The position numbers and the translations under genes were made by a program. The notes beneath the pieces are model-generated. The model was not told the origin of the DNA. It saw nothing but the letters and a program-made list of their open reading frames with translations, and did not search any database. Positions 1-64,000 of a stretch of DNA of 64,000 nucleotides are shown piece after piece. Origin of the DNA: Azolla caroliniana (taxonomy: Eukaryota > Plantae > Polypodiophyta); the NCBI GenBank assembly GCA_043228905.1, contig JBHGNT010000014.1, forward strand, positions 15,438,001 to 15,502,000, read 5' to 3'. Positions within the stretch are counted from its first letter, which is position 1. Every line of letters starts with the position of its first letter.

Positions 1-3000
1 CTTCGGCCAATCCAAGAACCACAGGGAAATCATCATTTTCAGACATCAAATTACTTTTGGATCCTGCCAAGGATGCCTCTGCACTCTGTAAACCATTCAA
101 ATGACATCTAGAATCCATGATTAGCCGTTGAGCATGCCGTCTTTCCAAAACCATGACGACAGAGTGCTCACCAAATGCACCTCGAGCTATTGCTCTCTCA
201 AACACTTGTTGAGCTTCCACTCTTAGACAAGGTATGGTCAGCATTTCTACAAGAATATCAACATCAGCCACCCGCCAGCAAGCTGCTGCCAAGTTTAATT
301 GTTCAGCTACAGCCCCACCAACATGACCTTCAAACAATATGTTTGTCGTTGGTAATTCCATGTCAGGTTCACTACATTCACAATCTGTGTCAATGTCCCT
401 TAATAGAGCTTTTGCAACATCCATTTGACTACAAACTGTGCTCCGAACAACATCAAGAACTCTGGGTGATACAGATGGACCCAATTTCTTAAGCCTTTCC
501 CGAACAGATTTTGCCTGAGAAATGATGTTCTTCGTTAAGATATCAATGCATAATATACAACAACATCATGATAAATAAAGACATGAAGAAATGAAAATGC
601 ATACAGCCTGCGAAATACGCTGACATTTTGAAGCTGCTTTGAAAGCAAAACTAATGGCAGCAGCAAGAGGTTCATCACTAGAATCAGGAAGGATTTTGAG
701 AGCCTGATCCATGACAGTCTCCCAAATATTGTTGCCAACCTCCAACTGGCTAAGAGCCCCTAAAAGCTGGAAAGGTAGCAGAGAGTTAGTTCCCACAAAC
801 TACAAGAGACAGAAATTTGAAGCAACTAAAATGAGAATTATTTAAAAGTAAATTAGAGATAGAGCCAACAAACTGGAAGATGTAAACTAGGTTCCGCTTC
901 GGGTTGCCGTATGCGGTCAAGTAGTACATCTGCAGCCATGGAGTGTTCAGAAACATCTACAAGTTTTGGCACTAATGCAATAAGATCAGACTGCAGGTGT
1001 TTTGGTGCCTTTTCTAAGACTAATGCTATCTTTTGTGCTGATTGAGGTCTTCTTCGAGGTTCAGGACAACCTTGTGGCACGGCCCCATCCAATGCCCTCA
1101 ATGAATTGACTATCAATCCGAGAAGCTCATCAGATTGTTCTGGCCACTTGGGCTGCAAAATGAAACGAATAGAAAGGAACTAGCTAAATCAATGAAATGT
1201 GTTATTCAAATCATTGGTATAGACACTGTACATTTCACTCTCAACATACCTTAGTAGCAGAAGTATCCCTTTGATTAGATTCCAAGGAGAAGGAACTCTG
1301 ATTGATAGGACCTTTTGAAGTCTGCAACTCTACACCTGTTAAATCATTGTTTCCTACTGCTTGAGTTGCCATCATAACATCAAGTTCATTGTCCAGCCTC
1401 TGAATAGGAGAAGATTGAGCAACAGTATCTGGTGCAGCAGTCTCAAAAGCCCTCCATGCAAAAGAGTTCTTCACACCTAAATTGCTTGTATCTGGTATCA
1501 TTGTCCTTGGCTTGGTATCTACAAACTCCTCGTTATTGGACGGTTGGCAACACTCCACCATGATGTCAAGCAGTAAGTCTGCAATAGCTTGCTGGAGAAC
1601 CTTAACACCCATTAACAAGTTCATTAAACTTGGGGAAGTAGCCTCTCCCTTTGCATTGCCTTTTTTAGACCCAGTACTATTGTATGCTGTGGACAATTTT
1701 GTGGGGAGAAGCAATCTTTTAACTTTGGCCGGGTCATCAAGGTACACCCGCAAACCAGTCAGAAAAGCTGCAATAGCTCCTGCATCCATCAACAATTTCT
1801 CTCTGAGAGTGACCTGCAACTGTGATGGATCCAAAAGCAGTGGTGGGTTGTCACCATAACTTAGATGAAATCCAGCTCGTGCTAACAGGTTTCTGAATAT
1901 ATCCTCCTCATCACCACTCATACCCTCACTATCATCAGAGTCCAACAATTCATCAGGGTCTGTCGAGATTGCATCTTGCTCATCATCTGAAACCATCACC
2001 TGATCAAAGAAGAAAAAAGAACAAAACAGATATATATATATATATAAATGATTTTTACTACACCAGAATTTCATATGAAAACCATATATCTGAAAATGTT
2101 GCATTATCTTGAGGAACAACAAACACAAAAAAATGAGTAATGCTACTTAAGATACCAAGGCTATCGCACAAACATTTGGCTAAGGGTATACCACTTAAAC
2201 ACAAATGAACTGCTCTTTTCTTCAAAGGATGATCAATAACAAAGAATTACCTCTAGATCAGAGAACTCAAACCATGGACAGCAGTCTAAGATTTCACAAG
2301 TAAAGATAACGCTATCTCGTGACAGAAATCCAGCATCAGGTTCTACCATCTCAGAAACTTTCATGAACTGAAGAACTGAATTGTTCCAAGTTTTTGTACA
2401 TATCGATGACTCCTTCCAAACAGTTCTATCAGGATACTTTTGATTCACAACTGCCATTTTGTATCTAACCCAAAAGTTTTTGTCTAGATCTCCCCCAGCG
2501 GACTGATCACTCTCTAAATATATGCACAGTGTATCAAATGATTCATAAACCCCTGACAAAAGGAAACGTGGTTAGCGCAAAGCAAAAGAAAACTAATTTT
2601 AATAGATCCATGAATGTTCCACTTACCAATCCTCAATTCACATCCTCCAGCTTGGAAAAATTTGCTGAAGATCTTACGTGTCTCCATGATCTCCTTAAAC
2701 GCGAGAAAGTTTTCAACCTTCCACACAAATGTCCCCTGGTGAAAACTTCTAGAGCTTTCAGTCCCAGATACAGATGCTAAAGATTCATCGGTTTCTATTT
2801 TCTCTTGCATGCTGAATGATTCTTTGAGTACCAAAACCTCAGCTGAAAAGACTACAGTATCCTGTACAAGAAATCCAGAATCTTGATCAAAGAGATTGGT
2901 CAAAGTGACAAACTCTCTCCAACCCCAATCTTTAGCCGCCTTCGAATATCTATTTTGGGATTCCTTTGTAACTGATCTCTCTTCCAATCGCTGATTAACT

Positions 3001-4869
3001 ACAGATAGCCTATGGCTAACAAAGCAGCTCCAGTCAGGGGAGCCCCGTGAATCTGTCACTTCTAGAAACATAGATAAATGGCAAGGTGGTTGTGACTGCC
3101 CTGAGAAATGACAATTATTTAACATTGATAAGCAAATGGCACACATTGAACAATCATAAGCACACTCGGATTTAATAATGCTAAACTTGGGTCAAGCTAG
3201 ACCTAAGAATAAAGTTAAATTAGATGAGTATCGCATAACACATACCTCTTGGGTATACAACCAATCTGCAATCTCGAGCACCAACTTGGAATCGACGGCT
3301 CTTGATGCATAGCCCTGTTATTTTCCTCTTCTTTAAGAGGTCTTTCAGCTTAGTGAAATTCTCTATTTTCCAGACAAACTTTCCTTGCTGACCATCTAAC
3401 TTTTTCAATGCCAGCCTTCCAGAAACAGAACTGGGGCTCTTAGGAAAAATGCTTGCCTCCTTAATCACATGAAAAGAAGCACTAAATACAGCTGTGTCAT
3501 CAACAAGATAACCCATTTCCGGTGCAATAAAATCACTCATCTTCATGTAATCGTTCCATCCAAGACTAGTGTTATCACCACTCTTGTTGTCACATGCAAA
3601 TCTACCATATGAGTCTCTATGCATGTGATTTTGCCCTGCTTTTTGGTTCAATATTGACATCCGGAAAAGACACCAACAACTTCTTTCCATGGGAAGTGAC
3701 TTCTCGGTTTCTTTACTTTCCAAACACATGGATAAATAATCAGCATTTCCCACTGAAGACTGATACACACTAAGCCGTAGATTACACTCTCCAGCTGGGA
3801 ATACAGGACTCATGATTTTCTGTGTTTTAATCATTTCTTTGAAGAGGGCAAAGTTGTGTACTTTCCATGTAAATTTCCCACTAAGAACTTCAGGCATTGG
3901 GCTCGTCATGGGCTGTAATTCATTCTCTCTCGAGAATGATACCGATTCATGCAGCACTAGAATCTCCGCTGTGATGAGGACAGAATCATTGGTGAGAAAA
4001 CCTGATTTTGGATCACAGATAGTGGCCGATGGAGTGAAATCACACCACCCGTGCGATTTCTTCTTACTGGAGAAGCGATGCCATGAATCCCTTTGTATGG
4101 ATTTAGTCTCATCTTTATGGTTAACAACACAAAGTCTATAGCTAGCGAAACAATCCCATTTGGAAGATGAAGAGCTACGAGGATCCATGACTTGCAAATA
4201 GATAGAAAGATAACCAGGGAGGGCTTGAGAGTCACCTTTAGGATAGACGAGGAGGCGGCAATCATAGCCTCCTACTTCAAAGTAGCGACTCCATAATGCT
4301 CGAGCTTTCACCTTTCCAAATTGAATAATGTTCCATTTGCATAGGGCCCAGTGGTCTCCACGGCGCTCGACAATAACAGATTCTTGGCCACCGGCAGTAC
4401 CATCCCGAGGCTCCTCAGCTAATGACATAGCCAATGATGAGGTTGCGACCAATGAAGACGCGGTGGATGATGATGATGACATTGGCATGGCTGATGTGGC
4501 AGGTACTGGCATGGCAGTGGCGGTTGCTTCCTTGGCAGTAGTACCTGAACCCCCTCTCCCTCCGCTACCCAATATGGATGGCATGGCAGATGATGCGGCT
4601 GCGGTGGTGGTGGTGGTGGTGGTGGTTGCATCCTTTGCCGATGCGCCCAACACCCCTCTTCCAACACCACTGCCGCCTGCTACCGATGACGACGGTGATG
4701 TGGCCGATGATGCCGACATGGCGGTTGCTTCCTCCTCTGCCTGATGATGTGGGTGGTTCCTCTGCCTTTGTTGCTCCAAGGTAAAGGATCCCACACTCCC
4801 CCCTCTTTCTCTCTGTCCTCCATCTGCAGTTATGGACATACATCCTCCTCCTCCTCCTCCTCGCGTCAT
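1..4869 (-). CDS. MATH/TRAF-domain protein (four MATH domains, At2g25320-like), multi-exon, 3' end outside window
   Basis: GT-AG, phase-consistent exons read from sequence: 4869-3246, 3100-2627, 2552-2251, 1999-1250, 1152-874, 766-605, 514-<1. MATH motifs WSRYFEVGGYDCRLLVYPKG, GKFTWKVHNF, GKFVWKIENF, GTFVWKVENF. First in-frame ATG after an upstream TAG is 4869; a later ATG is possible. Ser/Ala/Gly/Thr low-complexity N-terminus. Confidence 0.92.
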
Positions 4870-5130
4870 CCTACCCAATGAATGACACACTGGCGATGGC
4901 TATGGAGACCCTTTTCTTTCTTTCTTCTTCTGTCTTCTGTCGTCTTCTGTATTCCTCCTCTTTTGTGCTTCTCAAGGGCATCCTTCAAAGAGATGGGTCT
5001 GCGTATCGAGACGGGTTAACAGCGAGAAAGGGGAGAGAGAAGAAGATGGGAGACTCATCATCAATATGCATATACACACACATACATATAATTCACATAT
5101 CATATGTATGTATGTATGTACATGTATATT

Positions 5131-5500
<370 letters not shown>

Positions 5501-8500
5501 GGATGTGTGTACATGTATGTGTATGCTATATATACATGTATGTGTATGTATATCAGTAGGATGGGCCATTCTTCCTATTAGCCTGGTTATAACCTAAGGT
5601 ATTGACATTTGTATCCATTTTGTCACCTCGCTCATGAGTATTGAGGTCATGCGAACCTTACAATACTATTTGTCTTGTTGCTTTCACCGACACTCTTCCT
5701 TGCATGTTATATGATTGCATTCTTGTCTCTACAACAACAGCAATCACATTGCATCAGCCCTCCCTCCTCTCATGAAACTGAAACAAATGCTTTTGACATT
5801 ATCAAAGGGATTAACCTTGTGTTGATTGCATGTGGAATGCTTAACTCCAAGACTAGTATGAACTTTCACATAACCTTCAAAATGGAGTTGAGCCTAGTGC
5901 ACGCATGTTTATTATGCTAAGCGACACTTCAAATCCCATAATGTTCCATCATCAAAATGGTAGGTTGATTTAGCACGCGTTGACTTTTGCTCATCATACC
6001 ATCAACAATATTGTTCACAAACACAGGTTAAGAGAATTATCATTATCTCAACTATGTTAGCTTCTTAATAATTTCGAGCATACGCCTCAACTTCACTAAG
6101 GGAGACAATAAAGCTATAAATTCATAAATGTCCAAACCTACTTGAATCTATGTTTAACTCGAATGCTACTCTAGGGTTGTGTCATATTGTTTCCCTCTAT
6201 ATCATGACTCATTAACCAAAATTGGTGAGATGGTTTGTTCCCAACCTTGGAGTATTACTTTCCACCTTTGAAGTTCACTTATGACGTTTGGACCAATCTT
6301 CAACTAAAACAAACCATTTTTGGTAGATTGATTTTTAACGAAATGCACCAATGCATGTCTTTACATCAAGTAATGAACTTGGTATCACCCTAATCATTTC
6401 CAATGTAACATGCGTAAAGATGTTAGTTACACATCACCCAAGGGATTTGTGAGCATTAGACATGCTTCAAAATTGTTCATTGTTGATGCATTGAGGTTGT
6501 TGATTTTGGTAAACTCTTGTTGTTGATAAAGACATTATCAATGAAGTGTGCAAAATTTGCCAAATTTTGTATGGTTCCTAACTTGTAGATAAATGAACCA
6601 AAGCATTGCTTAAAGAAACTATTACATACGAGAACAATTTGGATTTCTTTTGGGTCATTCTCAAGGACCATATGAATTCGAATATCTTGATGCTTCTTGT
6701 GCATGACAATTCCAATCAAGTATCAACATGGAGGTGAAATTTAAGTGGAAACATTATAGAGGATGATGTCAATTAGGAGAAAATCAAGCTTGATTTCCCT
6801 CCATTGTTACTTGTGAAAATGAGTTTTAAGATCATGGGAGCGCAATACAATAACATATAGAATTAAATGAGATTAATAAGCCAAAGATAGCCCACTCTTG
6901 GTATAAATATCCCATCAACCATGGTGTAAATATATACACAATGCTATTTTGCACCCCCTATTGCAATTACCCTCTTTCAGTTGTCGATTCTCCTTGTTTG
7001 AGACTCAAGAGCTTGTAGCAAGAATATAACTCTTCAATTTACCCACATTTATATGCACTAATCGTACTCACATGTGCTATGGGACATGTGAGGGTTTCAT
7101 GCTAGTCAATGGGCTTGATGGAGGGTGAAATGTCTTGCATCAGTTATTCTAATCACATTAAATAATTCAAATTGTACCATGATCCCCACTCTAAAACATG
7201 TGTGCGAATTTAGAGTTGGTGTCAAGGGTAAATTCAAACAAACGCAGACAAACATTTATATCATCAATGATCTTTGATGCACACGATCATTATAGCTAAA
7301 TACTTGTTGGGTGGATGAGTTAAAGACAACTTCCATTTTTTTATTATAAAACCCCAATAATCCATTTTCCAATACGTGTCCCAAAGCATATGCATAATCC
7401 TAAGGTTTTACGCAAAGTCCGTATGCAAATTTAACACCCCGACCAAAGTGCCATAATGTTTGAAGTGATGAAGATAAGTATGTTGCATTTATCGAAATTC
7501 ATTATATTGTCATCGTCAAATTGATCAATACACTTACATAGTATGAGAATGCACATGCATTTATACATTGGAGCTTTGACTTTGAAGTTCCTATACTACA
7601 TATTCTTCCGACATATAAGGTTGGAAAGCAACCACGAGTTAACTTGACATTAGGATACCGTGATGACAATACTATTGGAATTTCAAGGTCACAATGGGTG
7701 TGTTAATTCTTTATGTCTATGGAGTCGTTACGCACATTGTATTATCATCACAAATAATGGAAATGAATTTCTTGATACCAATTGCAAATGGCACAAAACG
7801 TTATTCGTCATCACATACATCCTCTCACATTATTTGTGGCTATCATAGCATTCCCATCCTACTTCACGTTTCTAGAATATTAGAGGTTCATCAAACCAAA
7901 TATAGGTTTTGTACCGAGATGATACAATGTCTTGACCAATTTATGAATATAACCACACACAAAGAGCATCAAAAACATGCAAATAGTATCTCCATATCAA
8001 TGGACATGTTCATGATAAATTCTAGTTTTATCAAATCCTCGTTATAATCAAACATCATCCTTGATAGTGTCCTTTATTGTATTCAACGATGGCCTATGTA
8101 GCTATACAATCCAAACCTTTCTATAAAATTAACATGTCTTATTTTGAACAATATAAACCAATCCACCATTATCTTCTTTTCTCTCTACTATAATATAGAG
8201 GACAAGTGGGTGAATATAATACTTTCAACATTGTTTGCCTTAGGAATTGGATATTAAGGGCATCACACATGTCTCTTGCAACCTTTAGTTTATTGTCGAT
8301 GTCAGCTTGAATGTTGATCCCTATTATATAAAACATTTGCAATAGCTTCTTTATATACCGAAATTTGGAATTGCACAAACTTATGTCATGAGTATCTTTT
8401 ACCCTAAACTAGAGAGTATACCCGCACAATTCTATTATGGGTGGCAACATGTATCATTCATTTCGTGATGTACAAAATGGCATATGAAGAACGTTAAGAT

Positions 8501-8670
8501 GATTCTTCACTTTGGCAAGAAAATTATTACTAGTGAAAACCTTAAAAAAGCATAAAGGATTTATAGAATACAAAAGATTGCATGGACTATGATGTATTGG
8601 AAAGTTGTGAGCAACAAAAAATGATCTCAAACCATGATTAAATGTATAAACCTAAATCTTTACAAGTATT

Positions 8671-8965
8671 TGTGGAGATTGGACCCTAGGTCTATGAGAA
8701 AGATAGATTGAAAATGCACAACATGGAAATTGAAAACAAGAAGTTGAAAGAGAATACACAATACACAGGTTTTACGTGGAAACCCTAAACAAGGGGAAAA
8801 ACCACGGGCAATAGATTTGCACTATACAGTTGAGATACAAGAGGAAAAACGGATTACAAGGACTCTGTTATCTTAAAGTATTCCCCACTTAGGGTTTTAC
8901 AAGAGTGTCACTCACACTCACACTCTCTCTCTTCTCTTCCTAGTCTCTGTTGTGCTCTCTTCTAC
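8671..8965 (-). mobile_element. Partial Ty1/copia LTR remnant
   Basis: Contains TTTACGTGGAAACCCT...GAAAAACCACGGG, shared with copia LTRs at 16139, 20850 and 51272; cut at 8966 by a gypsy element. Left boundary approximate. Confidence 0.55.
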
Positions 8966-11900
8966 TGTTACGGGCATGACCATATAATATCCCGTGGTGA
9001 GAATTTACCATAGTATTCTATACACATGGATAAGTGTGAGGGTTAAACGAGAGTGTAAAGAAGGGGAGGATTACTTTTAATCCTCGGGATTGAGACAACC
9101 CATTAGGCCAAGTGTGAACTTGCCTGGGGGCCTTGGGTATCGCTATAAATAAGAGGCGTAGCTACCCTCATTTCATCATCTTGTTGACTACGTCGAGACT
9201 CTATCTTGTGGTGGGTCAACTCTTGTAGCGAGCGCGCCAGCACCAGGTACGACTCGACACCACGACGGTGGTATGGGACGCCGATCGAGGCTTGAGTCCA
9301 TCTTGATCCCTTCGCTCGGGGGTGATCGGGTGGATCAACACCCTTCTTTCTCTCTTTCCTCTCTATCTAGATCTATCTTTTATCCTTATTTTATGCTTAC
9401 ATTAGTTCATGTCTCTAATAGTTGGTTTCGGAGCCTATGTTCTAATGTTTCTTTTGTTGTCTTCTGTCTTGTTGATTGATGGTGATCGATCGATGTGCGG
9501 TCGGCCTTGATCCAGACAACGATCAAAGAAGGAACTTTGGTAACTCTTTTCTTTTCTTTTTTTCTTTTTTTCTTCTCCCATCTAATCATGTGTATAGTCT
9601 ATATGTAATTGTTTTCATTAATTTAATGATGTTGTAGTGGTAATTAATTGGTTGTATAAAACGTTTACATATGTGTATGAGGTCAATACCTCATTTGACA
9701 TATTTAATTGGTTGTATAAAACGTTTACATATGTGTATGAGGTCAATACCTCATTTGACATATATTGAATATGTGATTAGTGTCGTATGCGCATGAGGTT
9801 AATACCTCAATTGCGTATTACACTCACATACATATGTTACGTATGCGTATGAGGTCAATACCTCGATTTCGTTGTAAATGATATGTGTTTGGTCTCGTAT
9901 GCGTAAGAGGTCAATACCTCAATTGTGTATTACGATGAACCCTTATTTTTGGATGTTTCGTTTGCGTAGAGGTATATGTCTCGATTACGTATCTCTATTA
10001 TATCATTTATGGCTATTTGATGTAACGATTTGTTTAATGTACGCATATGTGGTCATGTGTATACGTATTTGATCGTATATATGTGATAAGTAAACATATG
10101 TGTATATTTGATATTATGTGATTTCTATCGAATGTTGTCCTCGTCGGGAAAAGGATCTTGGTGGCCATCCTCACATTTTTGTGAGAATGGTGTTTTCACC
10201 ATCCCTTTTTCAACAATTTTTTGTTGACATCCTCGTTGGTCACTTCGATATTTCATTACATAATGAAACAATCATAGCCACAATGGTGTTGAGTACGCAA
10301 GGTTTAACCCACTTCATGTGAGGTCGCTCCTATGACACACATATCCAACATCCCTCCCTCGTTGCATGGATACGATGCCACCATGAGATCATTCTTACAA
10401 GAGGCATTCCTAATGACGTAACCATGTGATGGGCCACGTGGGCCTACTATGAAAAGAGGGCTCATTTGGCTTGGCCATTAGGTTGCATTGGCGTATGCCA
10501 TCGTAATTACGAGACTTGAGGTTAGGTAACGTACCAACATATTTTGTAGTAAACGAGGGGGAAATAAGGACTCTTGACATATATGTTTCTTTTAAAAAAG
10601 ACATAATGGGCAAATGCCTCGCATATCTCTTATACGCATGAAACATTAAACATTCAAGAAGAGCAACCTACTTGGTTGGCTCAAGTGTTTAATGCATTTG
10701 TTCTTGAGGTCTCGCGTTCAAATATAACCAAGACCATACAACATCGTTGATACATATGACCATAACACATGTTTAGACTTGAGGTCTAAGTGCACTTCGG
10801 GGTCCTCATAATAGGACTTAAAGAGCCGAAACCACATATGTGGGCACCGAAACATAGTTCATTGTTAACATTTTTTTCGTGTATAAACTATTCATGACGC
10901 GAACATACATGGTTGAACCTCGGGGAGCTGCCATGAAAAAAATCGATATAGAGATCAGGGAAAGACATTTATTTGTCACCCCCATGGTTTTTAAAACACC
11001 TTTGTGTTACCATAGTAACCTGATCTTGAATCTCATCTCATACGTCTAGAGGGGTATTGACGTGAGATCATGATATCAATTAATGTTTGCCCATGATATG
11101 TTTACATCATGACATGATGTTATGACTATTTGTCTGACCTTATCCTATTTCTTTGCCAAAAATAATCATTTAATGACTCAAAATAACGACCCGATGTCAT
11201 CCGCTCAAGCGGAAGGAACTCAAGGAAATCCTCCTGGACAAATGTCCATTGAGATGTATTTTTCGCAAATAACCCAATACCTTAGTTTCACCGCTCAAAA
11301 GATGACCGAACTTCGGCAATCTCAAAGTGCGCTTGAGGCACGTGTCATTAGTTTACAACGTGAGAGTAATAAATCTGATGAGCGATAGGGTGAACCATCG
11401 TTTGTCGTTAAGCCATTTACGGGAGAAAAAAAGGAAAGAACCGAAGAAGCAATCTGCACGTGGCTGGGCCGATGGGAGTCTCATTTTGAGCTCTATCCCA
11501 CGCCAGATAGTACGAAGATTGCATATGTCGGCCAAGAACTAGGGGGTAAGGCCGCCGCGTGATGGCGTGGGCTCCGAACTTTGGGGAAATTGCCCAATAC
11601 CTGGACAGATTTTGTCACAGTTTTTAAGGGCCAATTTCTGCAACCTCCATCTTGAACCGAGGCAGCTCAAGCTTTAATGAACCTCTCTAGCAGGAAGTTT
11701 TCCTCGCTAGAAAACTATGTCCACCATGCTAGAACCCAAATCCAAAAATCGGGTCTAGAAGGGGACAATTGGTTAATAGCTTGTTTTGTCAATGGCATCC
11801 CCAATTCGGACTATCACTAGATAATGCACGATAAGGATCCAAAATCCTTCGTAGAGGCTATTGAAATAGTTCTTCGCTATCAACGCACTTCGAAGAAGGA

Positions 11901-13832
11901 CCACAACAAACCCAACGAAGCGCCTGGGACTAAGTAGTCGCAATTCCCTGGGAAACGCAAGACACCCAACGAATTCATGGATCGTGATTGTAAGCGACAA
12001 CATCCTTTTTGCGTATTCTGCAAAAAGAAGGGTCATACAAAAGAGCAATGTCGAAAGCTCCAAAGAAAAGAGCACAACAGCAAAGCAAAAGCTGTAGACC
12101 ATAAAGGTCATATTCCTAAGGTCCTTAAGGTCTATACACATCATTTAAGTAATTGTCAATGTTCTTTCCCTCACTATGTATTGGGTCCCAATGATTTACT
12201 ACGTGCAAATGGGTATATCAATCAATGGATCTCCCATACAATTTTTGTTTGATTCGTGAAGCTCACACAACTTTGTGAATGATCGTTTGGTTCAAATATG
12301 GGGAATCCAACCCACCATAAGTGATCACACCTATACGGTGCACTTGGCTGATGGAAGAGTACAATACATCAATGGGGCGATTCATTCATTAGGAATTTCT
12401 ATTGATACTTATATAGAGGAAGTAAACTTCCATGTAATGAATCTTTGTACCACTGATGTAATATTGGGTTATCCTTGGTTCTATAATAAAAACTCTTCTT
12501 TATCTATTGATTGGGTTCATCATTCAATAACTTTTGTACTGAACGATTGTACTCATTTTATTCAATGTGTAAAAAAACAATCCCTCTCGATTGTTTCCTC
12601 TCCATCAATATCCGAGTTGTCTTGTTCTACTCTATTTTATTGTGTACTTGATCCAGACATTCACGTTTACAATATCGATAATGTCTTTATTCAATTAACA
12701 TATTTTGAACAACAACTTGATGAAATCTTAAATGATTTTCGTGATGTTTTTCCAAGTGAACTACCAGATGGGTTACCTCCTAAACGTAATATAGACCATC
12801 GTATAGATATTGTACCTAGTGTTCCACCAATAAGTATACCTCCTTATCGCTTAAGTTGATCCGAAGAGGATGAGGTATCTAAGCAACTCAAGGACTATTT
12901 ATGAATGGGTTATATACGTTATAGTAAATCTCCATGGGGTGCACCAGTTCTCTTGGTTAAAAAGAAAGAGGGCACATGGCGTATGTGTATTAATTACCGA
13001 CGCTTGAATAAAGTGACGATCAAGAATTCGTATCCATTGCCCCGGGTTGACGATCTAATTGACCGTCTCCAGGGAGCTCGGTATTTTGCGAAACTTGATC
13101 TCTGTACTGGCTACCATCAAATACGTATAAGTGAGGATGATGTTCCTAAAACGGTATTTCGTACGCGCTATGGCCATTATGAGTTTTTGGTTATGCCTTT
13201 TGGTTTGACTAATGCTCCGGCAACATTTCAACAAGAAATGAATGACATTTTCCGAGAACAACTTGGAAAATTTGTCGTTATTTTATTGGATGATATTTTA
13301 GTTTATAGTCGTACATTACAAGAACATGCTAAACATGTCTACTTTGTTTTACAAACATTGTGTGACAAACTGTTTTATGCGAAGATCTCAAAATGTGAGT
13401 TCTTCAAGAAATCAATTACTTATCTTGGACATCTCATAACCGAACAAGGAGTTGAAATTGATCCTTCTCGCATTGAGAAAATCAAGCTTTGGCCCACTCT
13501 TCGGAATATTCGAGAAGTTCGATCATTACTTGGTTTTGTCGGGTTTTTGCAAAAATCCCTTCGTAATTACTCCCAATTGACAACGTCGTTTACTAATTTT
13601 CTAAAACGTCAAACGCGTAAGTCTACAAAACCTATTGTCTGGAATGCTACACTAGACCTCACCTTTAAGGAACTCAAGGACCTGGTGTGCAAGGCTCCTT
13701 CACTTCTTTTACCTGATCCTTCAAAACCTTTTGAGGTTGAAACCGATGCAAGAGATTATGCTATAGGTGATGTCTTATATCAAGATGGTAAACCAATAGC
13801 ATTCGAGACTAAGAAACTTGATTATGCTCAAT
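8966..13832 (+). mobile_element. 3'-truncated Ty3/gypsy element (5' LTR, long UTR, gag-PR-RT-partial RNase H), decayed
   Basis: Starts TGTTACGGG, TATA at ~9144. Gag ~11122-12100 with CCHC knuckle CVFCKKKGHTKEQC; protease ~12200-12600 (DVILGYPW); [36 protein letters not shown]; RNase [14 protein letters not shown]. Several stops; ends abruptly against copia sequence. Confidence 0.88.
9644..9985 (+). repeat. Tandem array of 56-62 bp units, each with a GAGGT-CAAT-ACCTC hairpin, in the gypsy 5' UTR
   Basis: Hairpin cores at 9679, 9739, 9795, 9851, 9907 and degenerate 9969; first two 60-bp units identical. Confidence 0.85.
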
Positions 13833-14666
13833 GTCTGAGAGTGATAAGCAACATTCTTGGCTAGATGTATGGCGCTCTGACTATCACAATGGAGCAAGAA
13901 TTATCCTTGTGTCATTCCCAGTTCATTGAGAAAACTCCTCATCCATATCAGCTCCTCACCAGCCTCCACAACAACCATATATTTTGCCTCTATGGTCGAC
14001 AAAGCCACAATCTTCTGCAGTCTTGACTGCCATTCCCCCTGCATAGGTCATCACGTAACCTGACGTGGATCGGCTTGAGTCTATGTCCCACGACATGTCT
14101 GAGTCGATAAAACCTTTGAGCATAGGTTTTCCAAAACCATACCTAAGGCACACCCTTGAGGTGTGCCTTTCAAGTACACGAGTATCCACTTCACTGTTGC
14201 CCAATGTTCTCGACCTAGATTACTCATATATCGGCTCACCGTCTTGACTGCAAATGTTATGTCTAGTGGGTGTCTAGTCTCGTACAAACCATAACATACA
14301 TTAAATTGCCGACGACTGAGGCATATGGTTCTTTCCTCATTTAGCGTTGTCCTTCTCCCCTTTTGGACATTGCCTAGTGTTACGGGTACATTCTCACCAC
14401 GGGATATTATATGGTCATGCCCGTAACACCTATCATTCAACTTGTAATTGGTCAGCAACGCAAACCCGACTGGTTTTGCTTCCGAGATGTTGAATCTTTC
14501 CAAGATCTTTGACACATAATTTTGTTGTGACAACCATAACACGTTCTTAGTTTTGTCACGAACTATGTGCATCCCCAATATTTGCTTTGCCGGTCCAAGA
14601 TCTTTTATGGCAAACGACTTGCCTAATGCTTTCTTCAAGCTTGATATTTTCTTGGTGTCTTGTCTG
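13833..14666 (-). mobile_element. Decayed Ty1/copia RT-RNase H fragment, left part
   Basis: [52 protein letters not shown]; continues at 25303 across the 14667-25302 insertion. Confidence 0.88.
14378..14428 (-). mobile_element. 51-bp LTR-tip-derived mini insertion
   Basis: TGTTACGGG...CCCGTAACA 9-bp inverted termini; flanks CCTAG/CCTAT (5-bp TSD, 1 mismatch); reverse complement identical to 8966-9004 over 39 bp. Confidence 0.75.
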
Positions 14667-15031
14667 TGTCAAGATTCGAACTCTTGACATGACCATGTTA
14701 TAATCAAGTATTATGGGTTAACCAACATATCTAATATACAGTTATGTATATAATTGGTCCTTGTTGTTTTGGCTAGCATCATGTGCATAGTTGCTCCCTT
14801 GTAGTATTTACACTTGGCACATGCATGCGTACGTACATGCTCTATTGTAGATTTACATGCGTGCAACAACTATGCATGCCGTGTAGTATAAATAGTTGAG
14901 TTCACCTAGTTGAGTTCACCATGAAGGAATTCAAGGCGAACAACATCGTCTATGGAGTCTTTCAGTTAATATTATTAATCCATTTGGTTATCTTCTTTCT
15001 TGTCTCTTGAGCTTATGATCTATTCGTGATA
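14667..15031 (+). repeat. 5' LTR of element A
   Basis: Direct repeat of 24952-25302; TGTCA...TGATA; private 14-bp duplication TAGTTGAGTTCACC. Confidence 0.93.
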
Positions 15032-15081
15032 GTTTGTTCACCTTCCCATCCTCATAGTTCTCCCTCTCATTAGCCATAACT

Positions 15082-16113
15082 ATGTCTGACTCAGCTAGTG
15101 ACTTAAGCCAGATAATCGTAGCCTTACAACAACTCCAGCTTGAAAATGAAGCTCTTCGAAATTCTTTACAAGAACTTCAAGTCGGTACCTCCCTATCCTC
15201 ACAACCCCTGAAGCCTAGTCTCCCACCCCAACCTAGCCTAGAGCCCGATCTTCTACCTACATTTGGCCTAGCTTCTTCGCATTTTCTTGAGCCTAAGGTT
15301 AGCCTCCCAGAAAAATTTGATGGAACGATGTCGCGTTTCCGAGGGTTCATCAACCAAATTCAACTTATCATTTGGCTACAACCTCAACGTTATGCAGATG
15401 CTCTTCGACAAGTCGGCCTTGTGGGCATCCTTCTCTCCGGTCCGGCCCAAGCTTGGTTTGCACCATTGGTAGAAACTTTGTCACCTCTATTGGAGGACTT
15501 TCCCGCCATCCTCGCCAAGTTAGAGGCCACATTTGGAGAGATGGACCAACGACGTACAACCCTTAACAAGCTTTATGCACTCGAACAAGGTTCGCTTGCA
15601 GCTTCTCTCTATGCTTCAGAATTTCGACAACTAGCATGCAACGTCAATTGGGATGATCAAGCTTTAGCTAATCACTTTCGGCGGGGCCTTCAAAGCAATG
15701 TCAAGAATATTCTCTTGAACTTTCGGGACCCCACCTCGTTATCCCAAGAGATTTCACAAGCAGTCCCTTGTGACAATCGTCTATTCAAATTTCGCCAAGA
15801 AGAGCGTTGGACTTGGGTTCCACCTCATTCACTTCCATGACATGCCCCAATTGTACAACCCTAGGTATCCCTCCCATCGACTGCGTCACACTCCCCTACT
15901 TTGGCAGATGCTCCCATTCCCATGGAAATTGATCAAGCCCGATTTCGGCCATTGATCGATGCCGAACGACAATTTCAGCGGGCTAATGGCTTGTGCCTAT
16001 ATTGTGGTGCCTCTGGTCATGTCGTTCACCATTGTCCTAGGAGTAATCGCCCACAATTCCATCCAGATAATGGACCCCAACATCCGGGAAACGACATCGT
16101 TCGGTTGAAGTAG
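15082..16113 (+). pseudogene. gag of element A (internal stop at 15838-15840)
   Basis: Retrotrans-gag motifs and CCHC knuckle; ends ...PGNDIVRLK*. Confidence 0.88.
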
Positions 16114-16138
16114 GAGCCATGCAGCTGGACATCTCCCA

Positions 16139-19100
16139 TGACAGGAACTGCACGCTCCCTATGCGCAACACTTGGCCACAACCGAGCTTAGAATCATACA
16201 CAGAAAACGGGAATGAATGCACGACACAAAGGAGAGAAGAGTACACAGGATGTTTAACGTGGAAAACCCTGAGAGGGAAAAACCACGGGAGTCCACAGAC
16301 TCCAAACTATCACTATATCACAATGATTAAAACAGTGAGCTCACGGAGGCAACAACCTCGTGCTCACGATCTTCGCCACAGGCGGCGGTTACAACAGAGG
16401 CAACGACCTCTCTCTCTCTCTCTGTACACAATTACACACACTCTCTTCTTGCACCAACAAGAATGATAACGACTCACACATAGAGTTTGCCCTAAGTCAT
16501 ATTTATACTAAAATGACTTTTCGGCTATTTACAAATATAGCCTCGATGGACTCTCAGAAACATATTTACGAATATGTCCTTTCATCTGGTGAGCACTTCT
16601 CATCGGGCCTTCACCATCCGGCTCTTGCCGGATACTCCTCATCCGGTTCTCACCGGGTCTTCCGTAGTTGGGTACTCCTCTTCCAGTTCTCATCGGGTCT
16701 TCCGTAGCCGGGTACTCCTCTTCCGGTTCTCACTGGGTCTTCCCATATGGAGGGACCTGTTTCCTAACAAACTTCCCCTTCACTCCGGCATGGGGTGTCT
16801 TACTAGTTCGATCCGCTTCCAGCATGCTTCCAGCTTGTCGGGTATAAGTACTTTGGTCAGCATATCTGACCCGTTCTCGGCCGTGTGGATCTTCGTCAGC
16901 GCGAACTCCTGGTCATCTACTCTTTCTCGGATCCAGTGATACCTACACTGGATATGCTTCGTCCGGGAATGGTAGGCCGCATTCTTAGCAAGGTGGATGA
17001 CACTTTGACTATCGCAATAGAGCCGGTATTCATCTTGCCGGATACCAAGCTCTCCGATGAAGTCCTTCATCCATAGTATTTCCTTGCCGGCTTCCACAAT
17101 TGCCATGTACTCCACCTCCGTGGTTGACAACGCAACCGTCTTCTGCAGCCTCGACTGCCACGAAACAACTCCCCCTGCATATGTCATTATATACCCGGAT
17201 GTTGACCAGCTGGTATCCACATCAGCCGACATGTCCGAATCGGTAAAACCGTCAAGTTGAGGTTTTCCGGAGCCGAATCGGAGACACATATTTGAAGTGC
17301 CTTTCAAGTACCGGAGTATCCATTTGACCGCGTTCCAGTGCTCCTTGCCGGGATTGCTCATAAACCGGCTCACCACTCCGACTGCGTATCCTATATCCGG
17401 TCGGTTACACACCATTGCGTACATTAAGCTCCCGACGACAGATGCATATGGAACCTTCATCATATCAACCTTCTCTGATTTCGGGCTTTGCTTACTGGAT
17501 AATCTGTAGTTTGCCGGGAGTGTCGATCTGACCGGTTTCGCTTCCAACATGTTGAACCGCTGAAGCACCTTTGTTACGTACTTCTCCTGTGACAGCCACA
17601 ATTGCTTCATTGGCCGGTTCTGGATGATATGCATCCCCAACATCTGTCTTGACGGACCCAAGTCTTTCATTGAGAAGGTCTGGTTGAGGGCCTTCTTCAG
17701 CATCCGTATTTTGGCTTGGTCCCGTCCAACGATCAACATGTTGTCCACGTACAGGAGGAGTATCATGAAGTCGCCTCCTTTGAACTTCTTCACAAACACG
17801 CAGTGATTGGCTTGCGTCTTGTGGTACCCTTGATCGGTCATGAAGGAGTCGAACTTCCAGTACCATTGCCGAGGGGCATGCTTCAACCTGTAGAGGCTCT
17901 TCTTCAACCGGCAAACCAGGTGCTCCTTCCCTTTCTTCACGAAACCTTCCGGTTGCTGCATGTAAATCTCCTCTTCGAGGTCACCGTGAAGGAATGCCGT
18001 CTTCACGTACAGCTGCTCTACCTCGAGGTCCATGCTTGCCGCTATACTCAACACCGTCCGGATGGAGGTCATCTTTAGTACCGAGGCAAATATCTCGTCG
18101 AAGTCCACGCCCTTCTTCTACTGGAACCCCTTCACCACGATCCTGGCTTTGTATCTCGGGGGGTTGCCGGCATCTCCCGGTTTCAACTTGTACACCCACT
18201 TGTTTCGGAGTGCCCGCTTTCCTTTTGGCAACTCCACCAATTCGTACGTATGGTTCTCATGCAGGGAATCCATCTCATCATGCATGGCACTTAACCATTT
18301 GCGACCGTGGGTGTTATCCTTCGCTTCTTCGAAGCTTTCTGGCTCCCCCTCATCGGTTAGCAGCACATGCTCTGCATCCAGAAATCTCCGGGGGGCCCTT
18401 CTCTCTCTGAGAGGATATCTTCGTCTTTGGGCTTCGGTAACCGGCTCCTCCATTTGCTCTTCATCCAAATCCGATTCGGGGTCTTGGCCGGTTCTGGTTT
18501 CAAATTCCTCTACTTCTTCTTCTGCCGGTTCGGTATCCTCACTGTAACCGGTTGGTTCCTTGAGTGCTAACCGGCCTCTTGCCGGTTGGGTCTGCTCATC
18601 GTAGAATCGATCCCTACCGGTCGACTCGGAGTTCATTATCTTCTTCTCCGACTCCCAGTCGGCGAGCATCTTGTCCTCCATGAAGATAATATCTCGACTC
18701 CGGAATACCTTCTTGTCGACCGGGTTCCACACTCGGTAGTCGAACTCATCGTCGCCGTAACCAAGGAATATGCATGGCCGGGTCTTTGGATCTAACTTTC
18801 CTCTCTGGTCCTTAGCTACATGCACGTATGCGAGACACCCGAACACCTTCAGATGCCAGTAGGACACTTCCTTACCGGTCCACACGTTCTGCGGCGTGTC
18901 TCCATCCAAGGGCACTGAGGGTGATATGTTTATCACATACGTCGTTGTCGACAACGCCTCAGCCCAAAACGTCTTGGGTAATTTTGCATGTGCCAACATA
19001 CTCTGGACCCTCTCCATTATGGTCCGGTTCATCCTCTCAGCCAGCCCGTTTAGTTCCGGCGTCTTCGGCACAGTAAATTCAAGCCGAATTCCCTTCGAGC

Positions 19101-21484
19101 GGTAGTACTCCTTGAACTGCCCCTGGTATTCTCCTCCGTTATCTGCTCGAACCGCCTTCAGCTTCCGGCGGGTTTCTCTTTCCACTCTCGCGTGGAGCTC
19201 TTTGAAGACGGATAGCACCTGATCCTTCGTCTTCAACGGTGTGGCCCACAGCTTCCGGCTGTGGTCATCTATGAATGTCACGAAGTAATGCGATCCTGCA
19301 TGTGACTTCGTGTCTACTTGACACATATCAGTATGCACCAGCTCTAGTGGTGCATTACGTCTCATCGGTGGCCTTGGTCGGAAGGAGGTCCGGTTTTGCT
19401 TACCGGCCAGACAATTAGTGCACTTCTCCAAGTGCACATTCTTCACTGGAATGAGGTTGTCGTCTGCAAGCCTCTTCATCCCCTTCTCGCTCATGTGACA
19501 CAACCTCTTGTGCCACAGCTCACCGGCAGTGTCGGATGCCACGTTCACTTCTTCCGGACATAACCGGGCATTCATCAGGTACAATGTGTTTACCTTCCGG
19601 GCCCGAGCCACAATCAGGCTCCTTTTACTGAACTTCATAACACCGTTCCAGATGCTACCCGTGTAGCCTTCACCATCTAGCCGACCGACTGATATCAGGT
19701 TCAGACGAACCTCCGGAACGTGTCAGACATCCTTCAGCAGCAGCTTGCATCTGGTTGGTGTTGTCAACCACACGTCTCCTATGCCGAGAATTCGGCATGT
19801 ACCTTCATTCCCCATCCGAACACAACCGTGATCACCGGCTGAGTAGGATGAGAAGCATTTTCGGTCCGGGATAAGGTGGAACGACGCTTCGGAGTCGACC
19901 ACCCAGGTCATCTCGTCGCCGGCAAGGTTTAGCTCACTCTCCTCGGTGATGAGCATCAACTCTTCTTCAATTGCCGCGATTGCCGTCGTTCCCTTCCGGT
20001 CCAGCCCCCTCCGATCTTTACCGTTCCGGTCCGGTGTCCGCTTCGAATCGGTATCGTCGGTTTCCTTGTCTTTTCGGAAATGCCGACAGTTCTTCTGGAA
20101 GTGTCCCGGCTTGCCGCAATAGAAGCAAGTAGGCCTCCCCCTTGACTTTGACCATGTCCCCGACTTTTCCCGGTTCTGGGGACTAGGGTTTCTTTGTCTT
20201 CTGCGTTCCGATTCGGTAAGGAGCGCTTTGGAATCGGAGCTTGTATCCTTATCTTTCCGACGCGCCTCCTCATCTAGCAAGCTCGACTTCACTCTTGCTA
20301 TGGATAACCGTTTCCCTTCCGGCCCGGTGTTGCCCAAAGTGATAACCAACGTCTCCCAGCTATCCGGGAGGGAACCGAGCAGGAGTAGCGCTAGTACCTC
20401 ATCGGCAAGAGGTACTTCCAATGATGTTGCCTGGTGGATCAGCCCCTGGAAGGCATTCATGTGCGCCGCCATGCTGGAGCCATCTTGGTACCAGAGTCTT
20501 ACTAGCTTTCGGAATACCGAAACCTGATTAACAACATTTTTGTTTTGAAACATAATGCCGATCTTCTCGCAAAGCTCATGAGCGTTGCTCTCTTCATTGA
20601 AGTTGTTGTATAGGCTCATGTCGATGAAGCACCGTATGTACGCCGTTGTCTTCATGTGCATCACCTCCCATATCGCGGCGTCGATCTTGTCCGGTCTCTT
20701 GTCCCCGAACTGAACCGGCAACCAAAGATCTTTAACCACGAGCATGTCCCTCATCTTCGACTTCCACACCGAATAGTTGGGGCCGGTGAGCTTGAACATA
20801 CCTCCCAACGAATCGTCCATTTTCTGTGTCGTTTCGCTCTGATACCACTTGACAGGAACTGCACGCTCCCTATGCGCAACACTCGGCCACAACCGAGCTT
20901 AGAATCATACACAGAAAACAGGAATGAATGCACGACACAAAGGAGAGAAGAGTACACAGGGCGTTTAACGTGGAAAACCCTGAGAGGGAAAAACCACGGG
21001 AGTCCACAGACTCCAAACTATCACTATATCACAATGATTAAAACAGTGAGCTCACAGAGGCAACGACCTCATGCTCACGATCTTCGCCACAGGCGGCGGT
21101 TACAACAGAGGCAACGACCTCTTTCTCTCTCTCTCTCTGTACACAATTACACACTCTCTCTTCTTGCACCAACAAGAATGATAACGACTCACACATAGAG
21201 TTTGCCCTAAGTCATATTTATACTAAAATGACTTTTCGGCTATTTACAAATATAGCCTCGATGGACTCTCAGAAACATATTTACGAATATGTCCCTTCAT
21301 CCGGTGAGCACTTCTCACCGGGCCTTCACCATCCGGCTCTTGCCGGATACTCCTCATCCGGTTCTCACTGGGTCTTCCGTAGTTGGGAACTCCTCTTCCG
21401 GTTCTCACCGGGTCTTCCGTAGCCGGGTACTCCTCTTCCGGTTCTCACCGGGTCTTCCCATCCAGAGGAACCTGTTTCCTAACA
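16139..21484 (-). mobile_element. Near-intact Ty1/copia element B (Tnt1-like) inserted at the gag/pol junction of element A
   Basis: LTRs 16139-16769 and 20850-21484 (TG...CA); TSD TCCCA/TCCCG; tRNA-iMet PBS TGGTATCAGAGC at 20847-20836; PPT GGAGTGAAGGGGAAG. Confidence 0.97.
16780..20820 (-). pseudogene. Copia gag-pol polyprotein, one frame, two premature stops
   Basis: ORFs 19723-20892, 18118-19638 and 16780-18108 are in the same frame. CCHC CFYCGKPGHFQKNC, WVVDSEAS, LWHKRLCH, RADNGGEY, LLYVDNML, HSRTKHI. Stops TGA (19723) and TAG (18118) fit CGA/CAG deamination. Confidence 0.93.
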
Positions 21485-24400
21485 TCCCGTCACCCACATT
21501 CTCTTGGTTCCATTACCGGATCGTCAGACAATTTCACATTGGAGGTATGGTTTTCGTTTAACTCTAGTTCCATTCAGTTTGTTGCTTTACTTGATTCTGG
21601 GGCATCTTCTTGCTTCATTGACATCACGTTCGCCCAAGCACATGGCGTACCTGTCATTTGCCTCTCAAAACCCATTCCCGTTGAAGCCATCGACGGGCGC
21701 GTCCTCTCGTCAAGTGCAATTAGTCAAGCTACGATCCCATTAGGGCTTCGTGTGGGGTCACACCAGGAGGAGCTCACCTTTTACCTCATTGCATCTCCTC
21801 GACATCTGATCGTCTTAGGACTAATGTGGTTGGAGGCGCACAATCCAATAGTGGATTGGTGCAACCGCTCAATCACATTTAGCGAGCCAAGATGCTCGCG
21901 AAAAACTATGAAGGTCAATTAAGTTTCCCATCCTTCGGAGAAGGTCGATTCCGACTCGGCCACCCCACCATCGGTCCAGGATGGGGTTGTTTGTGGCACC
22001 GTTTCTAACACACTCCATGTTATTACTGACAAATACCAACACTTCTTCGACGTATTTGAAAAATGTAATGCTCATTGTTTGCCCGAACACCGGTTGTACA
22101 ACTATCCGATTGATCTTCAAGAAGGTGTGTGTCCACCCTTTGGTCCTCTATATGCGTTGTTTGCACTAGAGTTGAAGGCCCTTCATGTGTATCTCGATAA
22201 GAACCTCGAGAAAGGATTTATTCAACCTTCTAAGTCGTCGATCGGGGCCCCCATTTTATTCGTGAAGAAGAAGGACGACTCTCTACGCTTATGCGTCGAC
22301 TACCGAGGTCTCAACAAACTCACTGTGTGCAATCACTATCCGCTACCTTTGATCCCCAAACTCCTTGATTGACTCCGAGTTGCGCGTGTCTTCTCCAAAG
22401 TTGATCTGCGTGGAGCGTGCAATCTAGTATGCATCAAGCCGGGGGATGAATGGAAAACCGCATTCCGAACACGGTATGGGTATTTCAAATACAAGATAAT
22501 GCCTTTTGGTCTTACTAACGCCGCAACAGTTTTTCAACATATGATGAACGATATATTCTGGGAATATCTCAATCATTTTGTTGTCATTTACCTTGATGAT
22601 ATTCTCATTTTCTCGCCAAACATGGAGGAGCACACTTGCCAAGTAGATTAGTTCTTGCCAAACTTCGCGAGCATGGCCTTTAGTTTGACCGTACCTTGAT
22701 CGAATTTCCGGGCTACATCATCTCGCCCACTGGCATCACCATGCATATGAAGAAGGTCTCTGTCATTCGGGTGTGGGTGACTCCAAGGCAACTTAAAGAT
22801 GTGCAATCCTTCCTCGGCTTCACGAATTTTTACCGTCGCTTCATCAAGGGGTTTTCCACCCTAGCACAACCTCTTATCGCCCTCACCCATAAAGGTATTC
22901 CTTTTTTATGGACCTCAGAGGCACAAAATGTGTTCGACTCACTCAAACATGCATTCATCATTGCCCTAGTGCTGCTACATGCCGACCCCACAAAACCCTT
23001 CCAAGTCAAAACTGATGCCTCTGACTTCGCCATTGGTGCCATCTTATCCCTTGCAGATGACACCAACCTAATGTACCTAGTGGCTTACTACTCCCGGAAA
23101 TTCACGGCCCCTGAAATCAATTATCCCATATATGACAAGGAGCTTGCTGCTATCATTGCTGCCTTTGAAGAATGGTGACCCTACTTGGCCGGCACACAAC
23201 ATCGTGTCCAAGTAGTGACTGATCATAAAAATTTAGTTTATTTTTCCACCGCTCGTACTTTGAATCGAAGGTAGGCCCGTTGGTCGACATTTCTCACTGA
23301 CTACGATTTTGAGATCGTATTTCAACCTGGTGGCCAACATGGGAAGGTCGATGCCCTTTCTCGTCGAGTTGATCTTGCACTCCGCCTTGGGGATGCTACT
23401 TATACTCAACAATCTAGACGTTTGCTGAAACCTGACCAATTGCATCTTTTTGCCACTTGTATGTTGTAGGAGGATTCATTACTCCAACAGATCACTGATG
23501 CATCCACGACCGATGCATTCGCTAACGTGATTCGAGATAGTTTGCAAAACCCCTCCAAGGTGACCAAAAGGAAGGATCTTGACACCTTCACCATACAAGA
23601 GGGTTTGCTATTCTGAGATCATCTCTTATACGTCCCAGAGGGCCCATATCGCACCCGAGTGTTGAAGGAATGCCACGATGACCCACTTGCAAGTCATTTC
23701 GGGGTCACATTAACCCTCGAGCTAATCTCTCGGGGGTATTGGTGGCCACAACCATGGAAGTTGGTCAAAGAATACATCAAGAGTTGTGAGGTTTGTGCTC
23801 GCTCCAAAGCCACTCATCATCGGCCATACGGCTTACTCCAGTCACTTCCATGCCCTTGTTGTCCCTGGGCCTCTCTATGGACCTAATAACTAATCTACCC
23901 TTGGTCAATAGCTATGACTTGGTGTTGGTCATTGTCGATCGGCTTACGAAGATGGCTCACTTCACTCCATGCCCCAAAACCATTTCCAGACAAGGAATGG
24001 TGCATCTACTACTAAACAATGTGGTACGCTTGCATGGACTCCCCGATGATGTCATCTTCGATTGCGGACCCCAATTTGTCTCTCACTTTTGGCAGTGCCT
24101 GCTACAAACTTTAGGCATTTCTGTCAAGTTGTCCTGTGCGTATCACCCCCAAACTGACGGGCAGACAGAGCGTCAACCAAATCCTTGAGTAGTATCTTCG
24201 GTGCTCGGTTAGTTACCAACAAGATGATTGAGTCAACTTACTTTCGCTCGCGGAATTCTCCTACAATAATTCTCTCCATGCATCGACTGGCGTCACTCCC
24301 TTCTTTGCAAACTATGGTTTACATCCTCGCTTTAACATTTCCCTTCCTACCACTTTTGTGAACCCTTCGGCGGAGGATCGCACATGCGTTTTAGAAGAGC

Positions 24401-24950
24401 TACATCATGATTTATCCTTGGGGCTTAGTCTCGCTAGTGAACGATACAAGAAGCAGGCTGATCACCATTGATTTGCCACTCCACACTTAGTCGTTGGAGA
24501 CATGGTCTGGTTGTTACGCCGACACATCTCTACTACTCGTCCATGTGTGAAACTTGATTACAAGAAGTTGGGCATTCCGTATCATCGAGTGCATCAATCT
24601 CGTCGCCTTCCGGCTCGCCCTTCCATCCCACTTCCGGATTCACGATGTTTTTCATGTCTCCTTCTTCGAACCCCATTATGCTTCGCAACTCCTAGGACAT
24701 CAAGCCCCACCACCACCACCTGTGCAATTGACGACAGGGGAGGAATACGAGGTCGACCAAATCCTTGACTCGTGTTGGCACCGTCGACACTTGCAATACC
24801 TTGTATTGTGGAGGGGTTACCCCATGTCTAACGCCATGTGGGAACCATCAGAAAATTTACAAAATGCCCCAAAGGTGGTCCAAGATTTTCATCACCGATA
24901 TCCTCACAAACAGGTGGCCGATTTGGGAAGGCAATGTAGGATGGGGGATA
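21485..24950 (+). pseudogene. pol of element A (PR-RT-RH-IN-chromodomain), multiple stops and frameshifts
   Basis: Domain motifs in ORF fragments 21383-21922, 22079-22372, 22696-23178, 23659-24188 and 24554-24988. Confidence 0.9.
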
Positions 24951-24951
24951 A

Positions 24952-25302
24952 TGTCAAGATTCAAACGCTTGACATGGCCATGTTATAATCAAGTATTATG
25001 GGTTAACCAACATATCTAGTATACAATTATGTATACAATTGGTTCTTGTTGTTTTGGCTAGCATCATGTGCATAGTTGCTCCCTTGTAGTATTTGCACTT
25101 GGCACATGCATGCGTACCTACATGCTCTATTGTAGATTCACATGCGTGCAACAAGTATGCATGTCGTGTAGTATCAATAGTTGAGTTCACCTTGAAAGAA
25201 TTCAAGGTGAACAACACCAGTTATGGAGTCTTTCAGTTAATACTATTAATCCATTTGGTTATCTTCTTTCTTGTTTCTTGAGCTTATGATCTATCCGTGA
25301 CA
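24952..25302 (+). repeat. 3' LTR of element A
   Basis: TGTCA...TGACA, preceded by PPT. Confidence 0.93.
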
Positions 25303-25654
25303 GTCTAACCATTGATATGTCGTCAACATATAGCAAGAGAATCAAGAAATCACCTTCATCATACCTTTTGATAAACACATAATGATCAACTTGTGTTTTA
25401 TGGAACCCATGTTCCAGCATGAAGAATTCGAACTTCTTGTACCATTGGTGTGGAGCTTGTTTCAGACCATACAAGCTTTTCCTCAGTCGACACACCATCT
25501 TCTCTTTTCCTCTCTCCACAAAGCCTTCAGGATGTTGCATATAGATCTCTTCATCTAATTCCCCATGCAAGAATGTTGTCTTGACATCCAATTGCTTTAT
25601 TTCTAGATTCATACTAGCAGCAATACCCAACATTGTTCGAATGGATGTCATCTT
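25303..25654 (-). mobile_element. Decayed Ty1/copia RT fragment, right part (continuation of 13833-14666)
   Basis: KMTSIRTMLG, QLDVKTTFLHGELDEEIYM, LYGLKQAP, LLYVDD. Confidence 0.9.
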
Positions 25655-28600
25655 TGTTGTCTCTGCTCGGAGATAACACCTACGATTACTTCTAAGGTAA
25701 TTGGGCCAAGGGGTCATGGTACGTAGTGGTGGACAAGGAACCTGGGATTGCACGGGTAATTGATTTCGAAAAAAATAGTCAGCCACAACCGGCCTGGTAA
25801 ATTGTACTTGAAATTAAGATAGCAAATCCAATTAACACAGATAGATGCTTGAACAGGTTAGACCCACAAAGATAGATATATTAATAGATTTAGATGCAAA
25901 GGTTACACGGTTCACGACTGGAGTTCTATTCTCATACAGTCAGATAGATAATAGTAATCTCCTCTAGACTACGGTATCACTCTCCCTCATTTTCTCTCTT
26001 ATCCTGCACCCTTTCCTGTTGCTTTGACTTGTCTTTTATAGCTTCCCGTTTCCTTGGGTGCGCTCCAATTACTTGTCTCATTTATGGCCTCCAATCTCGG
26101 TTGCATATATTTCGTTTACCTTCTTCATTCTCGACTGGTTCTTTTCCTCCTACCTATCTACTTGTTAGATTCTTTTCACACTTACTGCCTCTTTGTCCAA
26201 CGGATAACACCTGGCACGCTCGTGGGACAATGCCTTCACACGTCGAACCCAAAACTTGCAAAAAGTCGAAAGCAAGACATGCTATGTTACAATCATTCTT
26301 CTTCCAAAATGGCGAGGATGCCCTCGGGGTGTGGTCGTGTTGATGCTTATGGTGGTTGTTCTTCTGTGAGCTTGTTTGCATGCAACTCGGCTAATATATC
26401 CAACGGTTGGTCTTGAGTCTCCTTTGTGGATTCTGGAATCATTGCCTTTGGAAGTGGTTTGGTGATCGGTGCGTCCACTTGCTCGGTTTCTACTCGCAAC
26501 CATGGTTCCTCTTCTTCTGTCGGTGTCGGTGTGGATTCCTTGATTACATTGGCCATTGATGCCTGTGCAGTGGCTTCTTCTTCCTTTTCAATGAGGAGGC
26601 ATTCTCGTTCATAGCCTTCCACATCCAATCTCAACAACATTAGATCGTCATTGAATTCCTCAAGGAGGTGTCCGATCACTGTGGTGTGCGTTTGTGTCAA
26701 GGCGTGGAATTCCTCAGTGAGGTATTCGCGGAGGATTTGGATGCAGTTTTCATCCATTGTGTAGAAACCACGACCTTCTTTCTTTCGATTTTTGACGTCG
26801 GCTCGGAAAACTTGCAATTCAATTGCCTATGCCGACCATTCATGCCACCCTCGAGCAAGAGCCTCCTCGACCTTTTGATTAAGTTGCATTCGGTATTTGG
26901 CCACTATGGCTTAGATTCTTTCTTCACCCATTTCATATTTGGCTCGGAGGATGTTCAAGTCATTTTGTGCTTTCGTCGCGTCTCGTTCGAACTTGGCTTT
27001 GAGGATTGCACACGATGCCGTGACGTTCGCGAGTTGGACCTCCAGCCTTTGCGTATGCATGTCGTAGCGTCGGATAAGTCGATCTGAATTATTGGCTAAT
27101 TCTTGCCTATAATGGTTTTGTTGCCATTCGAGTTCGAGGGTCGTAGAGATTTTAAACTGGTGAAGGGATTCTGCCAATGACGCTCATTGCTTCTCAGTTT
27201 CTTCTAACTTCTGAAGGAACCAACTTGAGCGGAGTTGGAGTTCCAAAAGTTCAATTCTCAAGGAGTCCCTTTCTACGGAGTGTTGGCGAGATGCCCGTTG
27301 CTGTTCTTCCTCCAATTCTGCTAATTTTGCTGCTACGAGGTCCTGCATGGCTTTGAGAGTTGTTGCGGTGTTCTGTTATGTTGTCCGGAGCTGGGCCGTT
27401 CGAGCTTCAAGCAACTGTTGGAGGTCGGCTTCACATTTTGTTGCTTGTTCCTTCAGATGATCGACTTCGGCTTTAGCCGTCTCGTAATGCTCCTTGGCCT
27501 TGTCCACCATCGCCGTTTGGGCCGCGAGCTCCTCTTCATAGTTGCGGTTTGGGCCTTCTGACATAACTGAGTCGGTGGGCTCGTCGATACATAGGCTCGT
27601 GGGGGTTGGTCATATCCATTTGGATCGACGCATCGACGAGGTTGGACATCGGGGGTGGTCCGGTGAGGAGGTTGGGTTCGCCTCTTTCGTGGAGCCGTTG
27701 TTGAAGCTCAGTCAAGCGGTATTTCGAGGCCTGCCATAACTCCGTGGCCATTTTCGCTTGCTTGTGTGCCTGTTTGCTGCTGACAACCATGTGTTTGGCC
27801 GCGTGGGTAGTTTTTGCCAATTCGCGGTAAACTTCAACCAACGCCGTGTTGAGCTCGGGCAGCTCGATGCATGTGCGACGTTTTTTGGTGACGCGTCGTC
27901 GGCTGACTTTTTGTAACTTTGGCTCGTCATCGGATTTGAGCTCGTTTACCAACGCTTGCTTGACCATTTGTTGCTCAACGTGATCTTGAGCCATTTGGGA
28001 TGCAACTGCAACTTGGAGGTGAGCAAGGAAATCTATAAGCTCGTATGATGTGCCATGTTGCAAAACTGCACTGAGCTCATAAGATTCCACCGTGAAGTCC
28101 TTGAAGGTCAGAACTTCCTCCTCTGAGAATCGGGAATGTTGCCCTTGCTTGGTATGTTCGGTTAGGGCTAAAGTTTTATCGGTAACAACTGCGACTACCT
28201 TATCCGGCAGTACGACCAGCTGCCGGTCTTCGACCGAGGAGTCCTCGATAGTCTGTTCTTCGCTACGAAGATGGAGCCGGCCGCGCTTCTTGGCGGGGCT
28301 CGTCTTTGGTGCCGCGAGTTCGTGACAAGGTCGCTTTATTTGCTGTACCGTTGACCGACTAGTACCTGCAACGGTCTTCCGTGTGTCTTCCCGGTGTTTG
28401 GGGCGCGGACTGGGCAAGGGTCATGGGGAAGATACTGTAGAAAGTAGCGTGCGGAAGCAGGTATGAAGACAGAACAGAGGAAGGAAACACAGGTTTAATG
28501 GAGAGCTTGAGCTTACACGGTATATGCAGGAGAGACAGAGAGAGAGAACACAAAAAACTATATTTCACAATAATACTCAATCTCAATGTACATAAGACGT

Positions 28601-31292
28601 GCTCAATGAGCACTTTTATACAAGTCCTAAAAGGACTGACCGAAGTACTGACAGTAGTTCAATGCTCATCAAGAGCCCCTACACTAACTCCCAAATATAT
28701 TCCTCACAGAATATCTTTCCTAACGACCTCCTGGTTTACGCACTCGGCCTGACCGATCGGTCCCAACCGATCCGGTCCTCGGCTTCTTCAGCCGATCCGG
28801 CCGATGTTGAGCTTGTCTCTCAACAGATATGATTGATGCGGCGGGTTTTGGTTTTTCGCTCCTCGGATGATGATGTTGTCTGTGGCGTCCTGGGTTTTTG
28901 GCTCGGGACTTGACCGTGGTGAGGTAGGGGTGCAGACCGGTGTGTCATCTTCCTATTCTTCCTGGGCTAGCTCTATAGTTCGTTGCTTTTTCGCCTAGGT
29001 GGTTTGGGTGGGGAGAGCAAAGGGTCGGCGGGGTGTTGCCATGGTTTGGGGGCGCTAACGCATGGGTAAGGGATGTACTAAGGCATGCAAGAATCGTTTA
29101 CTTGTTTGAAAAGTTGATATTGCGGCATGAATTCCTTCCCCGGTTATGATGCCCCAATTGATGGCGCTGCCTCGGTATGCCATGATGATGAGGCCAACCT
29201 TCTTCTTGGTCATGTTGTACGCGTTTGCATGTACACAGATGAATTCTAGGAGGAAATGGGCCAGATTACTGAAAAACTCATTGGGCCCCCCATGTGCGCG
29301 ATGGGTGTTTGCAGACGCCGAGTACTCCCCGAAATGTTGAGGCGTAGCCTCGATTTCATGTTCAGGTTTGGGAGTGAGAGAGCATATGAGATGAAGGCGA
29401 GAGAGCTTGAATACTTTGAGCGTTTCTGTAGAAGTGAGGGCTTCGCTTGTGGCGCCTCCTTTTTTGTATGTGCCTTGGTTCTCGAGACGTGGCCTTGTGC
29501 CATAGATTAAGAATCTTCCCTGCCATACTGGGAGTTAAGGGCCACGCGTCGTATGAACCATTTGTACTTTCTTTCTCGTATGTCGTGCATGGTCTTTAAA
29601 TAGCGTGTGGGTCTCTCTTTCTTTTTCAAAATCATAGTATACAATTTCGGACAGTAGGTAGGGTAATTACCGTGATTGGGGCGAGGTGCCCCCGAAATCT
29701 TTTGTTGTACCTACCACAGGCCGGTCCCGACTGTGCTGGTGACCCCTGGTGATCAGCGAAGGGATTGGTTGGCGTCGGGCCTAGGTATGGCTTTAATTGA
29801 AATCCGTTAACCCAAGTTTGCAAGACTTCCCCTGCTAAAGTGTCGAGCTGGAACATTCCGTTGAATTCGTCGATAATATAGAAGGGTCCCGTCCACTGGA
29901 AATGAAGTTTCCTTGCATTGAACCGAGCCGAGTTTGGAACACGAGGACCGGTTTCCCTATCTCTAATGATTTTTCGGATCCTCACCGATGTCAATCCACA
30001 AAAGCTTTCCTTTGCCGCTGCCCATGTTCCAATTGTGCGAGACTGGTAATACGATCTTCTCCGAGCTCGAGTAACTGTTCGAGCCATTTTTGTTCAGACT
30101 CAGACTCAGAAAGACGTTTGGTTACTTGAACATGTAAACTCGACTCTTGAAACTCAATGGGCATAATTGCTTCCAACTTGAAAGCCATTCAAAAGGGAGT
30201 AGATCAGATACTTGTTTTGAACGTTGTAAGATATGCCCATAGTGCACTGTACAGTTTATCATCCCAATCGGTTCGATTCTCGTTCACGATTTTCTTGAGG
30301 ATGTTTTGTAAGGTCTTGTTCATTGACTCAGCTAGCCCATTTGCTTGAGGGTAGTAAGGTGTGCTTTTCTTATATACGACCGCATAATGGGTGGTAAGAT
30401 TGTGGACTAGACGATTGAGAAAGTGACCTCCTTGGTCGCTTACGAGCTCAATTGGACAGCCAAATCAACACCATAGATATTCATACACGAACTTGGTGGT
30501 AGACATGGCCGTGTTGTCGTGTAGCGCCTTTGCTTCGACCCATTTCGTGCAATAGTCGGTAGCCACAATTATGTACTTATTGCCAGTTTGGGCCGCGACT
30601 GGTTTAAATGAACCGACAAAATCCAGTCCCCACTTCTGGAAAGGTTCTAATGGAAGGACTGGTTGGTGAGGCATACATGCTTGTTCGGTGGGTTGGCCCA
30701 TTCGCTGACATAAGTCGCATTGTTTGCAGAATTCCTGAGCATCCTTCTTTGTTGGGGACACCACAACCCACTTTGCCAAATTTTCCGAGCCGTGGCATCG
30801 TTAACATAGTGACCGTTGGCTATCCCGTGATGTGCTTCCCGTAGGATCACATCCTTTTCGAATTGGTATACCGCATGATGCCAGATGCCGTCCGAGCCAT
30901 TGTGGTATAGGGTGTGTGTGAAAAGGCAAAAATTTTGGCTACAAACTGCCAACCGTTTCTTGGCATCTAGGGTCAAATTTTCAAGTGGGAGGCCGGTGCT
31001 GAGGAAGTGTGCCATCTTGTTTATCCAGTCATCCTCACTATTGGCCAATGGTGTGGCTATGTTTAACCCGAAAAGGTTGGCGTCAGGTAGTTCATCGTGT
31101 GGTGGCTGGTTCCCCCGATTCGAGCTAGCTCAAGTAATCTACGACCGCATGTTGTACCCCTGGTCGATGTTGTATGTCGAATTCGAATTCTTGGAGGAGC
31201 AACATCCATCATGCCAGTCGATCGGTTAGTGCCTGCTTATTTACGAGATAGAGTAGCACCGAGTGATCCATGTGGAACGTAAATTTTATTTC
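25655..31292 (-). mobile_element. 5'-truncated non-chromovirus Ty3/gypsy (Athila/Tat-type): RH end, integrase, extra ORFs, putative 3' LTR
   Basis: Integrase ILREAHHG...[42 protein letters not shown] (~29700-31050); decayed extra ORFs 26282-29580; putative LTR ~25655-26230 starting TGTTG (right end uncertain). Confidence 0.75.
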
Positions 31293-34200
31293 TTCAATAT
31301 CCCCCAAATAGAATTTAGGTGTAAGACCTGTTAGAAATATTGAGAATCGATTAGATAGGAATATAGAGTTACAACCACATAGATGGATATATCAAAACAA
31401 AACCTCTATTACATATGAGAGTACCTCACAATGGTAGTTCACCCATGCACTCACACCTTAGAGCTTAGATGGGATCTGGACCAACTCACTACAAAATTAG
31501 TGGGGACTGATGATCAATACACCATTGTGTAAGAGAGTGGATTATATTCTCTGTTTGGTTTGAGTGTAACATTAAATGTGCATATCAGTTGATAGTAGTG
31601 GAGATATTCCTTTTCTGTCAACTGACTTGTCATTTAATATGACCCAACTCCCTAGATACAGGCTACTGCTAGATAGTACTTATCTTGAAGTCAATGGCAC
31701 ATACTTCAAGACTAAGTACATTGTAACTTGCCCACAAAATATTCTAGTTGACTTGATTAGCCAATCCTATTACCTATTTCGCTATTTCCTAAATCCATTG
31801 TGTCCTACGCATCTACGATTTCCTAGATTAACACCTTATCGACCCATATGGTCGAGTTGCACACTAGCCGCTACTCATTTGGGGCGCTATCACAAAATGT
31901 GCACTCTAAGAGCACATATGGGGATAGATTTACAACTTGGGGCTGATCATTGATTATATCTAACACGCCCCCTCAATGGTCAACCCATTGAGTTCACTTG
32001 GAATTGGGCCAACTCCTAGTCGTCGAAGGTGTTGTTGTAGCTGTTCTGCTCCAAGCGCCTTTGTGAAGATATCCGCAACATTTTCTGATGTCGGACAATA
32101 CTCAAGCTCCACAGTCTCATCATTTATTAGCTCCCGCACATAGTGATACTAAATCTTTGTGTTTAGTACGTGCATGAAATACGGGGTTCTTGGCAATGGC
32201 CATGCAACTCTAATTGTCACACCTCAATACTGTTGTCATCCTTATTGGAACCACCACATCCATAAGGATTCTTCTTAGCCAAACTACCTCGCATGCCGCT
32301 ATGCATGCGGCTTTGTATTCTGCCTCCGTTGAAGATAGTGCCACTGTTGGTTGTTTTTTACTACTCCATGAAACAGCTCCAGAGCCTATTGAAAAACAAT
32401 ATCCAGAAATTGATTTTCTGGAATCACTATCTCCAGCCCAGTCGGAGTCGCAATATCCACTAAGTTCATCAATTGTTGGCTTGTAGAAGATTCCGTAAGT
32501 TAAAGTACCCACAATATACTTTAATACACATTGTGCAACTTTCAAATGAGTCTCCTTTGGCATGTTGCTGAATCGACTCACCACACCAATTGTAAAACAA
32601 ATATCTGGCCTAGTGTTGCATAGGAAAATTAGACTTCCTACTAGTTGTCTATACTTCCTTATGTCCACCATTGGTGACGGGTCTTCTTGGGATCGCTTGC
32701 AGTTTGACTCCATTGGAGTCGACTTCGACTTGTTGTCCATTATCCCAAAGGTCTTCAAGATCTCTGTTGCGTACTTTCTTTGTGACATGAAGATGCCAAC
32801 TGAGGTTTGCCAAACCTCAATTCCAAGGAAGTAGTGTAAAATCCCCAAGTCTGTCATTTCAAACTCAATTTTCAAACACTCTTGTGTTTGACCAATACAC
32901 TCTTCATGGTCACCAGTAAGTACTAGATCATCCACGTAAATGATTGATGACTTGTTTCCTGTCCTTCATTTTGACATACATACTTGCATCCAAAGCACAT
33001 TGCTTAAAGTCAATTGATTGTAAGAAGTTGTCTATTCTCTTGTTCCAAGCTCTCGGTGCTTGCTTTAGACCATACACTGCCTTCTTTAGCTTGCAGACTT
33101 TGTTTTCTGAATTCAACATCTCAAACCCTGGTGGTTGTGTCACACAAGTTGCATAGACAACTTATGTGTCAATTGAAGAACACACTTCTTCAGTTGTGAC
33201 CCATAACTCAAGCTCATCTACGACATTGTTGGCGGACTCGGGCTCTCTCCAAGAAGTCTTACTAGAATCATTCTTCTCATCTGCCATCTTCTTCCGACAA
33301 TCCTTGATTGTCTGACCCTTCTTGTCACAGTAGAAACACGATCCATTGAATTTCTTCTTCTTTGGTATCCTATTCACATTGTTTGAATTGGATGCCCCTT
33401 TACCCTTAGTCCTAGAGACAAATGTTGAATCTTCCCTTCCTTCTCTTGTCTTCAACCGAAGCTCCTCCTGAAGCAGCGTTGCACTTAGTTCATCAAATTT
33501 AAAAGGAGTGGGTCGAACCTGAGTGACATTCAATGTTGTTACAATGCCATCATACTTGGAAGGAAGTACTCGAATGCAACGATGAGCCATATCCTTTGGA
33601 GAGACAACTACTCCAACAGCTGCTAGCTGATCTTGAAAATCCTTAATCCTTTTTACAAAGCATTCTACTTTCTCTCCATCGGCAAGCTTCTCTGCAGCAA
33701 GCTGATTTTCGAGGTTTTGTATCCTTATATAGTTTCTGGTTTCATACTAGCTGGCCAATATGCTCCAAGCTTCATGGGCCTTGGTTGTATGTTGCACTAA
33801 TGTTAGTACAGAGTCACATACACCAGTGACTATGGTACATAACGCATCAACATTCCTTCTCTTCCAGACTCGAAGTAGATCAACATTTGGAGGGATTGAT
33901 GTGGTAGGGTGTGCAGGGTCAAAGGTCCCCATGGGCTCCGAGTCTCCTCCTGTGGGTCCCATGATTGTCTCCAACAACTCGTAGGAGTCCAAAATGGCAG
34001 ACATTTTGAACTTCCATAGAGTGTAGTTGGTTCCATCTAGCTTTCCATCAAACAATGGAGGTGGTCGAATGTGCAGTGGAGCAGCTGCAACATTCGTGGA
34101 CAAGGCCATTGATACACACACTCTCTCTATTTCTTTGTGCTACTAGACAACAACTACCCGTATATACCTAATCTAGATCAACCTGTCAGCTCTGATACCA

Positions 34201-34992
34201 TGTCAGAAATATTGAGAATCGATTAGATAGGTATATAGAGTTACAACCACATAGATGGATATATGAAAACAAAACCTCTATTACATATGAGAGTACCTCA
34301 CAATGGTAGTTCACCCATGCACTCACACCTTAGAGCTTAGATGGGATCTGGACCAACTCATTACAAAATTAGTGGGGACCGATGATCAATACACCACTGT
34401 GTAAGAGAGTGGATTATATTCTCTATTTGGTCTGAGTGTAACATTAAATGTGCATATCAGTTGATAGTAGTGGAGATATTCCTTTTCTTTCAACTGACTT
34501 GTCATTTAATATGACCCAACTCCCTAGATACAGGCTAGTGCTCAGTGTTGCCTTTTGACGGCTGTTTTGAACATTTTTGGCAAATTTAACCGTATATGAA
34601 GGTTAATTTAAAAATGAAACCGTCAATCTTGATGGGCATATGTTTTATGAAAACGTAAAAATGAAGGCTTAAAATTTCCTAATACCGTCAAACTTTACTA
34701 AGACCAATACAATAGTATTATAGTTCTAGCATCTGGGAACAATGTTAATGTTCTGGTTGTATTGGGACTTTATATAGTTTCCTAATGTTTCTCTAGACTC
34801 TAGACTCTAAATTATGAATCTCCTCTTCCCTAATTTCCCCCCCTTTCCCCCTTTTCCCCTTGTTTGTTCGTTCCTCCCTTAGCCCTGCACCTTGCTGGAA
34901 GCTCGCTGCTCACTATCCCTACTCGAAGCTTGTTGCTCGTTGCCTGCTACTCATAGATTCAGCAACATCTCCTGCTCACCCATCTAAGGTAG

Positions 34993-35031
<39 letters not shown>

Positions 35032-35191
35032 CTCTTTAAGATTAAAATAGACTAAACCATCCTCATTGAAGATTTCATAAAATTCCATTGCCATGGACAC
35101 CACTTACAAAGCATATAGGTGATACTTACAAAGCACATTCCATTTGGTGTCAAGTTTGTTTTTTTAACTAGTTTTTCTCCCTCATTTTCAG

Positions 35192-35463
35192 TCGCAAAGA
35201 AGAGGTTTTGAATGCTAAGAAGAAGAATTCGGAGAAAGATTTGCTTCCAAGAAACATGTCAGATATAAATACACATATCCACACACATAAATGTAAATAT
35301 TTATCTCCAAGAAACATGTATAAATCAGAGAACTTCTTTGGGAATACTTTGCTGCAGATTGAATATATCGTCAACGTTGTTTTCCAAATACAACACAACT
35401 TTAGGTCCTCCTTACCAAGTTCTTGTGGACACCAATTTCATCAATTTCTCCATTCAAAATAAA
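35192..35463 (+). pseudogene. FCF1: Captured two-exon fragment of rRNA-processing PIN protein FCF1/Utp24
   Basis: Exons 35192-35257 and 35358-35463 with intact AG/GT sites and matching phase, encoding RKEEVLNAKKKNSEKDLLPRNI-LNISSTLFSKYNTTLGPPYQVLVDTNFINFSIQNK, the FCF1 signature. Confidence 0.88.
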
Positions 35464-36299
35464 GTAAGTATCTTTCATGTTGTCTTGGTTTTAAGTGTGT
35501 TATGGGGCATTTCATGCTTAAGTCAATCTTTCAAATAAATAATTCCATTATGGCATAAAACCTGTGTGTCTAGAGAGGCAGATAAATGATGATATATTAA
35601 AACAACACACAAGGCCAACTGTGAGTCTTTCATAATGGTTGCTGACATGTGGGACCAGAAATCATTACAAAATCACTCTCCCTAGCTGCATAGGTGGTGG
35701 ATTTAAAAATGGTGGAATGTAAGGAAAATGAAAAGCTGTAATAGAAAACTAGGCAAGTGGCTGAAATTCATTATTTTGATCGTCCACAAGATTTTGGTTC
35801 TATGGTTGAGTACATGAGCGAATGGAATGACTATTGGATGGCGTGAGTGATGGCTACATTCTTGCTATAAGAAGGTAGTGAAATTCAAGGCAACAATGAG
35901 CCATTTCTCATGTGGCAACAATGAGCCATTTGAAGGCATTGTTCTTGCTTTCAATATGTACTTGTAAACTCTTTGAAGGGCATAAACGCCTATTGAAATT
36001 GTTGTTGATGGTGAGGTCATAGACGAGGAGTGCAAAATGGTGTGACAACGGCTTCAGCTTGTGATAAGGGGAGGTGGGAGAGGCGTGATTAAGGATAAGG
36101 GATGGGAATTAATTGCTAATATTAGGGCTAAATGGAAGATTAATAATAAATTAAGATTAAAACATACACCTAAATCTATCTAAATCTACCTACAAGAAAC
36201 TAGGGGGAGGGAAGATGGGGTTAGTTAATGACAAGATTAAAAATAATTAAATGAAACATGATTATAACAATAAACATCGTAGCCTATTTTGAGAGACGG

Positions 36300-39200
36300 G
36301 AAGAGATAACATAGTAGTTACTAATTATAAATTAAGAGAGAGAGAGAGAGAGTGAGAGATTAGGGAGGAGATTCCACACTAATTATTAATTAAAAATTAA
36401 AAGAGAGAGAGGAGAAGAGAGGGAGATTAAGGAGGAGATTACAAACTATTGACTTAATTAAAAATTACAAGAGAGGGAGAGAGACTAAGGAGAGATTACA
36501 TACTAATTACTTAGTTAAAAATGGTCAGGAATAGTACTAAGACAGAGAAGGAATTAGTACTAAAAGAAGTATTAGTACTAAGAGAGATGAAGAACTCTCA
36601 AGAGAAGGAAAGAGTGAGTGACAGGGAGGGAGGGAGGGAGGGAGAGAGAGTGATGATAAGAAAAGATATATATTATGTGAAGAGAATGTAAAGTAGTAGG
36701 TAGGAGGCTTAAGATTGGCGTTGAACCGATTTGGTTCGAAATAATGCCTTGTGCCTCCTTTTATAATGTTCTAAGGAATACTCCTGAAGTTTCTAGAATG
36801 TTCCAGAGAAATCTGGAATATTCATCAATTTTCTATAATAAAACATAAATAAAAATAATATTCTACACATTATAATGTATGGTCTAATGGTCAAGAGCTC
36901 GACCCATGTAGCATAAGGTCATGGGTTCGAGTCTTGCCATATCATGACATTATCCCCTTTTTAAAACGATGAGTGTCACGAGTCATTTTGGATTGAGGAC
37001 CTGGTTTGTCTGGATATTGACGATGGAAGTCTTCAAGAAGAGCACGAGCATTGGTCACATTCTCTATCAGTTACCAAGTACGCTCGTTGGGACTATATCC
37101 TAGCCAATCGACTAGATAGTAGAGCTTGTTGCGAACAATCTTGGAATCAAGGATGGCGGCAATCTCGTACTTAGGTCCATCTTCAAGCTCGATCTGGGGT
37201 GGAGGCTGTGTAATACGTCCTAGGATGGTGTTCTCTTGATAGGGTTCGAGGAGAGAACTATGAAACACCGGATGTATCCGAAGTTGCGGAGGTAGATCGA
37301 GACAAAAAGCGACATCATTAATCTTTCCTATAATATGGAAAGGACCTAATCACTGATAATCCAACTTCTCGCATGGGCGAGTAGTCTTGATGTGTCGTCG
37401 TAGTAGCCACACCTGATCTCCAATGTTAAAACTGGATGGAAGTCGATGACGATCCGCATAAACCTTGTGTGTTTGTTGAACTTGTTGGAGATGAGTAGAT
37501 AAATCGGCTTGTATCTTGCGTAACCGCTTTAAACGATCCTCTGCGCAAGGATTTGTGGACAACTCTGGGGTTTCAAATACACACTACCGGGGGTGAGAAC
37601 CCGTATAAGCATAAAATGGCGTAACTTTAGTCGATGCGTGGATAGAGTTATTGTAGGCAAATTCGGCGAAGTGGAGAATATCTACCCAGTCATCTTGATG
37701 ATAGCTTAGAAAGCACCAAAGATACTGCTCCAGTGTTTGATTTGTTCGTTCTACTTGGCCATCCGTTTGTGGGTGGTAGCCGGAGGAGAGGTTACACATG
37801 ACCTTGAGCATTTTAAAAAGGTGCTTCCAGAATTTCGATACGAACTAGGGTCCACGGTCGCTGATGATACTATCGGGAAGGCCATGATGTCGACATACTT
37901 CACGCATGACAATTTCAGCGGTTTCTTCACTGGATATTTCCTTAGTACATGGCAAGAAATGAGCCATCTTCGTATATCGATCTACGACTGTTAGAATCGC
38001 ATTAAACCCCTTAGAGTCTGGAAGATCTGTGATGAAGTCTAGAGCAATGGATTGCCACGACTTGCTTGGAATTGGTAATGGTTCTAATAAACCATATGGA
38101 TGATGCCTTGGCATTTTTGCTCTGCAACATGTATCACAAGTCCGGACAAAATCTTCAACAAATTGTTGCATACGGGGCCACCAAAATGATCGTTGTACTA
38201 AATCTAATGTTTTAGTACTACCTAAATGCCTAGTTGTATAAGTGTCATGAAAGTTTTGGACTACTCGAAGGCGGAAAGAACCATTAGGAACATACAAGAG
38301 TTCATTAAAGAATAGTAATCCATCATGGTATTTGAATTGCCAATAGTCCGTACCTGGTGGTTGTGACTGTGAACAAGATGCTCGAGAGGGATCGATTTGT
38401 GCTAGAATGACTTGGGCGAAAGCATCGGTCTTCAAGTCCTCATGTATAGTATCGATAACGTGGGAATCCATTGGCATGCCAAAGACCTGTGTTGCTTGCA
38501 GTCGTGTCGGTCCCAAGATTACTTGCTTTTGGTTATCAAAAGCTAGCTCGCCGGGACGCGGTGCTAGGTACAAACGCTGTGATAATGCATCTGCCTTCCC
38601 TTGGTGCTTCCCCGGACGATATGTAATTTTGAAGTCGAAACGCATGAGGAAGTGGGCCCACCGAGCTTGATGTCGATTTAACACACGAGCGTCCTGAAAG
38701 TAGGCAAGGTTTTTGTGGTCACTGAATACGGTGACTTGATGAGAGGATCCCTCTAGAAAATGCCTCCATTGCGTAAAAGAGTCCACTATTGCCAATAGCT
38801 CCTTATCATGAATTTTGTAGTTGATTTCGGCGGCGTCAAACTTGCGTGAGTGAAAAGCCACAGGATGTAGCTTCTCATCATTACCCTGTTGTGACAGAAT
38901 GCTCCCCAATGCGAAATCCGATGCGTCTGCTTCGATAATGAATGGTTTTTCTGGATTGACATGAGCTAGAATTGGAGCCGATGTAAATGCCTTTTTAAGA
39001 CTTTCGAAAGCCATGGCTGCTTCTTTAGACCAAACAAACGATTGTCCCTTCCTGGTAAGTTGTGTGAGAGGCAAAATGAGCTTTGAGTAATCCTATATGA
39101 ACTTCCGGTAAAAATTGGCAAAGCCTAAAAAGCATTGCACATCTCTCACCGAACGCGGAGTCTGCCACTCTACCACAATTTTGACCTTAGCTTGGTCCAT

Positions 39201-42200
39201 GGAGATGCCTTTCGAGGAAATGAAATAGCCCAGAAATTCCACCTGGTTGCACCCAAAACTACATTTTTCCAGCTTTGCATAAAGACCATGTTCTCGAAGT
39301 CATTTTAGTACTAACAGTACATGAGAATCATGCTCTTCTTGGGTCTTCGAATAAACCAGTAGATCATCCAAATAGATGATCAAACAAACATCCAAGAGAT
39401 CTCGGAATATATCATTTGCCATGTGCTGGAAGACTGCTAGCGCATTAGTGAGGCCGAACGACATGACTGTATACTCGAAGTGCCCATATCTGGTGCGAAA
39501 CGCGGTCTTCCATTCATCTCCTGGTCGGATCTGTACGAGGTTATAGGCTCCCGTAAGTCGATCTTCGTGAAGAACTTGGCACCATTGATCCATTCTAAAA
39601 GACTTGAGATAAGGGGAAGTGCATACCTATTTCTGATTGTCACCTTATTCAAGCCACGGTAATCTACAACGAGACGAAGTGATCCATCCTTTTTCTTGGC
39701 GAAGAAAATGGGTGCGCCGGCTGGAGATTTCGAATGCCGAATGAAACCATTTTCCAAATTCTCCTTTATATAGGCTCGCAGGACTTCTAGCTCGGTTGGT
39801 GACAAATTGTAGATCGGTACCCATGGTGGCTCTTTCCCCGGTTGTAAATCGATGGGGCAATCATACGGTCGATGGTGAGGAAGCGTATTGGCTTGTACTT
39901 TATCGAACACATCGGCATAATGATGATACTTCTTTGGAAGTTGAACAATGAACTCCTCTTTAATAGTGTCTGAGGGCTTTACTGATATTGCGAAGATGAA
40001 ACATTTCTTCCTTGTGTCCTTCTTCCCACAACTGATGTAGCGAAATGGTTGCAATCTCATGAGTAGACCCTCGGGCTTTTCGATACCGGATTTCTCTTGT
40101 TCTCCAATCTCTGTCTGGGTTATGTAATTCGAACCATGGTAATCCTAAAACAATGGGGTATTCTGGGATGCTAATTATATTAAATGATACTACACATGCT
40201 AGATTATCTAGGACAATATTAACGGACTCTGACTCTTCTAAGATATTTCCGGAAGCAATGGGACGACCATCAATGACTACTACAGAGGCTGGACACGGGA
40301 GTTTTCTGAGTTATATTTGATGAGCTTGGGCAAAGTTCCTATCCATGAAGCAAGAATTAGCTTCGGAATCTAGAAGTGCTAAGACATGTACTGGAGGGGT
40401 ACTTTTAGTGCTAACTGTTACTTGGGCTACAAACACATTGCTAACTTGCATAGAGAGAATGGAACCACTAATGGGCTGCACAGATCTAGGGTTGGCCAAC
40501 CAAACGGCTCCTATTTTGGTTGGACTTAGTCGTTTAACTCTTCTTCTAACTGACTAAGGACATCAAATTTGTTCACTAGATTTGGGCTATTAGTACTATT
40601 AGGACTATCAGATATCCCTACTGAAATAGACTCGGGTTTAGTACAATTAGAACTAGCAACTATTTGGTTTACCTGCCTTCTCGGCCTATGGGGATAGTTT
40701 ACCATGATATGCCCTGGTCCACCACAATAAAGACATAGTCAGTTTGCTCGGCATCATTGCTTTTCTTCTTCCGATTGCGGTCCATGACGACGTGTGGTGT
40801 CAATTTCCACCACGACGGTCACCTTGGCGTAATCGCCGGATTTTGTTGATTGCAGTCCTTATGCTGTTAGTATCTCCAAAACAGGCCTTAAACTCACTTA
40901 TAAATTCTTCAAAACTGTTTAGTAATGGAGATTCCTTTTCCAACAATGGAGCAAACCATGCTAACGTTGAGCCACTAAGGAGAGTGCCTACTAGTTCCAC
41001 TCGTGATGCATCGGTGGGATATCGAGAAGGATGCATTTGTATCACTAAACGTACCTGATTCAAAAACCCTCTAAACTGTGATCAGGTCCCATCAAATTTT
41101 GCAGGAAGACCGATCTTGGGTTCTTTGTGAATCCCTTGAGTGCTTGATCCTTGTTGTTGTAATGATACGATAATCGCTTCGAGTTGTTGTACACGTAACG
41201 TCAACTCCCCATGTTGTTGTTGTTTTTCCAACGCTATTTGTTGAAGATCCCCCAACAAACGATGATTTTCTTGTTCTAGTGCTACAAATTTCTCTTTTAA
41301 GCACTGGAGCTCCGAGAAAACAGATTGGTATTCCTGAGCGCTAACAGTTTCCATTTTACTAGCGAGGATAAGAGGATTAATAAGAAGATAAAAGGAAGTG
41401 GAGGAAAGGAAGATACGGAAGGAAGAACGAGCAAAATCGGTTCAAACTGTCAGGAATAGTACTAAGACAGAGAAGGAATTAGTACTAAAAGAAGTATTAG
41501 TACTAAGAGAGGTGAAGAACTCTCGAGAGAAGGAAAGAGTGAGTGACAGGGAGGGAGGGAGAGAGAGAGTGATGATAAGAAAAGATATATATTATGTGAA
41601 GAGAATGTACAGTAGTAGCTAGGAGGCTTAAGATTGGCGTTGAACCGATTTGGTTCGAAATAATGCCTTGTGCCTCCTTTTATAGTGTTCTGAGGAATAC
41701 TCCTGAAGTTTCTAGAATGTTCCAGAGAAATCTGGAATATTCATCAATTTTCTATAATAAAACAATATTCTACATATTACAATGTATGGTCTAATGGTCA
41801 AGAGCTTGACCCATGTAGCATAAGGTCATGGGTTCGAGTCTTGCCATATCATGACAAAAATTAAAGAGAGAGAGAGATACATTAAGGAGGAGATTAAATA
41901 GTAATTAGTATTTAAAATTTAAGAGAGAGAGAGAGAGATTAAGAAGAAGATTGCATACTAATTACTAATTAAAAATAAAATAGAGAGAGATTACAAACTA
42001 ATTACTAATTAAAAATCAAAAGAGAGAGATTAAGGATGAGATTACATATTAATTACTAATTAAAAATTAAAAGAGAGAGAGAGAGAGAGAGAGAGTCATT
42101 AAGGAGGTGATTAAAACTAATTACTAATTAAAATTTAAAAGAGAGAGACATTAAGGAGGAGATTACAAACTAATTACTAATTAAAATTTAAAAGAGAGAG

Positions 42201-42440
42201 ACATTAAGGAGGAGATTACAAACTAATTACTAATTAAAAATCAAAAGAGAGAGATTAAGGATGAGATCACATATTAATTACTAATTAAAAATTAAAAAAG
42301 AGAGAGAGAGACATTAAGGAGGTGATTAAAACTAATTACTAATTAAAATTTAAAAGAGAGAGACATTAAGGAGGAGAATACATACAAATTACTAATTAAA
42401 ATTAAAAGAGTTAGAGAGAGAGAGAGAGAGAGAGAGATTA
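36300..42440. repeat. AG/AT-rich ~40-55 bp tandem repeats (36300-36522 and 41857-42440), split by element D
   Basis: Repeated ATTAAGGAGGAGATTACAAACTAATTACTAATTAAAA...(AG)n units on both sides of the AAAAT TSD. Confidence 0.85.
36523..41856 (-). mobile_element. Full-length chromodomain Ty3/gypsy element D (Tcn1/sushi-like), decayed
   Basis: LTRs 36523-36949 and 41448-41856; TSD AAAAT; PPT AAAAAGGGGATAA. Gag from 41354 (EPKIGLPAKFDG, CLYCGGPGH); PR LLDSEANSCFMD; [11 protein letters not shown]; RH ADASDFALGSIL; IN HPQTDGQVER; chromodomain KYEIAAILDSK...YLVDWLGY. Confidence 0.95.
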
Positions 42441-42644
42441 AGACGTGTAGTTATCATTAGAAATGGAAAATTACATGGGGTGGGGGATGGGGGCATGGTC
42501 AAATGCAATGGGCAAACTAGTTTCGCTCCTAAGGGCTCAATAGGTCATAACTAATATGTATGGGTTGAATGATGCTAGTGATTGTTTTGAATTGATGGCA
42601 TGATCTTTTCTTACATGTTCCATTTCTTCTTATTCAACATAATT

Positions 42645-44894
42645 ATGGCTCCCAAAAGAAAAAATCAACGAACCATTAGTGCAATGTTTGCATGGAAACC
42701 ATCGAACGATACAAATGACATAAATATAAACAATGATTTAAATGAGGATATGGACTTGTTCGGGACTGATTTAGAGAGTTTAACTCAAGAGAGTTGTTCC
42801 TCTAAAACCAAAGAAAAGCCTAAGAGAAAATTCTGTGATGCATGGAGAGATAAATTCCCATGGATACGATGCATTATGCAAGGAGAGAAAACATTAATGA
42901 AATGTACATGGTCTGAGAAATACGTTAGTCCTGGGCCTTGGGGTGTTGGTTCTGGATGCATTATTTTGCAACTTGATGCAATTTTGACCCATGTTAACTC
43001 AAGTGCTCATAAATTATGTGCATCAAAGTGGATGTGTGATGTTGAAGGGAAAGCAATGTCCATCCCAAAGCATGTATCACAATTGGATGATATTAATAAA
43101 AATAAGCATGTATCACAACAATGAAACTCGTGTACTTTATTGCAAAAAAAGATTTGTCTATCGCTACATACCAAGAATTATGTGATTTGGCTGTGCTACT
43201 AGAGGTGCCTAATATGCCTAAGCAACATGATTATATATCTTATACTAGTAGATATGAAGGATATGAATTTTTTGTTGCCTTTGGGAAATATCTTCTAGAA
43301 ATTCAAAGCTCAAACCTAATAAATTCCCCATACTACTCTTTGATGCTAGATAAAAGTACTGACAATGGATTAGAGTTGCATCTCATTGTGTGTGTTACAT
43401 ACTTGCAATGTGGTGGTTGTGGGCCTAAGCAAACTAAATATATGGGTTTGCTGAAAATTCCCAATGGTAAAGGAAGAACTATATATGAACATGTTAAGCA
43501 TCTATTAGGCGATCGATGCCTCAACATGAACAAGTTGATTGGATTAGCAACGGATGGTGCATCATCAATGATTGGTAGTGAAATTGGAACAGTAACATTA
43601 ATGAAAAATGATATCCCAAATTTGGTTGGTGTACATTGTATTGCTCATAGAGAAGCATTGGTTATTTCAGATGTATCTAAAGATATCCCTGAGCTCATTC
43701 TTGTAGAAAAAATTGCAAATAAAGTATATGCATGGGCTAATAATAGTACCAAAAGGACACATGAAATTTTAGAGCTCTTGGAACAAATGCAATTGGATGC
43801 TCATAGACCCTTACAAATTCATAATATTCGTTGGTTGTCACATGGTCAAGTCATGGAAAGACTAGTGAGTATAATGCCTGCAATACTTACTATTTGGAAG
43901 AAAGAGAACTTAAATGAGTGGTACAATAAAGCTTGTATCTATAGTGTGCAATTTTGCTTTTGTATGATGGCTGATGTGTTGCATTTGATGAATATTTTGA
44001 GCTTGAAACTTCAAAAAGAGAATTTGGATGTAACTTCAATTGTGCAGAAATTGATATTACTATTTCTAATTTGTGGAGGTCTTTCTTGAGAAATGACACA
44101 TTTGCGGATGGAACAATGTATTTATCCAAGTTTTTAAGATGTTCTAAAGTTGGGTTTTTGGAAATAGAGGATAAAGATGGCGTTACATATAGACATGAAC
44201 TATACTTCAAACAAATTCCTATGGATAAAGCAAGTCAAAATGATACGAATCCCAATATTGCAAAATCTAAGGGAATGAGGCCATTTATAGATGGATCACT
44301 TGAAAGTTGTATTAAACTATCTCAAAATTATGTGCAAAATGTTATTGATGGACTAAATGCAAGATTCCCTGACTTAAGCCTCTTCAATGCAGCAAAATTA
44401 TTCAGCCCATGCCATTATGCAGATGATGATGTGATTAGGGATAGTAAAGCAAAGACATGGTTGGGAATTTTGATTTCTCACTTACAGCCAAATGTTGATG
44501 TCAATGCATGTCTTCAAATTTTACATAATGCAAAGGCTTGTGAAATGGAACTCTATAGGTTTGTTGACACTTTACGTTTAAATTGTGAAGGCTATACTAT
44601 GCATGAAGCTTGGCGTATGTTTTGCAAAATGAAGGATTGGCAAGATAGTTTCCCTCATTTGATGAAATTATGGCAAGCTACTTTGGTTATTCCATCTGGG
44701 TTCCATCTAACACAGTTTCGTGTGAGAGAGGGTTCTCTAAGCAAAATCTCATCAAAGAGATGAAAAGAAATCGATTGAATATAGAGCATTTAGATGATTT
44801 AATGCGAGTCTCATTGACTGGGCCACACATTGAAGAAATACAATGGGATCGTGTACATGAAATTTGGAGAGATGCAAAGAATAGAAGAGTATAA
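42645..44894 (+). pseudogene. hAT transposase (ZNF862-like), frameshifted
   Basis: Fragments 42645-43124, 43121-44089, 44071-44763, 44670-44894; motifs LMLDKSTD, ATDGASSM, HCIAHR, IRWLS, SCERGFS. Confidence 0.9.
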
Positions 44895-46059
44895 TGTATT
44901 GTTTCGTACAAATATTCGATGTATTTACTTTTTGAAGGGCAATTTTTTTGACAAACCGTCATTTGGCAGGCAAAATTTTTGGAATACCGTTCTCATGACA
45001 GGCAATGTTAGCCGTCAAAAGGCAACACTGCTAGTGCTAGATAGTACTTAGCTTGAAGTCAATGGCACATACTTCAAGACTAAGTACATTGTAACTTGCC
45101 CACAAAATATTCTAGTTGACTTGATTAGCCAATCCTATTACCTATTTCGCTCTTTCCTAAATCCATTGTGTCCTACGCATCTACGGTTTCCTAGATTAAC
45201 ACCTTATCGACCCATATGGTCAAGTTGCACACTAGCCGCTCCTCATTTGGGGCGCTATCACAAAATGTGCACTCCAAGAGCACATATGGGGATAGATTTA
45301 CAACTTGGGGCTGATCATTGATTATATCTAACAAGACCATCAACTTTAGGACAACTATTGTCCGATAACGAGTGTAGCGCTTGTTCCAACTCCAACTCTG
45401 TAATAGGTGACATCAATGAATCCTGCATTGCTCGAGTAACCTTGGGCTGAATTTCCGCCCATACTGTCCTTCTATTTTGTCTGATATCCTCAAAAATAGG
45501 CTCTTCTGACAGAAGGGTAACATAAAATTTCGTGGCAATTTCCCTCACAGCATTTGGGTTCATTTCATGTTCGCCATTTTCATTTCGCATACAACAGGTT
45601 ACATTAGAGACTCTCTTGGCACCTTTAATATTAAAAAATTGGCTCATACATCTATCCCCAATTTGCGTCCATCTTGGAGCAGAGTTGTGATAACAAAACT
45701 GACTACAACATTCTTCCATATGTTGAACCTATTTTCGGGCTTCTTCAAGATGCAAAGCTACCCATGCACACTTTGGCCGACCTTGTTGCAATCTTTGCAA
45801 AGATATCAAAGTTACCCGCATCCTTCTTTCCTTCTCCTAATATTCCATATATTCAGATCTTAATTTCAATGCAAAATATTATGATAGCTTCGTCAAAGCA
45901 CAAGCCACCTTGATTGAACTGGGAACATCCATATTATCTTTCCTTTGCCAAATATCTCTCACTTGAAATACCATAGATCGTCTAACATTATTTTTTCGAG
46001 TATCCTAAATTGTATGGACGTCATTTTCGATTGACCAAAGGTTCTCAATATAACAGGAG

Positions 46060-46888
46060 CAAGGTTGTTAGGTACGTTAGGTACGATACGGATACCATAT
46101 GTATATAACGTATTAATACGCGTATAGTACCTCCTAATTTAAAAATACGTTTTCTTAATATGTTAAATACTTATAAAATACGTATTTTACATATAGTACG
46201 TTAAATACTTGTAAAATTTGAAAATTATTTACCTTTCTAAAAAATATCTATAATATTGTAAAAAACATCTATGTTTACACAATTTTGTGATGTATAGTAT
46301 AGTTATACATCCTAAAATTGATATAAGACATTTGAACATTTCACATCCTAAAATACTTGTAGTAATATAGATGTCGGCATTCCCTTATTCTATAAATCAG
46401 TGTAAGTGTATATCACAATGTTCTACTTCAAATTGCAATTATTTAAAGTTATGCCTTCATAGATGAGGAATCCTCTACGATTATCACACTAATGATAGGT
46501 TTCACTTTTCTTCGTTTTCTTCTTCTATCTTCTGCTATTATCACACTCAGAGTCAAGACAGGTTTATGTCTTCTTTTCTCTCTTCTTCTTCTTCTTCTTC
46601 TTCTTCTTCATATTCATATTCATCGTCGTTGTCTCTTCTATTCTTCTTCCTTCCTTCCTTTGGCTTCTTTTTCACTATTTTTTTTTTCTTTTGCTTTTTG
46701 TTGGGGTTTTACTTACATTTTCTTTATAAATACGTATTATACCTGTTTTTTAATAAATACGTTAAATACCCTATTGGACAAATGTATATGATATTTGACT
46801 GAACAACGTTGAGGTATAGTACATACTATACAAATGAGGAGGTACTATATGTATTTAAACGTTAAATACGGGTACATAAACAACCATG
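46060..46888. mobile_element. Non-autonomous hAT-type MITE in LINE ORF2
   Basis: 8-bp TSD AACAGGAG (46052-46059 / 46889-46896); imperfect TIRs CAAGGTTGTTA / CATGGTTGTTT; AT-rich, subterminal TACG motifs. Confidence 0.85.
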
Positions 46889-49849
46889 AACAGGAGCATG
46901 ATCAAAGAAAACTATGCATGGCATAATCTTGATATTCCCCCCATTTAACACAAAGGCCTCCCCCACATAAAATCTATCAAATCTTGAGAGATTGGTTCCA
47001 CCAATTCTCCTATCAAAACGTGAGAAACACAAGGAATCCTGAGATCTATTGGCATTAGGCATATGCCATGCATCCAAAATACTCAATCTCAAACACATCC
47101 GTTCCTAGACTGGTAGTTCCTCCCGATGAATTGTTGCCACACTCCCTCCTTTCCTATCACCCGGGTCCTCAAGCATGTTAAAATCCCTTGCAACACACCA
47201 ATGAGACACGTTCAGTAATGCATTTGTAATTTCACACCAAAAGTGTTTCCTAGCTAATGCATGATTTGGCGCCTTGTGTACCACTAGTGCCAATAACATG
47301 GGACCAAAACATCTCCCAACTACCATGCAATATAATGCCATAGTTCCTTATTCGTTGCTCATTCAAATGATGTTCTTGAAACATCATAATATCCAACGAC
47401 CCATTGTAAGACACTTTTGTAATGCTTGTCTTAACCTGCCTCTATATCTTCGGTACAAGGGGCCTCCCAAGCCCTAAACATTCCACGTGAGGAGCCGCAT
47501 TAACAACTGCTAGAGACCGAACTAGACCCAAGCCTACGAGTCTTAGAGGATGGTTCCATGGAGCTTATGCTCCCTTCCCCCCCATGTTCACCATTTGGCC
47601 TTTGAGCATGTCACAACCTTCTTTAATGAAACGTCAATGATGATGGACCTGAGCCTTGGCTTGGGTTTCCAATACCTCATCTTCATGAATATAAACGTAC
47701 CCAAAATCAAACAATACGTCTGAAGGTACACCCAATACAACATGCTTGCAGTTCATTGCATCCAAATATGAAACCACTGAACAACTTGCATTCTCTAATC
47801 CTGTCAATAGTGCTTACCCAATTGGTTTTGCACATATTTGGCAAAATGCAAAACTTGTTCTCTCATGGCCAATATAGCATCCGGGTGATTCCATACATTT
47901 TTCTCATAACCACATAATGGAAAGGAATAACCGACAAATGGGCTTCCCAATTGCTTTTGTCTAAATAGAACATCTACCCTTATTGCAATGGGCTCATGAA
48001 CAACCTTAACACCCAAATGTTTTGTAAAATCATGTCCAAAGGGGGCTGCATAATCAAGTATCGAAAAAACACCACTTCTAGTATCCTCTTTCAACATCCC
48101 ACATGTTCTTATCATGACCGCATTATCCAATTTTCGTGAACGTAATGTTCTTTTCGAAGCAAATGTTCTAGTTACAGACCCATCATTTGGTTGGATGGTA
48201 CCAACATTTTTCTCCCTTATCTCAATAGTGGGTGTTGGTTGTTCTTGCACATCAACTTCTATGTTCAACACATTGTACACATTAGGGGTGAGACATTGTA
48301 CGTGTCTTGCACCCATGCTTAGCCTTTATAGTCGTCCATTGATTGTCTCTTGTTTCCCCTTGAGCCCTTACACCCATACAATCTGAGGCTAATTTCTCTT
48401 GGCAATTATCTACCTCATGCCCCTCTTGTTTACAATACTCGCAACAACGTTTTTTCCCCCCAATTTAGCATCTTGGCTAAGTGTCCTATTTGTCGACAAT
48501 AGAAACATTGTCCAAGGAGTCCGGTAAACCCCACCTTCTGTTTGATAAAATCTACTTCTTCATTTGGTAGCATTATCTTTACAAGTAAGTTTTCGAGTGA
48601 TCCTACCAAGATTCGTGCCGACGGAAAACTTGACATTTTAGTTATTCACGTAGCCATACTTTCTCGAACCTTCGCGTAGCCATACTTTATTAGCTATCGC
48701 ACCAAGCATCGGTAAATACTCCCAGGAAGACAATCGTTAACGGAAATATCCGATCTCCTTTCCATATTGCCTCCACAAGATTAAAACATTGTTTCCAAGG
48801 CATCACAAATGCACGGGAACCTCTTACATCCAAAGGACTATGCTCCAACATCATGCCCATCGACTCGATTGTATCCAATTCCACACGATAAAATCCTCTC
48901 CCCATAAAATGGACATCCGTTATCCTACCAATTAATCCATGCATAGAGGCTTGTAAGAGATCTTTGCACTCACCTTTATTCAGCCGAGATCCCACACTTT
49001 GCAGATCACAAAGAGTTGGGTTAGACGATGAACCTCTGACCTGAATTCAGCCTCCTCTTCGGGCGAGAATACGATCGACAGAGGCCGCTCCTCAAAATCT
49101 GTTAGCATGGATGCTTCTTTAGAGTTCCCCTGTTGTGTCATTGAGGTGGTTCTCTGCTGCGCTCTCTCTCTTCCCTGTTCCTCCATCTCGTGACATATAT
49201 CTTCAATTGTAAAGAAGGGAGACATATGTGAAAGGGAAGTGTAACACATCAACTTTCTGGCAAGAGATAGTTTATGTAAATTCTTACAATGCATAGCCAA
49301 GTAGAGAAGAGTTAAGTCACCATAACTCTCAACACATTTCCAATTTAGATTTCCCCAAAATTTAGCACATGCATGCGCTTTCTCTTGGGTTTGGAGAAAT
49401 TGTTGATTAACTTCCCATATTCTTCTATTTCTTTGAATAAGACTTCTGTAGTCATACAAATGCTTTTGGTAATTTTCTTTATCCTTAACTACATTCAAAA
49501 TCATAAGGCGCTTTCGAGCTTCATGACATTCTTTATCAAACCATTTTTTCTTTGGACTACATTTCTTAGTGCATTTCCAAGATGTTTGCTTGGTTGAAAA
49601 ACATTTGTTTGTGCATGAGAGAATGACTTTCTTAAAAGCTTCCCATATGCATTCTAGTGTGGCACCATGTTGTATCTTTGTCATTTGTAACATATCCTCA
49701 ACCATCTTGGAATACATGGGCGTTCACTTAAGGTTCATGCTCAACTACGGTTGTTTATTATCGTCAATGGCCTTGTCACAATCAAACCTATACATACATT
49801 TGAGGTCAATAGATAAAGCTCTATGATCGGATTCTGGTGTCCATACACC

Positions 49850-52088
49850 TATGACGACACTCGTGACATAAAATATACAGTTGTTGAGGGTTGAACCTAC
49901 AACCTCACTTCAACAAGACATCATGATCAACCATTTGGATATGAGCATGTATTTATATATAATGTTAGTTTAGTATTATATATTCTAGCATACAATACAA
50001 TCTAGAATATTTTAGTCTTTAGTATATTCTAGAAATATTCTATGGTGTATTCTAGAAGGCTATATTCTCGAGATATTTTTTGGGTATGTTCTAGAGATGT
50101 TTCTCGAGTATGTTCAAGACATATTCAATCTCAGAACTTTTATAAATACTTGTAATCTCCTTGGTTCCTTTCAAGGGATTCAATACTAGTCATTGACACA
50201 TCAATCTAGTATTCTCGTTTCATCTCATCTTTGTCTCCTTGATCTTTATTTCTGTCTTCATACCCTCATGTCTCTCACAACATCTAAGTTCCTAGCCTTG
50301 TCACATCTAGCTCCAAGTTCATCCGTCGCTCGTAGCCCCACCATTTGTGCTCCATCCTAGTCCACGCTTGGTGTGTCCGTGATAGTTTGAATCCCTTCCA
50401 ACTGGAAGCACGGTTTTGGTGAGGAGTGCTTTCGATCGCTCACCTTCCTAGTTCCGGTGGGGGTCACAACCGGTAACTTCCTGGTGGGGATTGGATCATT
50501 GCTTGCTTGCACTGCATTTTCATTATAGTTCAAGTCTCGCGCCACTTTCTGTTGGCGAGGACCGATTTCAATCGCTCACCTTCTAGTTTCGGTGGGGGTC
50601 ACAACCGCTCACTTTCCTGGTGGGGATCGCGTGGGTTTCTCGCTAGCTCCACCATTTGTGTTGTGTCGTGGGCCAATCATAATAGAAGAAGTCTAGTCAA
50701 CCGCTTCACTTGCATTCCTTCGCGTGTTGTTGTTCCAGTTCTCGGTGAGGGCCGCATGGTCGCTCACTCCCGTTCGTGTTCCAGTTCATGGTGCAAATTG
50801 CAAGGTCGCTCACTTCCTTTCGTGTTCTAGTTCCCAGTGAGGATTGCATGGTCGCTCACATCGTTTGGTGTTCCACTTCCCGGTGAGGACCATACATGGT
50901 CGCTCACATCTGTTGGTGTTTGTGTCTTCAGTGAGGACCTCACATGGTCAATCACGTCCGTTGGTGCTCTGCTACCCACTCACCCCTACACCACGCATTC
51001 GAAAAGGTGGCCGTACAGGAGAGGATAATGTCACGACACTCGTGACATAAAATATATAGTTGTTGAGGGTTGAACCTACAACCTCACTTCAACAAGACAT
51101 CATGCTCAACCATTTGGATATGAGCATCTATTTATATATAATAGTAGTTTAGTATTATATATTCTAGCATACAATACAGTCCAGAATATTCTAATCTTTA
51201 GTATATTCTAGAAATATTCTATGGTGTATTCTAAATGGGTATATTCTAGAGATATTTGTTGGGTATGTTCTTGAAGAGAATAGCGTGGAATATTGCTTGG
51301 CCACAACCGAGTCTTGAATCACTTCAATGAGAATGAAACACAAAAATGGGAAGTAGAGAGTACATAGAATGTTTACGTGGAAAACCCTAATGGGAAAAAC
51401 CACGGGAGCCCACAGACTCCAAGCTATCACTATATATAGGAAAGATACAATCAGAGACTTGTAGGCAACAACCTTGAGCTCTGTATCTTCGCCAACCGGC
51501 GGTTACAACAAAGTATAACTCTGTATCTCCTCTCTCTCTATACAACAGTTATATCAACAACAATATGACAACAACCTTATAAAGTGATTGCCCTAAGTCA
51601 TATTTATACTTAATATATGAACTTAGGGCTATTTACAAATATAGTCTCAATAGGCTTACTCAAAACATATTTACAAATAAATATGTCTTCTCTTCTGGTT
51701 CTCACCGGGTCCATCCGATTTGGTTTCCGGTTCTCACCAAGTCCTCTTCATTCATAACCGGATCCCATCCGGAGGGAACGACTTCCCAACAATTCTAGAG
51801 ATATTTCTTGAGTATATTCTAGACATATTCAATCTCAGAACTTGTATAAATACTTGTAACCTCCTTGGTTCCTTTCAAGGGATTCAACACCAATCATTGA
51901 CACATCAATCTAGTATTCTCGTTTCGCCTCATCTTTGTCTCCTTGATCTTTATTTCTGTCTTGATGCCCTCATGTCCCTCACAACATCTAGAGTTCCTAG
52001 CCTCGTCACATCTAGCTCCAAGTTCATCCGTCGCTCGTAGCCCCATTATCTGTGCTCCGTCCTAGTTTGCGCTTGGTGTGTTCGTGAC
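49850..52088 (+). mobile_element. Non-coding non-autonomous LTR retrotransposon E (TRIM/LARD-like)
   Basis: LTRs 49850-50384 and 51029-52088 (latter split by a solo LTR); 644-bp internal region without retroelement ORFs; PPT AGGAGAGGATAA; right TSD damaged. Confidence 0.88.
51272..51791 (-). mobile_element. Copia-type solo LTR
   Basis: TG...CA termini; TSD GTTCT/ATTCT; shares ACGTGGAAAACCCT, AAAAACCACGGGAG and TTGCCCTAAGTCATATTTATACT with element B LTRs. Confidence 0.88.
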
Positions 52089-55000
52089 CAAGTGAGAATT
52101 TATGTATACGATCCAAAATACCTTTGGAAAGTAGCACATAGTCAATCACACTATTTCCATTGTGTTTTCTACATGTAAAACCATTACTGTTGGGCCATAA
52201 GGAAACACCATTTGCAATAAGAAATCCAGTACTATTGCACATTCAGGAATAACTTCCCAAATTGGTCTGGATCTTTTTCATCACTAGAAAAGCGACTATA
52301 CATTTGTATATCCTCTTGCATCCTTACGATATGTGGCATGAAAGATTGTTGTGTATCAAGTTGGAAATTTCTTGTACGAGCATTCGTGCCAAGGTTGGTG
52401 GAGGTGTAGAATGTTCGAACGAGGAGAAGGCTTCAACTTCTCACTCGATGGTCAAAATCATGATCCGAAAATTCTATTTCAATCTTTGAGGCAAAATCTT
52501 CATGTTGTCACAATAAGGTTTCCGAGATGGCTATCCTACTTTTGTCTTTCGTTGATTGAGCTCCAAAATCACGTAACTTTGCGCCCTGAGATAAAATTTC
52601 TGAGTCTAAAAGTCTAGTGCATTCCTTATTTGATTGTGATTAGTTTCAGATAGAAGATTTACAAGAAATAATTGAATATAGATTTCAAATTTACAAAATA
52701 CACTGAAATAGATACAAGTGAGATTATCTCAACCTCTTTACATGAAATAGCTTGAAAAGGGAATAAATAAAGAAAATAGAGATATAAGATTTGAAGTTAA
52801 AGGTTCAGAGGCATATATTTGAGTTTTGGTTTAGTGGACCAATGAGATGGCTTCATTGCCTCTTGTCATTGGGTCTTGAATGCCCTCTTGAATCGCTACT
52901 CCAAGCTTCTTCGAAATTTTGGCAGTGTATCCACCTTGATCTAAAATTCAACCCTTTGCAATGAGCTCTCCTCTCCCTTTTATAGTCATGAGGAGCACCT
53001 CATGGAAGTAAAAAGAAGTACATTCCTATTTCAACATGCACCTCACTTTTTGATCTCGCGTGGACTCCTTTTCCTCGTGTACTCAATGTGAGGAAAATGC
53101 CTATTTCTATGTCCATCCATTCACATCACTCTCATTAATCTCTTCAATATATACTTGATGTCTCATAGTTTGAATTCAAGACTCAAACCCTTCGCCTTTT
53201 CGTTTCTACAGTAACCACTTGATGATTGAGCTATATCTTGTTACTGTTATTGTTTTACCTTTAATGATCTTTTTATAGTATTCTTGAATCTTATATATCT
53301 ATAATTTAGCTCATTTCCTCATGTGCGCTCCCCATATCAAGACAATGTGGTATCACAAGATAAATATATGAACCAAATACAACCCCACAAGAGAGAAAGC
53401 CTTCGATTTCTACTGACCAACAAGTCCAAGACCTCGTCATACTTCCATAAAGAGGTTTGTGTTACAGTTGCGAGCGATGTCATATTGTCTCAAAATGTGT
53501 CGAAAAGGAGAAGAAATTAGGGTAAATTTGTTGTCCATTGTCTCTTCTAAAGTTGGTCTCCATGTGGTCAATCAAGGCCAATGCATAGCACATAAACACT
53601 AACATGAGAAACAAGACTTATGCTTTGGTAAGTGAAAGCAAAAAACATCGATGGTGCAACCCAAAATTTTAAAACAAGAAACTTATGAGGTCAACATCCC
53701 CCTCTAACTACATATGTTGTCTGCACACTCTTTTCTAGTATGGGGTGTATAACCATGTTTGAAGTTGGCAAGAAAGAGTTTCCGGCCACTTTGCGCAAAA
53801 ATCATCAAGGGTCTTGAACCTTGTATAAAGCTTCTCTTCACAATTTTCCCTCAATGACCAAATACACCTAAATTTTAATGTCCATTTTGGTAAGAGTCTC
53901 TTTGTACACCTTCAAACGTATGAGGGTGATATATCACTCCAAATAAAAATATCAAACCAATCAACAACACATGTAAAAAGTTGGTTGGTGTCCTCTTCTT
54001 TTTGACACCTTTGCTCTCTTTGGGTGTGTTTAGGTTAGGCTTTGCATACTTGGGATCTCTAAGGGTTTTGGTTTTGGTCAAAGGCTATTTCTTACTCAAG
54101 TGTTCTTATAATGCTCAAGTCAAGGAACAACATCAACATAATGCTATAAAAGCAAGGCTAATATAATAAACATTAACATAATGCTAGAAAAAGGAAGGAT
54201 TAACAATATCTCTAATCATTCACAAACTCAATTCCATAATTCAATTTCCCTCTATTCTCAATTTCAATCTCTATATGAACAAAAATTTAGAATACACAAT
54301 ATGGATTTTCAATGTGTTTGTTTGTGAAGGTAGTTCCATTAGCACTCAAAATCTATGACATGATATTCATATACTTTTGATTGTGCTTGTTATTAATGTA
54401 AAAACTTTATGTACTTTGAATGTGCTTGTTATTGATCCAAAGTAAATTTCATATTCTACTAATTCTGCTTCTTGTTTATGCAAAACCTACTAATTATCCT
54501 TGTAAGTATAAAATATAGTAGTTTGGCTTGCTTGTAAATAAACATGTAGTTGATGCCATATATTATTTTTATCATTATACTTATGGATACAACATAGTTG
54601 TATATCCACTTCAAGTCTTCATAACCAATTATGTTAAAAGTTTAGCCTTCGATAATGATATGTACATATTCAAAACTTTCAATTTATATACTTATATAAA
54701 TATTTTCAAGCTACAAACACATGTGCATACAATTCGCATGACACATTTCATGTGCATCCTTTTGAGTTATAATTGACATAGCAAAACAAACCTAGTGTGG
54801 TCTAAACTTTTGATGTGTTAGCCTCTAAATAGCTCAACACCATGTGTGTTGATCACGCATCAACGAATTATGTGGTGGTGAATGGGATATTAATTTTCTA
54901 ATGTCTGTCAAACAAGCTACAAGGGAGTTTCCAATTGAATGGATATGCACACATATACATCCTTTGCTAATTGTACAAGAATCTCCTCACCATACACTCA

Positions 55001-55150
55001 TTATATAATATATGTAAGTGGAATCTCGTGTAGGCCTTATGTAGCTCCATCTAGGTAGTCTACCCCTTTCCCCTACACGATGGCCGGAACACATGAAGGT
55101 AAAGGATATCTTATGTTTGTCATTAGGTTGGGGCACATCATCTATGTAAC

Positions 55151-55292
55151 GGACTACAAAAATAGAACTAATTAATGGTTACATGTTACCTATAACCAAT
55201 AAGCAAGTTCAATTGTGACCAGGACTACAAAAATAGAACTAATTAATGGTTACATGTTACCTATAACCAATAAGCAAGTTCAATTGTGACCA
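55151..55292. repeat. Perfect 71-bp tandem duplication
   Basis: 55151-55221 equals 55222-55292. Confidence 0.93.
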
Positions 55293-55817
55293 GCTTGACA
55301 CTCAACATTTAATAATGTCATTGGGAGATATGGCATGGTATCAACCGGACCGAACAAAACCTCAGGGCAAACATGCAAGTGAAAGGTTCGGAGTCATTAA
55401 AACACTCATATCGACAAACAAAACGACGACACCAGCGAGGTGCTAAATGTTATGCGAACATGAGGCCCATTCGTATGTGTCACACGAGAATCGTCGTGTG
55501 TTACTATTTCGTGACCTCTTCTATATGGAGAGGAGAGGGGGTCGGGGGGCTAATATGTGCACACCGGGTCCCAAGCAAGCGCTGATGGAGTGGAGGGGAC
55601 GAGACGAGTCGATGGTAGTGGTATAAATTACCAGACGAGGTTCAATGATGGTGGTGGCATATATGACCAAACAAGGTCTTGATATGTTGGACCAAGGGGA
55701 GATAGATAGATTCTATTATCGTCTTAAGGAGAGAAGTCGTTCGTGACGGGAGCGGGACCGAAAGGGGGTGCATTGTCTAATGGGTCGGGTCAAGCCTGAG
55801 AGAGAGTATATGTAATA

Positions 55818-57071
55818 TTAGTGAAGGAGGAGGAGGGCATGGGTGACATCGTGGAGGTGGGCGACCAACGAGAGGAAGGAGCTAAGGTCGAGGAGGTGCC
55901 GGTCGTCTCGGTCGTGAAAGAAGGACGGGATGGGGAGCGCGTTGGACGGGTGGAGGACGTATGAGTGTGGGCTATTGTCCACGATGACGACATCACGTAG
56001 GGAGCGTCCGAGGAGGCCGAGGTCCTTCACGAGGCCACCTTGGTGGAGGCGGCACGCGTCCCGGTAGAGCCGGTGCCGGACGAGGCGGTCAACGTCCACG
56101 CGCTCCATGACCGCGTCCGCGTACTGCTTCATCCCGGCCGTGAACAGGACAAGCTCGTAGATGGGGGACATCTCGCGCAGGAACTCGCGCACGCCAGGAC
56201 GCATCATCACGTAGACCGCCTGCTGCCTCGGGCGGCGCCGGGCCCCCACCCGCGCCGGAGCCGCCTGAGCCGCCGACGGAGCCGTCTGAACCGCCTTGTA
56301 AGCTACTGTGGTTCTCCCCCATAGTCCCCTTCCCGAAGAAGAAGAAGAAGACGAAGACGAAGAAACGAAGGAGGAGGAGCTCAACCGTTTGCCTCCGCCG
56401 CCGCCTGTCGCCGCCATTGCCCCATTGCCTCTCCATGAATCCTGGCCTGCTTCCACCGCCTCCTCCATTCCATTAATCTCTGCACCATCTCTATCTCCAT
56501 CTCCATCTCCATCTCCATCTCTATTTCCTGCTCCTCCTCCTCCTCCATCGTCGCCTTCTTCGGAACTGTCATGGACGCCTACTATTGCCGCCGCCGCTTG
56601 ATCCGCCTCGTGGCGTAGCACATTGCCATAGACTGCCGCCTTTGTCATGCCTCCGCCTCCTCCTCCTCCTCCGCCATCGGGCTCTCCCATGTCCACCTGT
56701 ATGATGAAGTCGTAATCCGGCACCGGCTTGAACGACGAATGCACCAGCGTCTCGTCCAGATCCAGCACCAGCGTCTTCTTTCCTTGATCTTCAGGCAGGA
56801 TCGGCGGCAGAAGTGCCGCCTTTGGTCTCATTGTCATCCCATTGACACTCAGTCGAGCCGCCGTTCCGGCTGCCGCCTGTGGCCTCCAACCGCCGCCGCC
56901 AACGGTGGTAGGCGCAGATGCGCGTGGGTACCTTAGCCGCTTCCTGCAGGCGTTTGTGCCAGGATTTGCAGCCACGTGAGGCGGTGGACGGCGCTGCAGG
57001 GATGGCGACACCGACACATCATCGATATGGTCGTGTGCCAGGGCCTCATCTCCGTTGGCGGGATGCTCCAT
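55818..57071 (-). CDS. SCP/CTDSP-like small CTD phosphatase (NIF/FCP1 HAD domain), single coding exon
   Basis: LLPP...KKTLVLDLDETLVHSSFKP, RPGVREFL, ELVLFTAG, RLYRDAC, VKDLGLLGRSLRDVVIVDNSPHSY. ATG at 57071 gives 417 aa; the upstream open frame looks like UTR or intron. Confidence 0.88.
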   Translation of the reverse strand: MEHPANGDEALAHDHIDDVSVSPSLQRRPPPHVAANPGTNACRKRLRYPRASAPTTVGGGGWRPQAAAGTAARLSVNGMTMRPKAALLPPILPEDQGKKTLVLDLDETLVHSSFKPVPDYDFIIQVDMGEPDGGGGGGGGGMTKAAVYGNVLRHEADQAAAAIVGVHDSSEEGDDGGGGGAGNRDGDGDGDGDRDGAEINGMEEAVEAGQDSWRGNGAMAATGGGGGKRLSSSSFVSSSSSSSSSSGRGLWGRTTVAYKAVQTAPSAAQAAPARVGARRRPRQQAVYVMMRPGVREFLREMSPIYELVLFTAGMKQYADAVMERVDVDRLVRHRLYRDACRLHQGGLVKDLGLLGRSLRDVVIVDNSPHSYVLHPSNALPIPSFFHDRDDRHLLDLSSFLSLVAHLHDVTHALLLLH

Positions 57072-57366
57072 GAAATCGCTAATACGGTTTGTTTTACCTT
57101 TAATTGCAGGAACTGCGATTCTTATACAACACCTAATTAGCAGTCTGTTGCCGTGATTATGGATATATATGGATGAACCAGGGTCGGCAGGAGCAGCGGC
57201 AGCGGCGATATGGTGGAGGAAGTGCGGATGAGAGGAGGCTGCGGTTGCAAGGCATTTACAGAGGGAATGTGGTAAATGTGGCTTATCAACGATGAAGTGT
57301 GATCTGCATGTTAGATGGACAAAGGGAGAACAGCGGAGAAGGATTAACCTGCAGAACAATGGTAAA

Positions 57367-57431
57367 TTGGAGATGGAGATGGCGATGGCGATGGCGATGG
57401 CGATGGAGATGGAGATGGAGATGGAGATGGA
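57367..57431. repeat. (ATGGAG/ATGGCG)n microsatellite
   Basis: Tandem hexamers seen directly. Confidence 0.9.
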
Positions 57432-57592
57432 AAGGAAGAGGATGTACAGACAGAGCAGAGAACAAACGCAACCCTTCGCCTCTTCTTCTTCTTTCGTCAA
57501 AACCGCCCGGAATACCACCACCCCCCATAAAAAAACTGCCTATAGAACGTTTCAACTCACCGGAATACCGCTCTCGGGCCCTCGGCAATCTC

Positions 57593-57610
57593 CCCTAAAC
57601 CCTAAACCCT
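57593..57610. promoter_or_regulatory. Telo-box-like (CCCTAAA)2.5 motif upstream of the phosphatase gene
   Basis: CCCTAAACCCTAAACCCT; plant telomere-type motif common near plant transcription starts. Confidence 0.45.
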
Positions 57611-59120
57611 TCTTATGTATTTGAGGGTGAGGGGCTCCCCGAAGACTAACTATCTCGCCAACATACAATGAGAATTTTCGGGGACCCTTGTCTTCATGGA
57701 GAAGTCCACGCTTAACTTATTTGTTAGAACTACTTCGAGAACATCGGTGCCTGATGCCACCCATCATTGTTAGTTTATCTCGCCGGCCGCCCTTGGAGGT
57801 CTTATTGGACCACTCCTCGTGGGCTTCCCATCCGATACCTTCACTCATGTGTGAACACGAAACACAATCCTGAGCACGTTACTTGTATACCATATTGTCT
57901 TGAAGAGGTTGCTTTCCATGGACTCAGTGCAATGGCACAATGGTAGCAAAGGCCTCTTCCTTGCATATTACCAATAAAGTCCTAGAATACTTCATGCTCC
58001 TCCCATGATCTTCCAATTTGGCTATATGCGCATGCTACACAAATGTAGTTCAATATATCCTAGCATTCACACAACCTTATAATGTTTCTCGCTTTCTCTC
58101 ACAAAAGGAGTAATCTCTTGTTCAGTCTTATCGGCCATTTTGGCCTCTTCAAAGATGTTCTTTCTTGCTCATCTAGATGCCACACTCGATCATGACCTTT
58201 GAGTCATGACCCTTGACATTTGTATCCTCTATCACACCCAAGTTGACTTCACAAGTTTGATGACCAAAATGTGATATATGGACGGGTCTCGCATTGCAAT
58301 TGCTCCACCACATCTCATATCCCCCATAACCTCTTTTAGCAACTCCAACAATCTCTTTAGGCTATGTACATGCTTTGCATTTGACAATGATCCATGAACA
58401 AAAGCAACAAACCAAATGGTGTCGTGACCTTCCACTCGAAAAACATAAAATTGGTGATTTTTAACACATGTTGTGGTTCTCCTTAAGCTTAGGTTTTGAG
58501 CATACGAAAATAACTTCCATAAGGTGGTTTTATTTTCTCCATAAGGATAATTTACATAGGCACAATTTCAAACTAGAGATACACATTGTTTTGCATGTCA
58601 CAAGTATTTTTAAATTCATAGGTTTCTATAGTGCATATGTAAATAACTCTTGCATTAAGAACATGGTATAACAATTGTTGCTAACCATGAGGGTTTTGCT
58701 AGAGGTTGATGTTTTCAATGCTTGTGAAGAAAAATATGTTCTGATTCATTGAAATATTGATCTTCTTCTTTTTTGAAGTTGCCAGTTCAAATATGTATAT
58801 GTCCAAGTGGAACAAAATAAAATGGAAATACATCACTTCCTCATAACTTCATATGCATATATATACTTCAGGCATTCTTAAGGCTATAGCTTTAAAAGAG
58901 AAAACCTTCTCAAATACGTCAACATGCCAATGATAATACGACAATTCAAATTTAGAATAGAAATCGTGACAAGCAATCTATTGTTGTTGAGGCAATGGGT
59001 TACTCTTCATCAATCCATGGCCCAATAATGATGGATACAATTTGAGAAATTGTTTTGAATACAATGAAGTGGGCATTGCCACACTAGATGTACAACAAAC
59101 ATTCGGCATTCAATGGATAT

Positions 59121-62100
59121 TTAATGGGTAAAAGAAGGGTTCACATTGGGCACAGGACCTTTGAACCAAACCCTAACACCCCCGAAATACCAGGCACCAC
59201 AAACAACAACAAAAAGACCGCCCACAGCCACTGGCGTATAATTAAGAGACTCTTGTGTAATGGGGTATTCTACTGGCATTGAGAAGAGGATTGTTATAAA
59301 GGCCACCCATGATACTGCCACCCAACCCACCAATATTCCTCCCCTTGGTCCTAGATTAAATGGACCAGCAACAAATCTCTTCCTTGCTACCGTTATCCTC
59401 AACAATATAGGCAATGCATACGATATGTACATCCCAATTGTCGCTATAGACACTGTTGCTTGAAATGCCACTTGGCTACCCAATGACTGCACATGCAAAA
59501 TGCATATAGCCAATGTCATCAATGAAATGAGAAATCATGTACAAGAATTTGAAGATTGTCCTAGAATTGAGAAAGACAACATTTATGTATTCGATAGGTA
59601 GTTTGCCTTCAACATTAAATGTAAATGCATGCAAAGAATGCAAACCACATGAAGCTTATATAGATGTATAAGGGATATCTCTCCGAGGAAATGCAATGAA
59701 TTGAAAAATCATGTAATTGTCAATGGTGTTGATCAATAATAAACCTCCATGTGAGGAGTGCATGTTGAGAAATGACATAAAGGTTTGGGGTTTATGAGTT
59801 GGGGATACTCATATATATTCAATTATGGATTAATATTGCAAAAAATTACATTTTATTATGTGTAGAATGTTAACGATGATCTAGTACCATGCACAACATT
59901 TTTAGTGTGCTAGAATGAGAGATTAGATATAGGTACCGGTAACGCCATGAGTAGAGCAATGCCAGCCGAGAGCCATACAGCATACACAGGTACCTCCTTT
60001 TTGTTCACTTTGTGCCACAAAGTTGAACCAGGTATTGCCCCATCCCTTGAGAAAGCATACACTAATCTGTAAAATATACACTAGAAATTATTCAATGGGA
60101 GATGGATAGATATATCATTCTCCTCTGAGGTCAAATATGGCCCGTGGGAGAAAATTGAAGCATTTTCACATATTGTCAGGAGTTGTGAGTGACCCTTGAT
60201 AATGAACATCGAAGAAACAATATGTTTTTGAGAAGTTTTACTGACCGAGAATTGCTAGTAATGGAACTTATTCCACAAAAGAAGTTGGATATTGCAACAA
60301 TTCCCAAGCATAAAATGCCGTATGTGCCATTGCCATATCTATTCTTGAAAGCATCATAAAATAGTTGAGCACCCGAGTATCCGTTGGTATCATTTTTTGG
60401 ATCGAGAAGATGAGGAAGATTGGTTACTGCAAATGTAATCCCCAAAATATATGCCCAACCTAAGAAAATTGAGACGACGACAGCACCAACAATCCCGAGT
60501 GGTCCATTTCTATCAGCTCCTTTTGTTTCCTCAGACTATCCAAACACAAAATACAAAAGGGAAATTTTACAAATGAGGATAATACATAGAAAAGAAATTT
60601 TTTTAAATTTTACAAATGTGGATAACAAATACAAAGGGAGCACATACATACATAATATGGATGAACACATTCAAAAGTTATCGTTCTCATATGTATGGTT
60701 TAGAAAAAGCATTAAGGATTTTGCGGTGAAGGGTTGTTAGTTTGTTACCAGATGAGCTGATGCATCAAACCCCGTGAGTGTATATTGGCTTGTCAAAAAA
60801 CCAAGCAGAAAAAGGTAAGCCTTGTTTTCTATACCATGAGAAGTTTCTGTGTTGAAGTGTGTAAATACAAATCCCGGCTTAGCTCTTGTTGGAGAAACAC
60901 TTGGTATGAGTATGATGAGGACAACCACACCTAGTGAGCAATTTCAATGTCAATTCCATGTTTTGGTTATATCCTTAATGAATGTGTCCAAAACTTAGTT
61001 AATGAATGTTTTGGTTAAATCCTTAATGAATGTTTTGGTTATATCCTTAATGAATGTGTCCAAAACTTATGAATGTTTTGGTATGAGTATGATGAGGACA
61101 ACCACACCTAGTAAGCAATTTCAATGTCAACTCCATATTTTGGTTATATCCTTAATGAATGTGTCCAAAACTTAGTTAGCTATTGCTATTTTTTAATACA
61201 TTCACAATGAACAACAATGAGCATGTGATTTGCAGGATACTTACATAAAAAAACATATGATGTATGCATCAATCATATTGGATCTGACACTTTATCTTCA
61301 CTTATGAGCTACTAATGCTGAGTGTGTTGGGTTAATTACATTGACAAATCAAACAAAAAAACATAAGACACACAAAGGAAACTAAAGGAACCAAAAGATA
61401 AAATGAATTAGAATTGAGAAGCAATGGAAGCTTACCTACGATATTCCATATTGCACCGAGAGTAGCAAGTTTTGAGACCCATTTAATGGGCAAACTGTTG
61501 ATGAGGGCATGGATGAAGAGGAATCCTGCATGGAAACAGAGGACAACATATTTGGAAGCAAGAAACCCACCCCCATTGGCACCTCCAGTACTGAGAAGAA
61601 TGATAACCTTGAGCAAAGTTGCTAAAGAATAGTCGACACTTGTGCTCCCAGCCCACTACATGCATGCATTCAATTATTTCTAACTTGACCAAATATCAAC
61701 AAAGTTGGAAGTTGAATGCAACTCACCTGACCAAGCACATTGAACCTGAAACACAAATTCCATGATTGTCATCTCAAACTAACTATGTAGATTAGAAGAG
61801 TGGTTCATAGACTCTATGAATTTGAATAGGGAGAAATGACTCATTCCTAACTTAGTTGGGAGAATACCCCTAAAGTTTATCAAAAACATTACAAGTCACC
61901 CCCCTACAAGCAGTAGTAATGAGTTGGATGACTAACTTCACAATGCTTTCAAAAGCTTAGGGGATTTAAAAAGAAAAAAAAACTAAGGTTGCAAAATTGG
62001 TACTACAAGGGGGTATATTTCGATGAATTTCGAAAACTACTTGGGGGTATTCTAGTGAGTTGTGTTTAGCCACCTTGTGATATTTCAAGTAGCAGCCGGC

Positions 62101-63764
62101 AACAGCTCAGCTCAAGCCGGAGTCGAGCTGTAAAACCATTTTTAAACGGTTTGACAGTTCGGTTCTGTTCGGTTCAAGCTTGAGCTTCCTTACGCGGTTT
62201 GAGCTCAGTTCACTTAAGCTTGAGCCTTACCAAACCTGTTAAGCCTTAACTAAGTTTAGGGATCGGTTATATCGGGTTTGGCTTGCACAAGGCCAAACCG
62301 GTTAAGCCGAAACCGAATTGTTGCCACCTAATTGTAAGGATTAAACATAAATGTTGTGATTAGCTTACCAACCAGTTATCCAAGATGCAAATGGACCCCA
62401 TTTGTTTCCTGCTAATCGAAAGCTCCAGAAATAGAGGCCCCCAGATGTAGGGTAAGCAGAGCAAATTTCAGCCATGGATGAAGCCACAAAGGTGGTAAAG
62501 AAACCAGCTATGAGCCATCCATATGTCATGGAGATTGGTCCCCCATATGCCAAACCTGTATTATAGACGGTTGTCACCCCAGTTAAGATTGAAATGAGAG
62601 AGAATGAGACTGCAGTGTTGGCCAGTACTCTGCATCATGTAAGCAAACACACAAATGTAAACTGTTAACCTAAATGTAAACCTAAACCTAAATATACATA
62701 TACTCATGCAGTACATATGCACACAGGACACACACTACATATGTGTTTCACTTTGGTCTCCTTCTTCATATTTGACCTAAACCTTTCTTTTCTGATTCAA
62801 TGATTGTATGCAGTCTGTGATTGATGTCCATCATAGGCCACTTTGTTGGCAATCACTCTTCTTTTCCTTCTTCCATAGAATCATCTTATTATCTGACATT
62901 TGGGTCAACCTATATGGCAGATGATGATCCCTTCTTGTAACTTTGTGGTCTCAAGAGGTAAATTTCAGACATTGTGCAATGCATACATGTATGCAGCATA
63001 TCAGATGATGGTGATGGTGATGGTGATGGTAATGGTAATGGTAATGGTAATAGTAAGGGTGCTTGTATACATATGCATATTTCTGCAGACGTTGCTTTAT
63101 ATGCATATATTACATGTATGCATATCAGATGATGGTGATTGTAATGGTAATGGTAATAGTAATGGTGCTATGCTGCTTGTATACATATGCATATTTCTGC
63201 AGACCTTGCTTTATATGCATATATTACATGTATGTATATCAGGGGATGGTGATTGTAATGGTAATGGTAATAGCAATGGTGCTATGCTGCTTGTACACAT
63301 ATGCATATTTCTGCAGACCTTGCTTTATATGCATATCAGATGATGGTGATGGTAATGTTTTAAATAGTAATGGTGCTTGTATACATATGCATATTTCTGC
63401 AGACCTTGCTTGATATGCATATGATGTATTTATAATCTTACATTTTGTTTCATCTTTGTATTCAACATATTCATGATGCTTGTAAATGGGGTCTCATAGC
63501 TCATTTTCGTCTCTTTCGGATCGTAAGATGTTATGTCTGAATCCGTTTCGGGTTCAAGACAACTCCAATTGCAATCGTTTGTTTGTTTGTTTCCATTCCA
63601 CAACACAATATGTTGAAGATAAAAATCACTTACGACATGTCGCGCTTGAGCTCTTGCTTGTAACCAAGCTCCTTGAGGCGAAGACGATCAAGGTCGGCCT
63701 CTTCGGACATGGCTTTATCGTTAACATCCATCCTTCTTCCGCCCCAAGAACTAGTCACCACCAT
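59121..63764 (-). CDS. BAT1: Amino-acid/GABA permease BAT1-like (APC/ACT family), 8 exons, 532 aa
   Basis: Exons 63764-63634, 62629-62369, 61745-61727, 61655-61436, 60930-60749, 60535-60246, 60066-59937, 59486-59121 (1599 nt, phase-consistent). Motifs ELGYKQELKR, MAEICSAYPTSGGLYFWS, QYTLTGFDASAHL-SEET, YAFSRDGA, WFKGPVPN. Confidence 0.93.
60901..61178. repeat. Duplication of the BAT1 intron4/exon5 junction with short tandem repeats between
   Basis: 60901-61001 nearly equals 61078-61178. Confidence 0.88.
61861..62053. mobile_element. Possible degenerate long-TIR MITE in BAT1 intron 2
   Basis: AGAATACCCC...GGGGTATTCT inverted ends with further imperfect pairing; no TSD found. Confidence 0.4.
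62092..62330. mobile_element. Possible MITE remnant in BAT1 intron 2
   Basis: GGCAACA / TGTTGCC inverted ends; repeated AACCG/CGGTT and AAGCTT motifs; no clear TSD. Confidence 0.4.
62985..63425. repeat. ~4 tandem ~90-120 bp units in BAT1 intron 1
   Basis: Repeated GCTTGTATACATATGCATATTTCTGCAGAC plus (ATGGTR)n tracts. Confidence 0.9.
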
Positions 63765-64000
63765 AACTGAAGAATTGGAGATAAAACAAAACAAAAACAA
63801 TCTATGCCAAGCAAGAAGACCGCAAGATGATGAATTGTTGTTGATTGTGTGCTTGTTTCTTTAGTCAAAACTTGAACCCAACCCAAAAGTGATGATTTTA
63901 AAGAAGGTTGTCAAGGTAGAATGGGGACGATGGTGATTGATGATTGCTGAGAACTATTTTAATTTTTGTTAGTGCTCATGCACCTGGAGTGCACTTGGAA

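Follow-up and report, generated by a model that had tools for sequence, protein, structure and literature searches.

The 64-kb window, by which we mean the whole stretch of DNA that was analysed, carries an LTR element without genes (the focal element). This element is best explained as a member of a non-autonomous family that would prime reverse transcription with its own RNA, in a Tf1-like manner, and would take its proteins in trans from Tcn1-like chromoviruses such as element A of the same window. We place the probability of this reading at about 80%. Its direct support is composed of the anatomy of the element, the complementarity between primer and primer binding site (PBS) and its covariation across families, the copy number, the absence of genes, and the modules held in common with an A-like chromovirus. 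The coordinates of all features are collected in Table 1.

Self-priming is known from the Tf1, Tf2 and Tj1 elements, Ty3/gypsy chromoviruses of fission yeasts, where a PBS located just past the 5' LTR is complementary to the opening 11 nt of the RNA (PMC7175516, PMC4600332). In Tf1, the primer forms when these 11 bases anneal to the PBS and RNase H cleaves the RNA between positions 11 and 12, and this mechanism is proven (PMC7175516). The focal element resembles the three in a pairing of 11-12 nt, a PBS placed 2 nt past the LTR, and a predicted fold that reaches into R/U5. Tf1 is autonomous and its mechanism has been proven experimentally, whereas the focal element is gene-less and has a land-plant host.

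Table 1. Features of the focal element, its insertion site, and chromoviruses A and B (window coordinates)
Feature	Position	Strand	Remarks
Focal LTR element	49850-52089	+	535-bp LTRs, 644 bp between LTRs
5' LTR	49850..50384	+	535 bp; damaged start; end CGTGATA
TATAAAT box	50141..50147	+	32 nt upstream of predicted first transcribed base
Predicted self-primer AAGGGATTCAA	50173..50183	+	presumed opening 11 nt of the transcript; preceded by C (C/A initiator)
GT spacer	50385..50386	+	between LTR end and PBS; same spacer in A and B
PBS TTGAATCCCTT	50387..50397	+	exact complement of self-primer, 11/11
Non-coding interior	50398..51028	+	631 bp; GT spacer + PBS + interior = 644 bp
Pre-PPT motif AGGTGGCCG	51005-51013	+	near interior end
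Polypurine tract (PPT) AGGAGAGGATAA	51017..51028	+	directly adjoins 3' LTR; junction GGATAA/TGTCA as in A and B
3' LTR, interrupted	51029..52089	+	self-primer copy 51877-51887; end GTGACC
Solo LTR, copia-type, later insertion	51272..51791	-	520 bp, TG...CA, flanks GTTCT/ATTCT; splits 3' LTR
Left flank, 5'-truncated LINE-like endonuclease frame	49610..49849	-	..GVWTPESDHRALSIDL..
Right flank, same LINE-like frame	52090..52385	-	..IDYVLLSKGILDRIHKFSLG; weak Exo_endo_phos matches
Chromovirus A, candidate helper type	14667..25302	+	gag, PR, RH, IN, classical chromodomain; TSD GTCTG/GTCTA
Self-primer of A, AAGG(C/T)GAACAA	14933-14943 and 25204-25214	+	within LTRs
PBS of A, TTGTTCACCTT	15034-15044	+	after LTR end GTGA(C/T)A, then GT
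Copia nested in A	about 16139-21423		
Chromovirus B	36523..41856	-	LTR end CTGACA, then GT; TSD ATTTT/ATTTT, perfect
Self-primer of B, AAATCGGTTCAA	41651-41640	-	33 nt past TATAAAA, in both LTRs
PBS of B, TTGAACCGATTT	41445-41434	-	

The sequence-only reading, an earlier look at this DNA, had noticed an exact 11-nt complement between the LTR and the sequence that follows it, 32 nt past TATAAAT, and this observation is confirmed. Both LTRs contain AAGGGATTCAA (50173-50183 and 51877-51887), of which the PBS TTGAATCCCTT is the reverse complement without a mismatch, and these sites are the only exact occurrences of the pair in the 64 kb. In the window's own sequence, an 11-mer has its reverse complement 20-540 nt upstream at about 0.06% of positions, and the chance of a match at any of six positions just past an LTR is about 0.4%, with the TATA spacing not yet counted. 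Because the match occupies a fixed position after the LTR and lies at a fixed distance from the TATA box, a chance match is negligible. From the TATAAAT box 32 nt upstream and the C/A initiator, an arrangement that is constant in 16 promoter variants and recurs in A and B, the 11-mer AAGGGATTCAA is predicted to form the 5' end of the element's RNA, with the start at its A; a start upstream of 50173 would be compatible with the self-priming model, and a start downstream would not.

The RNA was folded from the predicted start, from 50173 to 50430. In the minimum-energy fold, nt 2-11 are paired with the PBS; ten of the 11 pairs have predicted probabilities of 0.82-0.99, and the terminal A-U has 0.14. 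The modelled stem runs on for about 18 more pairs, in which R12-33 pairs with the end of U5, and this extension is reminiscent of the extended structure needed by Tf1.

These features suggest the following course of events. Transcription would start at the A of AAGGGATTCAA, 32 nt past the TATA box, and the first 11 nt would fold back on the PBS, two bases beyond U5, helped in the focal copy by the additional ~18 pairs between R12-33 and the U5 end. The RNase H of the helper would then cut behind nt 11, which would release a 3' end for extension through U5. The usual LTR cycle would follow, with a PPT and TGTCA...TGACA termini that are common to the element and its helper, and mobilisation would take place in trans through helper proteins.

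Two chromoviruses of the window, A and B, are built on the same plan. In A, B and the focal element alike, the LTR ends in a TGACA-type sequence, a GT spacer leads to a PBS starting with TTG, the primer lies 32-33 nt past a TATA box, and a C precedes the primer (C/A). The 3' LTR of A carries AAGGTGAACAA, 32 nt past a TATA-like box, and its 5' LTR carries AAGGCGAACAA, a CpG/TpG difference. When the three primers are aligned, positions 3-8 differ and each difference is matched in the PBS, so that six of the 11 pairs are changed on both sides. RNA folding predicts pair probabilities of 0.9-1.0 for ten internal primer-PBS pairs of B and, once the CpG mutation is reverted (T variant), of 0.95-1.0 over eight internal pairs of A. 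The suggestion of the sequence-only reading that the focal element is a parasite of self-priming chromoviruses is supported, and the same design, with compensating sequence, is present in the chromoviruses beside it.

The covariation also bears on the possibility that a host tRNA, or a tRNA fragment, primes the minus strand and that the match with the LTR is incidental. The PBS strand is like a tRNA T-arm (GTTTGAATCCC versus GGTTCGAATCC), which might speak for such a primer, but the two are alike in the sense orientation, in which a tRNA would be unable to anneal. A host tRNA would hardly account for the change of six of the 11 pairs on both sides, and the three families have three PBSs, each matched by its own LTR. 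In agreement with the earlier statement that no tRNA-type PBS is present, the sequence past the focal LTR begins with TTG and not with TGG, ARAGORN finds no tRNA in the whole window, and Rfam gives no match at E<=1 in 49700-52200. Priming by a tRNA is therefore very improbable.

Element A has Pfam matches for gag, PR, RNase H, integrase, and Chromo, the last at 2.6e-15 over the full model. Its chromodomain is classical (group I), with EEYEV...YLVLWRGY and the aromatic cage residues Y..W..Y present. The named relatives among the best 120 matches of the RNase H-integrase ORF of B are fungal and vertebrate, together with one mislabelled bacterial MAG, and include no seed plant; among the Atlas clusters, those of Basidiomycota and Chordata lie nearest. 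A and B likely belong with the Tf1/sushi (Tcn1-like) group, a placement made from chromodomain type and nearest relatives.

The sequence-only reading treated self-priming in such an element as a surprise. The design itself is real, and the surprise was overstated, since self-priming had already been predicted for the plant Tcn1 clade and a parasite must keep the cis signals of its helper. Self-priming is also predicted for the plant TAR lineage. Among chromoviruses of plants, it is predicted for 83% of 1,500 Tcn1-clade elements and for no other group (Neumann 2019, PMC6317226). The recorded hosts of the Tcn1 clade are limited to mosses and club-mosses (PMC6317226), a PCR search of ferns did not find it (Novikova et al., PMC2864245), and group I chromodomains in plants are reported only from Tcn1-like, algal, and some Selaginella elements (Novikov et al., PMC3350952). 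A and B resemble this clade in their 5-bp target site duplications (TSDs), group I chromodomain, predicted self-priming, and closest relatives, which are Tf1/sushi elements of fungi and vertebrates. At about 5.3 kb, they are slightly shorter than the reported 5.5-9.4 kb (PMC6317226). The focal element, as a gene-less derivative, would lie outside that survey, which was built on polyprotein domains (PMC6317226). In the open-access literature, we found no description of Tcn1-type elements in ferns. By its sequence the present host is a streptophyte and probably a fern. A conserved MATH gene has 82% identity to a conifer protein and 65-78% to most of its angiosperm counterparts, and a NIF-domain ORF, with domain matches that are mostly fungal, has the fern Adiantum as its best plant match; both fit a vascular plant without flowers.

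The interior of the focal element had been called non-coding, and it is: the 644 bp between the LTRs hold a longest ORF of 107 aa and give no Pfam match. Most of the interior is made up of two ~135-bp repeats (50416-50627) and about 5-6 tandem repeats of 46-48 bp (50709-50990). The predicted RNA fold of the interior is no better than that of shuffled sequence (z = -0.34), and a structured interior acting as a packaging signal was dropped as a candidate for this reason. TRIMs and LARDs are non-autonomous plant elements with LTRs, a PBS and a PPT and without coding capacity; they need the proteins of an autonomous partner and have cis modules in common with it, as in Dasheng/RIRE2. In the TRIMs described, each LTR measures about 100-250 bp, the whole element stays below about 1.5 kb, and the PBS is of the tRNA type (usually tRNA-Met); LARDs have a non-coding interior of several kb. 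The focal element is not a TRIM by these measures, as its LTRs are 535 bp long, its length without the solo-LTR insertion is about 1.7 kb, and its PBS is complementary to its own LTR. Nor is it a LARD, since its interior is 644 bp and not multi-kb. Self-priming and non-autonomous LTR elements are each known, and the novelty of combining the two in an element without proteins is modest; the open-access literature yielded no description of a self-priming non-autonomous LTR element.

The tail of the interior reads AGGTGGCCG...AGGAGAGGATAA, followed by TGTCA of the 3' LTR. The sequence-only reading had linked this tail to A, and the link is upheld: within the 64-kb window, AGGTGGCCG is present at 24912 (element A) and 51005 only, and GGATAATGTCA sits exactly on the PPT/LTR junction in A, in B (minus strand), and in the focal element. 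The motif at 51005-51013 is a remnant of a chromoviral pol 3' end, about 25 nt of which are kept ahead of the focal PPT.

This remnant would also fit a full chromovirus that lost its interior in a single event at the focal locus, and the family argues against that history. Four DNA runs, from two species in all, supplied the contigs that were aligned to 49300-52700 and gave thousands of pieces. Each of the three larger runs has roughly 40-70 distinct contigs over the focal interior, and contig joints add or remove 46-bp units, so the repeat number varies between copies. In addition, public metagenome contigs (short-read assemblies) were scanned with the LTR end plus the PBS, which gave 36 loci. 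Six of these (L004, L008, L022, L036, L037, L038) have nothing else in common with the element and were set aside as chance matches. The R-U5 of the focal LTR is present in the other 30 of the 36, with 72-92% identity to the focal copy, and both kinds of interior repeat lie next to the same PBS in about 25-30 contigs. A single deletion event is hardly credible when about 25 independent contigs, and dozens more per run, show the interior of 135-bp and 46-bp repeats, in the former beside the same PBS. The focal copy is evidently a member of a multi-copy non-coding family and not a one-off deletion, and the earlier proposal to distinguish a family from a single deletion derivative by its copies is answered by the 30 contigs and the sequencing runs of two species. 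The proposal also concerned copies with independent TSDs. Copies are many, and in L018, the one contig with flanks that was compared, the TSD showed no match.

The promoter and primer can be followed through these loci. The exact primer is found in 18 of the 23 loci with enough upstream sequence. Among 16 distinct promoter variants, the 32-nt TATA spacing is kept in all 16 and the exact primer in 14, and the U5 length ranges from 46 to 240 nt. In the focal subfamily, 4 of the 11 primer sites vary, compared with 9 of the 32 core promoter sites, and the primer changes are all in two decayed copies. Within this subfamily, conservation of the primer does not clearly exceed that of the core promoter.

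The sequence-only reading had proposed looking for an autonomous partner with the focal LTR. This was sought in the window and the contigs and not found: no autonomous element with a focal-type LTR/U3 is present in the window, and none lies past the PBS in L006, L021, L025, and L033. No chromoviral gene lies downstream of the PBS in the checked contigs that lack the family interior there, and none is seen in any of the 30 related contigs; in L006, the one gene nearby is a copia gag about 1 kb away.

A closer connection to an A-type helper comes from two loci. In L005, the tail has 74% identity to the last 97 nt ahead of A's 3' LTR (an A-like pol tail and PPT), and the U3 has 80.6% identity to that of A. 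A's primer AAGGTGAACAA is located 32 nt past TATAAAT; it is followed by the family's own U5, then by A's PBS TTGTTCACCTT, and then by the family interior. Since both halves of a second primer type are present on the family background, L005 represents a compensatory change, and compensatory R/PBS changes among subfamilies, which had been proposed as a check, are therefore seen here within the limits of phase. L005 may be read as a sign of recombination between the family and an A-like chromovirus. L029 is mismatched, with a focal-type primer ahead of the same U5 and an A-type PBS. Because about 190 nt of identical U5 are common to the subfamilies, short-read contigs cannot phase primer with PBS, and at least one of L005 and L029 is a true recombinant or an assembly chimera.

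Tentatively, a non-coding parasite could adopt the primer type of a co-packaged helper, and the family would then be a natural record of primer/PBS matching. Such a switch would be possible because, on the same reading, every new copy receives a PBS that is templated by the primer. In four contigs the LTR is flipped exactly at the 11-mer. It is a possible, though rather doubtful, extension of the helper switch that L005 is a completed switch, L029 a mismatched intermediate, and the four flipped LTRs fossils of mis-priming.

The focal copy is old and dead and cannot be active. Its LTRs are related by direct repeats at 49854-50095/51033-51274 (94%), 50089-50286/51793-51990 (93%), and 50287-50382/51992-52087 (91%). 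In a global alignment, the LTR pair has 92.3% identity over 535 aligned positions, with 29 transitions and 12 transversions (K2P 0.082), a divergence that would correspond to several million years at usual plant substitution rates. Both outer LTR termini are damaged, the 5' LTR starting with TATGACG against TGTCACG in its 3' counterpart and the 3' LTR ending in GTGACC for GTGACA, and just 3 nt (ACC) of the target duplication are left at the junctions. We conjecture that a 5-bp TSD (ACACC) is recoverable if one 5-bp deletion took place at the 3' end. The inactivity of the copy follows from the 7.7% divergence of its LTRs, the damaged termini, the reduction of the TSD to ACC, and the interruption of the 3' LTR.

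The insertion itself is well defined. The flank halves ..IDYVLLSKGILDRIHKFSLG and VWTPESDHRALSIDL.. fuse in frame once the focal element is removed, and many contigs of the sequencing runs join 49846 straight to 52087, which represents paralogous LINE copies without the element. The focal element is thus a discrete insertion, as its flanks join in frame and the LINE has uninterrupted paralogues.

The state of the focal copy and the variation of the family are both relevant to the idea of a passive relic, in which the family arose by deletion from a self-priming chromovirus and spread otherwise, by segmental duplication or with a different primer, with the 11-mer pair unused. A dead copy that lacks a clean TSD is compatible with such a history, as is a primer that is barely, if at all, more conserved than the adjacent promoter. 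A relic is harder to reconcile with a family that has diversified in its LTRs (72-92%), its U5 (46-240 nt), and its repeats and yet keeps the exact primer, the PBS, and the 32-nt spacing. A second, A-type primer and PBS on the same family background, changed on both sides, and the discrete insertion of the focal copy in a LINE with uninterrupted paralogues likewise speak against it. On this evidence, a passive relic is improbable, and non-autonomous self-priming with helper proteins is preferred.

If the family is mobilised in this way, a large gene-less family would need no more in cis than the LTR ends, a PPT, and an 11-nt primer that opens the transcript and has a matching PBS. The natural compensatory variation supports the Tf1 mechanism in a land plant. 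The data also suggest an abundance of Tf1/sushi-type chromoviruses, and of their parasites, in a lineage (probably that of the ferns) for which published surveys did not report the clade. Where an LTR annotation pipeline demands a tRNA-type PBS, families of this kind will be overlooked or misclassified.

A minor observation concerns the later insertion in the focal 3' LTR. The 520-bp solo LTR has 71-72% identity to the LTRs of the Ty1/copia element that is nested in chromovirus A.

In four of the 30 public metagenome contigs that are related to the focal non-coding family, drawn from two subfamilies, the promoter-proximal U3 stands in reverse complement immediately after the PBS 11-mer. The order in all four (L009, L010, L011 and L034) is ..GTGAYA GT TTGAATCCCTT GAAAGGGACC..GTATTTATA. 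Because the 11-mer runs straight into reverse-complemented U3, it marks the exact point at which the LTR is flipped. On the other side of the flip, L010 has the interior in reverse complement, an arrangement consistent with an inversion between the pair of 11-bp inverted repeats. The sequence of L034 resembles a palindrome with its centre in U5. An assembly artefact was rejected as the source of the flips, as an 11-bp overlap is too short for one. Their origin could lie in an accident during reverse transcription or in a rearrangement of the DNA.

Two further contigs share one body under different promoters. The R12-U5-PBS (A-type)-interior segment is identical between L029:2666-2880 and L005:1324-1538. 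Upstream of it, promoter and primer differ, the primer being focal-type in L029 (AAGGGATTCAA) and A-type in L005 (AAGGTGAACAA). The combination would be either a mismatched recombinant, the expected outcome when strands are transferred between co-packaged RNAs, or a product of chimeric assembly.

An antisense T-arm-like hairpin lies within the first ~80 nt (TGTCAAGATTCGAACTCTTGACA...) of the LTR of chromovirus A, a candidate helper type. This LTR start is common to many copies of the non-coding family at 75-82% identity; the remaining U3 differs. The U3 tip of the focal copy differs from it, and Rfam gave no tRNA at the focal copy. The U3 tip of chromovirus B also resembles an antisense tRNA.

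Additional 11-mers near other LTR pairs in the window have a reverse complement <=540 nt upstream. These 11-mers may be more self-priming signatures, in the nested elements around B.

Features of the window and of related contigs (positions without a contig name are those of the window)
Feature	Position	Strand	Remark
Flipped junction region	L009:1567-1650; L010:1006-1290
Flipped junction	L011 ~231-249; L034 ~294-312	minus, as stored
Hairpin region, A LTR start	14667-14750
A-like LTR start, family copies	L027:73-151; L007:1784-1862; other loci
U3 tip of B	41856-41780	minus
11-mer with upstream reverse complement	45650-45660 with 45287-45297
11-mer with upstream reverse complement	33153-33163 with 33025-33035
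11-mer with upstream reverse complement	47062-47073 with 46914-46925
LTR pairs near extra 11-mers	31662/45030; 31329/34201		98% and 97% identical
Ty1/copia element	16139-21423	minus	RVT_2, rve, gag_pre-integrase domains; nested within A
Three consecutive ORFs (174, 322, 230 aa)	42600-44763	+	between B and LTR copy at 45030
Conserved MATH-domain gene exon (556-aa ORF)	3220-4890	minus

The two LTRs of the Ty1/copia element are 97% identical to each other, and a solo LTR within the focal 3' LTR is 71-72% identical to them. The 174-aa ORF, the first of three, has a C17orf113-type zinc finger; the 322- and 230-aa ORFs have no Pfam match. The MATH-domain exon shares 82% identity with a Cryptomeria protein, compared with 65-78% for most angiosperm homologues.
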